Source: Pseudomonadota bacterium (GTDB lineage Bacteria; UBA10199; 2-02-FULL-44-16; JAAZCA01). From it: a stretch of 64,000 bases of DNA. Each line of letters starts with the position of its first letter. Position 1 is the stretch's first letter. Below the pieces are notes generated by a model, which was not told the origin of the DNA, made no database searches, and was given only the letters and a program-made list of their open reading frames with translations. Positions 1 through 64,000 of this stretch are shown here, one piece after another. The translations under genes and the position numbers were made by a program. The stretch spans positions 203-64,202 of the forward strand of contig JBDRBN010000074.1 in NCBI GenBank assembly GCA_043822785.1. The letters run 5' to 3'.

Positions 1-171
1 ACAAAATTATTGATTCACCAGTATGACGGAGCAAATTAATACAACAATTCCAGAATACCTTATGATTTAGCGCAGTTACAACTTGCTCCGTCATGTTTTT
101 TTGCGCACAACAAAATCCTCCTATAGACGATAACAGTATTGTGATCAGAGGTGGGAAGAAAATAGGGCAAA

Positions 172-2013
172 ATGGTAGATCTACTTATACAAAAGGTAAT
201 CACAGCATACGTCGATTTAGGTGGGCTAACGCGCGATGAATGTAAATCGCTCGATCTAAACGAGAAGCAGGCCGATGCACTTTGTGAGGCGTTTGAGGAC
301 GGGTTCATTAGTGAAGATGAGAGAGGTAAGCTCACTTCTGTTGGATTTTCTTCGCAATTTATAACAGACCTGAACAGCAGTAATGCTTTACAACAAAGGG
401 TAAAATGGCTGGCCGAAATAGTGCTCGAAGATCCGGATTTGAAAGTTCGCTCTGATGCAGCCTATGCTCTTAGCAAGATCGGCCCTGGGGCAAAGGCTGC
501 TATCCCAGCCCTTATCGTAGCGCTTAAAGATCAGAACGAGAACGTACGCATTGATGCAAGCATTGCCCTTGGTGAGATCGGCCCTGCGGCTGTTCCGGCG
601 CTTATCGAAATGCTTAAGGATCCGAATTGGCTCGTTCGATCTGCTGCAGCCTTTGCCCTTGGTGAGATCGGCCCTGGGGCAAAGGCTGCTTTCCCAGCCC
701 TTATCGCAACTCTTAAGGATAAAGAAGTTGATAGAAGAGCAGTCCAAGCCCTTGTCCAGATCGGCCCTGCAGCTGTTCCAGCTCTTTTCGCAGCGCTTAA
801 GGATAAAGACGTTCGAAGCTTTGCCGCTTCTGTGCTTGCTAACATCTACCCTGCAGCAGCAGAGTTTGTAGCTATCAAGAAAGATGATATCATTGCTGCT
901 GAGAAGTCTATCGGTGCTCAAGGAGCGCTACTCTTGCGGGAGAAATTTGGCATTGAGCGCTTTAATCGGTATCATCCATCTATCCTAAAACACCTGGTCA
1001 AGATGGCCTCTGACAAAAACCACGATAAGCGCAAACCCCTAATCCTCGCTATGGTAGCATCTTATGATGTTGATTCCGATGTCTTTTATTGGGGCAGGCG
1101 CTTTAAATACGATCCCAGAATTCGGCTGGTGGTGGTAGAGGCCCATAGCAGAGAGGAATTCAAGAAGCGCGCTTGGGAAATGCGTGATACCTACGGTATT
1201 CCTGATGAGGTGTTCATCACAGCACATGGCAAATGGGATCTCATAATGCTCGGTGACACAGCTCTAACCAATGGAGAAATTGCCGAAGACTTCAAGGGCT
1301 TCTTTGGCGATAAAAAGGGGCAAGTTGTTCTCAATGCCTGCGATGCCGGCGCGCCGCCGCCAAAAGGCAAGAAGGACTTTGCACAGATGACAGCCAATGG
1401 TTTTGAGGCAGAAACCATTGCTGCCCGGGCAGTCGAAGGTCTCACAGATTTACGCGTAGAGATCACAGGCGATGGTAGGGCGCGCCTAGTACCCACATAC
1501 TTTGAGGTGGGCTCTGAGTTTTTCGGTGTTAATCACGGTGGCATGACCTTTTATCCAGATCAGAAGCCCGTGTATGAGCGCGTTGCTGATGTCAATAATA
1601 GCTGGCAACCTAGCGTAGCAGTAAGCGTGGCAAACGATGAATGGCACGTCGGCGGCGGCTTTGGTTACAGCCATCAGCTCTTTAACAGATTACGCTTCCG
1701 CTATGACCTTTTAACTGATGTAGGTATGAATGATCATATCGGTTCTCGTATCCTCTTTAATCCTGAAATAGCTGCGAGTTTAACAAATCACCTGATGTTT
1801 GCCACAGGCGCAATGGGAGGTGTTGAATTTGAATTGGACGAGAACATGCAGACTTTAGTGCAACCTGTTATTCAGCAGTACTCTGCGTTCAAGTTTGTGA
1901 TGCCCACAATAAATACAGAACTCGATCTTGGCTATGTCAACACAGTCGATCCTGACCACGGCGTTAAGCCCTCATTTTTCTCCAGACTTCAGGGAAGGAT
2001 TAATATTTTCTAA
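172..2013 (+). CDS. HEAT-repeat (PBS-lyase type) protein with C-terminal caspase/CHAT-like domain
   Basis: Residues ~60-270 carry tandem repeats of the form DPDLKVRSDAAYALSKIGPGAKAAIPALI, typical of HEAT/PBS-lyase repeats. The C-terminal domain has 'FITAHG', then about 36 aa, then 'VVLNACDAG', which resembles the His...Cys dyad of clan CD (caspase/CHAT) peptidases. Internal ORFs in other frames are repeat artefacts. Confidence 0.6.
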   Translation: MVDLLIQKVITAYVDLGGLTRDECKSLDLNEKQADALCEAFEDGFISEDERGKLTSVGFSSQFITDLNSSNALQQRVKWLAEIVLEDPDLKVRSDAAYALSKIGPGAKAAIPALIVALKDQNENVRIDASIALGEIGPAAVPALIEMLKDPNWLVRSAAAFALGEIGPGAKAAFPALIATLKDKEVDRRAVQALVQIGPAAVPALFAALKDKDVRSFAASVLANIYPAAAEFVAIKKDDIIAAEKSIGAQGALLLREKFGIERFNRYHPSILKHLVKMASDKNHDKRKPLILAMVASYDVDSDVFYWGRRFKYDPRIRLVVVEAHSREEFKKRAWEMRDTYGIPDEVFITAHGKWDLIMLGDTALTNGEIAEDFKGFFGDKKGQVVLNACDAGAPPPKGKKDFAQMTANGFEAETIAARAVEGLTDLRVEITGDGRARLVPTYFEVGSEFFGVNHGGMTFYPDQKPVYERVADVNNSWQPSVAVSVANDEWHVGGGFGYSHQLFNRLRFRYDLLTDVGMNDHIGSRILFNPEIAASLTNHLMFATGAMGGVEFELDENMQTLVQPVIQQYSAFKFVMPTINTELDLGYVNTVDPDHGVKPSFFSRLQGRINIF

Positions 2014-2171
2014 AACGCGGTCGCGTTAGTTTCCATTCTATCATATCTACTGTTCTACATTCGTCATCACTGCATCAAAACGCTGCACATGTTTCCAATC
2101 ATTCCTTCATAACACCTTGATATTGTGAAGCCTCTCTCTTGGCACGATGTGTGCAATGTCTTCAATATTAG

Positions 2172-2768
2172 ATGTGTTCTAAATTCAGAACATTGTTTGC
2201 CAGCTTCATTATATTACTCATGCTGATCCTGATTTGGCCTGAGGCGGCAATATCCTGCACCAAGCCATACATGTTTATGGCCGAAAAACGCAGCGAGGGA
2301 AAGGTGAGTCAAGTGGAGAAGCTGATGAACGGCGCTTGTGAAAGCGCAGAGCATGAATCGCTGCAATTCATTCAGTGGGATGAATTGGCGCAGAAGATAT
2401 TCTGGCCCATTCGTGCGCTTGACAGTGAAATGGGCGCGTCCTTTGTTATTACAGATAAAGACATGCCTGCGGTAGATGTTCTGTTTCAGATTAGGAAACA
2501 AAGAAATAAATCCATTCAAGAACAAAAATGCAAAGAATATGAAATATCCATCATAGGTAAACACAGACAGTCTCCAGATGACCATTTTAGAAGTTTGATC
2601 AAGGGTATTAATCTTCAGGGATTGGGCAAGGCATTCATATGCGATGACAGGTCATTTCCTGATGAGTTTTTTATCAAACTCAAAAGAATTGTTGAACCAG
2701 CATTATGGAGCAAGATCGATCATGAGATTGAAGATATGATCGAAGTTGCTTGGGCTCTAATACCATAA
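2172..2768 (+). CDS. hypothetical protein with N-terminal hydrophobic signal/anchor
   Basis: 198 aa ORF with a hydrophobic N-terminus (FASFIILLMLILIW). No recognisable domain. Confidence 0.45.
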   Translation: MCSKFRTLFASFIILLMLILIWPEAAISCTKPYMFMAEKRSEGKVSQVEKLMNGACESAEHESLQFIQWDELAQKIFWPIRALDSEMGASFVITDKDMPAVDVLFQIRKQRNKSIQEQKCKEYEISIIGKHRQSPDDHFRSLIKGINLQGLGKAFICDDRSFPDEFFIKLKRIVEPALWSKIDHEIEDMIEVAWALIP

Positions 2769-2774
2769 AGGTGA

Positions 2775-3659
2775 TTGATGGAAATTATACTCTGTACAAT
2801 GTGTATTTTTGTTGCAGTCTTTGCTGCGATATTTGCTGTAAGTGAATATCTTAGACGAAGGCGACTTCTTGGCGAAGCTACATCTTCCAAAGTAGGCAAC
2901 AAGTCAGCTCTGCAGAATATTGCATTTGCGCTTGGAAGGGTCTTTGAAGGCATTGGCGAATTACCCTTCATTTCTTCAATAAATGCTAGAGCAGAAAATC
3001 GACTTCAAAAAGCAGGCATTGATTCTAAAGAAATCGCAGCTGGATTTGTGGCTCTTGAAATAATCCTAATTTTATTAGGAGCTGCCATGGCTTTGGCACT
3101 CTTTAATAATCATCCATTTGTTGCAGCCACAGTCGGAGGAGCATCGCTTTGTCTGTTTTTAGAACTCTGGCTTTTTTTTAAGATCAGAACCAGGCGAGAA
3201 TCAATACAGCGCGATCTTCCGTTTGCGCTCGACATGTTGACCTTATGCGTAGAGGCGGGGCTCGATCTTGCCCAGGCAATTACCAAGGTATCTGTTAGAC
3301 TCATGCGCGGCCCTTTGGCCCAGGAGCTGCATAAGGTTGACAGATCGCTACGCTCAGGCGCGTCGCGAGGCGAAGCTTTGTTAAAAATGACAGGCCCAAC
3401 TAGCGATCCTGCGCTTGCGTCTTTGGCATCCCTTCTCATTCGAGCAGATAGAATGGGCTCTGGCGTTGGCCCTATCTTAAGAAGCGCATCAATTCGCCTG
3501 CGTCGCACGCGATTTTTGCAGGCGGAGAGGCGTGGCGCAACTGCAGCACAAAAAGCGCTCGTACCCTTAATCATTTGTATAATGCCTGCGACGTTTGTCA
3601 TTGTATTTGGCCCGATTGCGGTGCGCCTCATCACAGGCGGCCTGGAGGCGCTGCTATGA
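2775..3659 (+). CDS. type II secretion system F-domain protein (TadB/TadC-like)
   Basis: Multi-TM protein. The segment LPFALDMLTLCVEAGLDLAQAITKV ... ALASLASLLIRADRMGSGVGPIL is typical of the GspF/TadC T2SSF domain. Confidence 0.65.
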   Translation: MMEIILCTMCIFVAVFAAIFAVSEYLRRRRLLGEATSSKVGNKSALQNIAFALGRVFEGIGELPFISSINARAENRLQKAGIDSKEIAAGFVALEIILILLGAAMALALFNNHPFVAATVGGASLCLFLELWLFFKIRTRRESIQRDLPFALDMLTLCVEAGLDLAQAITKVSVRLMRGPLAQELHKVDRSLRSGASRGEALLKMTGPTSDPALASLASLLIRADRMGSGVGPILRSASIRLRRTRFLQAERRGATAAQKALVPLIICIMPATFVIVFGPIAVRLITGGLEALL

Positions 3660-4126
3660 TTTCAATCACAACATTAATCGCCTTAGCGCTTATCGCCGGC
3701 TCAATCATTTTGACCCGAAAGATTTATTCAAACAAAGATGATGAAAAGATAGATGCTTCAAGCAAAATGCAGCTCGATTCTGATGAAAGATGCATTATAC
3801 CTGATGCAAGAGAGTGGTGCAAAACGCTTGAGAAGTTGTGCAAAAGCGCCGTGTTTTGTTTTGACGAGTCTTATCGTCTGGCAGCGTTGGGAGATGAGGC
3901 GCTTAAATCTGCAATAGATGCCAAAAGCCAAGCTCAGCAACACCTTGTAGATATAGCTCCATCCAGCGCTTGTTCTGATTTGCTAGAAATGATGGCCACA
4001 GCCAGGCGAAAAACATGGGCGTCAAAGGAAGTAAATTGGAATGGCAGTATTATGCATGCGTGCGTAACTCCTGTGGGTAAGAGATGGATGATTGTATGTA
4101 TTAAGAAGCTAGAAGTCAGAAGTTAG
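3653..4126 (+). CDS. hypothetical single-pass membrane protein
   Basis: Start chosen at the internal Met (MISITTLIALALIAGSIILT) overlapping the upstream stop (ATGA). One TM helix, then a soluble domain. Confidence 0.4.
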   Translation, partial: AMISITTLIALALIAGSIILTRKIYSNKDDEKIDASSKMQLDSDERCIIPDAREWCKTLEKLCKSAVFCFDESYRLAALGDEALKSAIDAKSQAQQHLVDIAPSSACSDLLEMMATARRKTWASKEVNWNGSIMHACVTPVGKRWMIVCIKKLEVRS

Positions 4127-4133
4127 AGGTCAG

Positions 4134-4550
4134 ATGAAAACTAAAATTATCCATATTATTACATCGTTTGTGTTCTTTATGCTCATGCTTTTATGTATAA
4201 GCTGTTCGCGGGGTGATATCGACAAAGCATCCATGCAAGCATCTGAGCTATCTTATAGCAGCGAGCAGACTGTAAACCAAAGGCTTGCCGAAGAGCTCGT
4301 GCGCCATGGCCGCATGCTTTTGCGATCCGGCAGATATGGGGCTGCCATGGATTCAGCAATGCTCGCAGCATTCTTATCAGATAAAGCGGAGCACACAGCT
4401 TTTGAGTCAGAATGCAGAAGCGCACTTTTGCATGCGGTAAAAAATGCAAAAAGACAAGCCCTTGATGCTCGCGATGCAGGTGATCTTCGTCAATTCACAA
4501 GAATCGAGAACACAGCAGATGCCATGGAGCAAAGCCTGGAGGCAAGATGA
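4134..4550 (+). CDS. hypothetical lipoprotein
   Basis: The N-terminus MKTKIIHIITSFVFFMLMLLCISCS has a signal peptide and a lipobox-like Cys. Confidence 0.45.
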   Translation: MKTKIIHIITSFVFFMLMLLCISCSRGDIDKASMQASELSYSSEQTVNQRLAEELVRHGRMLLRSGRYGAAMDSAMLAAFLSDKAEHTAFESECRSALLHAVKNAKRQALDARDAGDLRQFTRIENTADAMEQSLEAR

Positions 4551-4825
4551 GGCATGGCTTTAAAATGAAACTCAAACCCCTTGATGGCGATAAACTTGTA
4601 GAAGGTGAGTTTAATAAGCATGGCATATTGTTTCTCATGTCAAACGCGAGAACGCTTATCCTTTCTCCTCTGCCGGATCACCGAGCGCTTATCCATGCTA
4701 TATTTCTTTATAAGAAAAAAAAGGTATTTGCCGCTTCTCTTAGAGAAGGTCTTGGTCTTGGAAACGACGGTTTTGTTAGTCTCTCACACGGCGCGCATAT
4801 AGATGTGGGGAGTAAGAGGTTAACA

Positions 4826-5716
4826 ATGATTTTTGATAAGAAAAAGCGTCTCAAACGCAAGCACTGGCTGGCTTTGGCTCTTTTGCCTCTGGTTGTCTTT
4901 TCTTTTGCGCTAGTTCGTCACAAAGTGACAGGATCGCCAAACAAAAAATCACAAATTGCGCGCCAGCAAAAGCTTGCTGATAATAAATCAGCATCACAGC
5001 TCATAAGCGAAGCAAAGATGCATATGCGCGCAGGAAATGCCGATCAGGCTAGCCTTACACTGATGGAAGCGATGGATCAAAACCCGCACAACAAGGAAGC
5101 CATGGATCTGTTGGAGTCCATCAACAAAGATGCGGCGCTTGCGAAATCCTCTATTAATGAAAAGGAGGTCGATCTTATCTCTTCGGCAAAAGACATGTAC
5201 GACGAAGGCAGACAGCGCATGCAAGAAGGAGATGTTGCCGGCGCACATGATCTCTTTTCTCGTGCTCTTAAAGAATTATCTGAAGCAGAGATAACCGTTC
5301 CATTTAAGTCAGCTCTTCTTGCGGCAAAGGATAACGCGCTTTTAATGCTCAAGCAGGAGATGGCTCCAAGGCTGCTCGAAGCGCAAAAGCTCTTTGACGC
5401 TGCCCGCAAAAAGGAGACTAAAGAAGCCATAGACTTACTCGCACAGGCATATGCTTATGCCAGTTCTGTTGCAAAGATCCTTCCGCAAAATGATGAGGCG
5501 CTCTCAGTTTGCAATAAGCTGCGCAAAGAGATTGAGGCTGTCTCTAGCCGCTTAATTCTTTCTGCACAGGCGATCGAGCGTTTTTCAGGATGTAAGCAGG
5601 CATTGGTTGAATACGAACGCATTGCATCCGTGCTCAAGGATATAGATTCGGACGCAGCAGCAGTTGCAGCAAACGAAGCACGCAGGTGCAGCCGATCACA
5701 AGGGGGTGATCTGTGA
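4826..5716 (+). CDS. membrane-anchored helical/TPR-like protein
   Basis: Internal ATG at 4826 is preceded by AAGAGG 8 nt upstream. A TM segment (HWLALALLPLVVFSFALV) is followed by an Ala/Leu-rich helical, TPR-like sequence. The ORF as given starts at 4547; the start is uncertain. Confidence 0.45.
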   Translation: MIFDKKKRLKRKHWLALALLPLVVFSFALVRHKVTGSPNKKSQIARQQKLADNKSASQLISEAKMHMRAGNADQASLTLMEAMDQNPHNKEAMDLLESINKDAALAKSSINEKEVDLISSAKDMYDEGRQRMQEGDVAGAHDLFSRALKELSEAEITVPFKSALLAAKDNALLMLKQEMAPRLLEAQKLFDAARKKETKEAIDLLAQAYAYASSVAKILPQNDEALSVCNKLRKEIEAVSSRLILSAQAIERFSGCKQALVEYERIASVLKDIDSDAAAVAANEARRCSRSQGGDL

Positions 5717-6891
5717 TGTGGCGCATAGAAATAGCAATCCTGGTCGCTATGTCGATATGTTCGTATTCGCTTAAGTCATATGCAATACAGCGCAAACCAC
5801 AGTTCTTTGTCGAGCCGTCAAGGAGCATGGGTTTTGAAATCCCTTATGGTTGGCAAGCACAGGCAGGGTTTGGAAATAGCATTGCCGATCTTTCAGACGG
5901 CAAGGGCAACCAAATACGAGTTATATCAAGGGCGCATTCTAAAGGACCCAACGCTGATAACATCAAGCAACTGATAGCTAAGCTCTATTCAGGGGCCAGG
6001 ATTAGAAGGCAGAATGCGCTGATAACTCTGTTTGATGTTGATGCGCGCGGTGGGCTAAGGGGGGCGCTTATCCGCTTGGGTACGGATGCTTGCGATGTGA
6101 ACATCCTATGCATTAGTGCTAAATCTGATTTTGCAGAAACATTTCTTGTTGCAAGGGAGCTGGCTGCGAATATGAGATGCGATCTTGCAGCTGATCCATC
6201 CCTATGGGACGGGGATCTACAGCAAGTGATCGCAAGGGCAACTTTTGCTTCTTTGGATGGAAGGGCCGGCTGCTCCGGAGTGAGTGAGGAACTAACAAGG
6301 ATGGCTCTGATAGCAAAGCAGCTGGGCAAGTTATCCGATGCAAAGCAGCTCGAATCTATTGCTCACGATCTATCCCTTAGGGCGCATATGAAGGGCATGC
6401 AAAAAAATTTGAGTTTCTTTTCGCTCCTCATGAGCGCTTCGCTTGCCCTGGATGAAGGCGATATCGATAAGGCCAAGAAGTTAATGAGAAGAGTTGAACC
6501 GTTCAATGCATCTCGCTCGCAATTGTTTTTGTCACTTAAAGTTAAGATCGCGCGCCTTGAAAATGATGTGGCTTATGCAGAGCAAGCGTTTGAGCAAATA
6601 AAAGGGGATGTATGTGGCCGCTCGGGCGCTATGGCTGCATATGAACTGGGCCGCGCAATAGGCGCTGCGGATTCCGGCAGAGCCATTAAGCTCTTTGAGG
6701 ATTCAATCGAGGCAGACCCGACTTTTGTTCCTGCCTATGTTGCACTTGGACAAATGCTTGTGGATAGCGGCATGCCTGCAACTGCGGTCTCTGCGCGCAT
6801 GAATGCGCGCTTGTCCAAGGCACCAAAGGTGCCAGAGGTACAAAGCTTCAAAATGCGCTTCGCAACAGTTGAAAAGAGTGTTCATCCATGA
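5713..6891 (+). CDS. secreted TPR-like repeat protein
   Basis: Signal peptide MMWRIEIAILVAMSICSYS. The C-terminal helical repeat region AYELGRAIGAADSGRAIKLFEDSIEADPTFVPAYVALGQML looks TPR-like. Overlaps the upstream gene by 4 bp. Confidence 0.5.
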   Translation: MMWRIEIAILVAMSICSYSLKSYAIQRKPQFFVEPSRSMGFEIPYGWQAQAGFGNSIADLSDGKGNQIRVISRAHSKGPNADNIKQLIAKLYSGARIRRQNALITLFDVDARGGLRGALIRLGTDACDVNILCISAKSDFAETFLVARELAANMRCDLAADPSLWDGDLQQVIARATFASLDGRAGCSGVSEELTRMALIAKQLGKLSDAKQLESIAHDLSLRAHMKGMQKNLSFFSLLMSASLALDEGDIDKAKKLMRRVEPFNASRSQLFLSLKVKIARLENDVAYAEQAFEQIKGDVCGRSGAMAAYELGRAIGAADSGRAIKLFEDSIEADPTFVPAYVALGQMLVDSGMPATAVSARMNARLSKAPKVPEVQSFKMRFATVEKSVHP

Positions 6892-6905
6892 GAAGATATG
6901 CACTA

Positions 6906-7471
6906 TGCCAAAATCCACGCGTAAGTCCAAGGCCGTCGATTACAATAAGCTCTCACTTCGTCAAACTGTAGCACAGATAAGAGAACACCTCGAGAAAGCT
7001 GGCTTTGACCCGGTGCTCACCGGCAAAGCGTGTGCTGGCGTTTATATGGGCGCGCAGCAAAAGCCCAAGGCCATCGAGTTTGTGGTCAAGGAATACAATG
7101 TCAACGAGCTGGATGATGCCATGAAAAAGATAGGCTTTAAGCTTACGAGCATGAATACGTATGAGAACAAGCGCAGCCCCTTTGATATTGTCTTTTTGCC
7201 GCCACCCCTAACAGTTGGAGACGATCTGGTGGATGATGTGGTCATGGTTAGGGCGCGCCCTGGCAAGGTAAAGCTTCTCAATCCTACCGATTGTGTTCGG
7301 CAAAGGCTCTCGGTGTATTATCGCTGGGGTGATGCTGATGCGCTTGCAGAAGCAGTTCAGGTGGCTAAACGCAATGATATCGACATGGAACTGGTGAAAA
7401 GGTGGTCTGAATGGGAATGGGCTTCGGATAGGTATGAAGAGTTTGTGAAGGCGTTGAAAAGTGATCAGTGA
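6906..7471 (+). CDS. hypothetical protein
   Basis: ORF starting MPKSTRKSK. No confident domain assignment. Confidence 0.4.
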
Positions 7472-7525
7472 CCAGTAACCAGTGATCAGTAATCAGTTTC
7501 GCGAAATACGAATCAGGAGGCTTTC

Positions 7526-8914
7526 ATGAGCGAATTGCTCAAATACATCAGAGACAACAAAGACCGCCATCTGGAACAAATGAAAGAGTGCTTAAGGATA
7601 GAGAGCATATCTGCAATCCCATCCAAAGAGCCAGACATACGCAAGTGCGGGGAGTGGTTGGTAGAGCTTCTAAAATCCATAGGATTTGAGAACGCCTCTT
7701 TAAAAGAGACCGGAGGCTTGCCTGCAGTATATGCAGACTGGCTTCACGCAGGCAAGGATATGCCAACCATAATGTGCTATGGCCACTATGATGTTCAGCC
7801 AGTGGATCCTATTGAAAAATGGAGAACGCCTCCGTTCGAACCTACCATTAAGGAAGGCTATATCTATGGAAGGGGCACGTGCGACGACAAGTGCCAGTTC
7901 CTTGCGCACATATTTGCCTTAGAAGCTTTGATGAAAACAGATGGCAAATTGCCTGTGAGCGTGAAGGTATTTTTGGAAAGCGAAGAGGAAGGCGGCACTG
8001 GCAGCACTCACCGGTTTGTGCAAAAGAATACGGATCTTCTCTCATGCGATGCTGTGGTGCTTTCTGATACTGCATGGTTTTCGCACGATTTGCCCACTAT
8101 GATTTATTCGCTAAGAGGCATTGCCTATTTTGAGGTCAAAGTGATCGGCCCAAACAGGGATCTGCACTCAGGGCAGTATGGCGGCATGGTGCAAAATACT
8201 TTAAACGCCATGGCGCGCATAATCGCCAAGCTTCACGATGACGATGGTCGCATTGCAATACCTGGCATCTATGACGATGTGCAGCCCATATCAAAGGACG
8301 AGCGCGCAGAGTTTGCCAAGGTCAGCGAGCCGGATGAGAAGACCATGAAAGAGTTAGGCGTGGATGCGCTTTGGGGTGAAAAAGGGTTTACTTCTAATGA
8401 GCGCAACTGGGCTAGGCCTGCTTTGGATGTAAATGGAATTTGGGGTGGATACATGGCCGAGGGCTCAAAGACCGTAATTGCGCATGAGGGAGGATTTAAA
8501 ATTAGCATGAGACTTGTGCCAGACCAAAAGATAAAAAGAGTCCACAAGCTCTTGGATGATTATATTCAAAAGATCTGCCCGCAAGGCGTGCGGGCAGAGG
8601 TAAAGCTCTTGCATGGCGGCGAGCCGGTAATGGTGTCAACTGACAATCCGTTCATAGCATGTGCTCAGGATGCTATGGAAAAGGCATTTAAAAAGAGGCC
8701 GGTGCTTGTGAGGGAGGGCGCCTCTGTTCCCATAACAGCCGAGTTTCAATCAGCTCTAAACGCTGCGCCCATCATGATGGGCTTTGGCCTTATTGACGAT
8801 GACATCCATTCGCCCAACGAGCGTTTTAAACTCGATCACTTTTATAAAGGCATAGAGGCGTGCGCCCATTTCTACTCAGAGGCGGCTGCCATGAAGGCAA
8901 AGCGATTGCTATGA
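7526..8914 (+). CDS. M20 family metallopeptidase (dipeptidase/ArgE/DapE-like)
   Basis: Motifs HYDVQP and GRGTCDDKCQ, plus the EEEGG metal-binding region, are characteristic of peptidase family M20. RBS AGGAGG upstream. Confidence 0.85.
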   Translation: MSELLKYIRDNKDRHLEQMKECLRIESISAIPSKEPDIRKCGEWLVELLKSIGFENASLKETGGLPAVYADWLHAGKDMPTIMCYGHYDVQPVDPIEKWRTPPFEPTIKEGYIYGRGTCDDKCQFLAHIFALEALMKTDGKLPVSVKVFLESEEEGGTGSTHRFVQKNTDLLSCDAVVLSDTAWFSHDLPTMIYSLRGIAYFEVKVIGPNRDLHSGQYGGMVQNTLNAMARIIAKLHDDDGRIAIPGIYDDVQPISKDERAEFAKVSEPDEKTMKELGVDALWGEKGFTSNERNWARPALDVNGIWGGYMAEGSKTVIAHEGGFKISMRLVPDQKIKRVHKLLDDYIQKICPQGVRAEVKLLHGGEPVMVSTDNPFIACAQDAMEKAFKKRPVLVREGASVPITAEFQSALNAAPIMMGFGLIDDDIHSPNERFKLDHFYKGIEACAHFYSEAAAMKAKRLL

Positions 8915-9669
8915 AATCATCGCGCGATGTTAATCTCGAGTATTATCTCAAAAAATCTCCAGGGAGGGCTGATTACTGGCGAAAGATGGCTGCGCCCAGA
9001 TTCCGCATGACGGTTTTTTTGGACTTGATGAAGTTCACTGCTCCTTCTGCGCTCGTTGATCTGGGATGCGGTAATGGAGAACTTCTCAAGGAGGTCCGCG
9101 TAGAGCATCCTAAGACACGCCTCTGCGGAATCGATTTGTCATCGATGTTCATCGAGTCCAATCGCCATAGGGATCCATCTATAGATTGGCATACCTTAGA
9201 TCTAGATCGCGAAAGAAACGTTCCAAGGCATTTAGCTGAGAGCTTTGATATAGTGATGGCATCAGAGATCATCGAACACCTTGAGCATCCTGATATATTC
9301 CTAAAAAATGCCAAGACGTTGGCAAGGATAGGCGGGGGCATGCTCTTTCTTTCTACACAAAGCGGCAGGGTTTGGGAGACCGAGAAGAGGGTAGGCCACA
9401 GGCGTCACTTCAGCGCAGCTGAGATGGAAAAGCTGCTAAGCCAAGCAGGTTGGAGTCCGATTCGTGTTTGGAATGCCGGATTTCCGTTTCATGATTTGTC
9501 TAAATGGTTTGCAAATATAAACCCTCAGATGACGATGAATGCATTTAGCAACAGACCATACACTTTAGTGCAGAATATAATATGCATGGTGTTAAGGCTT
9601 GCTTATAAATTCAATTCCAATAAGAGTGGCGCGCAGCTCTTTGCGATTGCAGAAAGAAAGCAGGTCTGA
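8911..9669 (+). CDS. class I SAM-dependent methyltransferase
   Basis: Motif I VDLGCGNGELL. Start taken at MKSSRDV, overlapping the M20 stop (ATGA). Confidence 0.75.
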   Translation: MKSSRDVNLEYYLKKSPGRADYWRKMAAPRFRMTVFLDLMKFTAPSALVDLGCGNGELLKEVRVEHPKTRLCGIDLSSMFIESNRHRDPSIDWHTLDLDRERNVPRHLAESFDIVMASEIIEHLEHPDIFLKNAKTLARIGGGMLFLSTQSGRVWETEKRVGHRRHFSAAEMEKLLSQAGWSPIRVWNAGFPFHDLSKWFANINPQMTMNAFSNRPYTLVQNIICMVLRLAYKFNSNKSGAQLFAIAERKQV

Positions 9670-10476
9670 GTGACAGAGCATTTGGAAATGAGCGTCGGCA
9701 CAGAGAAAAAGTTTGGGTACGAGTGGGATCTCTACAGAGAGATCATACCGCTTCACGAAAAACAGTTTGTGGAGTGGATAAGTCCTGTTCCCCTTTCGTT
9801 TTTCAAGGGAAAGAGGTTTCTCGATGCTGGATGCGGCATAGGCCGAAACAGCCTTTGGGCTCTTAAGGCAGGCGCTGCTTCTGGATATGCCTTTGATTAT
9901 GACGAGCGCACTGTGAGTGTGGCTCGTGAGAACCTCAAAAAGTTTTCCAGTTGCCAGGTGAAATTCGAATCCATCTATGACATCTCCTTTAATGATGAGT
10001 TTGATGTGGCCTTTTGCATAGGCGTAATTCAGCATCTTGCTCATCCCAGAAAGGCTGTGGAAAAGCTCGTAAAGGCTATAAAGCCTGGCGGCACTCTCAT
10101 AATTTGGGTTTATGCCCATGAGGGAAATGAGAGATATCTAAAATTCGCTGATCCTATAAGGGCGCACTTCACTTCGAGGGTTCATCCTCTGATAACAAGA
10201 TACATCTCAAAGGCGCTTACCTTCTTGCTTAAGATCTACCTTCTCTTTCCGCATGGGAATGCGTATCTAAACCTTTTAAAGGAGAGATCTTTCAGACATG
10301 CTGAGGCAATGGTCTTTGATCAGCTTCTTCCGAGCATCGCTCATTACTTTAAAAGAGAAGAGGTGGAGGCCTTGGTAAAAGGGCTGCCAGTGAAGGCGCT
10401 TCACCTCACGCATACAAATGGGATGTCATGGACCCTTGTTGTTCAAAAGGAGAGCGGGGGGGATCTTGCTGAATAA
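9670..10476 (+). CDS. class I SAM-dependent methyltransferase
   Basis: Motif I FLDAGCGIGRNS. GTG start immediately after the upstream stop. Confidence 0.75.
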   Translation: MTEHLEMSVGTEKKFGYEWDLYREIIPLHEKQFVEWISPVPLSFFKGKRFLDAGCGIGRNSLWALKAGAASGYAFDYDERTVSVARENLKKFSSCQVKFESIYDISFNDEFDVAFCIGVIQHLAHPRKAVEKLVKAIKPGGTLIIWVYAHEGNERYLKFADPIRAHFTSRVHPLITRYISKALTFLLKIYLLFPHGNAYLNLLKERSFRHAEAMVFDQLLPSIAHYFKREEVEALVKGLPVKALHLTHTNGMSWTLVVQKESGGDLAE

Positions 10477-11959
10477 GAGGCTAAAAGCCGGGCTGGTTTG
10501 TGTTGTGTTGATCTTGGGAGCGGTTTTCACCCTAGCTTCGGTGAAGCACGATAGAAAGTTTCTCGATGTGGACGAAGCTGCTTGGACGTTCAATGGCTAT
10601 TTTCTCGATCTATATATTTCCGGCGACTGGGATGTAAACAAGTGGCGCGAGTTTGATAAATACGCCCAGCATCCTCCAGCTGCAAAGTATCTGTTTGGAG
10701 CACTTCATCACGCAATTGGCGAGCCCATAAAATCCATGGAGCCTCGCCGTTTTTGGTTTGAGAACGATCTGGATATTATTGATTTCAAGGATCAGGTTCT
10801 TAAGGGGTTGTACCAGAGGGTGACGTATAGGCAGATCATGGCTGGCCGATATATGGCTGCCGGCTTTGCTGTGATCTCGGCCATTTTATTCTTTGTTTTA
10901 GCCATGCGACTTAGTGGAACAGCTGCAGCCCTCATCGGATATGTCATATTAGTCCTTCATCCCATGTTTCGCGATATCGTTACAGTTGCAACTGCGGATT
11001 CATTTCTTCTTTCATTGTGCATGCTCTCTTTACTGTTAGCTCTGGCATGCGGGTCATCTTTTTCGAACAGAAAGGCCCGGGGCTGGATGTGGGCAGCGAT
11101 CTTGGCTGCGGTGCTGGGCATATTGTTCGCTTCTAAACTGATAACCTTTGCGTGGATCATTCCAGTGGCATTGACTGCAGCGTTGTGTGCTCATGGCAGG
11201 CGAGCTGTTATAATTTCTCTGTGCGCTGTTTCATGTGCTGTTCTTATAGGCTTTGTCATAACATATATCCTTGATCCAGGTCTTCATGGCCATCCTTTCG
11301 CTCAGATCATCGATCGCATAGCTTGGAGGAAAGATCGAATTGAGATTCAGCAAATAGTCTTCTCCTCACAAAGGCTAACCGCGTATTTTGACAGGTTCTG
11401 TTTTCTTCTTGGCCATACATTTTATTCAAGCCGCATCAATATGGTCTTTTTGGTTCCTCTGTTTGCCACAGGCATTATCGCGCCCTTTTTCAAAGGAGCA
11501 CTAAGGGCTAAGTCGAGGGAGAGGTTTCTCACGCTTTTGCTAGCAGTGTTCTTTGTGGGACTTACATTCTATTCGCTTCCTATGGCATGGACCAGATATG
11601 TTACCTCATGCCTTCCGTTTGTTATCCTAGTGGGCGTTCAGGGTGCAGGACTTCTCATAGATGCAACGGCCATTTGGTCATCATTGGGCACCAGGATAAA
11701 AGCAGTTGTGTTATCAACGCTTCTTGTAGTTGCCATGGCTTCGGCTGTTATAAAGCACGATCTTGGTCCTCGCTTTTGTCAGGTGCCGCGCATACCTCCT
11801 CCAGAACATGTGTTTATTTCCAAGATATTTGCTTACAGCCTCATGCACCCAGGCAAATCCCAGGAAATACATAAACATTTGTACAAGTACTTTCTAGAGC
11901 AAGGAGATTCAAAGAGGGCTGCCTTTCAGAAAAAACAGCTCGAAAATATGCAAAAGTAA
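10418..11959 (+). CDS. PMT/ArnT-like (GT39/GT83-type) polytopic membrane glycosyltransferase
   Basis: More than 10 predicted TM helices. A conserved first-loop acidic motif (KFLDVDEAAWTFNGYF) resembles the DE motif of the PMT/ArnT family. The start is uncertain: the ORF overlaps the upstream gene by 59 bp. Confidence 0.55.
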   Translation: MGCHGPLLFKRRAGGILLNKRLKAGLVCVVLILGAVFTLASVKHDRKFLDVDEAAWTFNGYFLDLYISGDWDVNKWREFDKYAQHPPAAKYLFGALHHAIGEPIKSMEPRRFWFENDLDIIDFKDQVLKGLYQRVTYRQIMAGRYMAAGFAVISAILFFVLAMRLSGTAAALIGYVILVLHPMFRDIVTVATADSFLLSLCMLSLLLALACGSSFSNRKARGWMWAAILAAVLGILFASKLITFAWIIPVALTAALCAHGRRAVIISLCAVSCAVLIGFVITYILDPGLHGHPFAQIIDRIAWRKDRIEIQQIVFSSQRLTAYFDRFCFLLGHTFYSSRINMVFLVPLFATGIIAPFFKGALRAKSRERFLTLLLAVFFVGLTFYSLPMAWTRYVTSCLPFVILVGVQGAGLLIDATAIWSSLGTRIKAVVLSTLLVVAMASAVIKHDLGPRFCQVPRIPPPEHVFISKIFAYSLMHPGKSQEIHKHLYKYFLEQGDSKRAAFQKKQLENMQK

Positions 11960-12124
11960 GGTTCGAACACCCTTTTTCTTGCGTTTAGTAGCTGAAATAG
12001 CTACGCTCGCGCCCGTTTTTAGGGTTATATACGTAATTTTGCCTTGTTTTATAGAAAAAGCGCGAGGCGCTTTTTTAAGGCGAGGGTGGCGGAATTGGCA
12101 TATCCCGATTCGATATGTTTTTTT

Positions 12125-12206
12125 TGCCGCGGTGGCGGAATTGGCATACGCGCTGGATTTAGGATCCAGTGCCGTAAGGCTTGTGGGTTCGAATCCCACC
12201 CGCGGC
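12125..12206 (+). tRNA. tRNA-Leu (anticodon TAG)
   Basis: Cloverleaf read directly: acceptor GCCGCGG/CCGCGGC, anticodon stem CTGGA/TCCAG with loop TTTAGGA (anticodon TAG), long variable arm, T-loop GGGTTCGAATCCCAC. No encoded CCA. Confidence 0.85.
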
Positions 12207-12227
12207 ACAAAAAAACATAATCGAATC

Positions 12228-12252
12228 GAGGACCCGCCGATTTTTTTGGCGG
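12228..12252 (+). terminator. hairpin downstream of tRNA-Leu (CCCGCC-GATTTTTTT-GGCGGG)
   Basis: GC stem with a T-run in the loop. Weak terminator-like structure. Confidence 0.3.
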
Positions 12253-12415
12253 GCGCGACAAGAGGGGTTCCCGCCACCTTGGCCGCCGAAGAAGTAGTGG
12301 CGGCTAAAACTTCGGCCCTCCACTAAGGCGTCGGCGAGCAGGCGGGCAAGCGAATCCCCTCCCTCGCACCAGACTAGAAGCTAGAAGTTAGAAGCTAGAG
12401 ATTAATGGAGGAATT

Positions 12416-13723
12416 ATGAAGAGTTCGGTGGAAAAGATTAATTCAATCCGTCAAAAGATTACAATTGAGGTGAGAGCAGCTTCTGTGGACAAGGCGTTTA
12501 AGGCAGCGCTTGAAAAGGTGCGCAAAGAGGCAAAGGTGCCCGGCTTCAGAAAGGGCAAGGTGCCAGATGATGTTATACTGCAGCGCTTTGGCAATGACGT
12601 AAATGTAGAGGCAACAAAAGAAGTGATCAGCGCAAGCTATCCTGAGGCAATAAAGCAAGCAGAAACAAAACCGATTTCTGATCCTCATGTGGATATCGAA
12701 AAGCCCATAGAGAAGGGTAAGCCCTTTACATATTCTGCTACGATCGAGATCTATCCAGAAGTTGTGGCAACAGGCTATGAAGATCTTTCGCTAACAAGGC
12801 AGAAAGTTACACTTACAGATGAAGAGGTGGAAACAGAACTCAAAAGGCTGCAGCAGCAGATGACCCAGCTTGAGCCAGCAGAGGGTGCCAAGATCAGCCA
12901 TGGCATTGTCGCCACCATTGATTTCAAAGGCACTGCAGGCGGAAAAACATTTCCAGGCAGTGAGGCTGAAAACTATGTGGTCGATTTTGGCACTGGAGCA
13001 CTGCTTTCAGAATTTGAGGAGCAGATCAAGGGCATGAGGGCTGGTGAGGAAAAAGATATTTCCTTTCACTATCCCACTGATTTTTTCAGGCGCGAGATCG
13101 CTGGCAAGAAGGGTGAATTCAATGTCAAGGTCAAGGAGCTGCGCACTAAGGTGGTGCCTGGGCTGGACGATGAGTTTGCTAAATCGCTAGGGGACTTCAA
13201 AGATTTAAATGCTGTGCGCGCTGACCTTAAAAAACGCATTTTGGAGTATAAGGAACGCATGGAAACAGCCGGGCTCAGAGAGCAGGCGATTCGTGAGCTC
13301 ATCGCAAAACATCAAAATCTCGAAGTGCCTACAGTGCTCGTAGATTCTGAACTCGGCAACATGCTAGAGCAGCTCAAGAGGCAGTATGAGATGCAGGGCC
13401 AGAAGTTCGACACGAGTAAGATCGATGCAAAACAGTTTGTAACCCAGAACGTGAAGGAGGCTACAGACAGGGCAAGGGGTTATATGCTAGCAAGAGCTGT
13501 TTCAGCCCAGGAGAAGCTCGAGGTTACAGATGAAGAAATGGATGCGCGCATATCCCAGATGGCAGCCCAGTCAAGAAGTACATCCGAGCAAGTGCGCGAT
13601 TACCTTAATAAAAATAATATGATAGATAACTTAAGAGCCCAGGTGCTTTTTGAGAAAACGCTTGATTTGATAGTCAGTAAGGCTAAAATTAAGACAGAGA
13701 AGCCAAAAAAAGGGAAGAAATAG
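12416..13723 (+). CDS. tig: trigger factor
   Basis: N-terminal KINSIRQKITIEV and PGFRKGKVP motifs. About 435 aa. Synteny with clpP-clpX. Confidence 0.95.
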   Translation: MKSSVEKINSIRQKITIEVRAASVDKAFKAALEKVRKEAKVPGFRKGKVPDDVILQRFGNDVNVEATKEVISASYPEAIKQAETKPISDPHVDIEKPIEKGKPFTYSATIEIYPEVVATGYEDLSLTRQKVTLTDEEVETELKRLQQQMTQLEPAEGAKISHGIVATIDFKGTAGGKTFPGSEAENYVVDFGTGALLSEFEEQIKGMRAGEEKDISFHYPTDFFRREIAGKKGEFNVKVKELRTKVVPGLDDEFAKSLGDFKDLNAVRADLKKRILEYKERMETAGLREQAIRELIAKHQNLEVPTVLVDSELGNMLEQLKRQYEMQGQKFDTSKIDAKQFVTQNVKEATDRARGYMLARAVSAQEKLEVTDEEMDARISQMAAQSRSTSEQVRDYLNKNNMIDNLRAQVLFEKTLDLIVSKAKIKTEKPKKGKK

Positions 13724-13759
13724 TTCAATATTTTAAAATTATTCAAAAAATGGGGCTAT

Positions 13760-14380
13760 ATGATCAAAAATGAACTAATTCCAATGGTAATTGAGCAGAC
13801 CCACCGAGGGGAGCGCGCGTATGATATATTCTCCCGACTGCTCAAAGATAGAATCATATTTATTGGATCGCCTGTGACAGATGATCTTGCAAACTTGATA
13901 ATAGCGCAGCTTCTATTTTTGGAATCAGAAGATCCTGATAAGGACATCCATCTGTATATCAATTCACCAGGGGGCGTTGTCACAGCAGGCTTGGCTTTAT
14001 ACGACACCATTCAATATGTTCGTCCAGATATTTCAACCTTATGCATGGGCCAGGCATCGAGCATGGGAGCAGTGCTTCTAGCTTGCGGAACAAAAGGTAA
14101 GCGATTTGCCTTGCCTCATGCGCGCGTCATGATTCACCAACCCATGGGCGGCTTTCAGGGACAGGCTGCTGATGTGGCAATACACGCAAAAGAAGTGCTG
14201 CGCGTGCGCGAAGAGATAAACGGCATCTTGGCTGAGCATACAGGCCAGGATTTGGCAAAGATTCAGACAGATACTGATAGGGATTTCTTTATGACTTCTG
14301 ACGAGGCAAGGGAGTATGGTCTGGTGGATGAGGTCGTTACCTTTCGCCCGTCCAAGGTCAAGGAAGGGAAGAAGAAATGA
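13760..14380 (+). CDS. clpP: ATP-dependent Clp protease proteolytic subunit
   Basis: [17 protein letters not shown] and the GQASSMGA (Ser active site) and HQP motifs. Confidence 0.95.
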
Positions 14381-15645
14381 CAAAACCTCCTATTGATGAT
14401 CCCATGAACCTCTCTTGTTCGTTCTGCGGCAAGAACCAGCGCGAAGTTCGAAAACTAATAGCAGGGCCAACTGTCTACATATGCGACGAGTGCATAGAGC
14501 TATGCAACGATATCATAGCTGAAGAGAACGTGCGCACTCGCACTGGTGGGGAGCGCATTGGCGTTCCAAAGCCTGTTGAGATAAAAGATGCTTTGGATGA
14601 ATATGTCATTGGGCAAGAGCACGCAAAAAAGGTTTTGTCCGTGGCGGTTCATAACCATTATAAGAGGATAGAGTCCCGCACGCGCAGGCAAGCAGCAGAC
14701 GATGTTGAGATTCAAAAGGCAAACATTCTGCTTGTCGGTCCAACTGGCACAGGAAAGACGCTTCTTGCACAAACGCTTGCTCGCATGCTCAAGGTGCCAT
14801 TTTGTATAGCTGATGCGACCACGCTCACCGAAGCAGGTTATGTGGGTGAGGATGTGGAGAACATCATCCTAAACCTTTTGCAGGCCGCTGATTTTGATCG
14901 TGCGCGCGCAGAACGCGGCATCGTCTATATAGACGAGATCGATAAGATTGCGCGCAAATCTGAAAATCCATCGATCACGCGCGACGTGTCTGGCGAGGGA
15001 GTGCAGCAGGCACTTCTCAAGATCATCGAGGGTACGGTTGCCAGCGTTCCGCCCAAGGGCGGCCGCAAGCATCCCCAACAAGAATTCATACCTGTGGATA
15101 CCAGCGATATCCTCTTTATCTGCGGAGGTACGTTCGTAGGGCTAGAGGATATAATCGAACGCCGAGTGGGTGAGAAGAAGATGGGTTTTGGAGCTGAGAT
15201 AAAAGGCAAGACTGATAAGAAGCTCGGCGAGCTGCTTCGCGAAGTGCAGGTGGAGGATTTAAACAAGTACGGAATCATCCCAGAGTTTTTGGGCCGCATA
15301 CCAGTGATTACAACTCTTGACGAGCTGGATGAGGGTTCGCTCATAAGGGTGCTATCTGAGCCTAAAAACGCGCTCATCAAACAATATCAACGACTCTTTG
15401 AAATGGAAAAGGTAAAGCTCGTGTTTGCAAAGGGCTCGTTAGAAGCAGTTGCCAAAGAGGGGATAAGGCGCAAGTCAGGAGCCAGAGGGCTTCGTGCTAT
15501 TCTCGAGTCGATCATGCTCGATATCATGTACGAGATACCATCTAAAGAAGATGTGCGCGAAGTTCACATAGACGCAGATGTAATACTCAAACGCAAGCCA
15601 CCGATCATAGTCTATGATTCGGAGAAAAGGGCTGATAGTGCCTGA
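14377..15645 (+). CDS. clpX: ATP-dependent Clp protease ATP-binding subunit ClpX
   Basis: Zn-finger CSFCGK...CDEC and Walker A GPTGTGKT. Overlaps clpP by 4 bp. Confidence 0.95.
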
Positions 15646-15806
15646 TGCTAACGGCTAACGGCTAACGGCTAACGGCAACAGGAGGCATTAGTAAGTTTTA
15701 GGCCGTAAGCGAACGAAGTGAGCGAGCCGTTTGTTGTAAGCGAGTGAAACGAGCGAGCTGTAAGCCGATTGCTCATATTTTTTATGATAAACAGAGAGGA
15801 TTATTC

Positions 15807-18248
15807 ATGACAGAACAGAAGCAGAAAACTCAAAGAGTTGCAGATCGCGTTGTTGTTCCATTGCTGCCGCTTCGCGATATCGTGGTGTTTCCCCATATGG
15901 TGGTGCCGCTGTTTGTAGGCAGAGAAAAGTCCATTGCCGCGCTCGAAGAAGCAATGAACAAAGAACAGGATATCCTTCTCTCTGCTCAGGTCAATCCCAA
16001 GACAAACGATCCCAAAGAGGAAGATATCTATAAGACCGGCACTCTGTCTTCCATAATACAGCTTCTTCGCTTGCCTGATGGCACGGTCAAGGTGCTGGTG
16101 GAGGGAAAACGGCGTGCGCGCATCGTACAGTATGTGAGCCATCCAGACTTCTTCTTGGTGGAGGCTGAGCCCTTTATGGAAGATGCAGAGGTAACTGTTG
16201 AGACCGAAGCGCTCATGCGCGGCGTGAAGGCCACTTTTGAACAGTATGTAAAACTAAATAAAAGAATTCCGCCAGAGATGCTTGCATCAGTATCCACCAT
16301 CGACGATCCTTCAAGGCTTGCTGATACCATAGTGGCGCATCTGTCGCTCAAGCTCCCTGATAAGCAATCCATACTTGAGATCATCGCGCCTAGCGAGCGC
16401 CTGGAAAAGCTGCTCTCTCTCATGCAATCAGAGATAGAAATACTTCAGGTGGAGCGCCGCATCCGCTCGCGCGTAAAAAAGCAGATGGAGAAGACGCAGC
16501 GCGAGTATTACTTAAATGAACAGATGCAGGCTATTCAAAAGGAGCTCGGTGAGCGCGACGAGTTTAAAACTGAAATAGCCGAGCTTGAGGAGAAGGCAAA
16601 AAAGAAAAACCTCTCTGCTGAGGCCCATGATAAGCTTTCAAAAGAGATTAAGAAGTTAAAGATGATGAGCCCGATGTCGGCCGAGGCAACAGTAGTTAGA
16701 AACTACATAGACTGGATCCTATCCATACCGTGGAGCGAGCCCACCAAGGATAAGCTAGATGTGAAAGATGCTGAGCGCATCCTCAACGAAGATCACTATG
16801 GCCTGGAGCAGCCCAAAGAGCGCATAATAGAGTATCTTGCCGTGCGCAGCCTGGTGGAGAAGATGAAAGGCCCGATCCTTTGTTTTGTGGGCCCTCCGGG
16901 AGTTGGAAAAACATCGCTTGGCCGCTCCATTGCCCGTTCGATGGGCCGCAAGTTCATACGCCAAAGTTTAGGTGGAGTGCGCGACGAGGCTGAGATACGC
17001 GGACATCGCCGCACCTACATCGGTGCGCTTCCTGGAAAGGTCATCCAGAGTTTGAAAAAAGCTGGATCGTCAAACCCTGTGTTTTTGTTGGACGAGGTGG
17101 ATAAGATGAGCATGGATTTCAGGGGAGATCCATCTGCAGCATTGCTTGAGGTATTGGATCCAGAGCAGAATTCCACGTTCAACGATCACTACCTTGATCT
17201 TGATTATGATCTGTCTGATGTGATGTTCATAACAACAGCGAATACGCTTCCTGCTATTCCCATGCCCCTTCAGGACCGCATGGAGATCATAAGAATCTCT
17301 GGCTATACAGAGCTTGAGAAGATCAAGATCGCTCAGCTTTATCTCATTCGCAAGCAGCGCGAAGCAAACGGCTTAACTGAGAAGAATATCACGTTTACCG
17401 AGGCAGCGCTTAAGCTCATCATCAGGCGCTATACCAAAGAAGCGGGCGTAAGAAATCTTGAGCGCGAGATCGCTTCGGTTTGCCGTAAAGTTGCACGCGA
17501 TGTAGCGCGCTCTGGCAATAAGGAGAAGATGATTCACATAACACCCAAAAAAGTGCAGCAGTATCTGGGCGTTCCCAAATTTCATTTTGGCTTAGCTGAA
17601 GAGCACGATCAAATTGGCATATGCATGGGCCTTGCATGGACTGAAGTGGGTGGCGAACTTCTAACTACCGAAGTTTCGGTCATGCCCGGCAAGGGCAAGA
17701 TGATAGTCACGGGTAAGCTGGGCGATGTGATGCAAGAATCTGCACAAGCAGCTATGAGCTATGTGCGCTCAAGGGCAGAAGCCTTAGGCCTTGGACGAGA
17801 ATTCTATAGCAAGCTCGACATTCACATTCACTTGCCAGAGGGCTCTATACCTAAGGATGGGCCTAGCGCAGGCATTACTATGGCAACTGCTATTTCATCG
17901 TCTTTGCTTAAGATCCCTGTGCGCAAGGATATAGCAATGACTGGCGAGATCACTTTGCGTGGTCGCATTTTACCCATCGGCGGTCTTAAAGAAAAGCTTC
18001 TCGCTGCGCATCGCGGTATGATAAAAACTGTGCTCATTCCTAAAGAGAACGAAAAGGACCTCAAAGAAATTCCAGCCAAGATCCTGCGCGAGCTCAATGT
18101 GGTGACGGTCGAGAACATGGACGAGGTGCTAAAGCTTGCGCTTGCGCTAGAGGATCCTGAAAAGCTCTTTAAGAAGGGCAAGGAGCCAAAGGGCATGCTC
18201 AGGACATCTGGCACAACTGAAGGTGCGCAGCCAGGCACAGCTCACTAA
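15807..18248 (+). CDS. lon: Lon protease
   Basis: Lon N-terminus [23 protein letters not shown], Walker [10 protein letters not shown], and the catalytic region [14 protein letters not shown]. Start taken at the MTEQKQ Met rather than at the ORF start. Confidence 0.93.
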
Positions 18249-18256
18249 ATAATCTC

Positions 18257-19102
18257 ATGAGCAAAAAATTCCTCATCATAAATGCTGATGACTTTGGCAT
18301 GAGTATGCCTGTGAGCAAGGGCATTCTCAAGGCAGCTGGGTCAGATGTGGTGCGCTCAACGAGCGTGATGACAAACTGCGAGAGCTTTTCTGCCTCTATT
18401 GATGAGCTTGCTTCTTCTGGAATCAATTTGGATGTGGGCTTTCATGCAACACTGACTTGGGGGCGACCGATCTCTGATCCGCATAAGGTGCCTTCGCTCG
18501 TAAATAAAGAGGGAAAATTCCACAGCAAGGCTAGTTTTCTTACCAGATCTTTTTTGGGCATGATTTCAAAAAAAGAGGTTTATGAAGAGCTGCGCGTTCA
18601 GTGCAAAAGACTTAAAGAGCGCGTGCCAACGATCAGCCATATCGATGGTCATCATCATGTTCATACATATCCTTTAGTAAGATCAGCAGTCGAGCGTATT
18701 GCTCGTGAATTTAAGATTCCGTTTGTTCGCGCGCCGCGCGAGGGGATGTGGTCGCCGCTTTCATGGTCTGGCGCAAAAAGGCTTGCAATAGCTATGCTTC
18801 CATCATCCTCCCCTCTGTACTGGCGTATGCGCGGATTTCGCACTGCCGATCATTTTGGAGGATTTGGTCTTGGTGAATCAGAGAAATTCAAAGATAGATG
18901 GATGAAGGTTTTTGAGCGAATTCCAGAAGGCGTAAGCGAGATCATGGTGCATCCGGGTTATTCCAGTTCTGAAAACGATTCTTACAAAGGTCGTGAAAAA
19001 GAAATCGAGTGGCTTGTGGATGAGAAACTCGTGAATGCAGCCAGGAAGTCAGGCATCTCATTTACGTCATTTGATGTGCTTAGCGAGATTCGGGGCAGCT
19101 GA
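18257..19102 (+). CDS. YdjC/ChbG/HpnK-family carbohydrate deacetylase
   Basis: N-terminal FLIINADDFGMS plus the HVD...HPG pattern typical of the YdjC family. Confidence 0.75.
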   Translation: MSKKFLIINADDFGMSMPVSKGILKAAGSDVVRSTSVMTNCESFSASIDELASSGINLDVGFHATLTWGRPISDPHKVPSLVNKEGKFHSKASFLTRSFLGMISKKEVYEELRVQCKRLKERVPTISHIDGHHHVHTYPLVRSAVERIAREFKIPFVRAPREGMWSPLSWSGAKRLAIAMLPSSSPLYWRMRGFRTADHFGGFGLGESEKFKDRWMKVFERIPEGVSEIMVHPGYSSSENDSYKGREKEIEWLVDEKLVNAARKSGISFTSFDVLSEIRGS

Positions 19103-20048
19103 TTTCGCGAATTGCGTATATATCCCGCTCGTGTGTGACGTGGTAGATGCGCACCGATACTTCAAGCGAAAGCCCCAAGGCAATGAGCTGAATGCCTAAG
19201 ACCATGGAAAGCATGGAGAAGATGAGATTACCCAGATGTTCTGCAATGACGAGGTCGTCGAAATAGTAAAGCGAAGTGATGATGAAGGCGATCACAAAGC
19301 CTACCGCAAAGAGAAGAAATCCGATCATGCCAAAGAAGTGAAGGGGCCTTGTTATATAGCTTATCATGAACTTTACGGTAAGAAGGTCCATGAGCACGCG
19401 GAATGTCCTGGAAATTCCGTAATTGGATTTTCCTTTGGGCCTCACGATGTTCTTAATGGGCACCTCGGCAATGGATAGGCCCTTCCAGCTGGCGAGCGCC
19501 GGAATGAAGCGGTGCAGTTCACCGTAGAGGTCGGTGTCTTCTAGCGCTACGCGTCGATATGCCTTAAACGTTGTTCCAAAGTCGCGAAGCTTTACGCCGG
19601 AAAGCATTGCCATGAGCCAATTGGCTATCATCGAGGGCAAGCGTCTCATCAGGAAGTTGTCGATGCGCTGTTTGCGCCAGCCGCTGGCAATGTCATAACC
19701 CTCATCTATCTTTGCCAAAAGATTTGGTATGTCTTCTGGAAAATGCTGCAAATCACCGTCCATTGCGATGATGATCTCGCCTCTGGAGTGGTTAAAACCT
19801 GCGGCCAGGCCGGCGGTCTGTCCGAAGTTACGTCTGAGCCTGATGATCAAAAGATATTTATCTGTCTTCTGAATCTCTTTTGCCAGGGCAAAGCTTTTGT
19901 CTGTGCTTCCGTCGTCCACCAAAATAATTTCATATGAACGCCCCAGGCCATCGAGCACCTTCTTGAGGCGGGAGTGAAGTTCTTTGATGTTGTCCTCTTC
20001 GTTAAAGAGAGGAACCACGACAGACAGCTCACATTTTTTCGACTGCAT
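19080..20048 (-). CDS. GT2 polyprenyl-phosphate sugar transferase (ArnC/DPM1-like) with C-terminal TM helices
   Basis: LSVVVPLFNEEDNIKEL and ILVDDGSTDKS GT2 motifs, with two C-terminal TM helices. Start taken at MQSKK, which has an AGAGG RBS. Confidence 0.8.
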   Translation of the reverse strand: MQSKKCELSVVVPLFNEEDNIKELHSRLKKVLDGLGRSYEIILVDDGSTDKSFALAKEIQKTDKYLLIIRLRRNFGQTAGLAAGFNHSRGEIIIAMDGDLQHFPEDIPNLLAKIDEGYDIASGWRKQRIDNFLMRRLPSMIANWLMAMLSGVKLRDFGTTFKAYRRVALEDTDLYGELHRFIPALASWKGLSIAEVPIKNIVRPKGKSNYGISRTFRVLMDLLTVKFMISYITRPLHFFGMIGFLLFAVGFVIAFIITSLYYFDDLVIAEHLGNLIFSMLSMVLGIQLIALGLSLEVSVRIYHVTHERDIYAIREISCPESR

Positions 20049-20055
20049 AATACCT

Positions 20056-20925
20056 CTAGAGTTCGTCATATGTAATCAAAGAGATTTCGTTCTCAATGAG
20101 CGCATCCTTCAGGGATGCGTCCAGCAGTGCTCGATACTCGTGAACGCGCCGGCAGTCAAGCCAACTTTTCTCGCCTGCAATGTTTGCAGCGCCGGCGCTT
20201 GCGGCCGGATGGGTCATGATCTCCAGGGTTTTGCAGGGCAGAGCGCTGAATAGTTTGTGATAGACATCCTGGGTCATGCGGCCGGTAAAGGATATGCCGA
20301 AGAACGAGTCTGTAAATTTGAGCCCGAAGCCGGCTGCAATTTTTGCAAACCGCCTGCTTTGACTACTTATGAATAAAGACTTGAGCCTTTGTGTTAGCTT
20401 TGGCCCATCGTCTGATTTGATAACATGCTCCAGTTCCCGGGCAACGCGTATGCAGCGTATGCCAAACCTCTTTGCAACCCTGCACGCTGTTTTGCCTATC
20501 ATGGGAGAGGCCAGGTGCATGTGTTTTTCGCTGTCCAGATGAGTTGGTTTTATGCCGCAGCTGATAACCTTTTCAACCTGGGCGCAGAGTTCTGTTTCAA
20601 CGTGTAATGGATCCAGCCTGCCAAACAGTATGCGTAGGGCAAGAGATCGCGCGTTTCCCAGGAATTTGCCGTTGCTTCTGACAAGCGTATGGATGAGCGA
20701 GGGCTCAGAGATGGGGCTTCCGCGCAAAAGGTTTAGATGCACTCCAACGCCAAGCCTGCCATTGCCGCGCGCGCCTTTTGCAGCCTCGTCAAAGCCTGGC
20801 ATGTTCGCCATTATCGTGGCAGACGAGAGTATGCCATGCTCGCTGGCTGCAAATACAGCTTCGTTGACAGCTGACGAAAGGCCGAAGTCATCGGCGTTGA
20901 TTATTATGTGTGACGAGGAATTCAT
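20056..20925 (-). CDS. YdjC/ChbG/HpnK-family carbohydrate deacetylase (second copy)
   Basis: N-terminal HIIINADDFGLSSAVNEAV. Paralogous to 18257-19102. Confidence 0.75.
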   Translation of the reverse strand: MNSSSHIIINADDFGLSSAVNEAVFAASEHGILSSATIMANMPGFDEAAKGARGNGRLGVGVHLNLLRGSPISEPSLIHTLVRSNGKFLGNARSLALRILFGRLDPLHVETELCAQVEKVISCGIKPTHLDSEKHMHLASPMIGKTACRVAKRFGIRCIRVARELEHVIKSDDGPKLTQRLKSLFISSQSRRFAKIAAGFGLKFTDSFFGISFTGRMTQDVYHKLFSALPCKTLEIMTHPAASAGAANIAGEKSWLDCRRVHEYRALLDASLKDALIENEISLITYDEL

Positions 20926-22580
20926 CGGTTTGTTCGGCGATAGATGTCTATTCCATAGAGTGTTGTTTGCTTGACGTAGTTGTTGTCGATATATCGTTTG
21001 AGCAGCGGGTATTTATCGATGGGGTACTTAATATAGTCGTGGATGTTCGCGGGGGATGTGTCCAGGATGTAGACCGGCTTGTCCTTCTCGAGGTCGCTCA
21101 TGAACCACTCCCAGCTTCCTTCCACTATATTGAAAGTGGTGTCGAAGTTGAGGTTGTAGGCGGTCTCAGACCCTGGCACCCGTCCGGTCAGGTAATCCGA
21201 CAGGATGAATCGGGTTGCGGGGTAGCGCTTGGCGTAGAAATAGATGCTGTTGCCCCATCCCCAGATGTAGATGGTCTCGTCAGGAGCGCTCCTCTCGCTT
21301 ATGTAACGGCCCACCTCGGCCTGGAACGGAGAATAGTCGAGCTCATTTATTGCGTCGTGAATCCATGGCGAGAACCACCTGAGGCCCCAAAGCACTAGGG
21401 CGGGTATGATGAGCGCCCATCGTTTCCAGGCGATATTCCATCTCGTTATCTTCTTCCATTCGAACCACTGAGGAGGGAAGGAGAGTGCGGCGAGGACGGC
21501 CAGCGGCGGAAAGATCTGCGTGAAATACCTGCTGTAGAATCGCCCTCCGGTACAGACTGCGGCGTAGCTCCACAGAAACCACAGGGCTACGAACACTGTA
21601 AACTCCTTCAGGAAGTCCGGAGTTTTTTCACTTCGCTTGAAGCTATGCACTACCGTCTGGACGGCGGAGAACCAGACGACGAAGGCCACAAGAATCATGA
21701 GTGACGTGCGGGTAAACCCCTTCTTGAGGACGTTGATCGTTTTGATCCCGACCTCGATGTAATCGAATTCGTACTGCAGGGTCCAGAAGACGTAGCTGTC
21801 CCAGCTGCCAGCCTGCCAGAGATAGAGGAAGACTGCACCGTAAACTGCGGCGTAGGCCAGCGAGATGAGAAGAGTGTTGCCGATGGCGGTGAGACACCGG
21901 CCGAGGCGCTCCCCGCTCGCTGAGCAAAAGATCGGCTCGTAGATGAGGAAATAGGTTCCAATGGCCGGGAGGAGGATGCCTGCCTGGTAGCGGAACTGGC
22001 CAGCGATTCCCAGAAAGAATCCGCTGGCCAGCCACATCCACGCCTTCCTCTGCTTAAGGTTGACGAGGATGAAAAGGGCGGAGATGCACATTGGGAGGTT
22101 CATGAGCGTCTCGCCGTCCGAGGATATGATCTTGAACTCGCCGAGCGTCGTAAGGACTGAAAAGATGATCGCGCCCGAGAGTGCGGCTTCCCTCCCGGCG
22201 AACTGCCTCACGATTGCGAAGACGATAGCCGCCGTGCATGAGACCCATAGGATCGTGACAGCGTGGACGGCGTAGAGGTTGAAGGTTCCGAAGAGAGAGA
22301 GGACGACATAGTAGTAGAGGTAAAGGAAGAAGGGCTTTTCGCCGATCATCGTGGTGTAGGGTGCCTCCCCGCGGATCATGTTGATGGCGAACTGGGCCCA
22401 CTGGGGTTCGGCGATCTCGACCGCTATTTGAAAGAGCGTGCTGGCCCTGAGGAAGAGGTTGATCGCGATCAGTAGGAGCACGATCTTCCATGGTGGCAGG
22501 CTTAAAGTTATCTGCTGCCAGGCGCCCAAAGAGGGCATCTTTTCAAGCGCCGGATACTTTTCGATGGTAGCGTTTTCCAT
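20922..22580 (-). CDS. ArnT/PMT-like polytopic membrane glycosyltransferase
   Basis: 552 aa with about 12 TM helices and a C-terminal soluble domain. Its neighbours are GT2 and YdjC genes. Overlapping other-frame ORFs were rejected. Confidence 0.55.
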   Translation of the reverse strand: MENATIEKYPALEKMPSLGAWQQITLSLPPWKIVLLLIAINLFLRASTLFQIAVEIAEPQWAQFAINMIRGEAPYTTMIGEKPFFLYLYYYVVLSLFGTFNLYAVHAVTILWVSCTAAIVFAIVRQFAGREAALSGAIIFSVLTTLGEFKIISSDGETLMNLPMCISALFILVNLKQRKAWMWLASGFFLGIAGQFRYQAGILLPAIGTYFLIYEPIFCSASGERLGRCLTAIGNTLLISLAYAAVYGAVFLYLWQAGSWDSYVFWTLQYEFDYIEVGIKTINVLKKGFTRTSLMILVAFVVWFSAVQTVVHSFKRSEKTPDFLKEFTVFVALWFLWSYAAVCTGGRFYSRYFTQIFPPLAVLAALSFPPQWFEWKKITRWNIAWKRWALIIPALVLWGLRWFSPWIHDAINELDYSPFQAEVGRYISERSAPDETIYIWGWGNSIYFYAKRYPATRFILSDYLTGRVPGSETAYNLNFDTTFNIVEGSWEWFMSDLEKDKPVYILDTSPANIHDYIKYPIDKYPLLKRYIDNNYVKQTTLYGIDIYRRTNR

Positions 22581-22589
22581 AGGTCGCGT

Positions 22590-23489
22590 TTACGAATCAA
22601 TCTTGCAAAAGCCGCATATGATGTCATTGACACGGCCTTTGATGAACTTTTGCCTTGTCTCCTTGTATTTTGCTCCTCCCCATACGTTCGCGATTGTTGT
22701 TCTGCTCACATTGCCCAATATATGTTTGCGCTCCCAGTCACAGCAGCAGAGTATGAGGTCTCCGTTGAAGAGTATCCACGCGTAGGAGAAGAGCCTTCGG
22801 CAGAACGATCGCGGGTTCCAGCGCCTCACGTTGAGCTGCGATTCCTCGATGGACTTGTTGAGCCTGTTTTCCAAGGGCTTGACGACGAGCTTTATTCCCC
22901 TGTCGCACCAGAATTTCCTGTGCTCGTCAATCTCCTTCTGCACGAAGCCGGTATTTACCATGCGGATCTCGAAGTAGGGGCGCCTCGCGTTGCGTCGCTC
23001 ACGGATCGTTATAAAGTTCTCGAGATTTTTCAGCACTTCGCCATATTTGAGTCCCACCATCGTCTTTTCGTATGCATCCGGGTCGACGCCCTGAAAGCTC
23101 ACTATCAGCCGGTCGAGGCCACTCTCTATGAGCTCTTCGCTCATTCTCTCGTCGAGCAACGCGCCGTTGGTGTAGATCTCTATTACGGTCGAGCTGTGCC
23201 TCCTCTCATCGATGTATTTTATAAACGCAGGCAGCCGCTTATCCACGAGTGGTTCGTTCATGAGATAGGGCTTTATCTTGCTAGGGCGGCGATCGACAGC
23301 CTCATCGATGATCTTTTTGAAAAGGCCCTCGTCCATCTTGCCGTGAGGCATCTCGGGCGGGAGGGTGCTCGCCGGACAAAAGATGCACTTTGCGTTGCAT
23401 CTGCTCACGGTCTGAATTTGTATCTCCCTGGGGAAATCGGTGAGGCAAAGCCCCGAAAGTCTCCGAAGCAGGCTATCTTGCAGATTCAT
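22590..23489 (-). CDS. radical SAM protein with C-terminal Cys-rich (SPASM/twitch-like) region
   Basis: CNAKCIFC (CxxxCxxC) near the N-terminus. C-terminal cysteines sit in CCCDWE and CGFCK. Confidence 0.75.
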   Translation of the reverse strand: MNLQDSLLRRLSGLCLTDFPREIQIQTVSRCNAKCIFCPASTLPPEMPHGKMDEGLFKKIIDEAVDRRPSKIKPYLMNEPLVDKRLPAFIKYIDERRHSSTVIEIYTNGALLDERMSEELIESGLDRLIVSFQGVDPDAYEKTMVGLKYGEVLKNLENFITIRERRNARRPYFEIRMVNTGFVQKEIDEHRKFWCDRGIKLVVKPLENRLNKSIEESQLNVRRWNPRSFCRRLFSYAWILFNGDLILCCCDWERKHILGNVSRTTIANVWGGAKYKETRQKFIKGRVNDIICGFCKIDS

Positions 23490-23688
23490 GTTTGAGGTCC
23501 CGTGTAACTCCTTGCGCGGTTCTGCGTATTGCCCGATGGATTCGGATCTCGATTAATCCGACATCCTATAGGCATTTAGGCATTGCGTTGCGTGGGCGAA
23601 ACCTGCAGGCCGCGCGGATTCCCTTTAATGATCGCCAAGCCGGCATCACTAGAACAAAAAGATTTGCAAATCAAGCAATTCCCGAGAG

Positions 23689-24036
23689 TTATTGTGAGAC
23701 ATCCACAGCGGCGCCGGCTCCGGAATCTCGCAGGTTCGTCGACAGGGCACCCCTGGGTGACGGCGCCATGCTCCCCCGCGACCAGTCCATGCGATAGATG
23801 ATCATGTTATTTCTGCCAAAGACCCCAAAGATCGCGGCGTAGAACCAATAGATGCCCAAAGGCTTGGTGTCGAGCGAACTTATGTATGGCTTGCCGCCTG
23901 CCAATAGCCAATCTGCAAAACCTGCGAACTGGGATTCATCCACATCCAGGATGGGCGTCCAAAACGCAGGCAGCCTGAGGATAAAGATCACTGCGAGAAC
24001 GATAAAAGCGTATATCCAGGTTCTATTGAACTTCAT
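23689..24036 (-). pseudogene. N-terminal fragment of a PMT/ArnT-like glycosyltransferase (truncated)
   Basis: The 115 aa ORF has TM helices and PILDVDESQFAGFADW. This matches the first-loop motif of the 10418-11959 protein (KFLDVDEAAWTFNGYF). No downstream continuation. Confidence 0.4.
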
Positions 24037-24172
24037 AGAGTCGCCGCATTTCAGAGGAAATTATGAAGGTTGTCAAGGCAATGAGCATCAAATTTCCAAT
24101 TTATAATATCTAATTTCGTCTTTTTTATTGGATATCAGGCAAAGGCGATATTGGAAATTAGAAATTAGATTA

Positions 24173-24514
24173 TCAGCAAGTAAGATGAAACGCTGCCACT
24201 GTCTTGCTCTTATCCTCCAGCGAGTTGTACTCCACCACTGCCTCAGGCGTGGGAACCGATATCAACTCGATGTTGTTTTGTTGGCAATAATGCAGAACTT
24301 CAGAGAGCACCTCGCACATGCCGCTGGCCCCTGTGCCTATTATGAGCGTCTCTGGCGGGGGAGTTAAACATTCCGCCAGATCAAAGACAGAAACTTCGTG
24401 TCCGCTCTTGCGCCACCACTCAGGCTTTACGCCATTGGGAGTTATGATGACGTCATTATGATAATCCTTACCGTCTATTTTGATATGACCAAAGCTGTAT
24501 GAGTCGATTTTCAT
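24173..24514 (-). CDS. Mth938-like domain protein (DUF498)
   Basis: 113 aa. The sequence IIITPNGV...LIIGTGASG fits the Mth938-like fold family. Confidence 0.6.
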   Translation of the reverse strand: MKIDSYSFGHIKIDGKDYHNDVIITPNGVKPEWWRKSGHEVSVFDLAECLTPPPETLIIGTGASGMCEVLSEVLHYCQQNNIELISVPTPEAVVEYNSLEDKSKTVAAFHLTC

Positions 24515-24529
24515 AGGAGAAATTATAAA

Positions 24530-25681
24530 TTATTTTGGAGTCAAATTGGCCGGCTCTTCAAGTATATCTAAGATAGATTGAGCACAGTAAACGCGGTCGC
24601 GTTTGGTTTTGCTGACTTCCTTTAAGATCATTAATTTCTGTAATTTATCAATAGCTCGCTGCGCTGTTGTGTAAGCAACCCCCAGAGTTTGGGCAGCTTT
24701 ATTAATTGTGATAAATGGATTTGCTGCGATTAAATCTACCAGTTGTATGGGAGTTTTGGTGGATGCCCCGGCAACCGACTTTCGCCAATTGACCAATTTT
24801 TGATTTATTCGCTCAGCTCTGCTCAGAGCATCCTCTGATTGACGGGCAACTCCATTGAGGAAATATTCTAACCATGTTTCCCATTCGCTTCGCTTGGTAA
24901 CACTTAGAAGCAGATCATAATAGTCATTCCTTGTAGCTTCAAAGAAAGCGCTGAGATAAAGAAGTGGGGTTGGCAATATTGCACGTTCAACTAAAAAGAG
25001 TGTGATTAGTAAGCGTCCTATACGTCCATTACCGTCAAGAAATGGATGAATGGCTTCAAATTGGTAGTGGATAAGAGCTGCTTGTACCAGTGGAGGAAGG
25101 GATAAATCGTGCATAAATATTTCCAAATCACCAAGACATGCCATCAATTCACTTGGGGGAGGCGGTACATAAGTTGCGTTTATCAATGTGCTGCCGGGCC
25201 TTCCTATCCAGTTTTGAGAACGGCGAAACTCACCCGGTGTTGCATGATCTCCTCGTACACCGTGCATAAGTTTTTTGTGTAATTCGCTTAAAAGACGAAG
25301 AGAAAGCGGAAGGGTTTTTAATCTTTTAATCCCATACTCAAGGGCTACAACATAGTTAGCCACTTCGCGAAGGTCGTCAGGGCTTCGGTCGACATGCGCA
25401 CCTGCTTCATTTGCCAACAGTTCTCCCAGCGTTGCCTGTGTGCCTTCGATGCGGCTTGAAAGAACTGCTTCACGCCTTATAAAAGGGCGCATCAATAAAT
25501 GGGGGTTGGGCAACCTGCCACCTTCTCCTGCCAGCTTGCCGATTAAGCGGTCGGCATCTGAGAGGACACGCGAAAGCTTTAATGACCATTTTAACGTGGG
25601 TGGTAATCTGTTGGGTATAAATGCAGTATAGCCCTCTGGACACCGAATATCCCTGCCGGAGGCCTCATTTTTGTGGGGCAT
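24530..25681 (-). CDS. Fic family protein (with inhibitory SxxxEG motif and C-terminal winged helix)
   Basis: Fic motif HPFLDGNGRIGR. Upstream inhibitory-helix-like motif SSRIEGT. Confidence 0.9.
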   Translation of the reverse strand: MPHKNEASGRDIRCPEGYTAFIPNRLPPTLKWSLKLSRVLSDADRLIGKLAGEGGRLPNPHLLMRPFIRREAVLSSRIEGTQATLGELLANEAGAHVDRSPDDLREVANYVVALEYGIKRLKTLPLSLRLLSELHKKLMHGVRGDHATPGEFRRSQNWIGRPGSTLINATYVPPPPSELMACLGDLEIFMHDLSLPPLVQAALIHYQFEAIHPFLDGNGRIGRLLITLFLVERAILPTPLLYLSAFFEATRNDYYDLLLSVTKRSEWETWLEYFLNGVARQSEDALSRAERINQKLVNWRKSVAGASTKTPIQLVDLIAANPFITINKAAQTLGVAYTTAQRAIDKLQKLMILKEVSKTKRDRVYCAQSILDILEEPANLTPK

Positions 25682-26148
25682 ATTATTCCTTTTCGACAGC
25701 GAAAATACCTTTGATTACTATTATCGGAATTATACAAAATCGATAATAAGCACGTCAAGCTGTTTTCATCATATATCACGACGCCAACACATTAGGATTT
25801 TGTCACCGATATCTCTGTCACTGCTGCTGTTCACTTGTCAATAATAGAGGCGAGAAAAGCGAGACATGCGAGAGACGCCAGCAACGTAAGAAACGCATTC
25901 CCCTCCTTTGTAAGGAGGGGCTAGGGGAGGTAGATCAAGAAAAGGCGAAATTGGAAATTGGATTTTCAGGAGGATGAAGGGGGTCAGAAGCGCCCCTTTA
26001 GGAAATTAACATCGGTGCTGTGCAGAGTTTATTTTTTTGTAATGGAGGATCGATGAAACATTTTCATAAAAGAATGTTGGCTGTCGGTTTCCTGTTGGCG
26101 ATGCTCGCCATGTTGGTCTTCATAATCCTTCAATCTTAGGACGGCGGG

Positions 26149-26220
26149 ATACCAGTAAGAAGCGGATTGCTGCTGGTATGCTTAACTACCAGTGGGAATC
26201 AGCTTGTTGTTGGTAGTTCA
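26149..26220. repeat. direct repeat copy A (~72 bp), pairs with 30383-30455
   Basis: ATACCAGTAAGAAGCGGATTGCTGCTGGTATGCTTAACTACCAGTGGGAATCAGCTTGTTGTTGGTAG has about 80% identity to copy B in the same orientation. Confidence 0.6.
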
Positions 26221-26236
26221 CGTTGCAAAGGCATCT

Positions 26237-26584
26237 TTACGTCTCCCGAATCATCATAAGCAACATCTTGAACCGCTCTGGGGCCTTGAGAGCGTGAGGC
26301 ACGCCCGCCGGCATCAAGATCGTTTCATCTTTGCCGACACGCCTGGGAACGCCACCGATCGTAATCTCCGCCAGGCCGTCCAGCACATAAACAAGCGCGT
26401 CGAATGGCGCCGTGTGCTCGCTGAGCCCCTGGCCCTTGTCAAAGGCGAACACTGTCACCGTCCCAGCCTTCTTCTTGATGATCTCGCGACTCACGACAGC
26501 GCCGGTCTGGTAGGCAACGAGCTCGAGCGCATTGCCGCCCTCGAACCTCTCGGTCGTCTTGCTCTCTTCATACTTAGTCATCAT
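26237..26584 (-). CDS. cupin domain protein
   Basis: 115 aa, small barrel-like sequence with GxxxxH-type motifs. Size and pattern suggest a cupin. Confidence 0.55.
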   Translation of the reverse strand: MMTKYEESKTTERFEGGNALELVAYQTGAVVSREIIKKKAGTVTVFAFDKGQGLSEHTAPFDALVYVLDGLAEITIGGVPRRVGKDETILMPAGVPHALKAPERFKMLLMMIRET

Positions 26585-26832
26585 TTCACCCTTCGCCTTT
26601 CACCTTTGAGCTTGGACCTTTTATCCTCCCCCATCCTCTCAAACATATATGCCACTAACGTCCCTCTGCCAAAGGTAATAATAAAAAAATCGTCAGGCGA
26701 AGCAATGGGCGAATAAATATAACACCATGAATTCTAATCTATATGTTTGCTGCGTCTGATGGGTTTTTTTAGACGAAATACACCAAAAACGATTATTGAT
26801 GAATCATATCGACAAGTTTTCCCATTTCACCC

Positions 26833-27831
26833 CTAGAGGTGACCTACGGTTTTGTTTTTCTCATACTTCTTTACCGCATCCTTAAGCTCGCCAGCGATTA
26901 CGAACCTCAAATCTCCTGGCTCTACCACCTCGGCGTGACTTCCAAATGACATCACCCAACTCTTCATCTCGGCCGTTCCTTCGACCGTCATAGAAAGATC
27001 AATTGAACCGTCGCTGTTTTCGATTATCTCCTGCGTAGGATGCCACTTGCGTTCCTTGACGTAATAGGCAACGTCCTTATCGAAATGAATCTTCACCGGA
27101 ATCGGGTCTCCGTCCATCACCCGAAAACGTCCTCTCGTAAACTCCTCTATCGAGAAGTCCTCGGGTATTTTGAACTTGTGCTCAGTTAGATTTGCCTTCT
27201 CTATCCTGTCGAGAACAAAGAGGCGCTGCTGCTTGCGTTCGTGGCAAAAACCGATCACATAAATCGACCCACCCATGAACCATACGTGATATGGATCGAC
27301 CCTTCGGTCCAGGACTTCACCCCTAGAAGATTTGTATCTCATTTCTATTGTGTGATGCTCAAGCAAAGCTGTGTTTATCACGTCCACGGTCTCTCGTTGC
27401 CCGCGGTAGTCCTTCCTGCCATGCAGTCCCACCTTGAATGTCTTCGCCAGCCCATCAATGAAGGCATGAGACTCCGGACTAAGCATTGAGCGCACCTTCT
27501 CAAAGGCGCTCCTGAGCGATTCGGAAAATATAGTTCCCTCAAATGCTTTGAGATGATCGTGTGCTATAGAAAGAGCCATAAGCTCGGTGAGCGTAAAAGG
27601 TATGGGCATTTTCGAACGATAGCCCTCGACGAATAACCATCGCTCAGCGCCTTCTTCTTTTTCGGAATAAAGCGGAAAGCCTGCATGTTCCAGTGCTTCC
27701 ATGTCGCGATATATTGTGCGGACGTTGCTCTCTAACTCAGACGCAAGCTCGGGCACCGATACCCCCATTCGTCTTGCCTCAAGTATTTGCAATATCTGCC
27801 ACTGCCTTGATATCTGATCTCCCCTGGGCAT
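26833..27831 (-). CDS. HTH-WYL domain transcriptional regulator (DriD/PafBC/BrxR-like)
   Basis: N-terminal DeoR-type HTH (ILQILEARRMGVSVPELASEL). A WYL-type central domain and a C-terminal extension follow. Start at MPRGD has a GGAGG RBS. Confidence 0.75.
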   Translation of the reverse strand: MPRGDQISRQWQILQILEARRMGVSVPELASELESNVRTIYRDMEALEHAGFPLYSEKEEGAERWLFVEGYRSKMPIPFTLTELMALSIAHDHLKAFEGTIFSESLRSAFEKVRSMLSPESHAFIDGLAKTFKVGLHGRKDYRGQRETVDVINTALLEHHTIEMRYKSSRGEVLDRRVDPYHVWFMGGSIYVIGFCHERKQQRLFVLDRIEKANLTEHKFKIPEDFSIEEFTRGRFRVMDGDPIPVKIHFDKDVAYYVKERKWHPTQEIIENSDGSIDLSMTVEGTAEMKSWVMSFGSHAEVVEPGDLRFVIAGELKDAVKKYEKNKTVGHL

Positions 27832-27902
27832 CAGTACCTCCGTATGATGAAGCAAATCCTAAGTTAAAAACACGAAATCCTAAACGAATACAAACTGCAA
27901 GA

Positions 27903-29144
27903 TCACATCACGAGATTCTCCTCTTCTTCATCCTCGTCGACGTTTTTGCGCCTGACCAGCCGCGTGCTCTTCGTAGCCTTCACCTTTACCATATCCGCAA
28001 GAGGCTTTGGCACCTCTACCAGCCAGCTGTGTTTCTTCGCATAAGATTTGAACACCGGGCCGTTTAGCCTCACAAGATCGTCCCAAATTCCCAGAGCATG
28101 AAGACCAGCCTCGAACTCGTCGCGATAAGGGTCTTTCGAGTGGGGATAGTCCAGCGCAATGTCGTCGTGTATGTTGAGTGTCCGGCTGGCGCCAAAGACA
28201 CGATCGTAACCCTTTTTCATGGCCCACTGTATAGCAGCCTCTGTTATCGCCGTCTGGTCCTCGGCCAGAACGTGCAACTCGGCTTCCAGCTCCTTTTTCT
28301 TCCTGTCGATTACAGTGAGCCTGTTCACAAGGTCAACACCCTCTTCATTCCTGTACTCGTCCTTAGGGAGCACGTCGATGCGAAACTTGTGTGCGAAGAG
28401 CGGGCATATATCCTGATATGCGCAATAGCTGCAAAGGCCACTCTCTTTCGGTGGGAATTTGTCGGCAGCCTCGATTTGGTCTATCAGAGCTATTGTGCTC
28501 TTTTTGACATCCTCGAGCTGCTCAGCAGTTCTAGAAGAGCGCATTTCTTTATCGAAGACAACGTAGTGCCAGACAAGATCGGCTTTCTTCACATCCGGCC
28601 AGGCCTGCCTGAGTCCGATCTCGTACAGGGCAAGCTGGCGATCGCGATCAAGATATTCTTGCAGAGGAAGCGTGCCGGAAGTTTTATAATCGTGTATCTC
28701 GTAGAAGCCGTCCTCTTTCTCCACTATCCTGTCTAGATACCCCCTGACCCGATGGGTCTGGTTGTTGTCCAGACCGATCATGAGCTGTTTCTCTATTCCA
28801 AGGTTCTTTCCCTGATCAAACGGCGCGTACCGATCGTAGTATTTCTCGATCGCATCAAGGCCTATCCGACGATAATCTTCGGCCGTGCGGTCCGTCCGGA
28901 TTACAAAGACATGCTCGCCGAAGTTTCTGTCCCAGAGATCGTTGAAGAGGGCCTTTAGATCTTCTGCGGTGTTGTCGCGGAAGGAGCGCTCGGCGTAGAG
29001 CTTCTCCATAACTTCATGAAAGCGCTTTCCCATGAAAGCCTCGATTGAGTCCTCTTCGCGCTTTATGCGATCGATATACTTGTACTTGTATTGCAACGGG
29101 CAATTTTCGTACGTAGAAAGTCTGCTATGAGAATAGACAGTCAT
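27903..29144 (-). CDS. Cas4/RecB-like PD-(D/E)XK nuclease with Fe-S cysteine cluster and C-terminal extension
   Basis: N-terminal YSHSRLSTYENCPLQYKYKYI and nuclease motifs EIHDYKTSG and QLALYE. C-terminal CSYCAYQDICP gives a four-Cys cluster together with the N-terminal Cys. About 150 extra C-terminal residues end in an acidic tail. Start taken at MTVYSH, which has a GGGGAGGTG RBS. Confidence 0.7.
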   Translation of the reverse strand: MTVYSHSRLSTYENCPLQYKYKYIDRIKREEDSIEAFMGKRFHEVMEKLYAERSFRDNTAEDLKALFNDLWDRNFGEHVFVIRTDRTAEDYRRIGLDAIEKYYDRYAPFDQGKNLGIEKQLMIGLDNNQTHRVRGYLDRIVEKEDGFYEIHDYKTSGTLPLQEYLDRDRQLALYEIGLRQAWPDVKKADLVWHYVVFDKEMRSSRTAEQLEDVKKSTIALIDQIEAADKFPPKESGLCSYCAYQDICPLFAHKFRIDVLPKDEYRNEEGVDLVNRLTVIDRKKKELEAELHVLAEDQTAITEAAIQWAMKKGYDRVFGASRTLNIHDDIALDYPHSKDPYRDEFEAGLHALGIWDDLVRLNGPVFKSYAKKHSWLVEVPKPLADMVKVKATKSTRLVRRKNVDEDEEEENLVM

Positions 29145-29253
29145 CTCGATCACCTCCCCTGGCCCGAATGGGCTCTGATAATAAAATATAGCAATTATAT
29201 CTGCAAGCCATGCCTGCTTAGCCAAACTTCGCACTTTTTTATCTTCAGATACG

Positions 29254-29664
29254 TTATCCAGACGCAACCACGCATTCGCACACGTTAAGCAGCCGTATGA
29301 TAAAGCGCCAGGCGTCGCGCGTGGGAAACTCCATACTAAATTCAGCATGATTCTCATTTTTGCGACAGCTGACTTTTAGGATGGAGATATCATCGTTTCT
29401 GTATTGAAGCCTGAACTGCACGCCGGAAACACTAGGACGACCTGGGATCGTAAGGTTTCCCTCTATAATGAACCTTCTTATGACGTCCAGTAATGTCTCT
29501 CCATCCGCCCATAAGTATTCCTCGTGGACCACAAAGCCCGAACACCCGCGCGAGGGTTTAATCCGAAGCTGAACGCTCAGACCATAACCCTCAAATCGAC
29601 TCACCGGTCTCACGTCCAGAAAAGCACCCTTATAGCCTTTCAGCCATAGTCTAGGCATTATCAC
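29254..29664 (-). CDS. hypothetical protein (136 aa) upstream of the nuclease
   Basis: ORF on the same strand 110 bp upstream of the nuclease. No recognisable domain. Confidence 0.4.
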   Translation of the reverse strand: MIMPRLWLKGYKGAFLDVRPVSRFEGYGLSVQLRIKPSRGCSGFVVHEEYLWADGETLLDVIRRFIIEGNLTIPGRPSVSGVQFRLQYRNDDISILKVSCRKNENHAEFSMEFPTRDAWRFIIRLLNVCECVVASG

Positions 29665-29793
29665 CTCCTGCTAGAATCATACCCCAGTAGTGCGTCATCT
29701 AAGGTCACCATAACTTTTCTGGCCCTGCCTGATCTCATGGCCCTGCCTGTCACACCACTGCCTTACACTTAAGACAAGGAAAGGGGGGTTGTT

Positions 29794-30237
29794 ATGAACA
29801 AGATAATCTCTATAGCTATTTGCCTCGCGGCGGTCGTGCTCTTATCAATCGAGGCTTATGGGCAGACACATATCGGCAAATACAGTGCTAATCCATATCA
29901 GACGGATTCGACGAGCAACCCCTACGGCGCGGGCAGCCCGTATCGCTCGGACAGCATAAACAATCCGTACGGCAAATACGGAAGTCCCTACAGCAACGAG
30001 TCGGTAAACAACCCTTACGCAACTGACGCACCCAAGCTCTACGACAACGATGGCAACTACCGAGGCAGGCTTAGCAACAACCCGTATGACGCTGACTCTA
30101 CTTCAAACCCTTATGGACGATACGGCAGCCCGTATTCGCCGGACAGCATCAACAACCCCTATGGCGCTGGAAGTCCATACAGGCTGGACAGCCCGAACAA
30201 CCCGTATGGGCAGGGGCTCGATATGTATGGAGATTAA
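29794..30237 (+). CDS. secreted tandem-repeat protein (NPYG/SPY repeats)
   Basis: Signal peptide MNKIISIAICLAAVVLLSIEAYG. At least 8 repeats of (S/N)NPYGxxGSPYxxDSxNNPY follow. Confidence 0.6.
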   Translation: MNKIISIAICLAAVVLLSIEAYGQTHIGKYSANPYQTDSTSNPYGAGSPYRSDSINNPYGKYGSPYSNESVNNPYATDAPKLYDNDGNYRGRLSNNPYDADSTSNPYGRYGSPYSPDSINNPYGAGSPYRLDSPNNPYGQGLDMYGD

Positions 30238-30382
30238 ATAACAACCGGCTTCCTACTGGTAGATTAGATTTTGCTCTTTGTTCAGCAAGGTGAACAGGCG
30301 TAAATCATAAATTTCAACTCGCGTTTTATTTGCATGTGATTTCAGCAGGTTGGTGGGGGTAGAAGCGGTTCCCTAGTTTCAT

Positions 30383-30455
30383 TCACCAGTAGAAAGCTGA
30401 TTGCTAATGGTATGCATAATTACCAGTAGGAATCAGCTTCCTATTGGTAGTTTCC
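30383..30455. repeat. direct repeat copy B (~73 bp), pairs with 26149-26220
   Basis: TCACCAGTAGAAAGCTGATTGCTAATGGTATGCATAATTACCAGTAGGAATCAGCTTCCTATTGGTAG. Confidence 0.6.
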
Positions 30456-30967
30456 ATATTTGCGTGATTCACAACTCCTCGAAAAATAGAGGATTCAATT
30501 ATGACAACTGTACAGAATCTGTACAGACTGTATCGATTCTGGTCAGTGTGGAATTCTTGAGAAGGAGGATGTGGTCACAAATTGTGACCAGTTCAGTGCA
30601 TATTCACCATAATATTTGTAATTTCAAGCGCTTACAATCTTGAGGTTCCAAATTGGAACCTCAAAGATGTTTTGAAGAGTTAGAAAAAACAGTTGCCACC
30701 CACGACAAAGCGATCTGCTCTTTATTTGATGCAATAAGAAAGCTGAGGGGGCGGGCTGCTTTCCGCCCCCTCACCCTGAGCGAAGCGCCTGGAAGGACGC
30801 GGAGTCGAAGGGTCCCCCTGCAACCAGTAAAACCTAAGCAAATTGGATTTATAAAAGGAAAAGATGGGTGACTTAGGGTTTCACCACAAATACGAAATTG
30901 GCACTGCTGTCGCGTTAGAGGTGTTAACTGGTTGAAATATAAGAATTCATTTTTCTCATGACTAGGT

Positions 30968-31052
30968 GTCATTGCGAGGAGCGTTTAGCGACGAAGCAAT
31001 CTCCCGCAAACACAGGTTATAAGGGGATTGCTTCGCTTTGCTCGCAATGACA
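30968..31052. repeat. palindromic REP/MITE-like element copy 1
   Basis: GTCATTGCGAGGAGC...CGACGAAGCAATCTCC...GGGGATTGCTTCG...GCTCGCAATGACA. Confidence 0.7.
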
Positions 31053-31123
31053 TCCATGAAAAACAAGCAGTTCTAACGCGACAGCAGTGGTTGCTTGGAA
31101 TTTGGAATTTAAAGTGAGTTTAA

Positions 31124-32032
31124 ATGAAAATCATATCAAAACAGGGTGATCCGAGCTTGGCTGAAGTTTACGTTGCCAGGTTCAGAGACGACGACATGTT
31201 CATGGCAGAGTTTGTGGATGCCCGCGACCCAAGCCTGCCCATAGATAAAAAATGGGTGATAATAGTTTCTACCCAGTTCGGATGCCCCATAGCTTGCCCC
31301 ATGTGCGATGCCGGCGGCGACTACGCGGGCGATCTGAAGGCAGAAGAGATTTTAGCACAAATTGATGCTGTGGTTGAAAAGCATGGGCCACACAGACTTG
31401 CCTCTGCAGAAAAATTTAAGATCCAGTTTGCCAGAATGGGAGAGCCATCACTCAACCCTGCGGTCCTTGATGTGCTTGGGGATCTGCCAGATCGTTATGG
31501 CGCGCCAGGGCTTATCCCGTGCATTGCCACATCAGCTCCGGCAAAGGCCAACGGCTGGTTTGAAAGGCTTAGGGAAATACGGCATGATATATATGATCAT
31601 AGACCCTTTCAGCTTCAGCTCTCAGCCAACTCCACTGACGAGGCTGCGCGCGACAGGCTTATGCCTGTTAAGAAGATGAGCCTTGAGGAGCTTAGCAATT
31701 ACGCTTCGTCCTTTTATCAAAAAGGAGGCAGAAAGATATCGCTCAACTTTGCGCTCACAAAGGGCATTGCTGTTGATCCTATCGTGATCTCAGATCTGTT
31801 TGATCCTGCCTGTACCTGTATAAAGATAACTCCTCTCAACCCCACCATGCGCTCAGAAGAATCCGGCATGGATACAGCTCTTCCACCCAATGCGCCGGAT
31901 GAGGCCAAGAACCTGTGTGATGATCTTATGCAAAGGGGCTTTGATGTGATCCTCTCTATCGGCGATGTGCGCGAAAACGAGATAGGCTCCAACTGCGGCA
32001 TGGCAGTGCGAAAAATGCGCGCAAATGCATAG
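31124..32032 (+). CDS. radical SAM protein (function unknown)
   Basis: FGCPIACPMC is a CxxxCxxC motif. 302 aa. Confidence 0.6.
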   Translation: MKIISKQGDPSLAEVYVARFRDDDMFMAEFVDARDPSLPIDKKWVIIVSTQFGCPIACPMCDAGGDYAGDLKAEEILAQIDAVVEKHGPHRLASAEKFKIQFARMGEPSLNPAVLDVLGDLPDRYGAPGLIPCIATSAPAKANGWFERLREIRHDIYDHRPFQLQLSANSTDEAARDRLMPVKKMSLEELSNYASSFYQKGGRKISLNFALTKGIAVDPIVISDLFDPACTCIKITPLNPTMRSEESGMDTALPPNAPDEAKNLCDDLMQRGFDVILSIGDVRENEIGSNCGMAVRKMRANA

Positions 32033-32117
32033 ATAGCACTTTTCATTGCTCCTGGCATGGTGTTCTGCTACATTTAGCAGTTAGTATCCAAACCAAAACC
32101 ACATAGGTGCCTAACTT

Positions 32118-33416
32118 ATGGAAATCATTACAGCATCCTTTGCCCTGCCCATGACGCAAGACAGCCCTGTGATTAGAGACGGGGCCATTGCAGTTGAGCT
32201 TGGGCGCATACACGCATTTGGAACCAGCCAGGACCTTCAGAAAAAATTTCCTCAGGCGGAGGTAAGGTCCTATCCAAAGGGCGTGCTCATGCCAGGGCTC
32301 ATAAATGCCCACTGCCATCTTGACCTGGTATCTTTTTATAATCCGCAGACATTTCCAACACCTGACGAGACACCTACTGAGGAGCCAGGGGATTTTATTC
32401 AGAACCTGCTCGACACCATTGATTTTAGGCATGATGCCTCGCCTGAGCAGACCATCGAAGGCATACAAAGAGGAATCAACCGCCTCATTGAAACCGGCGT
32501 AACGTGTGTTGGCGACATGACCAATTTTGAGGGCACGTTCAAACTATTGCGAGAAATTGGCCTTCGTGCAGTTGTATTTCCTGAAGTGCTGGCCGGACGA
32601 GGCGAGGCAGCCCAGCAAAAGTTTGAAGTGGCATTGGCGCTTTTAGAAAAATACACTGATATCTCACACAGCCGCATACAGGTGGGGTTGGGGCCATATG
32701 CGCCATACTTGCTCTCGCGCAATTTGCTCAAGATCATAAGCCAGCATGCGCGGGATGCATCGATTCCTTTAATGATTCATGCTGCTGAGACGTTTGCTGA
32801 AATGGAATTTTTCTTTGATTCACAGGGTCCAATAGCTACTGAAATCTTTCCGAACCTAGGCTGGCAGGAGCTACCTCCAGCCCAAAGGATGACACCAGTA
32901 ACCTATCTGGCTGAGATATCCTTTTTTGAAGCGCCAACTACCATCATAGGCGGCCTGCATCTTTCTGCAAAAGACTTTCCTCTCCTGGCTCGCCACTTGG
33001 CAAAGGTTGTGTGGTGCCCCACATACAACAGGCTCATGAAGAACGGCACTTTTCCATATGCAAAGCTTCATGAACACAGCATACCTATCGGACTTGGAAC
33101 AGAGTGCTGGATAGGCAGGATGGGTTTTAACATGTGGAATGAGATGCGCGTGGCAATTCAACCTGAAACAACACAGCCTCCGTCTGCGTGCGAAGCGGTT
33201 CGCATGGCCACAGTCGGCGGCGCACGCGCTTTGGGAGTTGATCACATCACAGGAACTCTAGAAGAGGGAAAGAAAGCAGACTTTATTATAGTAGAATCAC
33301 CGTCCTGGAGCGAAGGCGAAGGCAAAGACGCCCTGTATGCAAGGCTTGTGACAAATACAGAGCCGCACCATGTGCATCATGTGGTAGTGGGCGGAAATAT
33401 ACTGAAATCACTGTAA
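32118..33416 (+). CDS. amidohydrolase-family metal-dependent hydrolase/deaminase
   Basis: PGLINAHCHLDL metal-binding motif near the N-terminus and HAAE later, typical of amidohydrolase-superfamily deaminases. Confidence 0.8.
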   Translation: MEIITASFALPMTQDSPVIRDGAIAVELGRIHAFGTSQDLQKKFPQAEVRSYPKGVLMPGLINAHCHLDLVSFYNPQTFPTPDETPTEEPGDFIQNLLDTIDFRHDASPEQTIEGIQRGINRLIETGVTCVGDMTNFEGTFKLLREIGLRAVVFPEVLAGRGEAAQQKFEVALALLEKYTDISHSRIQVGLGPYAPYLLSRNLLKIISQHARDASIPLMIHAAETFAEMEFFFDSQGPIATEIFPNLGWQELPPAQRMTPVTYLAEISFFEAPTTIIGGLHLSAKDFPLLARHLAKVVWCPTYNRLMKNGTFPYAKLHEHSIPIGLGTECWIGRMGFNMWNEMRVAIQPETTQPPSACEAVRMATVGGARALGVDHITGTLEEGKKADFIIVESPSWSEGEGKDALYARLVTNTEPHHVHHVVVGGNILKSL

Positions 33417-33426
33417 AAGACTTAAT

Positions 33427-33520
33427 GTCATTGCGAGGAGTCCCGTTTTGCGGGACGACGAAGCAATCTCCGTGAGTAATGGAGATCGCCACGCCCGCTG
33501 TTAGCGGGCTCGCGATGACA
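33427..33520. repeat. palindromic REP/MITE-like element copy 2
   Basis: GTCATTGCGAGGAGTCCCG...CGACGAAGCAATCTCC...GGAGATCGCC...GCTCGCGATGACA. Confidence 0.7.
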
Positions 33521-33531
33521 ATCGGTTTATT

Positions 33532-34170
33532 ATGAAAAACATCTTCAAAAAATATTTTCTCGCAGGCTTGGCAGTGCTTCTGCCTTTGGTAATCACGCTT
33601 CTAATATTAAAATTTTTCATAGTGTCGGTTGACCAGCTTGTGATCTCTCTGTTGCCCAAGCGCATCCAGCCAAGCATGTTATTTGGAATAGACATACCAG
33701 GGTTTGGCTTCATAATTACAATCTTACTGATCCTCGCCATCGGAGTGTTCACCCGCCTATATGTAGGGCGAAAGTTTGTGCAACTGGGTGACCGCATCAT
33801 ATCCAAAATACCTATTGGAGCTGGAATATACAATGCCATGAAACAGTTCATGGGCACATTCATCTCAGATAAAGATCAGCAGTTTAAAAGCGTGGTAGTT
33901 GTGGAGTATCCCAGGAAGGGAAGCTGGGTTTTGGGTTTTGTAACAAAGAGCCCAGGCAAGCATATCCTAAACGTGGATGATAGAGAGTGGGTCACAATAT
34001 TTATACCCACAACCCCAAACCCCACATCCGGTTTTTTGATAATGACTCCTGCTGAAGAGACCAGAGCAGTAGATATAACCACAGACGAAGCCTTCAAGTT
34101 CATAATAAGCGGTGGATATATACAGAAGAAAAATGAATCCGCTTCCCTTAAACAAGCACCTGCCCCCTAA
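33532..34170 (+). CDS. DUF502-family membrane protein
   Basis: Two N-terminal TM helices and an architecture similar to DUF502 proteins. Confidence 0.55.
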   Translation: MKNIFKKYFLAGLAVLLPLVITLLILKFFIVSVDQLVISLLPKRIQPSMLFGIDIPGFGFIITILLILAIGVFTRLYVGRKFVQLGDRIISKIPIGAGIYNAMKQFMGTFISDKDQQFKSVVVVEYPRKGSWVLGFVTKSPGKHILNVDDREWVTIFIPTTPNPTSGFLIMTPAEETRAVDITTDEAFKFIISGGYIQKKNESASLKQAPAP

Positions 34171-34249
34171 AAAAGCGCTACGCGCTTTTTCGTAGTTCGT
34201 TTTTCGTAATTCGTTCTAGAGGCAAACTTTAAAATATATTAAAGCGCCT

Positions 34250-34723
34250 ATGAAAAAGAAAATACCAACAGACATAAAGATAATTGCAAAGAACAAGAAG
34301 GCATTCTTTGACTATCATATTGAAGACAAGTTCGAGGCCGGCCTTGTGCTTGAAGGCAGCGAGGTGAAGAGCCTAAGGGATGGAAAGGCATCTTTATCTG
34401 ACTCTTTTGCGATAATTAAGAATGCAGAAGTATGGCTGTTGCATGCGCACATTGCCCAGTATGCGCCAGCCTCATATGCAAATCACGAACCAAAAAGAGC
34501 GCGAAAGCTTTTGATGCATAAAGCCCAGATCATAAAGCTTACCACAAAGCTAAAGGAGCGTGGATATACGCTCGTGCCCACCATGATCTACTTCAAGAAA
34601 GGCAGGGCAAAGGTGGAATTAGGGGTTGCGCACGGCAAGCGCAAATATGATAAGAGGGCAGCAATAAAGGCACGAGAATCAAAGAGAGAACTATCAAAGG
34701 CGATGAAGCGGAAACATACGTAG
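34250..34723 (+). CDS. smpB: SsrA-binding protein
   Basis: FDYHIEDKFEAGLVLEGSEVKSLR is a conserved SmpB sequence. The tmRNA gene lies immediately downstream. Confidence 0.92.
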   Translation: MKKKIPTDIKIIAKNKKAFFDYHIEDKFEAGLVLEGSEVKSLRDGKASLSDSFAIIKNAEVWLLHAHIAQYAPASYANHEPKRARKLLMHKAQIIKLTTKLKERGYTLVPTMIYFKKGRAKVELGVAHGKRKYDKRAAIKARESKRELSKAMKRKHT

Positions 34724-34872
34724 ATGCAAGCAACGTAACCCCTCTACGTTTCTCGCTTTTCTCGCATGTCTCGCCTTTCTCGCTTTTGTGGTATAATATA
34801 GATGTAGCGGTTCTTTGATAATTGAATATGGTGGCGCCCCCCGAACACTCATCAGCCAGCTGGTGAGCGCTC

Positions 34873-35459
34873 GGGGGGCGAAGAGATTTCGACGTGGACG
34901 ATGGAGTATGCGCGGCATGCCGACCTGTCAGTAAGTCGATAAACTATTGGCAAAACCATTAAGTGCCGAGCCTATGGCTCTTGCTGCCTAACTATAGGTA
35001 GCACGTCAACCGGATGACGCCCGCTAATCCGGAAGACGCCGCTAGCGGGCTTTGCTCTCTCAAGTTCTCCCTGGCACGAAAGAGCAAGACCCAGCAGGGA
35101 TAGCTTAAGCGAAATTCTTTCCTTGGGAGCTCGGTTAAGCGAAACTAAATACAAGGAATAAGCATGTAGAAGCGCACATAAAATCTTCGCGGACGGGAGT
35201 GCGATCAAAGGTCGCCTCGGGAGGTAACTCCCGATGAAAAACCCGGCTTACATCAGGGAAACCCTACCCTTGCGTCGTTCCCGCAAGGCGGGCGATCCTG
35301 AGGGGTGAAAGCCCTGCAGAGACTGTAATGATAGAAGGTACTATCGGAAAACGATAAATCTAAACCTTCTATAATACGCTGGGCTCCCTGTTAAAGGGAT
35401 GAAGAGATAGTCCATGCCGCAATGAAAATTGCGGATCACATGTCTCCCCGCCTCCACCA
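34873..35459 (+). ncRNA. ssrA: tmRNA (ssrA), unusually long
   Basis: 5' GGGGGCGAAGAGATTTCGACG and 3' CGCCTCCACCA can form a 7 bp acceptor stem. An in-frame tag ORF GCA AAA CCA TTA AGT GCC GAG CCT ATG GCT CTT GCT GCC TAA (AKPLSAEPMALAA) lies at 34950-34991. Located directly downstream of smpB. No canonical GGTTCGA T-loop could be found, and the 587 nt length is atypical. Confidence 0.6.
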
Positions 35460-35461
35460 AA

Positions 35462-35505
35462 AAATAGCTCCGCTGATCAGCGGGGCTATTTTTTTATCCA
35501 ATTTC
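35462..35505 (+). terminator. rho-independent terminator after tmRNA
   Basis: AGCTCCGCTGATCAGCGGGGCT palindromic stem followed by ATTTTTTTAT. Confidence 0.55.
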
Positions 35506-35532
35506 TAATTTCTAATTTCAAAGATTTCAATT

Positions 35533-35657
35533 TAATTAGCTGGGAGGGCTGGTTTCGGTTCTAGCACCTCCAGCGGCTCCCCTTTCGCGGTCTCGCTGGA
35601 TGTGGACCCTGCCGCGTCCCGGTGATGAACCGAAACCAGCCCTCCCAGCTAATTAAG
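35533..35657. repeat. perfect 29 bp inverted repeats with 67 bp spacer (hairpin/MITE-like)
   Basis: TTAATTAGCTGGGAGGGCTGGTTTCGGTT ... AACCGAAACCAGCCCTCCCAGCTAATTAA. Confidence 0.8.
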
Positions 35658-35680
35658 CAACGAGCCCTGCCGTTGGTAAC

Positions 35681-35819
35681 GGGTTGTTGGAGATGTTTCG
35701 CGAGCGGCATCAGGAGGCGCTGTGATCTAAGCCTCTTATGCAACAGCGCCGGATGAGCAGGCGATGAGGCGGCGTGTGAGCCGAAGAGCCGTAGCGAGTG
35801 AGACATCTCCAACAACCCG
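35681..35819. repeat. 17 bp inverted repeats with ~105 bp spacer
   Basis: CGGGTTGTTGGAGATGT ... ACATCTCCAACAACCCG. Confidence 0.75.
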
Positions 35820-35929
35820 TCCATAACAAAAAGTGTCGACAGCGTTGAGATGAACGGTAGTTCAGCATACCAACAGCAATCGATCTCTAATTGGTTTTCC
35901 TTGTGTGTCATTTTTGGTAATAAGGAAAC

Positions 35930-36154
35930 ATGCTGCTCATCGCAACTGGACTGCTGTACTGGGATGTATTCATAAGCCTCGTTGGCGTGGGGTTTTTAAT
36001 GTACGGCAAGAAGCGGCCCGATTACCTTGCCATGGCTATTGGTTTGGCGCTCGCGGTTTACCCATACTTTGTTGGCAAAGTCGGCTGGAGCATCGCCATA
36101 GCCGTAGGCATCATAGCTTTATACATCTTCCTAAAGCGCGTCGTCCGCCTCTGA
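35930..36154 (+). CDS. small two-TM membrane protein (74 aa)
   Basis: ORF with two hydrophobic helices. Could be spurious. Confidence 0.3.
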   Translation: MLLIATGLLYWDVFISLVGVGFLMYGKKRPDYLAMAIGLALAVYPYFVGKVGWSIAIAVGIIALYIFLKRVVRL

Positions 36155-36185
36155 ACTCCAAAATTGATTTTGACGTATTTTCTTA

Positions 36186-36647
36186 TCATCCCACCGTTGA
36201 TTCATCATCCATATCTCTGCTGCGGATGCGCATTTCAAAAGTGAGCCCCATTACCCTTAACATTTTCTCTATCATAAAAAGGCTAGGAACCGTTTCTGCA
36301 TGTTCATACCTGGCATAGGCGTTTTTAGACTTAGCTTTTAATAGTCTTGCCATATCATTCTGGCTGAGTTCAGCTCTTGCGCGTTGACGTTTGAGAAGTA
36401 TCGCAATCAAATCCTTTTCGCTCTGTTCGTCCCTTCCGCGAAGCAAAAAAGTATTATTTCTGTGTTTGGCAATATCTGCTTTAAAATTCTTTCGGTTAGC
36501 TGCTGTCTTTAAGAGATCTACGAGCATATCATAGGCATCATCTTTTGTTTGCCCTTGGGTCATAAGATCAAGGTCCGGAACCTCAATTATCCACAATTTG
36601 CCTTCCTTATAAACTCGGCCTCGAAACATAGTCTTTGCTCCTTTCAC
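36186..36647 (-). CDS. hicB: HicB-family antitoxin with C-terminal HTH
   Basis: N-terminal HicB/UPF0150-like domain (KEGKLWIIEVPDLDLMTQGQTKDDAYDML). C-terminal XRE-type HTH. Overlaps hicA by 4 bp. Confidence 0.75.
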   Translation of the reverse strand: MKGAKTMFRGRVYKEGKLWIIEVPDLDLMTQGQTKDDAYDMLVDLLKTAANRKNFKADIAKHRNNTFLLRGRDEQSEKDLIAILLKRQRARAELSQNDMARLLKAKSKNAYARYEHAETVPSLFMIEKMLRVMGLTFEMRIRSRDMDDESTVG

Positions 36648-36859
36648 TCACCTGGATTTTCACTGACTTTCTTTAATATCTTCTTCGCAAGCCCTTCCCC
36701 AATTTCACTGTGCCGTGGGACATATTCTTCGATTTCTCCGTTTGTCCATACATCGTGCTTTCCACCCGATCTTAAGAACCACCATCTATATTTTCTGAGT
36801 CTTTTCTCGAGATCCCTTTTCTTCATATCAAATATACACAAATATGTGTACCCTTTCAA
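36644..36859 (-). CDS. hicA: HicA-family toxin (mRNA interferase)
   Basis: 71 aa. GKHDVWTNG...VPRHSEI is typical of HicA/YcfA. Confidence 0.75.
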   Translation of the reverse strand: MKGYTYLCIFDMKKRDLEKRLRKYRWWFLRSGGKHDVWTNGEIEEYVPRHSEIGEGLAKKILKKVSENPGE

Positions 36860-36883
36860 TAATATTTTCAGTTATGCCTTTCC

Positions 36884-37588
36884 TCACACCCTTATCCTCA
36901 CGATCTTCTTAAGCCATAGGGCGCCGAGGAGCTCTAAGAATAGGGCAAAGAGGAGTAATTTTTTGCCTGTGCTTGTTGAAAACAGAGGTTCGATAAAATC
37001 AGGTGCAAGAAGGTGAAGCGCTAATGCCATAAACCATGGAAGGGCAAGGAGCGTGATCGCTTGCGTTACTCCCTGCGCGGTGAGCGAGCGCACCTTGTCT
37101 GCGACCCTCTTGCGCTCATCGATGGTTTCGATGAGCGTATCAAAGCTCTCGACCAAATTGCCGCCTGTGCGCCTTAGCACTTCTATTGATCTTACAAATA
37201 GCGCGATGTCCTCGCTTGGCACTCTGGCCTCAAGTGAGGATAGCGCCTCGTCAACTGTGTTACCTAATTTTATTTGAGAACTGGCGCGCGACATCTCCTC
37301 ACCCAGCACGCCTCCCAACTCTTTGCCGGCCATATCTATTGCCTGGGGCATGGATAGCCCTGCTTTGAGCGCGCTGCGCATTAGCGCCAATGCATCTGGA
37401 AGCTTAGCGTCTGCGCGAGATGTTCTCCTGGTGCGCCATAAGCGATTGATCAAACTGGTAATCGTTTCTCGTTTCTTCTGATAAAACAGTTTCAGGCGAG
37501 ATGACCTGCTTGTAACAAAATTAAGAGCTGCATATGCAGCGACCGTGCAGCAGAAGAGGAAAAGGAATTTAAAAATAATAGAGTACAT
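36884..37588 (-). CDS. T2SSF-domain protein (TadB/TadC)
   Basis: ALMRSALKAGLSMPQAIDMAG...IEVLRRTGGNL is a GspF-domain sequence. Three TM helices. Confidence 0.75.
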   Translation of the reverse strand: MYSIIFKFLFLFCCTVAAYAALNFVTSRSSRLKLFYQKKRETITSLINRLWRTRRTSRADAKLPDALALMRSALKAGLSMPQAIDMAGKELGGVLGEEMSRASSQIKLGNTVDEALSSLEARVPSEDIALFVRSIEVLRRTGGNLVESFDTLIETIDERKRVADKVRSLTAQGVTQAITLLALPWFMALALHLLAPDFIEPLFSTSTGKKLLLFALFLELLGALWLKKIVRIRV

Positions 37589-37608
37589 ACATTATCTCAT
37601 ATGCTCTT

Positions 37609-39501
37609 CTAAAATAACTTTTGGAGATTGCTTCGCTCCCGCTGGTCGTTCGCAATGACAAAGCAAGGTTTAAGGCCGGTCATTTCCAAAACGCCGCCAT
37701 CCCCTAATTGCGCCAAGGTCTGCATGCTTATCACATCGCCCTCCATGCCTGTGACTTCTGCTATCTCCACGACCCTTCTGCTGCCATCCTCCATGCGCGA
37801 TACCTGAACGATAAGATCAACAGCCCTGGATACTTGCTCGCGAATGGCACGAAGAGGCAGAGCCAAATCCGCCATGAGCACCATGGTTTCAAGGCGCGCC
37901 AAAGCATCTCGCGAAGAGTTTGCATGAACCGTGGTAAGGGATCCCTCATGGCCCGTGTTCATGGCCTGAAGCATATCCAGCGCCTCTGCGCCGCGGCACT
38001 CGCCTACCACTATGCGATCAGGCCTCATCCTAAGAGCGTTTCTTACAAGATCGCGTATTGTTACCTGACCCACGCCTTCGATATTGCAAGGTCTTGCTTC
38101 TAATCTAACCACGTGCGGCAAGTTAATCTTAAGCTCTGCTGCATCCTCTATGGTGATTATGCGCTCTGCATGATCGATCTGCGATGCAAGCACGTTTAGA
38201 AGGGTTGTCTTTCCAGCGCCTGTGCCGCCTGAGACTACGATGGATATGCGCGAGCGCACGCACGAAGACAGAAAGCACGCTGCCTCTATAGAAAGCATCT
38301 TGCATTCCACAGCTTCGTCCATCTTGCTGATAGTGCGTAAGAACCTGCGCACCGTTAGGTGTGGCCCATCGATCGCCAGCGGCGGTATGATGGCGTGAAC
38401 TCTTGATCCGTCTGTGAGCCTTGCATCTGCAAAAGGCGTTGCCTCGTCAATGCGGCGGCCTGCCGGCATAAGCATTCTCTCTATTACTGCCATCAGATGT
38501 TCATCATCATAAAAACTTCCTGATGCGCGCTCGATCCTGCCTCCTCGCTCGATGTATATGTTCTCTGGCCCACAAACCATGATCTCGGTAATATCCGATT
38601 CAGCAAGTAAATGATCTATGGGTCCAAATCCACATGCCTCATCCACAACTTTTGAAACTATTTTTTCAGGCTCTATGTCTTTAATCTGTTCGTGTGAAAA
38701 AGCACCCACTATCCTGCGGGCGCATCGCCCAACCTTATCTCTTTTCGGCTTATCCATGGCCTTAAAGTCGCTGTCCTCCCTAAGGATTCCAAGCGCATCT
38801 CTGACAAGGCCTGTTAGCCGATCGTCTTTTTGCTCTGCTTCAACATGATCGCATTTTTTGGAATGAATCTTTGACAACACTGCTCTTTTTAGAATTTTGT
38901 CAGCCAGATGTTTAGCACCAGCCAAATCGCCCCATGAAGCGATTTTCCATTTGCGCGACAGATGTGATGCAACAGAAAGATCATGCGGAGAAATTACAAA
39001 GCCAGCAGGTCTTGGCGCTCTCTCGTCTTCCAACAACTTTTTTATATTGCGCCCTGCATAAGAGATATCGCCATCTTCAGATGCTTTAACAGAGAAAAGG
39101 GCGGGCATATCTGAAGCATGACGCCTAAGGTTTGCCACAGCGCTTATTTCCAAATCCAACAAATCCTTGGCACGATCCACAGAGATGATGAGTTCATAAG
39201 CCAAAGACAGGCTATGAAAATATTGAGAGTCAAACAGGCCATCGTCCAACATCATCCTTCCGATGCGCGCGCTTCCTGATGCCAAATAGCCACGCAACGA
39301 TTTTGCATCCATACCATTTATATGTGATTTTAAATCTGAAAGGAACCTTACATTTCCATTTGTCCCCTTAGCTCCTAAGGACTCTATGATGAGAACGTTA
39401 ATTCCTCTTGATGATAGCTCTGATGCTGCTTGCAAAGCGGCTATGCTCGCATTGTCACTGTCGTTAACATCGATCGTTGCAAATAAACGGCTCATCACCA
39501 C
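37609..39501 (-). CDS. cpaF: CpaF/TadA-family pilus assembly ATPase with ~250 aa N-terminal extension
   Basis: Walker A VSGGTGAGKTTLLNVL and the conserved CpaF core. The N-terminal extension is not found in canonical CpaF. Confidence 0.85.
   Translation of the reverse strand: MVMSRLFATIDVNDSDNASIAALQAASELSSRGINVLIIESLGAKGTNGNVRFLSDLKSHINGMDAKSLRGYLASGSARIGRMMLDDGLFDSQYFHSLSLAYELIISVDRAKDLLDLEISAVANLRRHASDMPALFSVKASEDGDISYAGRNIKKLLEDERAPRPAGFVISPHDLSVASHLSRKWKIASWGDLAGAKHLADKILKRAVLSKIHSKKCDHVEAEQKDDRLTGLVRDALGILREDSDFKAMDKPKRDKVGRCARRIVGAFSHEQIKDIEPEKIVSKVVDEACGFGPIDHLLAESDITEIMVCGPENIYIERGGRIERASGSFYDDEHLMAVIERMLMPAGRRIDEATPFADARLTDGSRVHAIIPPLAIDGPHLTVRRFLRTISKMDEAVECKMLSIEAACFLSSCVRSRISIVVSGGTGAGKTTLLNVLASQIDHAERIITIEDAAELKINLPHVVRLEARPCNIEGVGQVTIRDLVRNALRMRPDRIVVGECRGAEALDMLQAMNTGHEGSLTTVHANSSRDALARLETMVLMADLALPLRAIREQVSRAVDLIVQVSRMEDGSRRVVEIAEVTGMEGDVISMQTLAQLGDGGVLEMTGLKPCFVIANDQRERSNLQKLF
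37623..37660. repeat. partial palindromic REP/MITE-like element (half copy)
   Basis: GGAGATTGCTTCGCTCCCGCTGGTCGTTCGCAATGACA. Confidence 0.5.
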
Positions 39502-40961
39502 TTTCCTCTTCTGAACTTCTTATCTTTTGGTTTTTTATCAGTAACCAAGCCTTTCTTCTCCATATAGGCTTTGAGTTCTTTTTTTGAGCGATCCTTTATC
39601 ATGGCCTCTTCTGTTGCTAGAAACGCTCTGAGCTCGGCTTCGGCTGGAGTGGGGTTATGCACGAGCTTTGGCGTTACGAATATGACGAACTCGGATCGGT
39701 TTGATTGAAAGTCCTTTGATAAAAAGAGCGTAAAGATCGCAGACGATATGTCTATGCCCTGAGGTACGCGGTTTCGCATCTTCACATCGCCGTTGCGCAC
39801 TATGCCGCTAAGAATCACGCTTTGGCCAAACGGGCATATGGCCGTAGTCGTAACCGTATTCGTGTCGATTGCGCCGCGGATATCCGATGAAGGTGCAGAA
39901 AGGGTTGCAGTGAGCTTGAGATCGACTCCGCCTGATACCTCGATTGGATTTGCCGTGATATCGATGCCCATCTTTTTAAACTGAACCTTTTCTCCAGCAT
40001 AATAAGGCACCTCTGTGCCGCTAAAGATCTTTGCATCCTCTCCGCTCTTTACAACTATGGATGGATTTTCAAGCACGCGGCCCTCGCCGCTTTCGCGAAT
40101 AAATCTTAATTTTGGAATGAAGTTGAGGACCAATCCCAATAAGGAACGACCCAGATCGCCGATCGATGACAAGATGCCCGCGCCTACTATTTCGCTGCCG
40201 CCTTTGCTGGCTGGAAACGCACCCGGTGCCCAATCAAATGCCAACTGCCTTAGGGCGGATTTTTTGATTTCCATCATGTGAAATTCGAGCTCGATGAGGC
40301 TACCTTGGCCTGCGCTGCGGCCGGTCTCCTTCACCTCTATGAGATCGAGCACGTCAGGCGTATATAGCGTTGCTATCTCATTTGCGCGCTTTTTGTCGGC
40401 TGCGCTGAACACCACTCCTTGCAAAACAATACGGTCGCGCACTGCTTTTACTAAAACGCCTGGCACGTCGATGGCATCGCGCACAGCATCTGCCACCTTG
40501 TCTATGACGTCACGGGTGAGACGCACGTAACTTTTTACCCTGTGGTCTGATCTCGAAATGGCTTCTATCATTCGATAATCTTCAGGATCCGCGACCGCCC
40601 CAGAGATTTCAACTTTGCCTCCATGCACTTCCACATTTATACCATCTAAGCTGCCCAACGAACCTTGCACGCTCTCAAGCGCCTCTTTCAATGTGGTTGT
40701 CACAACGCGCACTGCGAACTCATCGCGTTTCTCACCCTGCGCATTCCACAGCGTTATTGTGGTCTCGCCCCCACCTCGCGCATTTAGATAGATGGAGCGG
40801 CGGCCTTGACCCACAAGATAATCGCACACGCCGGGATCCGTTACAGCCACATCGCCAACCTCGTATTCAAGAGGAATGGTTAAGGACTGTCCCTTCATGA
40901 GCATCTTTGTTTCTACACTTGCTTGGGCATGTGTTGCTGGTAAAATTAAAATCGCTGCCAT
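39495..40961 (-). CDS. cpaC: Flp pilus secretin CpaC/RcpA
   Basis: Secretin C-domain (NPSIVVKSGEDAKIFSGTEVPY...SVILSGIV...VIFVTPKL). Start placed at MAAILILPATHAQA (signal peptide). The longer ORF N-terminus (RFARNDI) is a translated REP element. Confidence 0.8.
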   Translation of the reverse strand: MAAILILPATHAQASVETKMLMKGQSLTIPLEYEVGDVAVTDPGVCDYLVGQGRRSIYLNARGGGETTITLWNAQGEKRDEFAVRVVTTTLKEALESVQGSLGSLDGINVEVHGGKVEISGAVADPEDYRMIEAISRSDHRVKSYVRLTRDVIDKVADAVRDAIDVPGVLVKAVRDRIVLQGVVFSAADKKRANEIATLYTPDVLDLIEVKETGRSAGQGSLIELEFHMMEIKKSALRQLAFDWAPGAFPASKGGSEIVGAGILSSIGDLGRSLLGLVLNFIPKLRFIRESGEGRVLENPSIVVKSGEDAKIFSGTEVPYYAGEKVQFKKMGIDITANPIEVSGGVDLKLTATLSAPSSDIRGAIDTNTVTTTAICPFGQSVILSGIVRNGDVKMRNRVPQGIDISSAIFTLFLSKDFQSNRSEFVIFVTPKLVHNPTPAEAELRAFLATEEAMIKDRSKKELKAYMEKKGLVTDKKPKDKKFRRGKW

Positions 40962-40982
40962 AAGAATAATTAGAAAATGGAT

Positions 40983-41067
40983 GTCATTGCGAGCGAAGCG
41001 AAGCAATCCCCTCAGCAAACGTGTCCGCTGGAGATTGCTTCGTCGCTTAACGCTCCTCGCAATGACA
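40983..41067. repeat. palindromic REP/MITE-like element copy 4
   Basis: GTCATTGCGAGCGAAGCGAAGCAATCCCC...GGAGATTGCTTCGTCGC...CTCGCAATGACA. Confidence 0.7.
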
Positions 41068-41102
41068 TCTCTTACCTTCATATCTTTCTCTGATCGCATC
41101 AC

Positions 41103-41981
41103 TTACCTCCTGCCGCGATATTCCCTAAAGCTCTTTTTAAATGGCAAAATACTTTCGTCTTCGCCTGCGATGTTTCCAATAGTAGTGGGCTCGTTCTCAT
41201 AGGTGCTTCCAACTTCTGCAAATGATTTAAGAGAAATTGACAACTCTCCTGCGCTCTGCGCAAACGCGAGCTTTTGCGACTCGGTCGGAGTAACAGCAAG
41301 GGTGACCATGAGATCATTGCCAAGGGGATTTTGGCGAGCGCTGGAAAAGATACCAGTCTTTGATCTATTTGTGCTGTCTTCCTCTGGAGCGCCGGCGAGC
41401 CTTGTTCCCACAGCCAGCACCAATGCATCCTGTACTATGGTAAGCGTAGTTCTTTTTACAGATGCCTCGTTTCCAAGATCAAACGTCGCAATCACATCCA
41501 CAGAATCGTTCGGCCGCAAAAGTCCGGCTACGCCTGATGCGCGATCGATCCCAACGGAAAAAGCCCTGCGGCCTATTGGAACTACTCCTGAAAGTCCTTT
41601 GGCCAGCGCAGGAAGGCGTGCTGTTGCGCTGCTTATCTGCGACCCCGATCTTATGGGCACCATCGCGATTCTGCCCGACGCATTTGTGAGATCATTTATG
41701 GCATTTGGCAGGGCAAACTTTCTTGGCACGTCCATAAGGGAGAGCATGCTCTTGTCGAGCAACTCTCCAGGCTCAATATCACGACCTGCAACAGCAACCT
41801 TTACAGGCTGGGATATAGACAAAAGCTGGGCCTCTTTTCTTGATAGATATCCAGAGGCAAAAAGCGCAGCAGCGATTGCAGACACCACGGCAACAAGAAG
41901 TGGTTTTTTCACAAACGCCTGTTTAAGGAACGCAAATTTCTGAAGAGACAACTCGCACCTCCTGCGGGGCTGTGAATTCAT
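41103..41981 (-). CDS. cpaB: Flp pilus assembly protein CpaB/RcpC
   Basis: N-terminal TM segment, then SAF-like and RcpC-like regions. Its position between the TadE-like and secretin genes supports the call. Confidence 0.65.
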   Translation of the reverse strand: MNSQPRRRCELSLQKFAFLKQAFVKKPLLVAVVSAIAAALFASGYLSRKEAQLLSISQPVKVAVAGRDIEPGELLDKSMLSLMDVPRKFALPNAINDLTNASGRIAMVPIRSGSQISSATARLPALAKGLSGVVPIGRRAFSVGIDRASGVAGLLRPNDSVDVIATFDLGNEASVKRTTLTIVQDALVLAVGTRLAGAPEEDSTNRSKTGIFSSARQNPLGNDLMVTLAVTPTESQKLAFAQSAGELSISLKSFAEVGSTYENEPTTIGNIAGEDESILPFKKSFREYRGRR

Positions 41982-42291
41982 ATGAAAATTCTCCCGCGCC
42001 TATTCTATGAGCGCGGCTATTTGAGCTAAACAGGGTGCTCTGCATATTCTCAATGCACGGCCTTGCAAAACCGTGTTCGGCGTTTATCATTTCCCATTCC
42101 CTAAGAGCTCTCTGCGCTTTTGCATTTGCGTCTGCCACATCTTTGACTGCATCTGAGAAAAGCGACGCAAACTGGAAGATGATCAGGATAAAAAGGGCGC
42201 AAACCGGCACCAAGGCTGCAAACTCTATGCATGCCGAACCTCTTTTATTACCAACTGCCCCATGGGATAATTGCCGAACGATATAGCGCAT
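41923..42291 (-). CDS. TadE-like pilus assembly protein
   Basis: N-terminal GSACIEFAALVPVCALFILIIF is TadE/pseudopilin-like. The start is uncertain and overlaps the upstream gene. Confidence 0.6.
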   Translation of the reverse strand: MRYIVRQLSHGAVGNKRGSACIEFAALVPVCALFILIIFQFASLFSDAVKDVADANAKAQRALREWEMINAEHGFARPCIENMQSTLFSSNSRAHRIGAGEFSYEFTAPQEVRVVSSEICVP

Positions 42292-43084
42292 CATAACCTT
42301 CATCGAATGTTTCCTCCTCTGCTTCATCAAGATCGTCCGTCTCCTTTTGTGCAAATTCCTCAAGCGAGCCGCCAAAGGCCTCTGCCGCAGATGCTGCGTG
42401 CACCTCGACCGGATCTTCTGCCAATACTCCCAGCATGAGCGGCGTTACTTCTGATGTTGCGTATATGCCTAACGACACGTTTGGATCCGTGCGCTTGATG
42501 CGATATTTGAACGCGTCATATGATTCCTCTTTCACCTTCTCCGGATCCAAGAACGACCCACCGCCGGTGACGTAACCGTAATCAAGGCTTTCTTCCTGTT
42601 CTTCGGGCTTAGCATCATCCGCAAGATCGATATCTCCTCTGACACTCAGATCCTCTATTTCGGTCTCGAGATCGGAAGTGTTTGAAAAGAGCGTATCTGC
42701 CGCCGCCTCTTTAGCGCGATCGCCCATGGCAAGAAGCGTTGCCTCTATGTTCGAGAAGGCTTTATCGCGCTTTGCCTCGTATTCGCCTATGTGCTGTTGT
42801 GCTGTTTCGCGGTCCTTTTGCGTGTCTTGTGCAAATTCCGCTCTGAGATCCCTAAACGCCTTATGAATGTTCCAGTTCTCGGCTGCCATGGTGTTTAGGC
42901 TGTGCGCGAGAGACGCGGCACCTGCATATGCAGCCCTATCCACTGCTGCCTGAAGCCTTGCCCTGGTCACTGCGATGCGGCCCATGTCGATTACGAGAAG
43001 CAGCGCTGCGGCCATAAGGGGAATGGCTGCGAACAAAAGCACTGTTATGCTGCCTCTTTGGTTATCTGTTCGAATCAATCGCAT
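42248..43084 (-). CDS. TadG-like Flp pilus assembly protein
   Basis: GSITVLLFAAIPLMAAALLLVIDMGRIAVTRARLQAAVDRAAYAGA matches the TadG N-terminal domain. Confidence 0.65.
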   Translation of the reverse strand: MRLIRTDNQRGSITVLLFAAIPLMAAALLLVIDMGRIAVTRARLQAAVDRAAYAGAASLAHSLNTMAAENWNIHKAFRDLRAEFAQDTQKDRETAQQHIGEYEAKRDKAFSNIEATLLAMGDRAKEAAADTLFSNTSDLETEIEDLSVRGDIDLADDAKPEEQEESLDYGYVTGGGSFLDPEKVKEESYDAFKYRIKRTDPNVSLGIYATSEVTPLMLGVLAEDPVEVHAASAAEAFGGSLEEFAQKETDDLDEAEEETFDEGYDALYRSAIIPWGSW

Positions 43085-43530
43085 ACATTATATCCTTCAC
43101 CGTCTCTGCAATATGACGATGGCGTATCACCGCCTTGCAGTACGGCGTTGCCCAAGTTTGGAGGTAGGGCCGGAGTTACGGGGCTTGTGCGCTTAAGAGC
43201 GGACATGCTCGTCGAAATTCCACTCAATGCTGAGTTGGAAAATGCGCTCAGCTCAAGCATAGCATTCTCTTCGTTGCCTTTGATTTCAAAGCTGCCGTCG
43301 CGAAACAATTGTGGTGGCAAGGCTGCATATATTTGGCCTTGTATTAAATTCTCTTCCTGAAACGTGCTTGCCACACGCGCTGCTTGCATGCTTGCAAGCT
43401 GTGCAACGATGCCCCTTATCCCAAGAAAGGACATGGCAAAGACTGAGATCAAAACTAGCGCTGCAAAAGGCAATATGAGTGTGAATTCCACTGCAGCGCT
43501 ACCGCCAATATTCTTGAAAATTAATTTCAT
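43075..43530 (-). CDS. tadE: TadE-like pilus assembly protein
   Basis: GGSAAVEFTLILPFAALVLISVF matches the TadE N-terminus. Confidence 0.7.
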   Translation of the reverse strand: MKLIFKNIGGSAAVEFTLILPFAALVLISVFAMSFLGIRGIVAQLASMQAARVASTFQEENLIQGQIYAALPPQLFRDGSFEIKGNEENAMLELSAFSNSALSGISTSMSALKRTSPVTPALPPNLGNAVLQGGDTPSSYCRDGEGYNVCD

Positions 43531-43537
43531 AGAATTA

Positions 43538-43735
43538 TCACCCGCCGGAATTTGACATCTGTTGGTTCGTTGAAAGCCACCCACTTACATTTGTGGCAAG
43601 ATCTGCCACAGCAGAGTTAAACACTGGAATGAAGTGGCTGGCTGCAGACACGAGCCCCAGCACCACCACTGCAATGATAAGCATGTACTCCGTAGCAGAC
43701 TGCCCCTTCTTGTTTCGTAGTATTTTGAAGCGCAT
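43538..43735 (-). CDS. flp: Flp/Fap family type IVb pilin
   Basis: 65 aa. KKGQSATEYMLIIAVVVLGLV is the Flp motif. Start taken at MRFKIL, internal to the ORF as given. Confidence 0.75.
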   Translation of the reverse strand: MRFKILRNKKGQSATEYMLIIAVVVLGLVSAASHFIPVFNSAVADLATNVSGWLSTNQQMSNSGG

Positions 43736-43849
43736 AAAAACCTCCTTTTGTAGGTTGTGATCTCTTTCCGCTTCCGCATCCGCGTCCGTGCCCGCTACCG
43801 ATAAGTGGTCGGTAGCGGATGCGTGCGCGAAAGCGGACGCGATTAGTAA

Positions 43850-43941
43850 ATGCATGCCTTATGCCAAAGTGGAGTTGTTGTATTTCAATGGGTTAGAAGA
43901 GAGGGGGTGTAGCGATTTGATGCAGGGGTGACGAAATTAGC
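43850..43941. repeat. 92 bp direct repeat (copy 1) flanking the YhcG nuclease gene
   Basis: ATGCATGCCTTATGCCAAAGTGGAGTTGTTGTATTTCAATGGGTTAGAAGAGAGGGGGTGTAGCGATTTGATGCAGGGGTGACGAAATTAGC. Confidence 0.8.
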
Positions 43942-45049
43942 TCTGCTCTTTTAACTCTTCTTCCATGAATTTCTGGATCTCTTTCTTGGAAGGGAGCTCT
44001 ACACTGTATTTCGATACAAAAAGTTTATTACTCATATCGGCCAGAGCATATTCCACCAAGGCACGATTTTTCTTTGTACACAAGAGAATCCCCACTGGTG
44101 GATTGTCACCATCCACGATTTCATTCTTGCGATAGTAACTGAGATAAGTGTTTAATTGGCCCAGGTATTCGTGCTTAAAGTCATCCACTTTCAACTCAAT
44201 CAATATATGACATTTGAGAATGCGGTGGTAAAAGAGCAAATCGACAAAGTAATACTCTCCGCCAATATTGATCCGCTTTTGTCTTGCCTCAAAACAAAAT
44301 CCATGCCCCAATTCGAGAAGAAATTCCTGAAGCTTATCGAGCAAGGCATCTTCAAGGTGGCTCTCGCCCATGACTTCTTTTGATCTTAATCCCAGAAACT
44401 CAAAAACATAAGGATCGCGAATGGTTAGTTGAACAGAATCATCAGAATGTTTTGCGCGGGTTAGTGCAGCAAGCTTTTTCTTATTCTTGGAAAGCCCTGT
44501 TCGTTCAAAATAAAGAGAGGCTATCTGACGTTTAAGTTCTCTTACAGACCAATTGCCTTGAATAGACTCATGTTCATAGAATGCGCGTTTTAGGGGATCG
44601 TCTATACTTAAAAGTTCTGAGAAATGGGTGAAGGAGAGGCGCTCTAAAAGGAGATTTACGGGGGACGTGAATTTGGGAGTCACTGACTCCCGTTTTTTAA
44701 TGAAGTGAGACTGCTTGGGTAAATAGGTCTTCAATCGGGGAGTCACCGGCTCCCCAATTTGAGGGTAGACCAAGTAAAATTGGCGATATCTGCGTAGTTC
44801 TCGTTGGTTAGTGCGGGGGATATTCAATTTACCAAGGCGAGAGGCAAGGGATTTAAGGAGCCTTTCTCCGTAGCGAGCACGATCCGAACCATTCTGCTCA
44901 TAAGAGTGAATATAAAACCCTATGGTCCAGTTACGCAGTGTTAGATAGGTATTGACGGCCCTGTTAGCATTAGCTGACAAGCTTTCATGCAGTTTCTTAA
45001 TGCCTTTAACTAGGGAATTAAAGTCTCCATCGCTTTTTTGTATCTTCAT
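43937..45049 (-). CDS. YhcG/DUF1016-family PDDEXK nuclease domain protein
   Basis: C-terminal NIGGEYYFVDLLFYHRILKCHILIELKVDDFKHEYLGQLNTYLSYY is the DUF1016/YhcG signature. Start placed at MKIQKS with an AAGGA RBS. The upstream 34 codons are translated low-complexity repeat. Confidence 0.8.
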   Translation of the reverse strand: MKIQKSDGDFNSLVKGIKKLHESLSANANRAVNTYLTLRNWTIGFYIHSYEQNGSDRARYGERLLKSLASRLGKLNIPRTNQRELRRYRQFYLVYPQIGEPVTPRLKTYLPKQSHFIKKRESVTPKFTSPVNLLLERLSFTHFSELLSIDDPLKRAFYEHESIQGNWSVRELKRQIASLYFERTGLSKNKKKLAALTRAKHSDDSVQLTIRDPYVFEFLGLRSKEVMGESHLEDALLDKLQEFLLELGHGFCFEARQKRINIGGEYYFVDLLFYHRILKCHILIELKVDDFKHEYLGQLNTYLSYYRKNEIVDGDNPPVGILLCTKKNRALVEYALADMSNKLFVSKYSVELPSKKEIQKFMEEELKEQS

Positions 45050-45145
45050 CTTTTTTTCCTTGCCCGTGCCCGAGCCCAAAATAGCGAGACCGGCGAGAAA
45101 CGCGAGACACGCGAGAAAGGTAACGGCAACGGGCAAGAGGAGAGA

Positions 45146-45237
45146 ATGCATGCCTTATGCCAAAGTGGAATTGTTGTATTTCAATGGGTTAGAAAATGAA
45201 GGTGTAGTGATTTGATGCAGCGGTAACGAAAAAGTTT
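45146..45237. repeat. 92 bp direct repeat (copy 2) flanking the YhcG nuclease gene
   Basis: ATGCATGCCTTATGCCAAAGTGGAATTGTTGTATTTCAATGGGTTAGAAAATGAAGGTGTAGTGATTTGATGCAGCGGTAACGAAAAAG. Confidence 0.8.
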
Positions 45238-45638
45238 CAACTAGCCAGAGCCTTCTGGATTTTCTTAAGATCTGAGATGATGTCTTTCTCATCTGTCAGG
45301 CTCAGAGGTTTGCCGGATTTACTAACATCCTTTATGTGCTGCATGATATTCATGACAAGCACGTCAACTTTATCAGCGCCTTCGCGGGGAGTTTCGCCTG
45401 CAAAGAGGATTAGAGATGGCGGAAGATCGAGTGCTCTAGCAAGTTTTTCAGCAACAACGCACCCCATGGACCTTTTCCCATGTTCTATTTCGCTCAGATG
45501 TGATTGTCTAATGCCTGCTGCCTTTGCAAGCTCTGCTTGAGACATCTCTAACATCTCGCGCGCTGTCTTTACCGCATCACCTGCTGAGAGTTTGATGCGA
45601 TCCTCTACTTTTCTGTATTTTTTTACTCTCATGTACAC
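45237..45638 (-). CDS. XRE-family HTH transcriptional regulator (antitoxin-like)
   Basis: HTH region MSQAELAKAAGIRQSHLSEIEHGKRSMG. Confidence 0.7.
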   Translation of the reverse strand: MYMRVKKYRKVEDRIKLSAGDAVKTAREMLEMSQAELAKAAGIRQSHLSEIEHGKRSMGCVVAEKLARALDLPPSLILFAGETPREGADKVDVLVMNIMQHIKDVSKSGKPLSLTDEKDIISDLKKIQKALAS

Positions 45639-45677
45639 TATCTACCATAACATCCCATTTATGGGAAGATCGAATAT

Positions 45678-46187
45678 TTAAGAAGTACTCAAATTTACTT
45701 CACAAATGATGAGAGCTGCTCCCATTACAAATAGTCCAGCCGGTATTAGAACCATTCGATAAGGCCCTATATAGCGCACTGGATAACCCTGCTCATTTTC
45801 CTCGCCCAAAAGTGATACCGAGGCTTCAAATAGGGCCTTAATTGCAGATATCACCAAAGTGCGATCTGCTACTGATATGTCTGCTGGTATATTATATGAT
45901 AGTCGTAGTCCTTGCTCATAAGATACTTTGATCATTCGTTTTGGCACTTTGTTCGCTTTAAAATAGCTTTCGATTCCTTTTTTAACGGCACTCTTAAGTT
46001 TACGCTCAGCTTTCTCATCATCAGCTGAGAATCCTTCTGGCCTGAGTCCCTTCAGTCCTTGCCAGCTTAGCAACGCACCAACTGGATCATTTCGATCCCC
46101 AAGCGCATTTCCTATATCTTGTACCAGTGCAGACCCACCCAGTTGAGTCAAACCCCAATACCCCTGCAGAAAGTTGTGTGAAATCAC
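45678..46187 (-). CDS. hypothetical protein (169 aa) upstream of the XRE regulator
   Basis: ORF only. No recognisable domain. C-terminal hydrophobic segment. Confidence 0.4.
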   Translation of the reverse strand: MISHNFLQGYWGLTQLGGSALVQDIGNALGDRNDPVGALLSWQGLKGLRPEGFSADDEKAERKLKSAVKKGIESYFKANKVPKRMIKVSYEQGLRLSYNIPADISVADRTLVISAIKALFEASVSLLGEENEQGYPVRYIGPYRMVLIPAGLFVMGAALIICEVNLSTS

Positions 46188-46232
46188 AAAATTAATTTGA
46201 CTTTCTAAAAAATGTGATTATCCTCAATTCAA

Positions 46233-47549
46233 ATGAGGATATTTCTCAATCAAATATTAATCAATAATATCAATGGGTTATTGGAGGGACCTGCGATTCA
46301 AGAGGCCATCCAAATATGGGGTTTCGAAGCTTTACATAAAAAATCAGCAATCGAATTGAGTTTATTTAACACTCCATTTGGCTCGATATCGCTACTTTAT
46401 GGGCCAAGACAAATAGGCAAGACTTCCTCCTTAAAGCTCTTTCTTCACCAACTCAAAGACTCTGACACGATAATCTATACAGATTGTTCGACAATCCTGC
46501 ATAAAAACGATCTCCGCCAGCATCTTTTAGAGTTGATTGGAGATGCAACCACAATAGTGCTCGATGAAGTTCAATCAGTCGATGGATGGCATCTGGCGCT
46601 TCGCTCGCTACATGCAGATGGAAAGCTAACAAACTGCAGAATTTGGTGCACTGGAAGCGAAGCTAGGCATTTGCTCGAAAGTGGCGAACGTCTGCCTGGC
46701 AGAAAAGGCGAAGGCAAAATGCTTTTTGCAAGACCATGGAGTTTTCGCGAATACATGGATTTCTTCTATGGAGATAAATCTGCTGCCTTTGAAAACGTAA
46801 ACATAAAGCACGTAAATCAAACCTGGTTGAATGATCAGGTAATAGACTGGAAAAAACAGTGGAATGAATACCTCCTCTGCGGTGGTTTTCCTCGTGTAGT
46901 CGGAGAATACCGCAACAAGGGGCGCATTGATGATGCAGTGTGGAGGATTTATGTAGATTGGATTTTAGGTAGTTGGTCTGTGCTTAGAACACCACAGCGT
47001 TCACTAGCTGCTGTAGCAAGACGTCTATGCGAAACGCTCAACAGCCGCGTGAGTTTTGAATCGATCAAGAAGGGATCAGATATACAAAGCGCTAACACAA
47101 TTCGAAACCTTTTGGAAATACAAGAGGATCATTTTTCTATCCGCGTTCTACCCCGATTTGATCTACAAAGAAAAAGATTTGCTCCTGCAAAACAGAAAAA
47201 AATATATCCAATAGACCCGTTCATTGCCAGAGTATGGGCTTCAATTGGCTATGATATAAGGAGGCTTTTTGAAGAAAACGTGCCATCGCTCAGTTTGGAT
47301 GAATGCGCTTTTCTAGCTCAGATGAGTCGCTGGTCGGAGAATATCGAAGCTGCCTATCTTTATGCGGATAAATCCAAATCAGAGATCGATTTTTATTATG
47401 ATGAATGTGCATTCGAGCTAAAGTCAAATGGCTCGCCAACAAAAAAACAATACGAGATATTAAATAGCGCCCCACAGTCCTTTGTGGTTCAAAAAGATGT
47501 TCTCCCCCTTGTTGCCTATCTCATTGGAGAAGGCAGAAAAAAGGCGTGA
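46233..47549 (+). CDS. AAA-superfamily ATPase with DUF4143-like C-terminal domain
   Basis: P-loop GPRQIGKTS. Overall length and pattern fit AAA_14 plus DUF4143 proteins. Confidence 0.65.
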   Translation: MRIFLNQILINNINGLLEGPAIQEAIQIWGFEALHKKSAIELSLFNTPFGSISLLYGPRQIGKTSSLKLFLHQLKDSDTIIYTDCSTILHKNDLRQHLLELIGDATTIVLDEVQSVDGWHLALRSLHADGKLTNCRIWCTGSEARHLLESGERLPGRKGEGKMLFARPWSFREYMDFFYGDKSAAFENVNIKHVNQTWLNDQVIDWKKQWNEYLLCGGFPRVVGEYRNKGRIDDAVWRIYVDWILGSWSVLRTPQRSLAAVARRLCETLNSRVSFESIKKGSDIQSANTIRNLLEIQEDHFSIRVLPRFDLQRKRFAPAKQKKIYPIDPFIARVWASIGYDIRRLFEENVPSLSLDECAFLAQMSRWSENIEAAYLYADKSKSEIDFYYDECAFELKSNGSPTKKQYEILNSAPQSFVVQKDVLPLVAYLIGEGRKKA

Positions 47550-47579
47550 CTGAGCACATAAAAAATTAAAGAGATTGAT

Positions 47580-48209
47580 CTAAATTTGTTTGTAGCGGAA
47601 GCATTTGACGAGATGGTCGCCCATCATGCCGACGGCCTGCATGTGGGCATAGATGATGGTGGATCCTACGAATTTAAAGCCCCGCTTTTTGAGATCTTTG
47701 CTCATGGCATCTGAATGTTTTGATGTGGCTGGAATCTGCTCGAGTCTTTTCCATTTGTTTGAGATCCTCTTACCATCCACGAATCGCCAGGAATAGGCAT
47801 CAAATGAGCCAAACTCCTCCTGCACCTTGAGAAAGGCTTTTGCATTGTTCACCGCTGCCTCGATCTTGGCCCTGTTGCGAATTATGCTTGGATTTTTGAT
47901 AAGCGTTTCGATCTTCTTGGGAGTAAAGCGCGCTACCTTTTCAGGATCAAAATTTGCAAATGCCTTTTTATAGCCTTCACGTCTTTTGAGTATGGTAAGC
48001 CAGCTTAAGCCTGCTTGCGCGCCTTCCAGCACCAAGAACTCAAAGAGCTTTTGATCGTTATGCACAGGCACGCCCCATTCTTTATCATGGTAGCGGACGT
48101 ATATCGGATCGTTCAAACACCATTCACAGCGAACGATATTGGGCATGATTTTCTCCTGTGTGAGGATGAACGGTTGGCTAAGGTTGTCTGGCGCGTTTGC
48201 GACGAACAT
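47580..48209 (-). CDS. tag: DNA-3-methyladenine glycosylase I
   Basis: CEWCLNDPIYVRYHDKEWGVP (zinc site) and FEFLVLEGAQAGLSW. Confidence 0.85.
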   Translation of the reverse strand: MFVANAPDNLSQPFILTQEKIMPNIVRCEWCLNDPIYVRYHDKEWGVPVHNDQKLFEFLVLEGAQAGLSWLTILKRREGYKKAFANFDPEKVARFTPKKIETLIKNPSIIRNRAKIEAAVNNAKAFLKVQEEFGSFDAYSWRFVDGKRISNKWKRLEQIPATSKHSDAMSKDLKKRGFKFVGSTIIYAHMQAVGMMGDHLVKCFRYKQI

Positions 48210-48783
48210 AGACCATTATAATGCCTGCGCTGGATAGGATGATGGAAAAAAACAAGATACCCATGAGGGTAAAAACAAGCCCTATCGACTTGAACAAGTC
48301 CTTCATGAATCCCTGGCCAATGGCAATTACGAATTTCTGGCCTGGATATGTTTGTTCTGGCAAGGTCGTCTCAATGCGATAGCGTCCTGCCTCTGGAATC
48401 GTAAACTCCAGAAGAGATGTGCCCGCACGGCTTCCTATGGAATAGTGCATGCTCGAAGAGGATGGCTTGACCGGCACTTCCTCACCTGTTTTTTCATTGT
48501 ACAAAGTGCAGCGCATGCCGGAGATCGCGCCCTCGGGTGCCACATAGACAGCATCATCAATCATGCTCTTGTATTCGAAAAAAATCGTATAGTCACCAGG
48601 CGCTGCAAGCTCTATGGTCTCTACGCCCGGCACCAAGAGGCGCGTATAAGAGTCGGTTGAACTCAGGGTCTGCTCAACAAAACGAAAGATAAAAAAAGCA
48701 AAGACGATAAATCCGATGACAACTGGAATGCTCGCCACAAAATAAAAGAATTTCGAGGGCTGCTTGGGGTGTTCAGTATTCAT
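48178..48783 (-). CDS. hypothetical membrane protein (TM at both ends)
   Basis: 201 aa ORF with N- and C-terminal TM helices. Overlaps the tag start by 32 bp. Confidence 0.45.
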   Translation of the reverse strand: MNTEHPKQPSKFFYFVASIPVVIGFIVFAFFIFRFVEQTLSSTDSYTRLLVPGVETIELAAPGDYTIFFEYKSMIDDAVYVAPEGAISGMRCTLYNEKTGEEVPVKPSSSSMHYSIGSRAGTSLLEFTIPEAGRYRIETTLPEQTYPGQKFVIAIGQGFMKDLFKSIGLVFTLMGILFFSIILSSAGIIMVYVRRKRARQP

Positions 48784-48797
48784 CGGTATTCCTTTTG

Positions 48798-48873
48798 TCG
48801 GGGCGAGAGGATTCGAACCTCCGACTTCCTGGTCCCAAACCAGGCGCTCTAAGCCATGCTGAGCTACGCCCCG
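48798..48873 (-). tRNA. tRNA-Pro (anticodon TGG)
   Basis: The reverse complement folds as CGGGGCG-TA-GCTC...GAGC-G-CCTGG-TTTGGGA-CCAGG-AAGTC-GGAGG-TTCGAAT-CCTCT-CGCCCCG-A. The C1-G72 pair is typical of bacterial tRNA-Pro. Anticodon TGG. Confidence 0.85.
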
Positions 48874-49018
48874 TAAGAAAAATGGCCGACCGAAAGAGAG
48901 GCCATTTTTCTTCCTCTATTTTCCATTTTCAATTATCTATTTTCCATCTTTGGGGTCGGCCATTTTTCTGGAAAATAGAAAATGGAGAATAGAAAATGGA
49001 ATGTTAAAGAGCGAATTG

Positions 49019-49627
49019 CTACAATTTCTCTGTTTTTCTTAAAAGATCAATCAATATTTCATATATCTTTTTAAGGGCCTTGCCTCGGTGACTGATTGCG
49101 TTCTTTTTCTCCATGGGAAGCTCGGCCATAGTGGCACCCTCCTCCGGCACATAAAATAAAGGATCAAAACCAAAACCGCCGTCTCCACGATACTCGCGTG
49201 TTATTATGCCATCGCACCGGCCATCTACATGCCATTCTGTGCCTTTGGGATGAGCCAGCACCATGGTGCAGACAAAGGCTGCCTGCCTTTTGCCATCAGG
49301 CACATCCTTCATCTCTTTAAGGAGCTTTTCGTTGTTGGCTGCATAGTCGCCCTGTTTTCCAGCGAATCTTGCAGAATTAACTCCAGGAGCGCCCCCCAGC
49401 GCCTCTACGACAAGACCCGAATCGTCTGCCAAGGTTATGCATCCAGTAGACTTTGCTACCGTATGCGCCTTCTTTCGGGCATTTTCCAAAAAGGTCTTAC
49501 CATCTTCCTCGATGTCAGAGATTTCGGGGTGCTGGGCAAGCGAGGTCACATTTATGCCCTTTGAGGCCAGCATTGCTTTAAGCTCGGCCACCTTGCCCTG
49601 GTTTCTGGTCGCTAAGACAATCTCCAT
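49019..49627 (-). CDS. rdgB: non-canonical purine NTP pyrophosphatase (RdgB/HAM1)
   Basis: MEIVLATRNQGKVAELKAML and FGFDPLF motifs. Confidence 0.88.
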   Translation of the reverse strand: MEIVLATRNQGKVAELKAMLASKGINVTSLAQHPEISDIEEDGKTFLENARKKAHTVAKSTGCITLADDSGLVVEALGGAPGVNSARFAGKQGDYAANNEKLLKEMKDVPDGKRQAAFVCTMVLAHPKGTEWHVDGRCDGIITREYRGDGGFGFDPLFYVPEEGATMAELPMEKKNAISHRGKALKKIYEILIDLLRKTEKL

Positions 49628-49712
49628 AACTTATTCCTCAGTAAGGGCGAGTCCCATAGCAAAAGGCATCAAGATTTACAAGCCTGCCTTCTACATGCTA
49701 AAAGTGTCTGAA

Positions 49713-50354
49713 ATGAGATTGCTTATTGCTATAACGCTTTTCGCTACCCTCCTAACAACTGCCCTGCCAGTATATGCAAAACCTCCGAAGGGCTTTAACA
49801 CAGGACCTTACCTAGCTATTGAAGCCGGCGTAACGCAGGCATCTTTTGACACAGATCAGGTAGATGGCACAAAAGTGGGCAGGGATTTTGAGCCCACTTT
49901 TGGCTTTATCTTTGGTTGGAACTTATTCGATTACTTTGCCACAGAGCTGCAGGGTCGCTACGCCACCAATCGCAACAATGACCGCCGCATCCATATCGCA
50001 CAGGCAAATGTATACACAAAATGGTTTCTTGTAACAGATGCCCTCACCGACTTTCCTACATTTCGCATCCTACCGTTTCTCAAAGGTGGCATGGGCGTGC
50101 GTGCGTCAGTGCTTCCAGGTAACACTGGTTCTACTGACACAAGCGTGACCAGCATAGGCTGGGGGCCCACCTTTGGCGCCGGCGTATCATTCATATGGAA
50201 GAAATACTTCTACTTTGGCGTGGACGTGCAGGAAGATCTTTTCTTGTTCGATGATATACGCCAAACCGTAAACGGAGTGCCTAATACTTTAGTTTACAAG
50301 GGCGGGTTTCACCCCTGCTTTGGCGCAATGGCAATATTGGGAGTGCATTACTGA
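49713..50354 (+). CDS. outer-membrane beta-barrel protein (OmpA-like/OMP_b-brl)
   Basis: Signal peptide MRLLIAITLFATLLTTALPVYA. Alternating aromatic beta-strand pattern and a C-terminal Y/F residue. Confidence 0.6.
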   Translation: MRLLIAITLFATLLTTALPVYAKPPKGFNTGPYLAIEAGVTQASFDTDQVDGTKVGRDFEPTFGFIFGWNLFDYFATELQGRYATNRNNDRRIHIAQANVYTKWFLVTDALTDFPTFRILPFLKGGMGVRASVLPGNTGSTDTSVTSIGWGPTFGAGVSFIWKKYFYFGVDVQEDLFLFDDIRQTVNGVPNTLVYKGGFHPCFGAMAILGVHY

Positions 50355-50358
50355 AAAC

Positions 50359-52497
50359 CTACTTTGGAGCCACCCCTGCTACATACTGGTGAGCGATTAC
50401 CACCTTCCATTGCGCATCAGCTGCAGGAGTGAATGAATCCCAAGCCGCAACTTTAAACACCGTACTCTTGCCACCCTTAGCAGTGAAGCGATAGTGCCCA
50501 ACCCCCCAGGGCTCCTTGCTAATCCTTTCGCCAAATTCAATGAGCGCAGGATAATTCTTATAGAGTTTATCCGTAAATAAGTTCTTTCCTATCTGAGCAG
50601 GATTTTCATCATAGAAAATATAACCATCTTGCTTCATGCACCATACCTGATAGCCGCTGCTGGTCGGATCAAATGTAATCGCGGATTCGATGATATCGTT
50701 GATGGAAAGCACAGCTATGAGCGATCCCTTTGCTTTGGAGCTTTGAAATATAGGAACACGCACGACTATGGCATGATGTCCTCGGTACGTATATATGACG
50801 TCGCTCAATGTTTCCTCGCTCGCAGCAATAGCTGAAAAAAAGTTTTTGAAGTCCGCTGTCTTTAACTTCATGGATTCGCTGCCAGTTCCTGCAAAGGCAG
50901 CCACAAGCCTTCTATCATCATCGATGAACATAAACATGGTCGCCTCTGGATTTTGCCTATAGAGAGTTTCTAGATGCGGAAGAACTGAGTCGCGGTGAGA
51001 GAGGTTCACGGTCTCCATCTCCCTTGCAGTGCTCTCCATATGTTCAGTCACCTCATGAAAGTAGGCACTCATTTTTCCTACGGTGCGTCTGGCGAGCTCC
51101 ATCGTGGACTCCGAAAGCGAAGTGACATCGATGAGAGCGCGTTCCGCACTGTATCTTGCTCTCTGTGCTTCCATGGCAAAGTTTAATGCAAATCCAGCTC
51201 CGACCATTATGGAGATGATGACTGCGACTGCAGCTAAGATCGCAATCTTGTTGCGGGAGATAAATCGTTTAAACAGCTCCCTCGTCGAGTAAGCATAAAT
51301 GCTTACAAGGCGACCATCGCGATAAGCCTTGAGCTCAGATGCAAACTCAGATGCATCCTTGAACCTACCCTCCTTGTGTTTGGCCATGGCCTTTTGGCAA
51401 ATGGCTGAGAGCTCAGGTGGAATAAAATCATAAAGCGCACGCGGCGATGGAGGTTCGCTTGTCTCCATTATATCCTTCATCACCTCTGCGCCTTTTCCTG
51501 GAAAAGGCTTGGTGCCTGTCAGCATCGTGTAAAGGAGTATGCCTAGCGTGTAGACATCGGTCGAGTAGTCAACCCTGCCGTATTTAGGGTCGATCTGCTC
51601 TGGCGACATATAGGATGGAGTTCCCAAATGAGCCCCCTCCATGGTAAGGCTCACATCCACTTCGGGTGTGGGACTAGATGAAGGAATCGATGCAGGAACG
51701 TAATCATCTTCCTCCAGGCGCTTGGCAAGGCCCCAGTCCAGAATCACAGTTTCTCCAAATTCACCGAGAATGATGTTGCTTGGCTTAAGGTCGCGGTGGA
51801 TGATGCCTTTGGAGTGCGCATATCCCATGGCCTCTGCTACATCGATCAAGTTGTCTAGCAACCTGAGTCTATTTTTAAAGGATTCTAAGGGAGTATCGGT
51901 AGCGCAATCTATTATGGAATGAAATAGGGTTTTGCCCTGTACGTATTTCATCACATAAAAAAAGGTGCCGTCAGGTTTTTCAGTAAGCTCATACACAGGA
52001 ACTATACCCGGGTGTTCGAGCTGTCCGCTTATCTTGGCTTCTCTTATAAACCTGGCAAGGTGATGCTCGCGCTGCTTTTCGAGCTTGGCCGGCAGAAGCT
52101 CCTTTATGGCCACATCTCTGCCTATGCTCTTATCAAAGGCTAAAAACACTCGGCCTGCACCTCCCTGGCCTATTATGCTTCTCAGTTCAAAATTTTCTGA
52201 GTAAGGAATTCCCTCAATTGATTTTTCAGCTTCCTTCCCAACTCTTGGCCTAGTATAAGATTCTGTTGCAGATCGTGCTTTATCGCTTTCTGAATCAATG
52301 ATCGCAGCGAGGATCACATGATATTGATCTTCTGAAATAAAGCCCTTTTCCAAAAGGATTCGGCCGCTATCCTCGGATGGATCTTTCCTCCACAGCCCGA
52401 ACGCCTCGTTGAACTGCTCCAGATTGATCATCTGAAGAGTTAAGGCAGTTCTTAGGAATCGCTCATTGTCGTCTCTGGACATGAAATAACCTCGCAC
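50359..52497 (-). CDS. Hanks-type serine/threonine protein kinase with TM and extracytoplasmic sensor domain
   Basis: Kinase motifs GQGGAGRVF, HRDLKPSNIIL, DWGLAK and GTPSYMSPEQ. A TM helix is followed by a ~280 aa extracellular domain. Confidence 0.88.
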   Translation of the reverse strand: MRGYFMSRDDNERFLRTALTLQMINLEQFNEAFGLWRKDPSEDSGRILLEKGFISEDQYHVILAAIIDSESDKARSATESYTRPRVGKEAEKSIEGIPYSENFELRSIIGQGGAGRVFLAFDKSIGRDVAIKELLPAKLEKQREHHLARFIREAKISGQLEHPGIVPVYELTEKPDGTFFYVMKYVQGKTLFHSIIDCATDTPLESFKNRLRLLDNLIDVAEAMGYAHSKGIIHRDLKPSNIILGEFGETVILDWGLAKRLEEDDYVPASIPSSSPTPEVDVSLTMEGAHLGTPSYMSPEQIDPKYGRVDYSTDVYTLGILLYTMLTGTKPFPGKGAEVMKDIMETSEPPSPRALYDFIPPELSAICQKAMAKHKEGRFKDASEFASELKAYRDGRLVSIYAYSTRELFKRFISRNKIAILAAVAVIISIMVGAGFALNFAMEAQRARYSAERALIDVTSLSESTMELARRTVGKMSAYFHEVTEHMESTAREMETVNLSHRDSVLPHLETLYRQNPEATMFMFIDDDRRLVAAFAGTGSESMKLKTADFKNFFSAIAASEETLSDVIYTYRGHHAIVVRVPIFQSSKAKGSLIAVLSINDIIESAITFDPTSSGYQVWCMKQDGYIFYDENPAQIGKNLFTDKLYKNYPALIEFGERISKEPWGVGHYRFTAKGGKSTVFKVAAWDSFTPAADAQWKVVIAHQYVAGVAPK

Positions 52498-52503
52498 ATA
52501 AGC

Positions 52504-53499
52504 TTAGTTAAGCTGCTTCAGCAATGAACCCTCACGCGCTGTGCCAGTTGTAGCCCTAGCGGTTGCATAGTCGGCAAATACATCTGTGATCTCAATTGTT
52601 CCAGTCTGAGTTTCTTGTGCACCAAGGCTTAAACCCTTGCCTGATATCGGCTTTCTCTCAAATGCGTCAAAGCTCATGCCTGAAACGATGCCAGCGTTTG
52701 ATCCAGCGTTTACAAAGAGTTCGCTGCCGCCCGTTTTGAATATTTGCCCCTCCCATGCAAGGGAAGACATCTTCTTGTCGATCCAATCTATACACTTTTT
52801 TAGCCCTCTTTTAAACATGCGGTCAAAGGCGCGATCAGGATCAGATGTATCCTCGGCCGTATAATAGCTCACACCTCCCACCCTTGTCACGCGAGTGCTT
52901 GAGGCCTCGGCCTTGTAATCGCCTTCGATGCTTCCGTTCTCAGGATCGAGGTCAAGGCAGGTGAGCGTAAGATTTATGGAATCAGATGCGAAGTCAGCAT
53001 CTCCTATGGGCGCTCCGGTTAAGCCTTCGATCGCGCCAAAGGTTCCGCCGGTGGTCACATGCCTGCTGCCTGTTTGCACGTTGAAGTTAAACAAAGCCTG
53101 AGCTGCTACTGGCTTGTGCACATATTGACCTTGGGCTTTTGCAGCAATTTTTTCCATCTGCTTTTGCATCTCTTGCGCGTATTTCATTGCTTCAGCAGCT
53201 GTCTTAGGCGTTTTCTGAGTCATCGTCTCTTCCTTCTCTTCGGCATCCTCATCATATTGGGGTATAATGACCACATAGCGTCCGGTATTTTCCAAAAGCT
53301 TTTTGGCGCGTATTTTGAAAAGTTCGCCTAGCTGCTTAGGGGTAAGCGATGAGAATCCGATCTGAGATGTGTTCACGTGACCTATGGCTATGACTTTCTT
53401 AAGTTCTTCATCAGACTTCTCCTTGGCACTTGCAGGCATCGCGATCAAAACAAGTGCTACGGCTAAGCAAAGCGTTCTTGTGAACTTCATAAAATCCAT
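52504..53499 (-). CDS. secreted/lipoprotein of unknown function
   Basis: Signal peptide MDFMKFTRTLCLAVALVLIAMPASA. No recognisable domain. Confidence 0.5.
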   Translation of the reverse strand: MDFMKFTRTLCLAVALVLIAMPASAKEKSDEELKKVIAIGHVNTSQIGFSSLTPKQLGELFKIRAKKLLENTGRYVVIIPQYDEDAEEKEETMTQKTPKTAAEAMKYAQEMQKQMEKIAAKAQGQYVHKPVAAQALFNFNVQTGSRHVTTGGTFGAIEGLTGAPIGDADFASDSINLTLTCLDLDPENGSIEGDYKAEASSTRVTRVGGVSYYTAEDTSDPDRAFDRMFKRGLKKCIDWIDKKMSSLAWEGQIFKTGGSELFVNAGSNAGIVSGMSFDAFERKPISGKGLSLGAQETQTGTIEITDVFADYATARATTGTAREGSLLKQLN

Positions 53500-53509
53500 C
53501 CTTTCTAGA

Positions 53510-53617
53510 TGTCATTGCGAGCGAAGCGAAGCAATCTCCTCAACCTCATGAGATTGCTTCGTCGCGGAGCCTACCCTGAGCAACGTCGAAGGGCTCCTCG
53601 CAATGACAATTTGCGAA
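53510..53617. repeat. palindromic REP/MITE-like element copy 5
   Basis: GTCATTGCGAGCGAAGCGAAGCAATCTCC...GAGATTGCTTCGTCGC...CTCGCAATGACA. Confidence 0.7.
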
Positions 53618-53618
53618 T

Positions 53619-55193
53619 CTATAGCCTCACTAATTTTACATCAGTTACCCCATCCACCTCAGCTATTTTTTCAAGCGACTTAGCATCAACCGTCTTATCA
53701 ACTCCTATGATCGTAAGCGCTTCGGTTCCTTGGCTCTTTCTTACGTTCTGCATCTCTGCGATGTTTATGCCCTGACTACCAAGCACCGTGCACACGCCGC
53801 CGATGACGCCAGGCCGATCGACGTTGTGTATGAAGAGTATGGCGCCTTCTGGATCGATCTCCACTCGATATTCACCGCAGTTTGTTATCTTTGTAGTGCC
53901 ATCTGGAAGCACTGCTCCCCAAGCTTCGAACTCGCCCTTGCTTGTCGTAATCTTAATGCCAAAGGCCTCGGCAAAGTCAGGCTTAATGCCTGTTACTTCC
54001 CCTGCAATAGCAACTCCTCGCCCCCTTGCTATCGCTTCTGCATTTACAAATGTGACCTGGCCATCTGAGAGGTGTTCGAACGCTCCTTTGATGGCAGCAA
54101 GCGTGATGAGGCGAGGCAAGCCGCTTTGGCATATAAGGGTGATCTTTGAAATTCCTCCACCTGCGAGTTGAGAGACTAAGGAGCCCAGCTTTTCTGAAAG
54201 CGAGATGTGGTTTTTAAACTTCTGCCAACTTATGCCGTCTGCGCCAGCAAGGTTTACGGCGTTAGGGCTTATGCCCTCGCTGAAGTACTGGGACACAGCT
54301 GCTGCTGCCTCAACTGCCACCGCGTCCTGAGCTTCTGCGGTCGATGCTCCCAGATGCGGAGTGAGTATGCAATTATCCAGCCCCTGAAAGATCGTGTCAT
54401 CAAACGGCTCCTTTGTAAAAACATCCAGCGCTGCTCCAGTGATTCGGCCTTCTTTGAGCGCATTTGCTAAATCGCGCTCGTTTACTATTCCACCGCGAGC
54501 ACAGTTTACGATACACGCCTCTTGCTTCATCATCCCTATTTCCTTTGCCGCGATCAAGTTCTCGGTCTCTTTGGTGAGCGGCGTATGTATGGTGATGTAA
54601 TCCGCCTGGCGGCATATCTCTTCAAGGCCCGCCTTCTTCACTCCTAGTGATTCGAACTTCTCATCTGAAAGATAAGGATCAAAACCTAATACGATCATAT
54701 CAAAGGCCAGCGCTCGTTTCGCAACCTCGTAGCCGATCCTGCCCATGCCGATGATGCCAAGCTTCTTATGAGCTATCTCGCTTCCTTTGAACCGCTTCTT
54801 TTCCCATTTGCCCTCGGCCATGAGCCTGGCTGCTTGGGGAATGTGACGCGCTAGTGCGAGGATCATAGAAAAGGTAAGCTCTGCTGTTGAGGTGGTGTTT
54901 CCTGCGGGCGCATTCACAACCATTATACCCCGTTCAGTAGCTGCATCTATGTCGATGTTGTCAGTTCCAACGCCAGCGCGCGCGATGACCTTTAAGCCTT
55001 TGCCGCGCTCTATTACATCGCGACTCACTTTAGATGAGCTTCGAACGATGAGCCCATCAAAGCCCTCGATCTTGTCTATGAGTTCTTCATGCGAAAGAGA
55101 TGCGCAAAACTCCACTTCTAGATTGGAATCTGCTTCAAGCCTCGCAAGCCCTGACTTTGCAAATCCATCTGTACAAAGTATTCTGTACTTCAT
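53619..55193 (-). CDS. serA: D-3-phosphoglycerate dehydrogenase
   Basis: NAD-binding GIIGMGRIG. 524 aa with a C-terminal ACT domain. Operon with serC. Confidence 0.9.
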
Positions 55194-56275
55194 GCATTTG
55201 TCCTTTCAAATTCTTTCATAAATGAGATGAGCGCTTGAACTGACTCGAGAGGAGATGCATTATAAATTGATGCGCGCAAGCCCCCCACGCTCCTGTGTCC
55301 CTTGATGCCTACTATGTTGCTCTTGGCAGCCTCGCTTACAAACCTCTCGGCAAGCTCTTCAGAAGGCATTGTGAATGTTACGTTCATCATGGAACGGCTG
55401 TTTGGCTCAGCAACGCCCTTATATAGCGACGAAGCATCTATGGCTTCATAGAGCATTGCAGCCTTTATTGCGTTTGTCTGCTCAATGGCTTTTACACCAC
55501 CTAGTTTTTTTATCCATCTGAGCGTCAGCATCATAACGTATATGGCAAATACCGGCGGCGTATTGTACAAGGATTCTTTTTCTGCATGCGTGCTATAGCG
55601 CAAAACATCTGGCAAAGCTCTAGGTTTATGAGCCAGCAAATCGTCGCGGATGATAACGCAGGTAACGCCAGCTGGACCCATATTCTTTTGAGCCCCTGCG
55701 TAGATGAGACCGAATTGCGATATGTTTAGATGGCGCGAGAGTATATCGGATGACATGTCTGCAATCAGAGGCACCCCTTGTGTATCAGGAATTTGCTTAT
55801 ATTGTGTGCCATAGATCGTGTTGTTGGTTGTGATGTGCACATAACTTGCGCCATCGGTCGGTTTAATTTCCCCCTTGTCCGGAACTCGAGTGAAACCCTG
55901 GTCCTCTGAACTATAGATAACCCTGGCATCACCCACCACCCTTGCCTCTGCTAGCGCTCTTTTTGCCCAGTGGCCTGTTATGACATAGTCAGCAGATCTA
56001 TCCATGAGGTTAAGCGGCACCATAGCAAACTGCTGTGCTGCTCCCCCCTGTAAAAAAAGGATCTTATAAATAGAGGGAATATCCATAAGCTCAGCAATAA
56101 GGCTTCTTGCTTCGTCCATAATAGCCACAAATTGCTTGGAGCGATGGCTTATCTCAAGAACCGACATGCCTTTGAAGTTCATAAAACCATCGTGAACCTC
56201 CTCAAGCACTTCCAGGGGCAGCGCTGAGGGGCCTGCATTGAAATTGTGAATTCGTTCGGTTGACATTATCCTCAC
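55190..56275 (-). CDS. serC: phosphoserine aminotransferase
   Basis: [10 protein letters not shown]-terminus and the lysine-containing PLP-site region. Overlaps serA by 4 bp. Confidence 0.9.
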
Positions 56276-56342
56276 TCCTGTCTAGTCGAGGTTTAAAATT
56301 GATCCTAGCGTAGGCAGGTAAAACTAATTGAGGAGAAAAGTT

Positions 56343-57245
56343 ATGTCAAAAATAATCCCATTTGCAGCGCTCATTCCCAAAAAAGAGTACATGGATGAGG
56401 TAATCTGCCCTCCCTATGATGTCATAGATTCGGCTCAGGCAAGGGTTTTGGCTGAGGGAAAGCCACATTCCCTTTTGCACATCACAAAAGCAGAAATAGA
56501 CTTGCCGCCAAATACCTTGGAATATGACGATCTGGTATATGCAACAGCAGCAAAAAACCTGGCTCGTTTTATTAAGGATAATACCCTTATAAGGGATAGT
56601 GCTTCTATCTATATCTACCGGCTTATCATGCGCGATCACACGCAAACAGGCGTAGTTGCAGCAGTGAGTGCAGATGAGTACAAAAAAGGCTTGATAAAAA
56701 AGCACGAGAAGACGCGGGAACCAAAGGTGGTGGACAGGACAAGGCACTCTTTGGCCATAGGTGGCCATGCCGAGCCTGTGATTTTGGTGCATAGGAGGAT
56801 GTCTGCGATTTCAAAGATTTTGGAAGCAGAAACAAAGCAAGCCCCGCTCTATGATGTGACTGATGATAAAGAAGTGCGGCACATCCTGTGGCGCGCTAAA
56901 GCGATACAGGATATTGTTGCTGCATTTGCAAACTTGGATGCACTCTACATTGCTGACGGCCATCATCGCAGCGAATCAGGACTTAGAACTAAAGAGGAGA
57001 TGCAAAAGAAAAATAAAGATCATAATGGCGATGAGCCTTACAACTTTTTTCCTGCAGTGATCTTTGCTGACGATCAAGTGAAAGTGTTTGAGTATAACTG
57101 GGATGGGCCGCCTGATATGAGGCCGCAGGCTAAAGTGACGATGGCTGATATAATGGATCTTTCTGACAGGAATGGAATAATGCCGCCTAAGTCAACTTGG
57201 TTTGCTCCCAAACTTGCGAGCGGACTATTCGTCTATACTTTTTGA
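56343..57245 (+). CDS. DUF1015 family protein
   Basis: N-terminal IIPFAALIPKKEYMDEVICPPYDVID matches DUF1015. Found next to serC/serA, a linkage seen in other genomes. Confidence 0.65.
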   Translation: MSKIIPFAALIPKKEYMDEVICPPYDVIDSAQARVLAEGKPHSLLHITKAEIDLPPNTLEYDDLVYATAAKNLARFIKDNTLIRDSASIYIYRLIMRDHTQTGVVAAVSADEYKKGLIKKHEKTREPKVVDRTRHSLAIGGHAEPVILVHRRMSAISKILEAETKQAPLYDVTDDKEVRHILWRAKAIQDIVAAFANLDALYIADGHHRSESGLRTKEEMQKKNKDHNGDEPYNFFPAVIFADDQVKVFEYNWDGPPDMRPQAKVTMADIMDLSDRNGIMPPKSTWFAPKLASGLFVYTF

Positions 57246-57280
57246 ATCCAATTTCCAATATCCAATTTCTAATTTCGCCT

Positions 57281-57643
57281 TTACTCATCCTCAAACATAT
57301 CCCTGTAATAAGAGTCTACCTCAGAGGCATCTACGATGCGCTCTGTGATCTCTTCAATCATGTCCAGTTCGGCAGTATCAACGCCACCGCTTATGACATC
57401 CCACACCTTCTTTTTTACTTTTCCCTTAAAAGCCTCGCGACGCACGTTGGGCCAACCAATACGCACCAAGCCATCTAGGTTTTGTTTGTCAGCTCGCATA
57501 GCTTCATGGTCAACATCTACGAGTTTTGTCTCGCGCTTATTTTTACTGTTCTCAACAGCACCTTGACCAAGCACTTCTGCCCTGCCAGCCTGACTTGTCA
57601 GCGATTGAATCCATTTTAGCACCATGGCGTCAGCTCCTTTCAT
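57281..57643 (-). CDS. hypothetical protein (120 aa)
   Basis: ORF only. Confidence 0.35.
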   Translation of the reverse strand: MKGADAMVLKWIQSLTSQAGRAEVLGQGAVENSKNKRETKLVDVDHEAMRADKQNLDGLVRIGWPNVRREAFKGKVKKKVWDVISGGVDTAELDMIEEITERIVDASEVDSYYRDMFEDE

Positions 57644-57881
57644 CCTTGTTATCGCATGATGTCAAAAAATGTTGCGCACATTTTTAACAAAAATAATATT
57701 TTAAAATCATGGAGTTGGACTGTCTGTCGTATAATGATATATACACCTCATGCGCTTTATCGTATCCATGGGCGCAGCTGCCCTAAGCGCAAGTCTTATA
57801 TTCCTTACTAATATTAATTTGACTACTTGGGAGCTTGTCTGTTAGGGCAAGACCGATTTTCAACCATAGGGAGGAATTTCT

Positions 57882-59204
57882 ATGACCATCGCCACTCCGA
57901 GGAACATCAAGCCAGCAGAGGGAAAGCTGGGTGTACTGCTGGTAGGCTTGGGCGCCATAAGCACAACATTCATAGCAGGCCTGAACGCGATAAAGAGGGA
58001 GAAAACAAAACCCATTGGATCGCTCACTCAGATGGGCACCATCCGCCTTGGTAAGCGCACAGAGCACAGAAGTCCAAAGGTAAAGGATTTTGTACCGTTG
58101 GCTAACATAAGCGACATCGAAGTGGGCGCGTGGGATATATTTGAAGATGATGGCTATGTAGCAGCAACAAAGGCAGGCGTGCTTTCTCGCGAAGACCTCG
58201 AATATTCCCGCAAGGCTCTAGAAGATACCAAGCCCATGCGAGGCGTGTTTGACAGACAGTGGGTCAAAAAGCTTGATGGCACATGGGTGAAGAAAGGCAA
58301 AACCAAAAGAGAACTGGCAGATAAGCTCATGGACGATATCAAGGCATTCCAAAAGGAGCGGGGTGTTGCCCGCACGGTCATGATATGGTGTGCATCCACT
58401 GAAACCTTTGCCCAGACTTCTGCGGTTCACACAAACCTTAGAAATTTTGAAAAGGGATTGAATGAAAATGATGAGAGCATCTCGCCTTCGATGATCTATG
58501 CATATGCTGCGCTCAAGCTGGGCGTGCCTTTTGCAAACGGCGCACCCAACCTCACTGTCGATACTCCTGCGCTTTTGGAACTGGCAACTGAAACCCATAC
58601 ACCCATAGCTGGCAAAGATTTCAAAACCGGCCAGACGCTCATGAAGACGATTCTGGCGCCGGGACTTAAGGCAAGGTATCTAGGACTTTCTGGGTGGTTC
58701 TCCACAAATATCTTAGGCAACCGTGACGGTGAAGTGCTGGATGATCCAGGCTCGTTTAAGACTAAAGAGGAAAGCAAGCTCTCGGTGCTTGAGACCATAC
58801 TTCAGCCAAAACTCAATCCAGATCTGTACGGCAATATCTATCACAAGGTGCGCATCAACTATTATCCACCACGCGGTGATGCAAAAGAGGGCTGGGACAA
58901 CATCGATATCTTCGGGTGGATGGGTTATCCAATGCAGATCAAGATCGATTTCCTCTGCCGCGATTCCATACTGGCAGCGCCCATCGTGCTAGACCTTGCA
59001 CTGTTCATGGATCTGGCAAAACGCGCTGATATGCGCGGCATTCAGGAGTGGCTTAGCTTTTACTTCAAATCCCCGCAGGTGGCTGAAGGACTATATCCAG
59101 AGCACAATCTCTTCATCCAAGAGACAAAGCTCAAGAACACGCTGCGCTACATCATGGGCGCGGAGCAGATCACACATTTGGGGAATGAGTATTACGGAAT
59201 CTAG
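57882..59204 (+). CDS. inositol-3-phosphate synthase (myo-inositol-1-phosphate synthase)
   Basis: N-terminal Rossmann GVLLVGLGAISTTFIAG. Length of about 440 aa and the conserved central region fit MIPS. Confidence 0.8.
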   Translation: MTIATPRNIKPAEGKLGVLLVGLGAISTTFIAGLNAIKREKTKPIGSLTQMGTIRLGKRTEHRSPKVKDFVPLANISDIEVGAWDIFEDDGYVAATKAGVLSREDLEYSRKALEDTKPMRGVFDRQWVKKLDGTWVKKGKTKRELADKLMDDIKAFQKERGVARTVMIWCASTETFAQTSAVHTNLRNFEKGLNENDESISPSMIYAYAALKLGVPFANGAPNLTVDTPALLELATETHTPIAGKDFKTGQTLMKTILAPGLKARYLGLSGWFSTNILGNRDGEVLDDPGSFKTKEESKLSVLETILQPKLNPDLYGNIYHKVRINYYPPRGDAKEGWDNIDIFGWMGYPMQIKIDFLCRDSILAAPIVLDLALFMDLAKRADMRGIQEWLSFYFKSPQVAEGLYPEHNLFIQETKLKNTLRYIMGAEQITHLGNEYYGI

Positions 59205-59314
59205 GGTAAAGCAGATCCTAGATTCTCGATACTCGTAATAGCTTTATTAACAAAATCCCGATCTCAAAAATGAGATCGGGATTTTTGTCTTTAACACTGG
59301 TTACTGATAACTGG

Positions 59315-60904
59315 TCACTGGTCACTGAATTCATACGCGCCCATAGACCAACCAGTAGTTCCATTGCCTGTTCGTGTCTTACCATCCTTGTCAGTGGTAA
59401 ATCCCCAGTTTTGAGCAGGGGCTGCGCCATCAAGCCCGCCTTGTTTTACTGCATCAGGCGATGTGCTAGTTAGATGCAAGCTGTCTCCAAACTTTGGATC
59501 TTCTGATACATTAGCATTTGCCCCTGTTAAGGCATTGACACCTGCAATAGCATTAATCGCAGTTGAACCCTCATCAAAATACAGTGTGGTCTTGCAATTG
59601 AATATATCATTGTTCCTAAGTTCTGTCGGGCTACAATTAACATTGGCTTCGCGTATGCCAAACCCAGAAGTGCTTGCAGGTGCTGATATGATATTGTTTG
59701 CAATTGCAGGCGTGCTTTCACTCTCATTCCAAATGCCAGTGGAAATAGCTCCACTACCGCCATCTATTGTATTGTTATATATCGTCGGTGCACATTTAAA
59801 ATAATTATAGATGCCAAACGCAACATTTCCTTCGCCGCCATTAATGATGTTGTTATATATCTTGGGCAAGGAGTTAGCGTAATTGTAAATAGCAAAGGAA
59901 CCATTTGCACCGCTGCCGCCTTTAATCGAGTTGCCATATATCGTAGGTGATGAACCGTTGAGATTATAAATACCTTGATTTAATGCCGCGCTTCCAGCTT
60001 CGATAGTGTTGTTCGCAATGGTGAGCGCTGAACCATCGTGATTAAATACGCAGGATGAAACATCACCGCCTCCACCTATTATCTTAAACCCATCAATCAC
60101 AGTAGCTGCTGTTATTGCGCTTCCAGCTTCTACAGCAGGATTGGGCTGCTCACCAGTTCCGCCTGTTTGGCTTATCTCTTTGATAATAGTTGTGTTGGTC
60201 ACTGGGTCTCTCATCGCCCAATCAGTATCTGAATAACCGCCATATAAAGATACGCCTTCGGACATCACAACATGACTGCTTCCTGCAGTAACTTCATATG
60301 TACCCTTTGCAACATGCACTTGTGCAGGTGGTACCCAGGTACCATTTTTGAGTTTAGCAGCTGCCTTTGTCACAGCAGCGTTTATGTCGCCCGATTCATT
60401 ATATACGCTTCCATCTCCTGATTTTCCGGATTTTACATAGAATACTTGTACTCCATAAGTCAGACTACCTGATGATGCCTCATCTTCTGTGCTAGATGTT
60501 GAAATCGTGTTACCTTCGCTGTCTTTGCACGTAACCGTCAATGTGCCTGTTCCAATAGTCCAAGCAGTCTTAGGGCTAATTGTTAATGTATCACTCTCAA
60601 CAGCAGTGGTAGACCAAACACCTCCATCGCTTTCGCCTGACATTGTTCCTTCAAGAACTAGAGTGCCCGAGTCTATATGTGTATACGGGCTTGTAATAAA
60701 CTTAACGATGATCTTATCTGTTTTAGCTATTGATGAACCGTCCTTAGGCGTTACCTCACTGATGGCGGGCACTGTTAGGCCTGACGTTATAGGCGTTTGT
60801 TTTTCTTCACTGCCAAAACATCCCAAACCTGCAAAAGCGATACTCGTCACCATAATCACAATAGCGGCTATAATATATCTTTTGAAATAAATGGTATTAT
60901 TCAT
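59315..60904 (-). CDS. secreted right-handed parallel beta-helix repeat protein with N-terminal Ig-like region
   Basis: Signal peptide. Repeated NNxIxGGxG-type motifs (IYGNSIKGGSGA, IYNNIINGGEG, IYNNTIDGGSGA) are typical of pectate-lyase-like beta-helix repeats. Confidence 0.65.
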   Translation of the reverse strand: MNNTIYFKRYIIAAIVIMVTSIAFAGLGCFGSEEKQTPITSGLTVPAISEVTPKDGSSIAKTDKIIVKFITSPYTHIDSGTLVLEGTMSGESDGGVWSTTAVESDTLTISPKTAWTIGTGTLTVTCKDSEGNTISTSSTEDEASSGSLTYGVQVFYVKSGKSGDGSVYNESGDINAAVTKAAAKLKNGTWVPPAQVHVAKGTYEVTAGSSHVVMSEGVSLYGGYSDTDWAMRDPVTNTTIIKEISQTGGTGEQPNPAVEAGSAITAATVIDGFKIIGGGGDVSSCVFNHDGSALTIANNTIEAGSAALNQGIYNLNGSSPTIYGNSIKGGSGANGSFAIYNYANSLPKIYNNIINGGEGNVAFGIYNYFKCAPTIYNNTIDGGSGAISTGIWNESESTPAIANNIISAPASTSGFGIREANVNCSPTELRNNDIFNCKTTLYFDEGSTAINAIAGVNALTGANANVSEDPKFGDSLHLTSTSPDAVKQGGLDGAAPAQNWGFTTDKDGKTRTGNGTTGWSMGAYEFSDQ

Positions 60905-60933
60905 ATCCGCTCCTATGTTACGCGTTCTGACGA

Positions 60934-61338
60934 CTATTTACCTGTTCTTTTACAGCCAAGTCTCTCGGAATGAAATGGGTTAGGCATTAGCTCGGAAAGT
61001 TTTGATGATGTAGCCTTGCCTTCTGTGCCTGCCATTATGACCTCTAGCTCTGGTGCAAATTCATAGAGCATCTGTCTGCATATGCCGCATGGAGGGCAGG
61101 GTTCTTTTGTGCCGGCAAATATGGCAATGCGTGTAAATTCCCTTACTCCCTCTGATATTGCCTTTACGAGTGCTGTGCGCTCAGCGCAGCATGTTGCGCC
61201 ATATGATGCGCTCTCTACATTGCATCCAGTAAAGATCTTCCCATCGCTGGATTCAAGCGCTGCGCCGACCCTGAATTCTGAATATGGTGCGTATGCTTTA
61301 TCGCGAGCCTCTTTTGCTTTTTGAATTAGATGATCCAT
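60934..61338 (-). CDS. cdd: cytidine deaminase
   Basis: CAERTALVKAIS and CPPCGICRQ zinc-binding motifs. Confidence 0.88.
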   Translation of the reverse strand: MDHLIQKAKEARDKAYAPYSEFRVGAALESSDGKIFTGCNVESASYGATCCAERTALVKAISEGVREFTRIAIFAGTKEPCPPCGICRQMLYEFAPELEVIMAGTEGKATSSKLSELMPNPFHSERLGCKRTGK

Positions 61339-61359
61339 ATGAACCCCACTAACTTTTGC

Positions 61360-61431
61360 GTCATTGCGAGGAGCGCCAGCGACGAAGCAATCTCATAGCA
61401 TGGAGATTGCTTCGCTTTGCTCGCAATGACA
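61360..61431. repeat. palindromic REP/MITE-like element copy 6
   Basis: GTCATTGCGAGGAGCGCCAGCGACGAAGCAATCTC...GGAGATTGCTTCGCTTTGCTCGCAATGACA. Confidence 0.7.
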
Positions 61432-61435
61432 ATCT

Positions 61436-63196
61436 CTACTTCAAAGAAATACCCAATTCATCTAACTGTCCTTTTGCAACCGTAGATGGAGCATCAGCCA
61501 TGAGATCTGTAGCGCTGGCAGTTTTTGGAAATGCTATCACATCGCGAATAGAGTCGGTGCCTGCCAAGAGCATTACGAGCCTATCTAGCCCAAGCGCTAT
61601 GCCACCATGAGGTGGTGCGCCATACTCGAGGGCATCTAACAAAAACCCGAACTTTGCCTTGGCCTCTTTCTCGCCTATGCCCAAGAGCTCGAACATACGC
61701 GCTTGCAACTTTTCATCATGAATACGGATGGAGCCACCACCCACTTCGCTGCCGTTGATGACTATATCATAGGCAAGCGAGCGCACCTTTCCTGGATCTT
61801 TATCCAACAGGTGCAAATCATCCGGATGTGGCGCTGTAAAAGGATGATGAACCGCCATGTGCCTGTGTTCATCCCCGCTCCACTCCAAAAGCGGAAAGTC
61901 GATCACCCAAAAGATATCTATATTTGTCTCATCGATAAGACCCAGCCTCTTTCCAAGGTTTAGCCTGACAGCACCTAGCGCATTGCATGCATAATAGTGA
62001 TGCTTATCAGCAACCATGAAGAGCACATCGCCATCTTTTAAGTTCGCATCTTTAGAAATGCGCGCCTTGTCATCGTCAGAGAGGAACTTTGCAGCAGTAC
62101 CAGTCCATCCATCAGATGCTGCCTTTATCCAGGCAAGTCCCTTTGCTCCCAGATCCTTTGCAATGCCCTCGAGATCAGAGATCTCTTTGCGTGAAAGATC
62201 CTGCGCACCCACGTTTAAGCCCATGACGGACCCGCCTTCATCCACCACAGATGCAAAGGCCTTAAAGCCAGCCACTTTAAATGCCTGTGTAAGATTGGTA
62301 AGCTTCCAAGGAATGCGGCGGTCCGGCCTGTCGCTGCCATAGAGCGACATGGCCTCAGCATAAGTCATGCGCTCTATAGGAAGATTAAATTCCTTGCCTT
62401 TGATCTCTTTATAAACTGCAGCAAATAGACCATCGAGAGTTTCAAATATCATGTCACGATCAATAAACGATGCCTCGATATCCACCTGTGTGAACTCTGG
62501 CTGGCGGTCTGCGCGCAGATCCTCATCGCGAAAGCAGCGGACGATCTGAAAATAGCGATCACAGCCAGAAACCATGAGCAGCTGTTTAAAGATCTGAGGA
62601 CTCTGAGGAAGCGCATAGAAGTGACCCTTGCTTATGCGCGATGGCACTAGATAATCGCGTGCGCCTTCGGGCGTGCTCTTTGTGAGCATGGGAGTTTCGA
62701 TCTCTAAAAAACCATTCTCAGATAGATAGCGCCGAATGATCTGAGCTGTCTTATGCCTTAGCGCAAGTATGCGCTGAAGTTTAGGCCGCCTGAGATCAAG
62801 GTAGCGATATTTGAGGCGTATGTCTTCAGATGCATCAGTGTCATCTTCAACAAGAAAGGGCGGGGTCTTGGCAGGATTTAAAACTGTTAGCGACTGAACA
62901 GCCACCTCTATCTCGCCGGTTGGCATCCTCTTATTCTCTTGTCCCTCTGGTCGCTTCTCAATCGTGCCTTCTACTTCTAGCACATATTCATAACGAATGG
63001 CCTCGGCAGCTGCCACCATATCTTTTGAAACTTTTTCAGGATTGATTACAACTTGTGTTGTTCCAAACCTATCTCGAAGCCCTAAGAATATAAGGCCGCC
63101 AAGATCGCGGCGGGAACCTACCCAACCGTGCAGTCTGATCTTTTTTCCTAAATCGCCAGCAGTGAGTTCACCGCAGTTATGAGTGCGTCTATTCAT
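61436..63196 (-). CDS. aspS: aspartate--tRNA ligase
   Basis: Class II aaRS motifs (FRDEDLRADRQPEFTQ, GGGSIRIH, GLDRLVML). N-terminal OB-fold RTHNCGEL. Confidence 0.95.
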   Translation of the reverse strand: MNRRTHNCGELTAGDLGKKIRLHGWVGSRRDLGGLIFLGLRDRFGTTQVVINPEKVSKDMVAAAEAIRYEYVLEVEGTIEKRPEGQENKRMPTGEIEVAVQSLTVLNPAKTPPFLVEDDTDASEDIRLKYRYLDLRRPKLQRILALRHKTAQIIRRYLSENGFLEIETPMLTKSTPEGARDYLVPSRISKGHFYALPQSPQIFKQLLMVSGCDRYFQIVRCFRDEDLRADRQPEFTQVDIEASFIDRDMIFETLDGLFAAVYKEIKGKEFNLPIERMTYAEAMSLYGSDRPDRRIPWKLTNLTQAFKVAGFKAFASVVDEGGSVMGLNVGAQDLSRKEISDLEGIAKDLGAKGLAWIKAASDGWTGTAAKFLSDDDKARISKDANLKDGDVLFMVADKHHYYACNALGAVRLNLGKRLGLIDETNIDIFWVIDFPLLEWSGDEHRHMAVHHPFTAPHPDDLHLLDKDPGKVRSLAYDIVINGSEVGGGSIRIHDEKLQARMFELLGIGEKEAKAKFGFLLDALEYGAPPHGGIALGLDRLVMLLAGTDSIRDVIAFPKTASATDLMADAPSTVAKGQLDELGISLK

Positions 63197-63212
63197 TCAA
63201 TACTCCCATAGT

Positions 63213-63310
63213 GTCATCGCGAGGAGCAGAGCACTCAAGGCTTGAGTGCTCTGCGACGTGGCGATCTCCAAGGATTGAGGAGATTGCTTCGGCTTCGCCT
63301 CGCAATGACA
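63213..63310. repeat. palindromic REP/MITE-like element copy 7
   Basis: GTCATCGCGAGGAGC...GGAGATTGCTTCGGCTTCGCCTCGCAATGACA. Confidence 0.65.
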
Positions 63311-63324
63311 ACCTCATTGTTTAT

Positions 63325-64000
63325 TCATACCAAAACTTTTACCAAATCCTTAATACTTACCGTACTTTGTTCGCCTGTGACCATATCCTTAACTTGTGCC
63401 TCGCCTTTTTTCATCTCCTCATCACCAACGATCACTACAGTCTGCGCTTTGAGTTTATTTGCGCGCCTCATCTGGGCCTTGAGCGAGCGACCAGCATAAT
63501 CCCATTCTACGTGCTTTCCATCGTATCTTAACATCTGAATTGTGGGGAAGAGCTTGTTGCGTGCTTCATCACCCAAAACCGCAAAAAAGACTATATCTTC
63601 AGGCGCTGTTTCCTTTGCCGACTCTTTTAACATGAGTAAAAGCCTCTCAACACCCAAGGCACAGCCCACGCCTGCCACATCAGGGCCGCCAAAGGATTTT
63701 ACCAAACCATCATAACGGCCACCCGCTGCTATGGCGTTTTGCGCGCCTAACTTTGTTGTAGTGAATTCAAATGCAGTGCGCATGTAGTAGTCGAGTCCGC
63801 GCACTATTCTTGGATTTTCCTTATAATCTATCTTCAGGAGACCCAGCTCCTCTTTTACTGCGCCAAAGTGCGCTTTGCATTCGTCGCACCAATAGTCGCA
63901 AAACAGCGGAGCCTTGTTCAAAAGCCCGTGACAATCTTGATTTTTGCAATCAAATACGCGAAGGGGGTTTCTTTCCACCCGGCGTTTGCAGTCTTCGCAG
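63325..64000 (-). CDS. hisS: histidine--tRNA ligase (C-terminal part; N-terminus beyond window)
   Basis: Class II motif 3 region GGRYDGL...GCALGVERLLL and a C-terminal anticodon-binding domain. The ORF runs off the window edge. Confidence 0.85.
   Translation of the reverse strand, partial: CEDCKRRVERNPLRVFDCKNQDCHGLLNKAPLFCDYWCDECKAHFGAVKEELGLLKIDYKENPRIVRGLDYYMRTAFEFTTTKLGAQNAIAAGGRYDGLVKSFGGPDVAGVGCALGVERLLLMLKESAKETAPEDIVFFAVLGDEARNKLFPTIQMLRYDGKHVEWDYAGRSLKAQMRRANKLKAQTVVIVGDEEMKKGEAQVKDMVTGEQSTVSIKDLVKVLV

Follow-up and report, generated by a model that had tools for sequence, protein, structure and literature searches.

A HEAT-repeat protein with a predicted clan CD cysteine-hydrolase domain related to CPD/DUF4347 and a predicted C-terminal OmpA-like barrel

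The open reading frame (ORF) at positions 172-2013 of the window, that is, of the whole 64,000-nucleotide stretch of DNA analysed here, raises the question of what kind of protein carries HEAT repeats in front of a His-Gly and an Ala-Cys motif, and whether it acts in a cell-death or defence pathway, as the original prediction suggested. The ORF exists exactly as predicted and encodes 613 amino acids. Its start cannot be extended upstream because an in-frame TAG lies at 163-165, and thus a signal peptide hidden by a mis-called start was ruled out; a hydrophobic N-terminal segment was found neither in the window protein nor in the seven relatives that bear the same C-terminal barrel. We divided the protein into the following parts.

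172..2013, + strand: complete ORF, 613 aa plus stop, N-terminal signal peptide absent
172..411, + strand: non-repeat helical head of ~80 aa (residues 1-85 near-identical to the homologue P0002)
424..867, + strand: HEAT/PBS-lyase-type repeat array (residues 85-232, about five repeats)
877..1581, + strand: clan CD-like (CPD/DUF4347-related) alpha/beta domain (residues ~236-470)
1600..2010, + strand: predicted eight-stranded antiparallel beta-barrel and tail 'INIF', the last residue of which is Phe (residues 477-609)

The repeats were recognized by three Pfam models, HEAT_2 (E 3.2e-35), HEAT (E 1.8e-20) and HEAT_PBS (E 3.5e-14), and this region strongly matches AlphaRep designs in the PDB, down to E 7e-53. 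They had been thought to fill the N-terminal half of the protein, but the array, made up of three canonical and two shortened repeats, takes up roughly a quarter of it and follows the head, which has no Pfam match and shows good conservation in P0002 and P0080, both close homologues. The repeat number varies among close homologues, P0002 having about two repeats fewer than the window protein. Likewise, the C-terminal ~350 residues had been taken as one protease region, but they comprise two domains, the alpha/beta domain and the barrel. The ORF as a whole is under purifying selection, with a dN/dS of 0.22 against the homologous DNA L005; the ratio is 0.26 for the head, 0.10 for the His/Cys domain, 0.24 for the barrel and 0.49 for the HEAT array, which is the least constrained part of the protein.

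The C-terminal 384 residues gave no match in Pfam (E<=10), NCBIfam, PADLOC or the PDB (phmmer), nor did a two-sequence profile. Apart from the protein itself, a word-index homology search, which has low sensitivity, yielded no more than two homologues with ~76% identity and a single distant relative, and it returned nothing when the barrel alone was the query; a GTDB genome scan for relatives found none. Using an exhaustive HMMER search among 1.84 billion proteins, we identified 78 distant relatives, counted as clusters at 50% identity. The family is present in bacteria and in at least one DPANN archaeon, and under current annotation its members go by 'HEAT repeat protein' or 'hypothetical' alone. 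In 73 relatives, the His/Cys domain lies near the C-terminus and is preceded by about 23 unrelated N-terminal types, which include HEAT, Ank and unknown ~400-aa domains. This arrangement fits what is expected if the processing module stays constant and the cargo varies.

Both motifs of the original prediction are present in the window protein, and the spacing between them, given as ~36 residues, is 38. Five positions of the domain stand out in the alignments of its relatives.

967..969, + strand: Arg266, near-invariant, part of the 'FxRY' motif in the helical extension
1066..1068, + strand: Asp299, acidic and near-invariant, C-terminal end of beta1
1138..1140, + strand: Glu323, acidic and invariant, C-terminal end of beta2
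1225..1230, + strand: His352-Gly353 ('EVFITAHGKW'), predicted catalytic His, directly after beta3, aligned with caspase-3 His121-Gly122
1339..1341, + strand: Cys390 ('QVVLNACDAG'), predicted nucleophile, directly after beta4, aligned with caspase-3 Cys163

Among the relatives' domain copies, His352 and Gly353 are each kept in 73 of 75, and the two copies that lack them are degenerate extra copies of the domain in P0020. Cys390 is kept in all 69 ungapped copies and is invariant in alignment A4; the family consensus around it is LxSCSTG, with Ser at position 389 in 43 copies and Ala in 24. Given this conservation over more than 70 distant relatives, the His/Cys motifs are not due to chance. Glu323 is found in 75/75 copies, and Arg266 in 74/75 copies as well as throughout alignments A3 and A4. 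The domain further includes an N-terminal helical extension with the motif 'GIxxFxRY', to which Arg266 belongs, and a C-terminal beta-hairpin.

We then compared this family with known peptidase families. The DUF4347 HMM (PF14252, which we take to be equivalent to the CPDadh putative peptidases) matched the domain segments of 25 of 42 relatives (E<=1), across the His-Cys region, and 21 of 71 full-length sequences, with a best E of 1e-7, and two relatives, P0020 (27.3 bits) and P0027 (25.6 bits), pass its gathering score of 24.6 bits; the window protein itself has no DUF4347 match in Pfam. Peptidase_C80 matched one relative over the His-Cys region (E 1e-4 to 5e-4, under the gathering score) and did not match the window protein. 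CHAT matched one or two of the 42 relatives, weakly, over the same region (best E 4e-4), and Peptidase_C14 matched none of the 71 full-length sequences or 42 domain segments. At a cut-off as permissive as E<=10, the window protein still matched neither CHAT (PF12770) nor Peptidase_C14. When the family profile was searched against the PDB, it aligned its HG and Cys with those of the DUF4347 protein 9qpe_G at E 0.15, and hhalign placed beta1, HG and Cys in register with caspase-3. When the full-length family alignment A3 was used for this PDB search, helical-repeat designs dominated the output, and no solved structure was reached from either of the bridging relatives P0027 and P0020 as single queries. 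Chain G of 9QPE is Tce1 (PA0256), a DUF4347 effector of the Pseudomonas aeruginosa type VI secretion system (T6SS). Tce1 is structurally closest to the cysteine protease domain (CPD) of TcdB, with the dyad superposed, and the active site of its paralogue Tce2 is required for toxicity (PMC13323088). The InsP6-activated C80 CPDs of MARTX, TcdA and TcdB have a clan CD His/Cys dyad as well (PMC2900308).

An AlphaFold (AF2) model of the C-terminal part has a pLDDT of 90.8 and a pTM of 0.83, with a pLDDT of about 95 for the alpha/beta domain; with an alignment of only two sequences, the pLDDT of this part was below 50, and that model was unusable. In the usable model, a predicted strand at model positions 117-121, corresponding to beta3, is followed by His at 123 (H352), and another at 155-159, corresponding to beta4, by Cys at 161 (C390), so that the domain has the predicted alpha/beta fold of clan CD, the His and then the Cys following beta3 and beta4, respectively. 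A comparison with known folds had been proposed as a check, and the best non-barrel PDB match of the model in Foldseek is the caspase CED-3 (E 2.6e-4). The original prediction had named two outcomes that would count against it, namely, a lack of similarity to clan CD folds and unconserved His/Cys positions, and neither came true. Since relatives match DUF4347 and C80 and the model matches CED-3, the clan CD reading holds, and we predict with good confidence that this is a clan CD-type Cys/His hydrolase domain. However, the assignment to the CHAT or caspase type was not borne out: the nearest known branch of the clan is the C80-like CPD/DUF4347 branch of secreted toxins and effectors. On sequence grounds, the family is best read as a hitherto unannotated sister of DUF4347, not as a member of it.

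The barrel was absent from the original prediction. Residues 477-609 of the AF2 model form eight strands, each 11-17 residues long (pLDDT about 88-92), giving a predicted closed, OmpA-like barrel fold. Its Foldseek matches include OmpA (1qjp, E 5e-6), OprF (4rlc, TMt 0.63), NspA, OmpX, Ail, PagP and PagL, and the Foldseek probability is 1.0 for membrane barrels, natural and designed, versus 0.2 for GFP-type barrels. The faces of the strands alternate: bulky hydrophobic residues line one of them, and Gly, Ser and charged residues abound on the other. The turns on both sides have two to five residues, and long external loops are absent. The barrel is conserved in seven relatives, and six of the eight aligned barrels have a terminal Phe or Trp; P0002 and P0080 extend three to eight residues beyond the conserved GRF. 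It belongs to no family at the sequence level and matches no outer membrane protein (OMP) family in Pfam, and by eye its last strand does not fit the mitochondrial-type beta-signal (Po-x-G-x-x-Hy-x-Hy). We lean slightly towards a barrel that is embedded in a membrane.

The protein had further been linked to a downstream cluster of secreted, TPR and 'orphan' TadC-like genes, and to cell death and defence, and neither link held up. None of the downstream 198-aa, TadC-like and TPR genes recurs near P0080, P0004 or P0009, and an operon link with them was rejected. The TadC-like gene is not an orphan either, because the Tad pilus locus at 36.9-43.1 kb of the window has only a single T2SSF gene; the neighbouring tadC/tadD-type (TadC/TPR) genes look like a detached part of that locus. 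PADLOC matched only the HEAT region, to models of HEAT-containing candidate defence proteins, and gave nothing significant for the C-terminal 384 aa or for five neighbouring genes. The gene neighbourhood is variable among relatives, one of which lies near an RHS toxin.

Taken together, a HEAT module, a protease of an already known, CPD-like kind and an OmpA-like barrel make an unusual combination in a protein without a signal peptide. This protein is likely a cysteine protease that associates with a membrane and possibly processes itself, with an N-terminal module that varies. The head and the approximately five HEAT repeats would together make a module for protein binding or cargo, which is where the family varies; the middle domain would be a clan CD cysteine protease with the dyad His352/Cys390, sister to DUF4347/CPDadh and the C80 CPDs (MARTX, TcdA/B, OspB, Tce); and the barrel, most likely sitting in a membrane, would tether the whole protein there. 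The CPD-like domain might cut a peptide bond in cis and so free the N-terminal HEAT module, as CPDs free toxin cargo, or it might cleave in trans a partner bound by the HEAT repeats. We favour this three-module reading, with cleavage in cis or in trans, by a modest margin of confidence. Autoprocessing with release of the N-terminal module, on the other hand, is a tentative suggestion. That the protein is a minimal, self-contained delivery device, the barrel of which inserts into the membrane of the producer or of a target so that the CPD cuts off the interchangeable N-terminal module, seems unlikely to us; if true, it would be a small-scale counterpart of the way in which large clostridial or MARTX toxins process themselves, and a new type of effector that inserts into membranes. 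In that case, Arg266, facing the acidic Asp299/Glu323, could serve as an internal P1 cleavage site or as an autoinhibition site.

Among the alternatives, the one that deserves most attention is an effector protease, secreted or injected by a route independent of signal peptides (T6SS, T4SS or T1SS), that would cleave target-cell proteins recruited by its HEAT repeats and insert its barrel into the target membrane. It is consistent with the absence of a signal peptide in all barrel-bearing relatives examined, with the closest characterized relatives (Tce1/Tce2, the C80 CPDs and OspB) all being delivered toxins or effectors, with the variable N-terminal modules, including eukaryote-like Ank and HEAT repeats, and with the variable neighbourhoods and the nearby RHS toxin of one relative. 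However, the scanned ORFs of the window, which represent part of the genome, showed no genes of a T6SS, T4SS or T3SS, the relatives' loci lack neighbouring Hcp, VgrG or PAAR genes, and we found no direct precedent in the literature for insertion of a preformed eight-stranded barrel into a target membrane. We thus regard this reading as possible, but clearly the less probable one.

A CHAT/caspase-type protease with a repeat sensor, working with the downstream cluster in a regulated cell-death or anti-phage pathway, shares the clan CD fold and dyad and the repeat-plus-protease architecture, and could draw on the weak CHAT matches of two relatives and the PADLOC matches to candidate defence proteins. 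The latter are confined to the repeats, however, DUF4347 outnumbers CHAT among the relatives by 25 to 2, the window protein matches neither CHAT nor C14, and its neighbours are not conserved with homologues and resemble pilus genes that complement the Tad locus, which makes this reading very improbable. Clan CD also includes transamidases and ligases, such as GPI8 and some legumains. It is accordingly conceivable, if rather improbable, that the domain is a real enzyme other than a peptidase, namely, a transamidase/ligase or a thiol hydrolase acting on a non-protein membrane substrate, or that the barrel is a soluble, ligand-binding one. The invariant R266, D299 and E323 may be counted in favour of the former, the missing signal peptide fits a soluble cytoplasmic protein, and the lack of a sequence family for the barrel suits either; but every family matched by the relatives consists of peptidases or putative peptidases, and the strand lengths, the two-faced strands and the Foldseek probabilities all argue for a membrane barrel.

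The membrane-tethered, CPD-like protease that we prefer belongs to a rare domain family with a conserved Arg-Asp-Glu-His-Cys signature, tied to the CPD/DUF4347 (toxin-type) branch of clan CD. The family extends that branch, so far made up of giant toxins and T6SS effectors, to modules at the C-terminus of proteins with many different N-terminal domains. The protease-barrel fusion without a signal peptide also raises the question of how, and into which membrane, a small beta-barrel is inserted. Were autoprocessing to be demonstrated, this family would provide a compact model of CPD-type cargo release.

As modelled, the barrel resembles OmpA/OprF N-domains, OmpX, NspA, Ail and PagP in fold, in the number and length of strands and in its alternating faces, and most members end in an aromatic residue, though P0002 and P0080 continue past the conserved GRF; it differs from them in the absence of a signal peptide, an OMP Pfam match and long external loops, and in its place at the C-terminal end of a protein that is large and looks cytoplasmic. 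Type V autotransporters have an N-terminal passenger, released by proteolysis in some, and a C-terminal beta-barrel of 12 strands, and they carry a Sec signal peptide. Since the window protein has neither this signal peptide nor a 12-stranded barrel, it is not a type V autotransporter but an architectural analogue only. Caspases share the caspase-haemoglobinase fold predicted for the window domain, in which beta3 leads to the His and beta4 to the Cys, and many CHAT proteins likewise combine a repeat array with a protease, but the family has an SCSTG motif instead of QACxG and lacks a defence or cell-death gene context. DUF4347/Tce1 is closer, having a hydrophobic strand with HG and, about 40-50 residues on, a hydrophobic strand with Cys, in the same order and at the same spacing, and, like the window protein, no signal peptide. 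Relative to it, the family has the additional near-invariant R266 (in the 'GIxxFxRY' helical extension), D299 and E323, a C-terminal position behind variable modules, and no Hcp or T6SS context seen, and Tce1, unlike the window protein, has no beta-barrel. The C80 toxins TcdA/B consist of an N-terminal cargo, a CPD and a membrane-interacting region, in that order. The window protein is much smaller (613 aa versus >2,000 aa), and it has a small, preformed-looking eight-stranded barrel instead of a large helical or beta translocation domain; however, its cargo, CPD-like domain and barrel parallel the domain order of these toxins, and its model has a beta-hairpin after the catalytic core at a place that probably corresponds to the beta-flap of the C80 CPD.

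The ORF at 172..2013 and its His-Gly and Ala-Cys motifs are present as described in the original prediction, and an in-frame TAG at 163-165 precludes any N-terminal extension.

172..2013, + strand: ORF of the HEAT/CPD-like/barrel protein (613 aa)
1225-1227, + strand: His352 in EVFITAHGKW
1339-1341, + strand: Cys390 in QVVLNACDAG

The two residues are spaced by 38 positions rather than by the predicted 36 or so. The HEAT/PBS-lyase repeats are likewise real (Pfam HEAT_2, E-value 3.2e-35; HEAT_PBS, 3.5e-14), and the PDB sequence matches of the protein are AlphaRep designs, made from the same repeat type; however, the array (three canonical and two shortened repeats) covers residues ~85-232 behind a non-repeat head of 80 aa, and not the whole N-terminal half. 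The repeat number (window 424-867) varies among the ~76%-identical proteins, which are 566, 613 and 675 aa long (the window protein and its close homologues P0002 and P0080); about two repeats are missing from P0002. At NCBI, the window protein and a 76%-identical homologue are both named 'MAG: HEAT repeat domain-containing protein [Pseudomonadota bacterium]'. Against the homologous DNA of the P0080 locus (L005), the clan CD-like (CD) domain has a dN/dS of 0.10, compared with 0.24 in the barrel and 0.26 in the head; the HEAT array has the highest value, 0.49, the flanking head being much better conserved. The gene is real, and no other part of it is as constrained as the protease-like domain. 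Directly after its stop codon, at 2014-2027, lies a perfect 14-nt palindrome, AACGCGGTCGCGTT, flagged as terminator-like with a weak T-run and followed by a gap of 158 nt to the next ORF.

Residues 230-613 have no match in Pfam (E ≤ 10, CHAT and Peptidase_C14 included), NCBIfam, PADLOC or PDB sequences, and a word-index search of 5.8 billion proteins returned just the window protein and one 76%-identical homologue. A profile built from the C-terminal regions of these two proteins, run exhaustively with HMMER against 1.84 billion cluster representatives, recovered 78 proteins at E ≤ 1e-3 (18 at E ≤ 1e-30), most matches spanning the His/Cys segment (residues ~250-405). In 75 aligned domain copies, His352 and Gly353 are each kept in 73, and every one of the 69 ungapped copies has Cys at position 390; Arg266 (74/75), Pro289 (73/75), Asp299 (74/75) and Glu323 (75/75) are also near-invariant. 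Arg266, Asp299 and Glu323 are invariant in the full-length family alignment, as are all five of the Arg, Asp, Glu, His and Cys in the 42-sequence domain alignment, and the family consensus reads KPLxLxxxAKxDxNGxFY ... RxxxxEV ... HG ... VLNSCSTG. The conservation across these copies therefore makes the His/Cys pair a genuine family signature, not a chance occurrence. Both copies without the His belong to one relative, P0020 (1291 aa), which has three in tandem (residues ~200-320, ~620-740 and ~1060-1215): in the first two the catalytic His is replaced by Thr and Ala and the Cys segment is missing, and only the third is intact, which suggests pseudo-protease copies beside a predicted active one.

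AlphaFold was uninformative for residues 230-613 on a two-sequence alignment; on the 42-sequence alignment it gave a mean pLDDT of 90.8 and a pTM of 0.83. The strands of the modelled alpha/beta domain fall at model positions 61-67, 89-95, 117-121, 155-159 and 185-188, with Asp299 and Glu323 at the C-terminal ends of strands one and two, two N-terminal helices bearing a GIxxFxRY motif, and a long hairpin after the core. The predicted fold has the clan CD arrangement, with His (model 123) placed immediately after the third strand and Cys (model 161) immediately after the fourth. As to the branch of the clan, the original prediction favored caspase or CHAT. The best non-barrel Foldseek match in the PDB is the caspase CED-3 (4m9r; E-value 2.6e-4, ~160 columns, TM-score 0.33-0.37). 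In hhalign, the 42-sequence alignment reached a probability of only 17% against caspase-3, though beta1 is aligned, HG is paired with His121-Gly122, and the SCSTG motif falls on QACRG at Cys163. When 71 full-length relatives and 42 domain segments were scanned individually against Pfam, DUF4347 (PF14252), which we take to correspond to CPDadh, was matched by 21 and 25 of them, respectively (best E-value 1e-7), over HMM positions ~22-110, the beta2-His-Cys stretch; two relatives, P0020 (27.3 bits) and P0027 (25.6 bits), exceed its gathering score of 24.6 bits. Peptidase_C80 was matched by one relative (E-value 1e-4), CHAT by two (4e-4) and Peptidase_C14 by none. The sole relevant PDB match of the family profile is 9qpe_G, a 'DUF4347 domain-containing protein' (E-value 0.15), with HG and Cys aligned. 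This chain is P. aeruginosa Tce1 (PA0256), whose top structural homologue is reported to be the TcdB cysteine protease domain (3PEE), with His186/Cys240 superposed on the TcdB dyad; the yeast toxicity of its paralogue Tce2 is likewise reported to depend on the active site (PMC13323088). The window protein probably carries a clan CD-type Cys/His domain, as originally proposed at the clan level. Of the known branches, DUF4347/CPD (C80-like) is the nearest, rather than CHAT or caspase.

The model also contains a β-barrel overlooked in the original prediction: eight antiparallel strands of 11-17 residues at model 248-380 (protein 477-609), joined by turns of 2-5 residues throughout and alternating a bulky hydrophobic/aromatic face with a Gly-, Ser- and charged-rich one. 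Foldseek ranks only eight-stranded outer-membrane barrels at the top, among them OmpA (1qjp; E-value 5e-6, TMt 0.61), OprF (4rlc; TMt 0.63), NspA, OmpX, Ail, PagP, PagL and designed transmembrane barrels; the scores of soluble barrels are much poorer. P0002-P0005, P0009, P0011 and P0025 share the barrel, which has a conserved PE(I/V)xxGLTNH motif, and the last residue is Phe or Trp in six of the eight barrels; we found no sequence-level family for it, and no signal peptide in any barrel-bearing protein.

The proposed defence or cell-death context, and the proposed link to the downstream genes, found no support. PADLOC gave no defence signal apart from the HEAT repeats. Downstream of the ORF are genes for a protein of 198 aa whose N-terminus is hydrophobic, a T2SSF/TadC-like protein, a lipoprotein-like protein and two TPR proteins, none of which recurs near P0080 (L005), P0004 (L001, L002) or P0009 (L003, L004), whose neighborhoods all differ. 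Nor is the TadC-like gene best regarded as an orphan, as a Tad/Cpa pilus locus lies ~30 kb away.

2775-3659, + strand: second T2SSF, TadC-like; then the lipoprotein-like ORF and two TPR proteins (cluster 2775-6891)
36887-43084, - strand: Tad/Cpa pilus locus, comprising
42251-43084, - strand: TadE/G-like
41106-41981, - strand: RcpC/CpaB
39498-41102, - strand: secretin
37612-39501, - strand: CpaF-type T2SSE ATPase
36887-37588, - strand: T2SSF, the sole one in the locus

Since this locus has only one T2SSF, the Tad system looks split, and the TadC-like and TPR genes are best read as its detached remainder rather than as partners of the HEAT protein. Around the relatives, a gene for a 2155-aa RHS/YD-repeat toxin (L001 469-6936) lies 3 kb upstream of P0004, which is directly followed by the same unannotated 145-aa ORF in two independent contigs (L001 11429-11866; L002 1723-2160). 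A YhcG/DUF1016 PD-(D/E)XK nuclease gene occurs both in the window (43940-45151, -) and near P0009 (L003), probably by coincidence. The window further holds a canonical tig-clpP-clpX-lon housekeeping cluster (12416-18248, +) preceded by a tRNA (12126-12207), a second tRNA (48798-48873, -), a tmRNA gene (34882-35198, +; Rfam 89.7 bits), and genes for a Fic/DOC-domain protein (24533-25681, -) and a 712-aa eukaryote-type Ser/Thr protein kinase (50362-52497, -). A visibly multi-pass hydrophobic 513-aa ORF (10418-11959, +; no Pfam match at E ≤ 1e-4) adjoins two ~268-aa ORFs, 7-10 kb upstream of glycosyltransferase genes (GT2, 19083-20069; PMT_2-like, 20925-22580).

The most likely mechanism is that of a membrane-associated cysteine protease, for which we infer activity, membrane insertion and an export route; it would cut either in cis, setting the HEAT module free, or in trans, on a HEAT-bound partner. 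The domain is best read as an unannotated sister family of DUF4347/C80, here within an unusual fusion of HEAT repeats, a CPD-like domain and an OmpA-like barrel that has no signal peptide. In several barrel-less relatives (P0007, P0010, P0012), the protease domain is followed by a conserved C-terminal tail, AR.(L/F)FR.IFG, which may form an amphipathic membrane-binding helix in place of the barrel. One family member is from a Micrarchaeota archaeon. Across 73 relatives, the CD domain is positioned close to the C-terminus, preceded by a median of 347 residues and followed by a median of 55, and it stands behind about 23 unrelated types of N-terminal region: HEAT repeats in the window protein and two close homologues only, Ank repeats in two others, and an unannotated ~400-aa module common to the nearest barrel-bearing relatives. 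With its constant protease at the C-terminus and its exchangeable N-terminal modules, this architecture recalls the CPD-containing toxins.

What the first reader, a model, noticed from the sequence alone, without database searches (positions are those of the whole stretch)
26149..30455. A ~4.3 kb cassette bounded by ~72 bp direct repeats carries a WYL regulator, a Cas4-like Fe-S nuclease, an unknown ORF and a secreted repeat protein
Two ~72 bp sequences with about 80% identity lie in the same orientation at 26149-26220 and 30383-30455. They share the core TACCAGTAG...GATTGCT..TGGTATGC.TAA.TACCAGT.GGAATCAGCTT...TTGGTAG. Each has internal dyad symmetry (TGGTATGC..TAA.TACCA).

Between them sit five genes: cupin (-), HTH-WYL regulator (-), a Cas4/RecB-like PD-(D/E)XK nuclease with a 4-Cys cluster and a ~150 aa C-terminal extension of unknown function (-), a 136 aa unknown ORF (-), and a secreted NPYG tandem-repeat protein (+).

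Direct-repeat-bounded segments suggest insertion by site-specific or homologous recombination. WYL regulators such as BrxR/CapW, DriD and PafBC control phage-defence or DNA-damage operons. The hyp136-nuclease-WYL unit is therefore a candidate stress- or phage-responsive nuclease module, and possibly an undescribed defence system. The same region also holds Fic, Mth938-like and a truncated glycosyltransferase, consistent with accessory DNA.
Basis: partly seen in the sequence, partly recalled or inferred. Interest (0 to 1): 0.72.

Follow-up and report, generated by a model that had tools for sequence, protein, structure and literature searches.

The report
REP repeats flanking a WYL-nuclease operon
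The two 70-bp repeats are ordinary dispersed palindromic (REP/REPIN-type) elements rather than the ends of a mobile cassette, but between them lies a conserved, uncharacterised three-gene operon (Whirly-fold protein, iron-sulfur nuclease, ssDNA-sensing WYL regulator) that probably responds to DNA damage or phage attack.

Summary
The repeats and the five genes are real. The cassette reading is not supported.

**The repeats.** Each ~68-nt repeat is a doublet of two inverted ~29-nt hairpin units that folds into one long hairpin, which is REPIN architecture.
- A fifth, solo unit sits just after the NPYG gene.
- A metagenome contig (L019), 100% identical to the right repeat plus 61 nt of its flank, continues into a REP-associated tyrosine transposase (RAYT) gene flanked by further units.
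- A 53%-identical RAYT in another organism is flanked by related hairpins.
- The two copies share no identical run longer than 11 nt. No recombinase lies nearby.
- No other locus carrying the genes has these repeats.

**The conserved unit.** What recurs is a three-gene operon:
- a Cas4/AddB-type 4-Cys PD-(D/E)XK nuclease with a Gp157/Gam-like C-terminal domain;
- a DriD/PafBC-like HTH-WYL-WCX regulator.

It recurs in at least six other metagenomic loci with different flanks. Cupin never recurs, and the NPYG gene recurs in one other lineage only. No PADLOC system matches.

**Inferred function.** It is most likely an ssDNA-triggered DNA-processing module. DNA repair is somewhat more likely than phage defence.

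The parts
26151..26218 (+). Left REPIN-like doublet. Two inverted ~29-nt REP units (26152-26176 and 26189-26213) are separated by an 8-nt spacer. It starts 11 nt after the stop of a 28-aa ORF on the + strand and ends 18 nt before the stop of the cupin gene on the - strand.
   Evidence: Folds as one long hairpin at -40.3 kcal/mol on the + strand (z -6.5) against -22.4 on the - strand.
30385..30452 (+). Right REPIN-like doublet (units 30386-30410 and 30423-30447). It is 84% identical to the left copy and in the same orientation.
   Evidence: Window 30324-30449 is 100% identical to L019 1160-1035. L019 then continues into a RAYT gene instead of the window sequence.
30235..30261 (-). Solo, degenerate REP half-unit overlapping the stop codon of the NPYG gene.
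   Evidence: 3-4 mismatches to the unit consensus.
29254..29658 (-). First gene of the operon: a 134-aa protein with a predicted Whirly/sPC4 fold (beta4-alpha-beta4-alpha). It is a putative single-stranded nucleic-acid binder.
27903..29144 (-). Second gene: a 413-aa Cas4/AddB-type PD-(D/E)XK nuclease with a 4-Cys cluster (C15, C238, C241, C247). Residues ~256-413 form a C-terminal domain that resembles free-standing phage Gp157/Gam-like proteins.
   Evidence: PDDEXK_1 3.5e-34 and Cas_Cas4 3.3e-6. More than 2000 full-length homologues. Invariant D138, E149, D152, K154, Q170, Y174 and the four Cys. DUF7307 in homologues. C-terminal model pLDDT 88 with BFVD hits at E 3e-5. No PDB fold match.
26833..27831 (-). 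Third gene: a wHTH-WYL-WCX transcription regulator. Its closest solved relatives are DriD and PafBC/PafC.
   Evidence: HTH_11, WYL and WCX all score above their Pfam cut-offs. DriD 8tp8 E 6.8e-18. Five of 11 DriD ssDNA-contact residues are conserved or conservatively replaced. The start at 27831 (MPRGDQ...) matches homologues.
29659..29793 (.). Divergent promoter region between the operon and the NPYG gene. It contains two direct copies of TGGCCCTGCCTG (29721-29732 and 29739-29750), which are a candidate operator.
   Evidence: Read directly from the sequence. The L022 upstream region has similar GGGCAGGG/CAGGAAAGG elements. The consensus promoter scan was uninformative.
29794..30237 (+). NPYG/SPY tandem-repeat protein with a signal-peptide-like N-terminus, transcribed divergently from the operon.
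   Evidence: repeat family D3. A 74%-identical homologue lies ~1.4 kb upstream of the module in L028/L029. It is absent from the other module loci.
26237..26584 (-). Cupin_2 protein. It is a local neighbour, not part of the conserved module.
   Evidence: Pfam 6e-10. No cupin homologue in any other module locus.
24530..25681 (-). SoFic-like Fic protein (Fic_N + Fic + C-terminal HTH), located outside the repeat-bounded interval.
   Evidence: PADLOC SoFic 5.1e-120. Pfam Fic_N/Fic. NCBIfam SoFic scores 169.8 bits, below its cut-off of 550.

Best explanation
Two unrelated things overlap here.

**(1) The ~70-bp direct repeats are REPIN-type elements.**
- Each is a doublet of a ~29-nt repetitive extragenic palindrome, of the kind mobilised by a REP-associated tyrosine (HUH/Y1) transposase.
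- They sit, as REPs usually do, just downstream of genes.
- They may act secondarily as RNA 3' hairpins.
- They do not delimit or mobilise the DNA between them.

**(2) The real functional unit inside is a three-gene operon, transcribed leftward from a promoter at ~29.66-29.79 kb.**
- The genes are a Whirly-fold protein, a Cas4/AddB-type Fe-S PD-(D/E)XK nuclease with a Gp157/Gam-like C-terminal domain, and a DriD/PafBC/CapW-class wHTH-WYL-WCX regulator.
- Proposed mechanism (inferred): the WYL regulator binds the operon promoter. When single-stranded DNA accumulates, from DNA damage, stalled replication or phage replication, ssDNA binds its WYL domain and switches transcription on.
- The Whirly-fold protein would then coat or recognise ssDNA. 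The nuclease would resect or degrade DNA ends. Its products could reinforce induction.
- The physiological role is more likely DNA-damage processing (~45%) than dedicated anti-phage defence (~30%).
For: **REP/REPIN reading.**
- Unit structure and chance statistics.
- The hairpin is preserved between the two copies by one compensatory change and three G-T-preserving changes.
- L019 is 100% identical to window 30324-30449. It then encodes a 219-aa Y1 transposase: Pfam Y1_Tnp 5.4e-16; NCBIfam REP_Tyr_transpos 74.4 bits against IS200 27 bits. It has HVH at residues 56-58 and Y116 in RYIDKNP, and two or more further units on its far side.
- A 53%-identical RAYT in L025 lies between housekeeping genes. 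It is flanked by 2 + 3 related hairpins (CAGTAGGAAGCCACTTCCTACTG), with another copy 4.2 kb away at a gene's 3' end.
- These features match the published definitions of REPs, REPINs and REPtrons (PMC3733652, PMC3337134).

**Against a cassette.**
- The longest identical run between the copies is 11 nt.
- None of the ten genes scanned between 20.9 and 32.0 kb is a recombinase.
- No REP units occur in any other module locus.

**Operon.**
- Whirly-like + nuclease + WYL in the same order in L015, L016 and L024.
- Whirly-like + nuclease in L028/L029 and L031/L032, where the contigs end.
- Whirly-like + WYL without the nuclease in L022.
- Whirly-like and WYL co-occur in 5 of 5 loci where both positions are visible. 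The nuclease occurs alone, without either, in L013, L017 and L033.
- Domain and fold evidence.
- ssDNA sensing is experimentally established for DriD, PafBC and CapW (PMC9186387, PMC11804915, PMC11662680).
- Whirly/sPC4 domains are proposed ssDNA sensors of Shedu nucleases (bioRxiv 10.1101/2023.08.10.552793).
Against: **REP part.**
- The genome-wide copy number of the unit is unknown. Only 5 half-units are visible in 64 kb.
- The unit was absent from 185,579 reference genomes.
- There is no RAYT in the window.
- L019 is only 1.16 kb. It could be a chimeric assembly or a strain rearrangement, because its far side does not match the window.
- The RAYT scores just below NCBIfam's cut-off (74.4 against 80).

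**Operon part.**
- Nothing has been tested experimentally.
- Only 5 of 11 DriD ssDNA-contact residues are conserved.
- The Whirly assignment rests on a predicted model built from an 18-sequence alignment, at 9-10% sequence identity to the hits.
- The C-terminal domain has no solved-structure match.
- Intergenic gaps of 109 and 71 nt in this window leave room for internal promoters.
- Whether the regulator activates or represses cannot be told from sequence.
Confidence: 0.75

Rival explanations
1. Cassette reading. The two direct repeats are att-like or recombination sites, and the 4.2-kb segment between them was inserted, or can be excised, as one unit.
For: The repeats are in direct orientation and bracket accessory-looking genes. 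Flanking contexts of the module differ between genomes, so it does move.
Against: - Each repeat is a REPIN-like palindrome with a cognate RAYT elsewhere.
- A fifth unit lies inside the supposed cassette.
- The longest identical run is 11 nt, far below what homologous recombination is generally held to need (established knowledge).
- No integrase or recombinase is present.
- Other module loci lack the repeats and lack cupin; only L028/L029 share the NPYG gene.
Confidence: 0.05
2. The operon is a dedicated, undescribed anti-phage defence system. A WYL regulator de-represses a Whirly-guided Fe-S nuclease that degrades replicating phage DNA, by analogy with CapW/BrxR-controlled systems and Whirly-domain Shedu nucleases.
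For: - CapW/BrxR-type WYL regulators control diverse defence operons and sense ssDNA (PMC11662680, PMC9122601).
- Shedu type 1A nucleases use sPC4/Whirly sensor domains (bioRxiv 10.1101/2023.08.10.552793).
- Defence-flavoured neighbours: SoFic in the window and PDC-M05A/B in L015.
- Patchy distribution, variable context and fast divergence of the Whirly-like protein: 24-28% identity where WYL is 66% and the nuclease 53-60%.
- The cargo varies in L022, where the nuclease is missing and unknown genes follow.
Against: - No PADLOC system model matches beyond generic Cas4/WYL.
- The WYL protein's closest solved relatives are the DNA-damage activators DriD and PafBC/PafC, not BrxR or CapW.
- The nuclease family is large and often sits alone among housekeeping genes.
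- No PADLOC neighbours were found among the six flanking proteins tested in L016 and L022.
- It is not found on phage contigs or plasmids as a module. That last point is neutral.
Confidence: 0.3
3. The repeat units are subterminal hairpins or MITE-like derivatives (PATEs) of an ordinary IS200/IS605 insertion sequence, rather than REPs of a domesticated single-copy RAYT.
For: The L019 protein belongs to Pfam Y1_Tnp and misses the NCBIfam RAYT cut-off by 6 bits. Copy numbers of the transposase and of the units in the genome are unknown.
Against: - It scores 74 bits on the RAYT model against 27 on the IS200 model.
- At 219-229 aa it is longer than the 126-position NCBIfam IS200 transposase model.
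- In both L019 and L025 the gene is flanked by clusters of several units (2 + 2-3 and 2 + 3), not one hairpin per end.
- The L025 copy lies between a methyltransferase gene and efp and is the only copy within 20.7 kb.
Confidence: 0.1

Closest known systems
REPINs / REP elements with RAYT transposases (REPtrons), e.g. Pseudomonas fluorescens SBW25 and E. coli
   Same: - Short imperfect palindromes paired in inverted orientation into a ~70-nt hairpin.
- Located extragenically just downstream of genes.
- A Y1/HUH transposase gene is flanked by the same units.
- A GTAG tetranucleotide is present in the unit.
- Related RAYTs carry related units.
   Different: - Copy number could not be measured.
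- The host is an uncultured 'Pseudomonadota' MAG.
- GTAG lies within or at the edge of the stem, not as a clearly unpaired tag.
- The RAYT is not in the window and scores slightly below NCBIfam's family cut-off.
DriD (Caulobacter) and PafBC (mycobacteria): ssDNA-activated WYL regulators of SOS-independent DNA-damage responses
   Same: - Same wHTH-WYL-WCX architecture.
- They are the best solved-structure matches (DriD E 6.8e-18).
- The core WYL-domain ssDNA contacts are retained: Y168, R178, Y192, R204 and an aromatic residue at 206.
   Different: - Only ~20-25% identity by eye over the alignment (not computed).
- 6 of 11 contact residues differ.
- The gene is the last of a small dedicated operon rather than a global regulator.
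- The target site is unknown.
CapW/BrxR: WYL repressors of phage-defence operons
   Same: Same domain architecture. ssDNA is the ligand. The regulator is encoded in the operon it controls. The neighbouring cargo is variable.
   Different: CapW/BrxR are usually encoded upstream of, or divergent from, known defence systems. Here the regulator is last in the operon, and the cargo matches no described system.
Cas4 / AddB nuclease domain (Fe-S PD-(D/E)XK 5'-3' exonucleases) and phage Cas4-like exonucleases (phrog_69)
   Same: RecB-like catalytic motif, QxxxY motif, and a C-X(n)-C-X2-C-X5-C cluster.
   Different: - No cas genes or CRISPR array in the window.
- Below the TIGR00372 and AddB cut-offs.
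- No helicase-like part.
- Carries an extra ~150-aa Gp157/Gam-like (DUF7307-like) C-terminal domain.
Whirly / sPC4 family (plant Why1/Why2, trypanosome MRP1/2) and Whirly-type N-terminal domains of Shedu type 1A nucleases
   Different: - No sequence-level similarity (9-10% identity, no Pfam hit).
- A free-standing protein, not a fused domain.
- The partner nuclease is Cas4/AddB-type, not DUF4263.

Membership tests
REP / REPIN elements | Short (20-40 bp) imperfect palindrome able to form a stem-loop | tested here: met
   ~29-nt units such as TACCAGTAGGAATCAGCTTCCTATTGGTA, with an 11-12-bp stem and a 5-nt loop.
REP / REPIN elements | REPIN: two REPs in inverted orientation with a short spacer, together forming a long hairpin | tested here: met
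   Both 68-nt copies fold as one hairpin of 25-26 pairs with an 8-nt loop, at -34.6 and -40.3 kcal/mol, z about -6.5.
REP / REPIN elements | Cognate RAYT gene flanked by the same units (REPtron) | tested here: met
   - L019: a RAYT with a REPIN on one side and two or more units on the other. It is 100% identical to the window over 126 nt.
- L025: a related RAYT with related units on both sides.
- No RAYT lies in the window itself.
REP / REPIN elements | Many dispersed extragenic copies per genome | tested here: inconclusive
   Five half-units at three sites in 64 kb, all extragenic or at gene ends. The rest of the genome is not available. There were no true hits in the reference genomes.
REP / REPIN elements | GTAG (or CGTC) tag at one end of the palindrome (Di Nocera et al. 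2013) | tested here: inconclusive
   GTAG occurs in CCAGTAGG and at the 3' edge TTGGTAG, but inside or at the border of the stem rather than as a clearly unpaired tag (PMC3733652).
RAYT (REP-associated tyrosine transposase) | HUH motif, catalytic Tyr and a RAYT-specific profile | tested here: inconclusive
   HVH at 56-58 and Y116 in RYIDKNP. Pfam Y1_Tnp scores above its cut-off. NCBIfam REP_Tyr_transpos scores 74.4 bits, just under its cut-off of 80 and far above IS200 at 27 bits.
Site-specific recombination cassette / genomic island | Integrase or recombinase gene within or next to the element | tested here: not met
   Ten genes between 20.9 and 32.0 kb were assigned or scanned. None is a recombinase.
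Site-specific recombination cassette / genomic island | Flanking direct repeats with an identical core | tested here: not met
   The longest identical run is 11 nt. The repeats are palindromic REP doublets.
Site-specific recombination cassette / genomic island | The same gene set travels with the same repeats in other genomes, or an empty site exists | tested here: not met
   The other module loci carry only the three-gene core, have no REP units and share no flanks apart from the NPYG gene in L028/L029. An empty site could not be searched for.
wHTH-WYL-WCX transcription regulators | N-terminal wHTH, central WYL domain and C-terminal WCX domain | tested here: met
   HTH_11 42.6 bits, WYL 67.3 bits and WCX 68.8 bits, all above their cut-offs.
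wHTH-WYL-WCX transcription regulators | ssDNA-binding residues of the WYL pocket (DriD numbering) | tested here: inconclusive
   Y168, R178, Y192 and R204 are conserved, and W206 is replaced by F. S172, R176, K202, R207, Y240 and R288 are not conserved (PMC9186387).
Cas4 (CRISPR-associated) | RecB-like motif plus a 4-Cys Fe-S cluster | tested here: met
   D138, E149, D152, K154, Q170, Y174, C15, C238, C241 and C247 are invariant in 40 homologues.
Cas4 (CRISPR-associated) | Encoded with cas1/cas2 or a CRISPR array, and scores above the family cut-off | tested here: not met
   TIGR00372 scores 40.3 bits against a cut-off of 65. No CRISPR repeats or cas genes were found in the window.
Whirly / sPC4 fold | Tandem beta-beta-beta-beta-alpha repeats | tested here: met
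Shedu | DUF4263 nuclease domain | tested here: not met
   No Shedu or DUF4263 hit in PADLOC or Pfam.

The most novel reading that the evidence does not exclude
The Whirly-fold protein, the Fe-S Cas4/AddB-type nuclease with a Gam/Gp157-like end-binding domain, and the WYL regulator form an undescribed anti-phage (or anti-mobile-element) system. ssDNA from an invader would both induce the operon through the WYL domain and, through the Whirly-fold protein, direct the nuclease to the invader's replication intermediates.
Probability: 0.25. Interest if true: 0.7.

Novelty: new variant of a known kind. Interest (0 to 1): 0.45.

Why it matters
- **Annotation practice.** Pairs of REP/REPIN elements can mimic cassette boundaries in raw sequence. 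Here a 1.2-kb metagenome contig carrying the cognate RAYT was enough to reclassify them.
- **REP/RAYT range.** This extends REP/RAYT systems to an uncultured lineage. The REP stem sequence (CAGTAGGAA...TTCCTAYTG) is conserved between RAYT orthologues that are 53% identical.
- **The operon.** It joins three ssDNA-related parts that have not been described together. One of them is a very rare bacterial family with a predicted Whirly fold: about 25 clusters among 1.84 billion representative proteins.
- **If shown to be damage- or phage-inducible.** It would add a compact model for how WYL sensors couple ssDNA detection to a dedicated nuclease. It would also give bacterial free-standing Whirly-fold proteins a function.

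Tried and rejected
- **Reference genomes.** A scan of 185,579 genomes with the 19-nt half-unit returned 12 hits. All were single coding-sequence matches, most of them in one recurring conserved coding context, and none carried the full repeat. The source genome is therefore not in that collection and copy number could not be counted.
- **Metagenome scan cap.** No large-scale neighbourhood statistics for the nuclease could be made. The neighbourhoods rest on 12 exact-protein look-ups.
- **Exact look-ups.** The cupin and the radical-SAM neighbour were not on record. Population variants across the left repeat and right flank could not be compared.
- **RAYT in the window.** None found by tblastn.
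- **Rfam.** No family matches the repeats.
- **Whirly-like protein.** No hits in viral contigs or plasmids. The nuclease has only distant relatives on plasmids and one solitary relative on a viral contig.
- **Promoter/terminator scan.** At background level for promoters and uninformative for the operon.
- **Literature.** Searches found no paper describing a Whirly + Cas4-like + WYL module, and nothing on DUF7307.
- **Rejected readings.** CRISPR-associated Cas4, AddB, Shedu, and integron- or island-type cassette (see the membership tests).

Full report
**1. The observation**

The two direct repeats exist at 26151-26218 and 30385-30452. They match at 57 of 68 positions, in register and without gaps. 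They are not chance: a 19-nt half-unit pattern is found five times in the window at up to 3 mismatches, against 0.01 expected from shuffles.

In fact each repeat is an imperfect palindrome over its whole length. It is made of two ~29-nt units in inverted orientation (26152-26176 / 26189-26213 and 30386-30410 / 30423-30447) separated by 8 nt. Each unit is itself a small hairpin, for example TACCAGTAGGAA-TCAGC-TTCCTATTGGTA.

As single strands the repeats fold into one long hairpin of 25-26 pairs, at -40.3 and -34.6 kcal/mol with z about -6.5. A fifth, solitary and more degenerate unit lies at 30235-30261, overlapping the stop codon of the NPYG gene.

Eleven positions differ between the two copies:
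- one pair of changes is compensatory (A-T to G-C);
- three preserve pairing through G-T;
- two break a pair in one copy.

So the hairpin is what is kept.

- Cupin_2.
- An HTH_11-WYL-WCX regulator.
- A 413-aa PDDEXK_1/Cas4-like nuclease. Its four cysteines (C15, C238, C241, C247) and its D/E/K and QxxxY motifs are invariant in 40 homologues.
- A 134-136-aa ORF with no family hit.
- An NPYG-repeat protein with a signal-like N-terminus.

**2. What the repeats are**

No true copy was found in one genome from each of 185,579 species. The 12 hits to the half-unit were single coding-sequence matches.

A more specific 26-nt pattern found one metagenome contig, L019 (Ga0180007_10232664, 1160 bp). Its last 126 nt are 100% identical to window 30324-30449, that is 61 nt of unique left flank plus the right repeat. 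Exactly at the end of the repeat it departs from the window and runs into a 219-aa gene. That gene is a Y1/HUH transposase:
- Pfam Y1_Tnp 5.4e-16.
- Best NCBIfam model 'REP-associated tyrosine transposase', 74.4 bits against a cut-off of 80. The IS200 model scores only 27 bits.
- HVH at residues 56-58 and Tyr116 in RYIDKNP.

On the far side of the gene lie two more full units and a short related hairpin.

A 53%-identical homologue, on a 180-kb contig of another organism (L025), sits between a methyltransferase gene and efp. It is flanked by two units upstream and three downstream of a related hairpin, CAGTAGGAAGCCACTTCCTACTG. One more copy lies 4.2 kb away, immediately after a gene. The stem sequence CAGTAGGAA...TTCCTAYTG is therefore shared by the units that accompany two orthologous transposases.

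This is the published definition of the REP/RAYT system (PMC3337134, PMC3116915, PMC3733652):
- REPs are short palindromes, often carrying GTAG.
- REPINs are two REPs in inverted orientation forming a hairpin.
- REPtrons are RAYT genes flanked by their REPs.

The positions here fit as well. The left copy lies between the 3' ends of a 28-aa ORF and the cupin gene, and the right copy and the solo unit lie downstream of the NPYG gene. REPs are found mostly downstream of genes (PMC3733652).

The window also holds at least two other dispersed short palindromic repeat families (see 'noticed in passing'). This genome is therefore rich in such elements.

**3. Why it is not a cassette**

- The two copies share no identical run longer than 11 nt. 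From established knowledge, that is too short for homologous recombination and unlike an att core.
- No recombinase was found among the genes scanned from 20.9 to 32.0 kb.
- A unit of the same family lies inside the supposed cassette.
- The genes between the repeats do not travel together. In seven other loci only three of the five genes recur, never with these units and never with cupin.

Caveats:
- Copy number in the source genome is unknown.
- L019's far side does not match the window, so it is either a strain rearrangement at the repeat or an assembly chimera.

**4. The conserved unit**

The nuclease has more than 2000 full-length homologues of ~405 aa in uncultured bacteria. These include MAGs labelled Pseudomonadota, Omnitrophota and Schekmanbacteria. 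The source contig is an NCBI MAG labelled Pseudomonadota.

Its neighbourhoods fall into two kinds:
- **Alone among housekeeping genes**: L013, L017 and the viral-contig edge L033.
- **In the order small ORF - nuclease - WYL**: L015, L016 and L024, with 8-10-nt gene spacing in L015 and L016.

The small ORFs are homologous, at 24-28% identity with conserved R3, G24/G26, R32, S40, E47, W50 and two Cys. The family is very small: 18 clusters by the word-indexed search and 25 clusters among 1.84 billion representatives by full HMMER.

Further loci:
- L028/L029 and L031/L032 show small ORF - nuclease before the contig ends. The L031 nuclease is 84.5% identical to the window's.
- In L022 the small ORF (66% identical) is followed directly by the WYL gene (78% identical), with no nuclease.

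So the small ORF and the WYL gene co-occur in 5 of 5 loci where both positions are visible. The nuclease lies between them in four of those.

**5. What the parts are**

These are single-stranded nucleic-acid binders. The same fold has been proposed as the nucleic-acid sensor domain of type 1A Shedu nucleases (bioRxiv 10.1101/2023.08.10.552793).

*Nuclease.* It has a Cas4/AddB-type catalytic core and Fe-S cluster. It scores below the Cas4 and AddB family cut-offs, and there are no cas genes nearby. Its C-terminal ~150 residues model confidently (pLDDT 88) as a 43-residue helix followed by a small alpha/beta unit.
- There is no solved-structure match.
- It resembles free-standing phage proteins of 120-180 aa, including 'Siphovirus Gp157' and a 'host-nuclease inhibitor' (Gam-like). 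The best hit has E 3.3e-5 and TM 0.64.
- Some homologues hit Pfam DUF7307, 'Pam3 gp33-like'.

*Regulator.* It has the full wHTH-WYL-WCX architecture. Its closest solved relatives are DriD (E 6.8e-18) and PafC/PafBC. Five of eleven DriD ssDNA contacts are retained. ssDNA is the demonstrated ligand of DriD, PafBC and CapW (PMC9186387, PMC11804915, PMC11662680).

**6. Mechanism**

Shown here:
- gene order and its conservation;
- domain and fold assignments;
- catalytic and cluster residues.

Inferred:
- The WYL protein binds the 29659-29793 promoter. Candidate operator: two TGGCCCTGCCTG copies at 29721-29732 and 29739-29750.
- ssDNA produced by damage or by an invader switches the operon on.
- The Whirly-fold protein binds ssDNA.
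- The nuclease processes DNA ends. Its C-terminal domain may hold DNA ends or mediate dimerisation.

Points favouring repair or DNA-damage processing (~45%):
- the large, often solitary, housekeeping-context nuclease family;
- the DriD/PafBC-like regulator.

Points favouring defence (~30%):
- the CapW/BrxR and Shedu precedents;
- SoFic ~0.55 kb left of the left repeat;
- PDC-M05A/B next to the module in L015;
- variable contexts;
- the fast-evolving Whirly-like protein;
- loss or replacement of the nuclease in L022.

The flanks tested in L016 and L022 gave no PADLOC hits. The module is not on phage contigs or plasmids.

**7. Comparison and novelty**

The repeats are a new member of a known kind (REP/REPIN with RAYT). 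The operon is a new variant of a known kind, a WYL-controlled nuclease module. No PADLOC, Pfam, NCBIfam or PHROG model and no paper in the searchable library describes the combination. Its first gene belongs to a rare family without annotation.

**8. Verdict**

- Observation: confirmed.
- 'Cassette bounded by direct repeats': not supported.
- 'Candidate stress- or phage-responsive WYL-nuclease module': supported as a conserved unit, with function unproven.
- Interest: 0.45.

Noticed in passing
window 30964-31057, 40977-41070, 53508-53542, 61402-61431 (also 33454-33494, 53526-53570, 63248-63296): A second, more abundant dispersed palindromic repeat family with core GATGTCATTGCGAGCGAAGCGAAGCAATC. 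It has at least four intergenic copies in both orientations (families D9-D11, I1, I2, I5, I6, I11-I13). This shows the genome is rich in REP-like elements.
   Followed up: no
window 25850-25888 and 34745-34783; also 25900-25936 vs L015 3343-3379: A 39-nt inverted repeat (GCGAGAAAAGCGAGACATGCGAGAGACG..., 87% complementary) brackets the whole 25.9-34.8 kb region. It ends just upstream of the tmRNA gene. An adjacent 37-nt stretch is 95% identical to an intergenic stretch in an unrelated metagenome locus.
   Followed up: no
window 26053-26139 (+): A 28-aa hydrophobic ORF (MKHFHKRMLAVGFLLAMLAMLVFIILQS) with a GGAGGA ribosome-binding site. It ends 11 nt before the left repeat and may be a small membrane protein gene.
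   Followed up: no
L028 2793-3245 (-) and L029 802-1254 (-) vs window 29794-30237: A 74%-identical homologue of the NPYG-repeat protein lies ~1.4 kb upstream of the Whirly-like gene in another lineage. There the Whirly-like protein is only 24% identical and the nuclease 53%. Either the neighbourhood is partly syntenic or the module evolves much faster than its neighbour.
   Followed up: partly
L016 2241-4676 (-) and L031 1-1560 (-): A Peptidase_S8 (subtilase) gene lies divergently upstream of the module in two further loci. In L016 and L028/L029 an unannotated 175-aa ORF directly precedes the Whirly-like gene.
   Followed up: partly
L022 1093-1227 and 2390-4206: In a close relative the nuclease is missing between the Whirly-like and WYL genes. 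Two unannotated genes (224 and 381 aa) follow the WYL gene and may be an alternative cargo.
   Followed up: partly
window 24530-25681 (-): The Fic protein matches the PADLOC SoFic defence model almost end to end (5.1e-120) and carries a C-terminal HTH. It scores below NCBIfam's SoFic equivalog cut-off (169.8 against 550 bits).
   Followed up: no
window 34250-34723 and 34882-35198: smpB and the tmRNA gene lie ~4 kb to the right of the region. tmRNA genes are common island integration sites, but nothing here was linked to that.
   Followed up: no
L020 and L021 (window 28646-30308): Two independent assemblies (JGI 3300014656 and ENA) of a 99.6%-identical population both break at window ~30307. 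That point lies between the solo unit and the right repeat, 16 nt before L019 starts. It may mark a strain-variable or repeat-induced assembly break.
   Followed up: partly

Follow-up and report, generated by a model that had tools for sequence, protein, structure and literature searches.

A putative DriD/PafBC-type WYL regulon with a rare small protein and a Cas4-like nuclease in an uncultivated bacterium

What does a WYL-domain regulator control when its gene lies behind that of a Cas4-like nuclease? This question is raised by three minus-strand genes for a small protein (ORF3), a predicted Fe-S nuclease and an HTH-WYL transcription factor, located in a stretch of 64,000 nucleotides (the window) from the MAG of an uncultivated "Pseudomonadota" bacterium. 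The initial annotation interpreted them as an operon for a ligand-gated nuclease system, and its statement that repair and immunity cannot be told apart from the sequence still stands. On balance, we favor the reading that the locus represents a small local regulon under a ssDNA-responsive WYL transcription activator of the DriD/PafBC type, and the shared promoter motifs suggest that this regulator switches on ORF3.

Structure and conservation of the three-gene unit

The features of the locus are compiled in Table 1. Three co-oriented ORFs with short gaps were confirmed as originally described, but the start codon was corrected in each of them. The nuclease ORF as first called (484 aa, 27903-29357, minus strand) is over-extended: the N-terminus M-x-[IV]-Y-S-H-S is common to all 81 homologues and GGAGGTGA is located 6 nt upstream of the corresponding start codon, thus defining a gene from 27903 to 29144 with a product of 413 aa. 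ORF3 is a real gene that starts with ATG at 29658, which is backed by the upstream AGGAGG and the M[PA]RL start of all homologues, and its product (MPRLW...) comprises 134 aa instead of the 136 aa originally proposed. The WYL gene starts with ATG at 27831, and the N-terminus of its 332-aa product (MPRGDQISRQW) is invariant among orthologues. ORF3 and the nuclease gene are separated by 109 nt, the nuclease and the WYL gene by 71 nt, and no terminator-like hairpin was found in either of these gaps.

Table 1. Features of the three-gene locus and its surroundings in window coordinates
Feature	Coordinates	Strand	Evidence or description
ORF3	29254..29658	-	SD AGGAGG; 134-aa soluble protein
Nuclease residues 1-250, PD-(D/E)XK domain	28395..29144	-	PF12705, E 3.5e-34
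Nuclease residues 251-413 and stop, C-terminal domain	27903..28394	-	DUF7307/Gp157-like
HTH-WYL-WCX transcription factor, 332 aa	26833..27831	-	Pfam HTH_11, WYL, WCX
Predicted promoter P1	29676..29707	-	TGACCTTAGATGACG - 11 nt - TATGAT; pattern and PWM matches
Predicted promoter P2	29178..29206	-	TTGCAG-N17-TATTAT in the ORF3-nuclease spacer
Second, divergent P1-type site	29738..29769	+	TGGCCCTGCCTGTCA - 11 nt - TACACT; pattern and PWM matches
Divergent 147-aa secreted-protein gene	29794..30237	+	ORF, signal-peptide-like N-terminus

The module recurs in eight independent loci, seven of which share the order ORF3, nuclease, WYL, and the co-occurrence of the three genes in other genomes, suggested as a check in the initial annotation, is borne out. 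Homologues of ORF3 are located directly upstream of the nuclease and WYL genes in L085, L171, L183, L184, L088 (truncated) and L170, in the last of which a GmrSD gene for type IV restriction intervenes between nuclease and WYL. ORF3 of L182 adjoins the WYL gene alone, which indicates that the ORF3-WYL circuit can do without the nuclease. The WYL proteins of the module are orthologues with 58-78% identity; the identity drops to 25-32% for WYL proteins encoded in the vicinity of other nuclease homologues, which thus represent paralogues. The combination of ORF3, nuclease and WYL regulator is rare, yet conserved as a unit. The ORF3 family is very rare: a word-indexed search retrieved 22 homologues, and the genuine clusters number about 23 in a set of 1.84 billion representatives. 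ORF3 has no match in Pfam, NCBIfam, PADLOC, PHROG or PDB.

The Cas4-like nuclease and its C-terminal domain

Residues 5-248 of the nuclease match the Pfam family PDDEXK_1 with 119.3 bits (cutoff 22). The residues C15, D138, E149/D152-x-K154, Q170-xxx-Y174 and C238-xx-C241-x5-C247 are invariant in the 81 homologues, and the cysteines C15, C238, C241 and C247 represent a predicted four-cysteine Fe-S "staple". The AF2 model of the domain (pLDDT 93.9) exhibits a RecB-like fold with Foldseek matches to the AdnA nuclease domain, ACE1, AddB, Dna2, Cas4 SSO0001 and EXO5 (E 1e-9 to 1e-4). The N-terminus, motifs II/III and cysteine cluster noted in the initial annotation are accordingly real, and Pfam, motifs and fold agree with its assignment to the Cas4/AddB-type Fe-S PD-(D/E)XK enzymes. 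The D...(D/E)xK and QxxxY motifs, the fold and a four-cysteine cluster spanning the domain are shared with Cas4, AddB, AdnA, Dna2, EXO5 and the "solo-Cas4"/pfam12705 proteins (Hudaiberdiev 2017), and like solo-Cas4 the family is found outside CRISPR loci and occurs patchily among environmental bacteria and archaea. The window nuclease differs from the members of this group in that it has neither cas neighbours nor a helicase domain, and it carries an extra conserved domain of about 165 aa, without mention in the Cas4-family literature compared.

More specific assignments were rejected. With 40.3 bits the nuclease remains below the equivalog cutoff of 65 for CRISPR-associated Cas4 (TIGR00372); its neighbours are ORF3, WYL, cupin, SoFic and radical SAM genes without cas1/cas2 or a CRISPR array, and no cas-like genes were found among the annotated recurrent neighbour clusters of the nuclease in 82 loci. 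AddB/RexB models score at most 26 bits (cutoffs > 480), with an alignment confined to the nuclease domain. The TM0106-type RecB-family nuclease (TIGR03491), initially put forward for comparison, is absent among the NCBIfam matches at E <= 0.01.

The C-terminal domain (model pLDDT 88.5) consists of a 44-residue helix and a subsequent alpha/beta unit and is conserved family-wide. Its description as a part with no obvious match holds for the window protein, which has no Pfam match at E <= 1 in this region, but not for a part of its relatives: DUF7307 ("Pam3 gp33-like") matches the domain in 28 of the 81 family members (E < 0.01), with 29.4 bits for P0038 (cutoff 27). Moreover, a Foldseek comparison of the predicted fold with BFVD (E 1e-5 to 1e-3, TM 0.4-0.66) retrieved phage proteins 120-180 aa long, among them one labelled "Siphovirus Gp157"; no PDB entry matched. 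The long N-terminal helix and the alpha/beta unit are common to both sides, but the phage versions stand alone, whereas the domain of the window family, for which there is no solved structure, forms part of a nuclease encoded in cellular genomes. The domain is not peculiar to this locus: it resembles DUF7307/Gp157 and is present across a family that covers at least 595 species genomes.

This large, mostly stand-alone family of bacteria and archaea, whose hosts are mainly anaerobes and candidate phyla, combines Cas4-like and DUF7307-like domains and is brought to notice here as an uncharacterised nuclease family; it may represent a general DNA-end processing enzyme. Of 168 loci surveyed, only about 6 have an HTH-WYL gene close to the nuclease, and the link is limited to one subclade, so that the pairing of nuclease and WYL regulator does not hold as a general rule. 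The scenario of a housekeeping nuclease with conserved neighbours, which was initially regarded as a refutation, applies in part, because the majority of the family members are solitary in lineage-specific housekeeping synteny. All module nucleases belong to a single subclade, in which the non-module proteins P0004 and P0005 are nested.

Two predicted promoter types and a DriD-like regulator

The comparison of the eight module loci revealed a sigma70-like consensus, TTGC[AG]x-N17-TAnnn[AT], directly after the ORF3 stop codon in every one of them (background rate of the pattern 0.12 per kb). In the window this element, P2, precedes the nuclease ATG by 33 nt, and in L182 it stands directly before the WYL gene. 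P2 is predicted to be a separate promoter for nuclease and WYL regulator. Together with the WYL-type operator in front of ORF3 it speaks against a simple three-gene operon, and the notion of a ligand-gated nuclease likewise requires revision: the gated gene would primarily be ORF3, as it is separated from the nuclease by P2 and preceded by the operator.

The operator belongs to the predicted promoter P1, which is composed of a pseudo-palindromic 15-bp box (TGxC-N7-GxC[AG]), exactly 11 nt and a TAnnnT -10 element, with neither a -35 nor an extended -10. P1 ends 17 nt before the ORF3 ATG in the window, and the leader of ORF3 would be very short (16-19 nt between -10 and ATG). The same architecture is found upstream of ORF3 in L182, L183, L171 and L184, and P1-type sites precede neighbouring genes in all module loci. 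Fifteen strict box sites and four more obtained by PWM are all located in module loci, each directly upstream of a gene start, as opposed to a single weak PWM match in 2.87 Mb of non-module loci. When the box alone served as control, the +11 spacing was confirmed: TAnnnT at this distance accompanied 18 of 79 loose matches in module loci compared with 3 of 778 in the controls. For this genome, the regulon was surveyed in the 64 kb of the window, where the PWM matches only P1 and the divergent site, the latter 24 nt upstream of the plus-strand gene. The product of this gene contains NPY(G) repeats and has a 73%-identical homologue in L184 (2793-3245), which is located in an operon behind another box site; the divergent gene is a probable co-regulated target. 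All box-associated genes are unannotated, some encode secreted proteins or lipoproteins, and none is a recognisable repair gene. ORF3 itself is the predicted inducible output of P1.

This organization is reminiscent of DriD from Caulobacter crescentus, whose box (CGxC-N7-GxCG) sits over the -35 position of promoters without a -35 element at a constant distance to the -10, and P1 is, to judge from its motifs and spacing, a DriD-type activated promoter architecture. The regulator points in the same direction. Its HTH_11 (PF08279, 42.6 bits), WYL (PF13280, 67.3 bits) and WCX (PF25583, 68.8 bits) domains follow in this order, all above cutoff, and its best PDB sequence match is DriD over the full length (8TP8, E 2.8e-16, residues 5-321; 8TP8 and 7TZV were confirmed as DriD), followed by PafC (1e-12) and PafBC (1.5e-11). 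The repressors BrxR (E 0.019) and CapW (E 0.12) rank far lower. R38 and R42 of the recognition helix align with the guanine-reading Arg37 and Arg41 of DriD, and Y166, R176, Y191, R203 and F205 with the ssDNA contacts Y168, R178, Y192, R204 and W206; all of them are invariant in six module orthologues. Five of the ten mapped ssDNA contacts are changed (S172 to R, R189 to G, R207 to V, Y240 to M, R288 to A), and as the overall identity to DriD is only about 25%, the ligand could differ from ssDNA. Speaking for the match as well, Glu40 of DriD, which reads C1, corresponds to Tyr41 here, and box position 1 is T instead of C.

The likeness to DriD thus comprises the wHTH-3HB-WYL-WCX architecture, an operator of the form YGxC-N7-GxCR over a missing -35 with constant spacing to the -10, the use of divergent promoters, and a regulon with nucleases and a small effector; the DriD regulon includes the nuclease genes recJ and bapE, the small effector didA and driD itself. 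Differences are the half-site (TGAC/TGTC versus CGAC), the position of the regulator gene behind the nuclease under a separate sigma70-like promoter, unannotated targets in place of recA, recJ and didA, and an uncultivated host. The actinobacterial activators PafBC and SiwR, which use a -26 element, are comparable in the placement of the promoter-proximal half-site, which begins 16 nt before the -10 and hence within the -26 region, but the window has two half-sites, a single WYL gene versus the PafB/PafC pair and no link to a proteasome locus. BrxR and CapW share the domain order and the response to ssDNA, and the GmrSD gene of L170 recalls BrxR islands; their operators, however, lie downstream of the -10, that of the window upstream. 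Their signature at the WYL position, RWHVR, is replaced by SIYVI or TIYVV in all module orthologues. An assignment to the BrxR/CapW-type repressors was rejected given the missing signature, the marginal similarity, the terminal position of the WYL gene and the absence of a system-specific PADLOC component in the three genes. From the promoter geometry, the similarity ranking and the missing repressor motif we infer an activator. Of the kinships initially proposed, the regulator resembles the DNA-damage activators DriD and PafBC rather than BrxR/CapW.

Proposed circuit and alternative explanations

According to the favored reading, nuclease and regulator would be expressed constitutively at a basal level from P2. 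Accumulating ssDNA, caused by DNA damage or by the processing of foreign or linear DNA, would bind to the WYL/WCX pocket, whereupon the regulator dimer could occupy the box and recruit RNA polymerase to P1. Firing of P1 would induce ORF3 as the regulated effector of the system, read-through would probably also raise nuclease and regulator levels, and the divergent secreted-protein gene would be induced likewise. The most likely activity of the nuclease is the metal-dependent 5'-to-3' processing of ssDNA/DNA ends in the manner of Cas4/AddB/AdnA/EXO5, and its Gp157/DUF7307-like domain with a long helix probably mediates oligomerisation or the binding of a partner or DNA. Points that weigh against this reading are the low identity to DriD with the five altered contacts, the very short ORF3 leader, the lack of recognisable repair genes behind the boxes, the nuclease-free locus L182 and the defence genes in some module loci. 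If true, the DriD/PafBC paradigm of ssDNA-sensing WYL activators at promoters without a -35 would extend to uncultivated lineages, and an extremely rare protein family would be singled out as inducible output. The operator, the two promoters and the target genes are directly testable, as they were predicted from sequence alone.

The same regulator could also act in the opposite direction, i.e. as a ligand-released repressor that blocks P1 until it is removed by ssDNA or another ligand. The box overlaps a region that RNA polymerase must occupy, ssDNA-responsive wHTH-WYL-WCX repressors exist, negative autoregulation has been reported for DriD itself, and half of the DriD ligand contacts are not conserved. 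We nevertheless consider repression unlikely: P1 has neither a -35 nor an extended -10 and should be weak without an activator, the strict 11-nt phasing in about 18 promoters is typical of polymerase-contacting activators, the BrxR operator lies on the other side of the -10, and the RWHVR motif is missing. A less doubtful, albeit still tentative, alternative is a module for defence against phages or mobile elements, in which the WYL protein controls the nuclease and/or an ORF3 effector upon an ssDNA trigger at infection, as BrxR/CapW do for BREX, CBASS and GmrSD. The comparison with defence islands gave a mixed picture. Some module loci contain defence genes, namely the inserted GmrSD gene of L170 and, just upstream of the module in L085, an NTP_transf_2 gene that might form a toxin-antitoxin pair with a small ORF next to it; close relatives of the nuclease adjoin type I R-M, AbiE, OLD-like and NucS/HNH genes, and a SoFic gene is located 1.1 kb from the WYL gene of the window. 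Furthermore, ORF3 and the box-regulated neighbours are rare, fast-evolving unannotated genes, CapW likewise senses ssDNA, and ACE1, a member of the Cas4 family, cooperates with pAgo in defence. On the other hand, PADLOC yielded only matches to generic WYL and Cas4 models and none for ORF3, the regulator gene is the last instead of the first, and its product ranks with DriD/PafBC and has no RWHVR. The surroundings in the window are of a housekeeping type (Lon, glycosyltransferases, Tad pilus, amidohydrolase), the synteny with L184 suggests vertical inheritance, and the nuclease family at large resides in stable lineage-specific synteny.

The origin and role of the nuclease allow for further explanations. 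Phages commonly carry Gp157-like and Cas4-like genes, the nuclease domain has matches among PHROG exonuclease families and the C-terminal fold matches small phage proteins, but the idea that the locus is left over from a phage or plasmid recombination module with a Cas4-like exonuclease fused to a Gp157-like protein is largely refuted and highly improbable: 2.9 million viral contigs contained only one close match, 50,697 phage and 72,556 plasmid records no full-length match (identity <= 29%), and integrase or structural genes are missing nearby. It is also rather improbable that the nuclease is a mere passenger, i.e. a housekeeping solo Cas4-like repair enzyme that came to lie between P2 and WYL in one lineage without a functional tie to ORF3 and the regulator. 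This scenario would explain the ORF3-P2-WYL arrangement of L182, the extra gene in the same slot of L170, the nested position of P0004 and P0005 and the lack of a WYL neighbour in more than 95% of the surveyed family members. Its opposite is indicated by the retention of the nuclease in the same slot in seven module loci out of eight, drawn from at least three groups distinct in sequence, the common subclade of all module nucleases and the short distance from the nuclease stop to the next gene (8-16 nt in four module loci, 71 nt in the window); moreover, it makes sense for an ssDNA sensor to be paired with a nuclease that produces or processes ssDNA. An elaboration of this partnership, for which we see just a slim chance, is a self-contained DNA-end sensor: the constitutive Fe-S exonuclease with its Gp157-like domain would generate the ssDNA ligand from free DNA ends, as they occur at breaks or in invading linear DNA, and the DriD-like factor would fire private box promoters for an effector set of the ORF3 family, a 175-aa family, secreted NPY-repeat proteins and lipoproteins. 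If true, signal-generating nuclease and WYL activator would constitute a new pathway, the output of which is neither classical repair nor a catalogued defence system.

Gene content and recurrence of the module

The three minus-strand ORFs reported in the initial annotation are all present in the window, and their start codons were corrected from ribosome-binding sites and alignments of homologues (Table). The listed 484-aa nuclease ORF was over-extended upstream, thereby overlapping ORF3; the intergenic gaps comprise 109 nt and 71 nt. ORF3 has zero matches in Pfam, NCBIfam, PADLOC, PHROGs and PDB profiles. Its family consists of 22 well-aligned sequences; when 1.84 billion representatives were searched exhaustively by HMM, 28 matches only were retrieved, about 23 of which are genuine (120-170 aa).

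Features of the module and its surroundings in the window and in surveyed relative loci (L-numbers)
Feature	Locus	Position	Strand	Remarks
ORF3	window	29254-29658	-	134 aa
Nuclease	window	27903-29144	-	413 aa
WYL regulator	window	26833-27831	-	332 aa
Predicted P1 site	window	29676-29707	-	precedes ORF3
P1 -10 element to ORF3 ATG	window	29659-29675	-	
Second predicted site	window	29738-29769	+	precedes NPY-repeat protein gene
NPY-repeat secreted protein	window	29794-30237	+	147 aa; NPY(G)/SPY repeats; no family match
Predicted P2	window	29178-29206	-	
GC hairpin	window	29145-29177	-	
GC hairpin	L171	4968-5000		
GC hairpin	L184	5109-5140		
DUF498 gene	window	24173-24514	-	after the Fic-domain gene
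SoFic (Fic_N + Fic)	window	24530-25681	-	PADLOC, E 5e-120; 1.1 kb from WYL gene
Cupin gene	window	26237-26584		between WYL and SoFic genes
Radical-SAM protein	window	31124-32032	+	weak, sub-threshold RlmN/Cfr methyltransferase similarity (45.8 bits vs cutoff 290)
tmRNA gene	window	34882-35198	+	Rfam 89.7 bits; no ARAGORN call; ~5 kb from module
NPY-repeat homologue	L184	2793-3245	-	73% identical
175-181 aa family	L171	3859-4386		
175-181 aa family	L184	3997-4524		
175-181 aa family	L170	10021-10566		
Weak PWM site	L170	3243-3274		
Co-oriented gene string	L170	3283-9339		132 aa, RNase_T-like exonuclease, ORF3-like, nuclease, GmrSD (DUF262/DUF1524; type IV restriction), WYL
Box-like site	L170	9439		after WYL gene
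Cyclase/RHS protein	L085	7288-9744	+	819 aa
PIF1-WYL helicase	L037	7553-9385	-	PF05970 1e-27; C-terminal PF13280 1.8e-7
Uracil-DNA-glycosylase-family gene	L066	5099-5890	-	divergent

ORF3-like, nuclease and WYL genes recur in L085, L171 and, on a frameshifted low-coverage contig, L183. The ORF3-like gene of L088 is truncated at the contig start and is followed by nuclease and WYL genes, the contig end in L184 leaves the ORF3-like gene and the N-terminus of the nuclease, and L170 carries a GmrSD gene between nuclease and WYL. In L182, which harbors the closest relatives of both ORF3 (66% identical) and the WYL protein (78% identical), the WYL gene directly follows ORF3 without a nuclease. The WYL proteins of the module share 58-78% identity; those encoded close to other nuclease homologues (L026, L039, L076) reach only 25-32% identity and thus represent unrelated paralogues. 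One subclade of the NJ tree holds all module nucleases, with a few non-module members nested within. As judged from these loci, ORF3 and this WYL subfamily form the conserved core, and the nuclease usually lies between them.

The proposed co-occurrence of the three-gene unit is accordingly a property of the closest clade and does not extend to the nuclease family at large, since an HTH-WYL gene is located nearby in only about six of 168 nuclease-homologue loci and directly downstream only in the closest relatives. Most nuclease neighbourhoods are lineage-specific and housekeeping-like, with HAD hydrolases near the nuclease homologue in six loci. In Thermodesulfobacteriota-like genomes, a stable housekeeping synteny places a divergent uracil-DNA-glycosylase (UDG)-family gene upstream of the nuclease homologue (seven loci; L066 and six others) and pepA, hemE and hemH downstream (nine loci, e.g. 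L071, L073 and L058). A PIF1 helicase that carries a WYL domain of its own (e.g. L037; also L032 and L034) is found downstream in six loci and is a second, independent WYL link to the family; it lies at a distance of about 1.4 kb on the opposite strand and appears to reflect lineage-specific synteny rather than a tight pair.

The nuclease family and its C-terminal domain

The catalytic motifs and the Cys cluster initially recognised in the nuclease are real, and the motifs together with C15, C238, C241 and C247 are invariant in 81 homologues. PDDEXK_1 (Pfam, E 3.5e-34) spans residues 5-248 only. In the AlphaFold model (pLDDT 93.9) the N-terminal fold is similar to those of the AdnA nuclease domain, ACE1 (an Argonaute-associated enzyme of the Cas4 family), AddB, Dna2, Cas4 SSO0001, RecE, EXO5 and MGME1. 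An identity as CRISPR Cas4 was rejected (40.3 bits vs a cutoff of 65; cas neighbours absent), AddB was ruled out by profile comparison, and the suggested comparison with the TM0106-type model TIGR03491 gave no match in the profile search.

The full-length architecture of about 400-413 aa including the C-terminal domain defines a large family with 2184 matches in the protein database and at least 595 confirmed loci in a collection with one genome per species. Its carriers belong to many bacterial and archaeal phyla, among them Omnitrophota, Aminicenantes, Atribacterota, Thermodesulfobacteriota, Dehalococcoidia, Methanosarcinales and DPANN. Its occurrence is essentially confined to cellular genomes: 2.9 million viral contigs gave one close match, and neither the 50,697 phage records nor the 72,556 plasmid records gave a full-length match. 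A metagenome scan with a single protein returned mostly distant relatives (35-47% identity) and zero added module loci.

A 44-residue helix and a subsequent alpha/beta unit make up the C-terminal domain (model pLDDT 88.5). It had been regarded as novel; the domain is functionally uncharacterised, but it is family-wide and not peculiar to this locus, and matches DUF7307 ('Pam3 gp33-like', Pfam) in 28 of the 81 family members. Small stand-alone phage proteins in BFVD, one of them annotated as Siphovirus Gp157, also match the domain, and the structure search returned no solved structure. A Mu-Gam/Ku-like reading, prompted by one BFVD match annotated 'host-nuclease inhibitor', was dropped because neither a Ku or Gam structure nor the Mu-Gam Pfam family matched.

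The regulator and its predicted promoters

The regulator contains the Pfam domains HTH_11, WYL and WCX. Its nearest solved structures by sequence are DriD (8TP8, E 2.8e-16, residues 5-321; 7TZV, 7U02; all confirmed as DriD, PMC10853764), PafC and PafBC, whereas the similarity to the repressors BrxR (E 0.019) and CapW (E 0.12) is marginal. The regulator lacks the RWHVR motif typical of CapW/BrxR-type repressors (PMC11662680) and has SIYVI in the equivalent strand. In DriD, Arg37 and Arg41 read guanines and Glu40 reads C1; the arginines align with R38 and R42 of the window regulator, but Glu40 is replaced by Tyr41. Five of the ten ssDNA contacts of DriD are kept (Y166, R176, Y191, R203, F205) and five are not; the conserved contact positions and the entire HTH are invariant in six module orthologues. 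The regulator extends the DriD/PafBC group of activators by a new, distant member.

The aligned regions upstream of ORF3 from five loci share a candidate operator (box), TGxC-N7-GxC[AG], followed after exactly 11 nt by TAnnnT and without a -35 hexamer; the consensus of this predicted promoter P1 is TGACCTTCCCTGACAC-N10-TAnnnT. The -10 element is separated from the ORF3 ATG by 16-19 nt in all loci, so that the predicted mRNA leader would comprise about 10 nt and start at or in the Shine-Dalgarno sequence. The DriD box CGxC-N7-GxCG has the same form, and the T found at position 1 instead of C agrees with the Glu-to-Tyr replacement. DriD-activated promoters have no recognisable -35 hexamers, and the DriD site overlaps the -35 position, always with the same spacing to the -10 element (PMC13004042); PafBC and SiwR act via a -26 element. 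This promoter layout of the three activators matches the predicted P1 architecture. Our first operator readings, a direct TGAC repeat or a RecA-NDp-like single element, were abandoned in favour of the DriD-type two-half-site reading, which uses the same bases and better fits the conserved arginine pair.

Nearly all module loci carry two to four copies of the full P1 pattern, each located shortly before the start of a gene, and 2.9 Mb of non-module loci contain it 21 times. A matrix (PWM) built from 15 sites detected four further module-locus sites outside the training set and one weak match only in 2.87 Mb of controls. Because the original pattern demanded a -10 element, the test was repeated with the box only: of the loose box matches, 18 of 79 in module loci have TAnnnT at exactly +11, vs 3 of 778 in controls. 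The 64-kb window contains no sites other than the two in the ORF3 intergenic region, and the homologue of the divergent NPY-repeat protein in L184 resides in an operon behind another box. One of the four further PWM sites, a weak one, heads the gene string of L170.

In each of the eight module loci, the ORF3 stop codon is immediately followed by the predicted sigma70-like promoter P2, TTGC[AG]x-N17-TAnnn[AT] (pattern background 0.12 per kb); in L182 the WYL gene comes directly after P2. A generic promoter/terminator scan found nothing in the spacers and no terminator-like hairpin in either; P2 was missed since its -35 element TTGCAG matches three of six consensus positions, which is under the scan threshold, and it was recognised only through cross-locus conservation. 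Operator and both promoters, like homology and co-inheritance, rest on sequence evidence. In three loci, a small GC hairpin (GCCC-ATTC-GGGC and equivalents) lies downstream of the P2 -10 element and ahead of the Shine-Dalgarno sequence of the nuclease gene.

A putative regulon in repair or defence

P2 would provide constitutive expression of nuclease and regulator and the box-dependent P1 that of ORF3, with read-through from P1 probably raising the downstream genes. Other box promoters would drive neighbouring genes, none of which has a Pfam match; they include the recurrent 175-aa family and genes for secreted or lipoproteins. The signal may be ssDNA by analogy with DriD, PafBC and SiwR; ligand identity, activation as opposed to repression, nuclease polarity and biological role are what we infer. 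The DriD regulon comprises nucleases (recJ, bapE), a small effector (didA) and driD itself.

We lean slightly towards a DriD-like stress- or ssDNA-responsive regulon. A dedicated defence system would accord with the GmrSD gene inside the L170 module, with type I R-M, AbiE and OLD-like genes beside close nuclease relatives and with the rare, unannotated nature of the regulated genes, but it is rather unlikely given that the genes around the module in the window are ordinary chromosomal ones (Lon, YdjC, glycosyltransferases, radical SAM, amidohydrolase, Tad pilus, tmRNA), that only the SoFic gene nearby looks defence-related, and that the synteny with L184 argues for vertical inheritance. The module is located on the 5' side of the tmRNA gene and hence not within an island integrated at its 3' end. 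Repair and defence are not cleanly separable, since CapW-type repressors read ssDNA as well (PMC11662680).

A Cas4 phylogenomics survey covers pfam12705 Cas4-like proteins in phages, UvrD fusions and COG1205 pairs and describes neither this nuclease fusion nor this module, and literature searches combining WYL, Cas4, nucleases and the DNA damage response retrieved no account of the module. The regulator type is already known; what distinguishes the system is its layout with two promoters, together with the ORF3 family and a Cas4-like/DUF7307 nuclease linked to WYL. The system yields specific, testable predictions and draws attention to a large uncharacterised nuclease family.

The unannotated 175-181 aa family of three module loci, absent from the window, is located directly behind a strong box promoter in L171 and L184. 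In L085, a protein with an adenylate/guanylate cyclase domain and RHS repeats is encoded directly downstream of the WYL gene.
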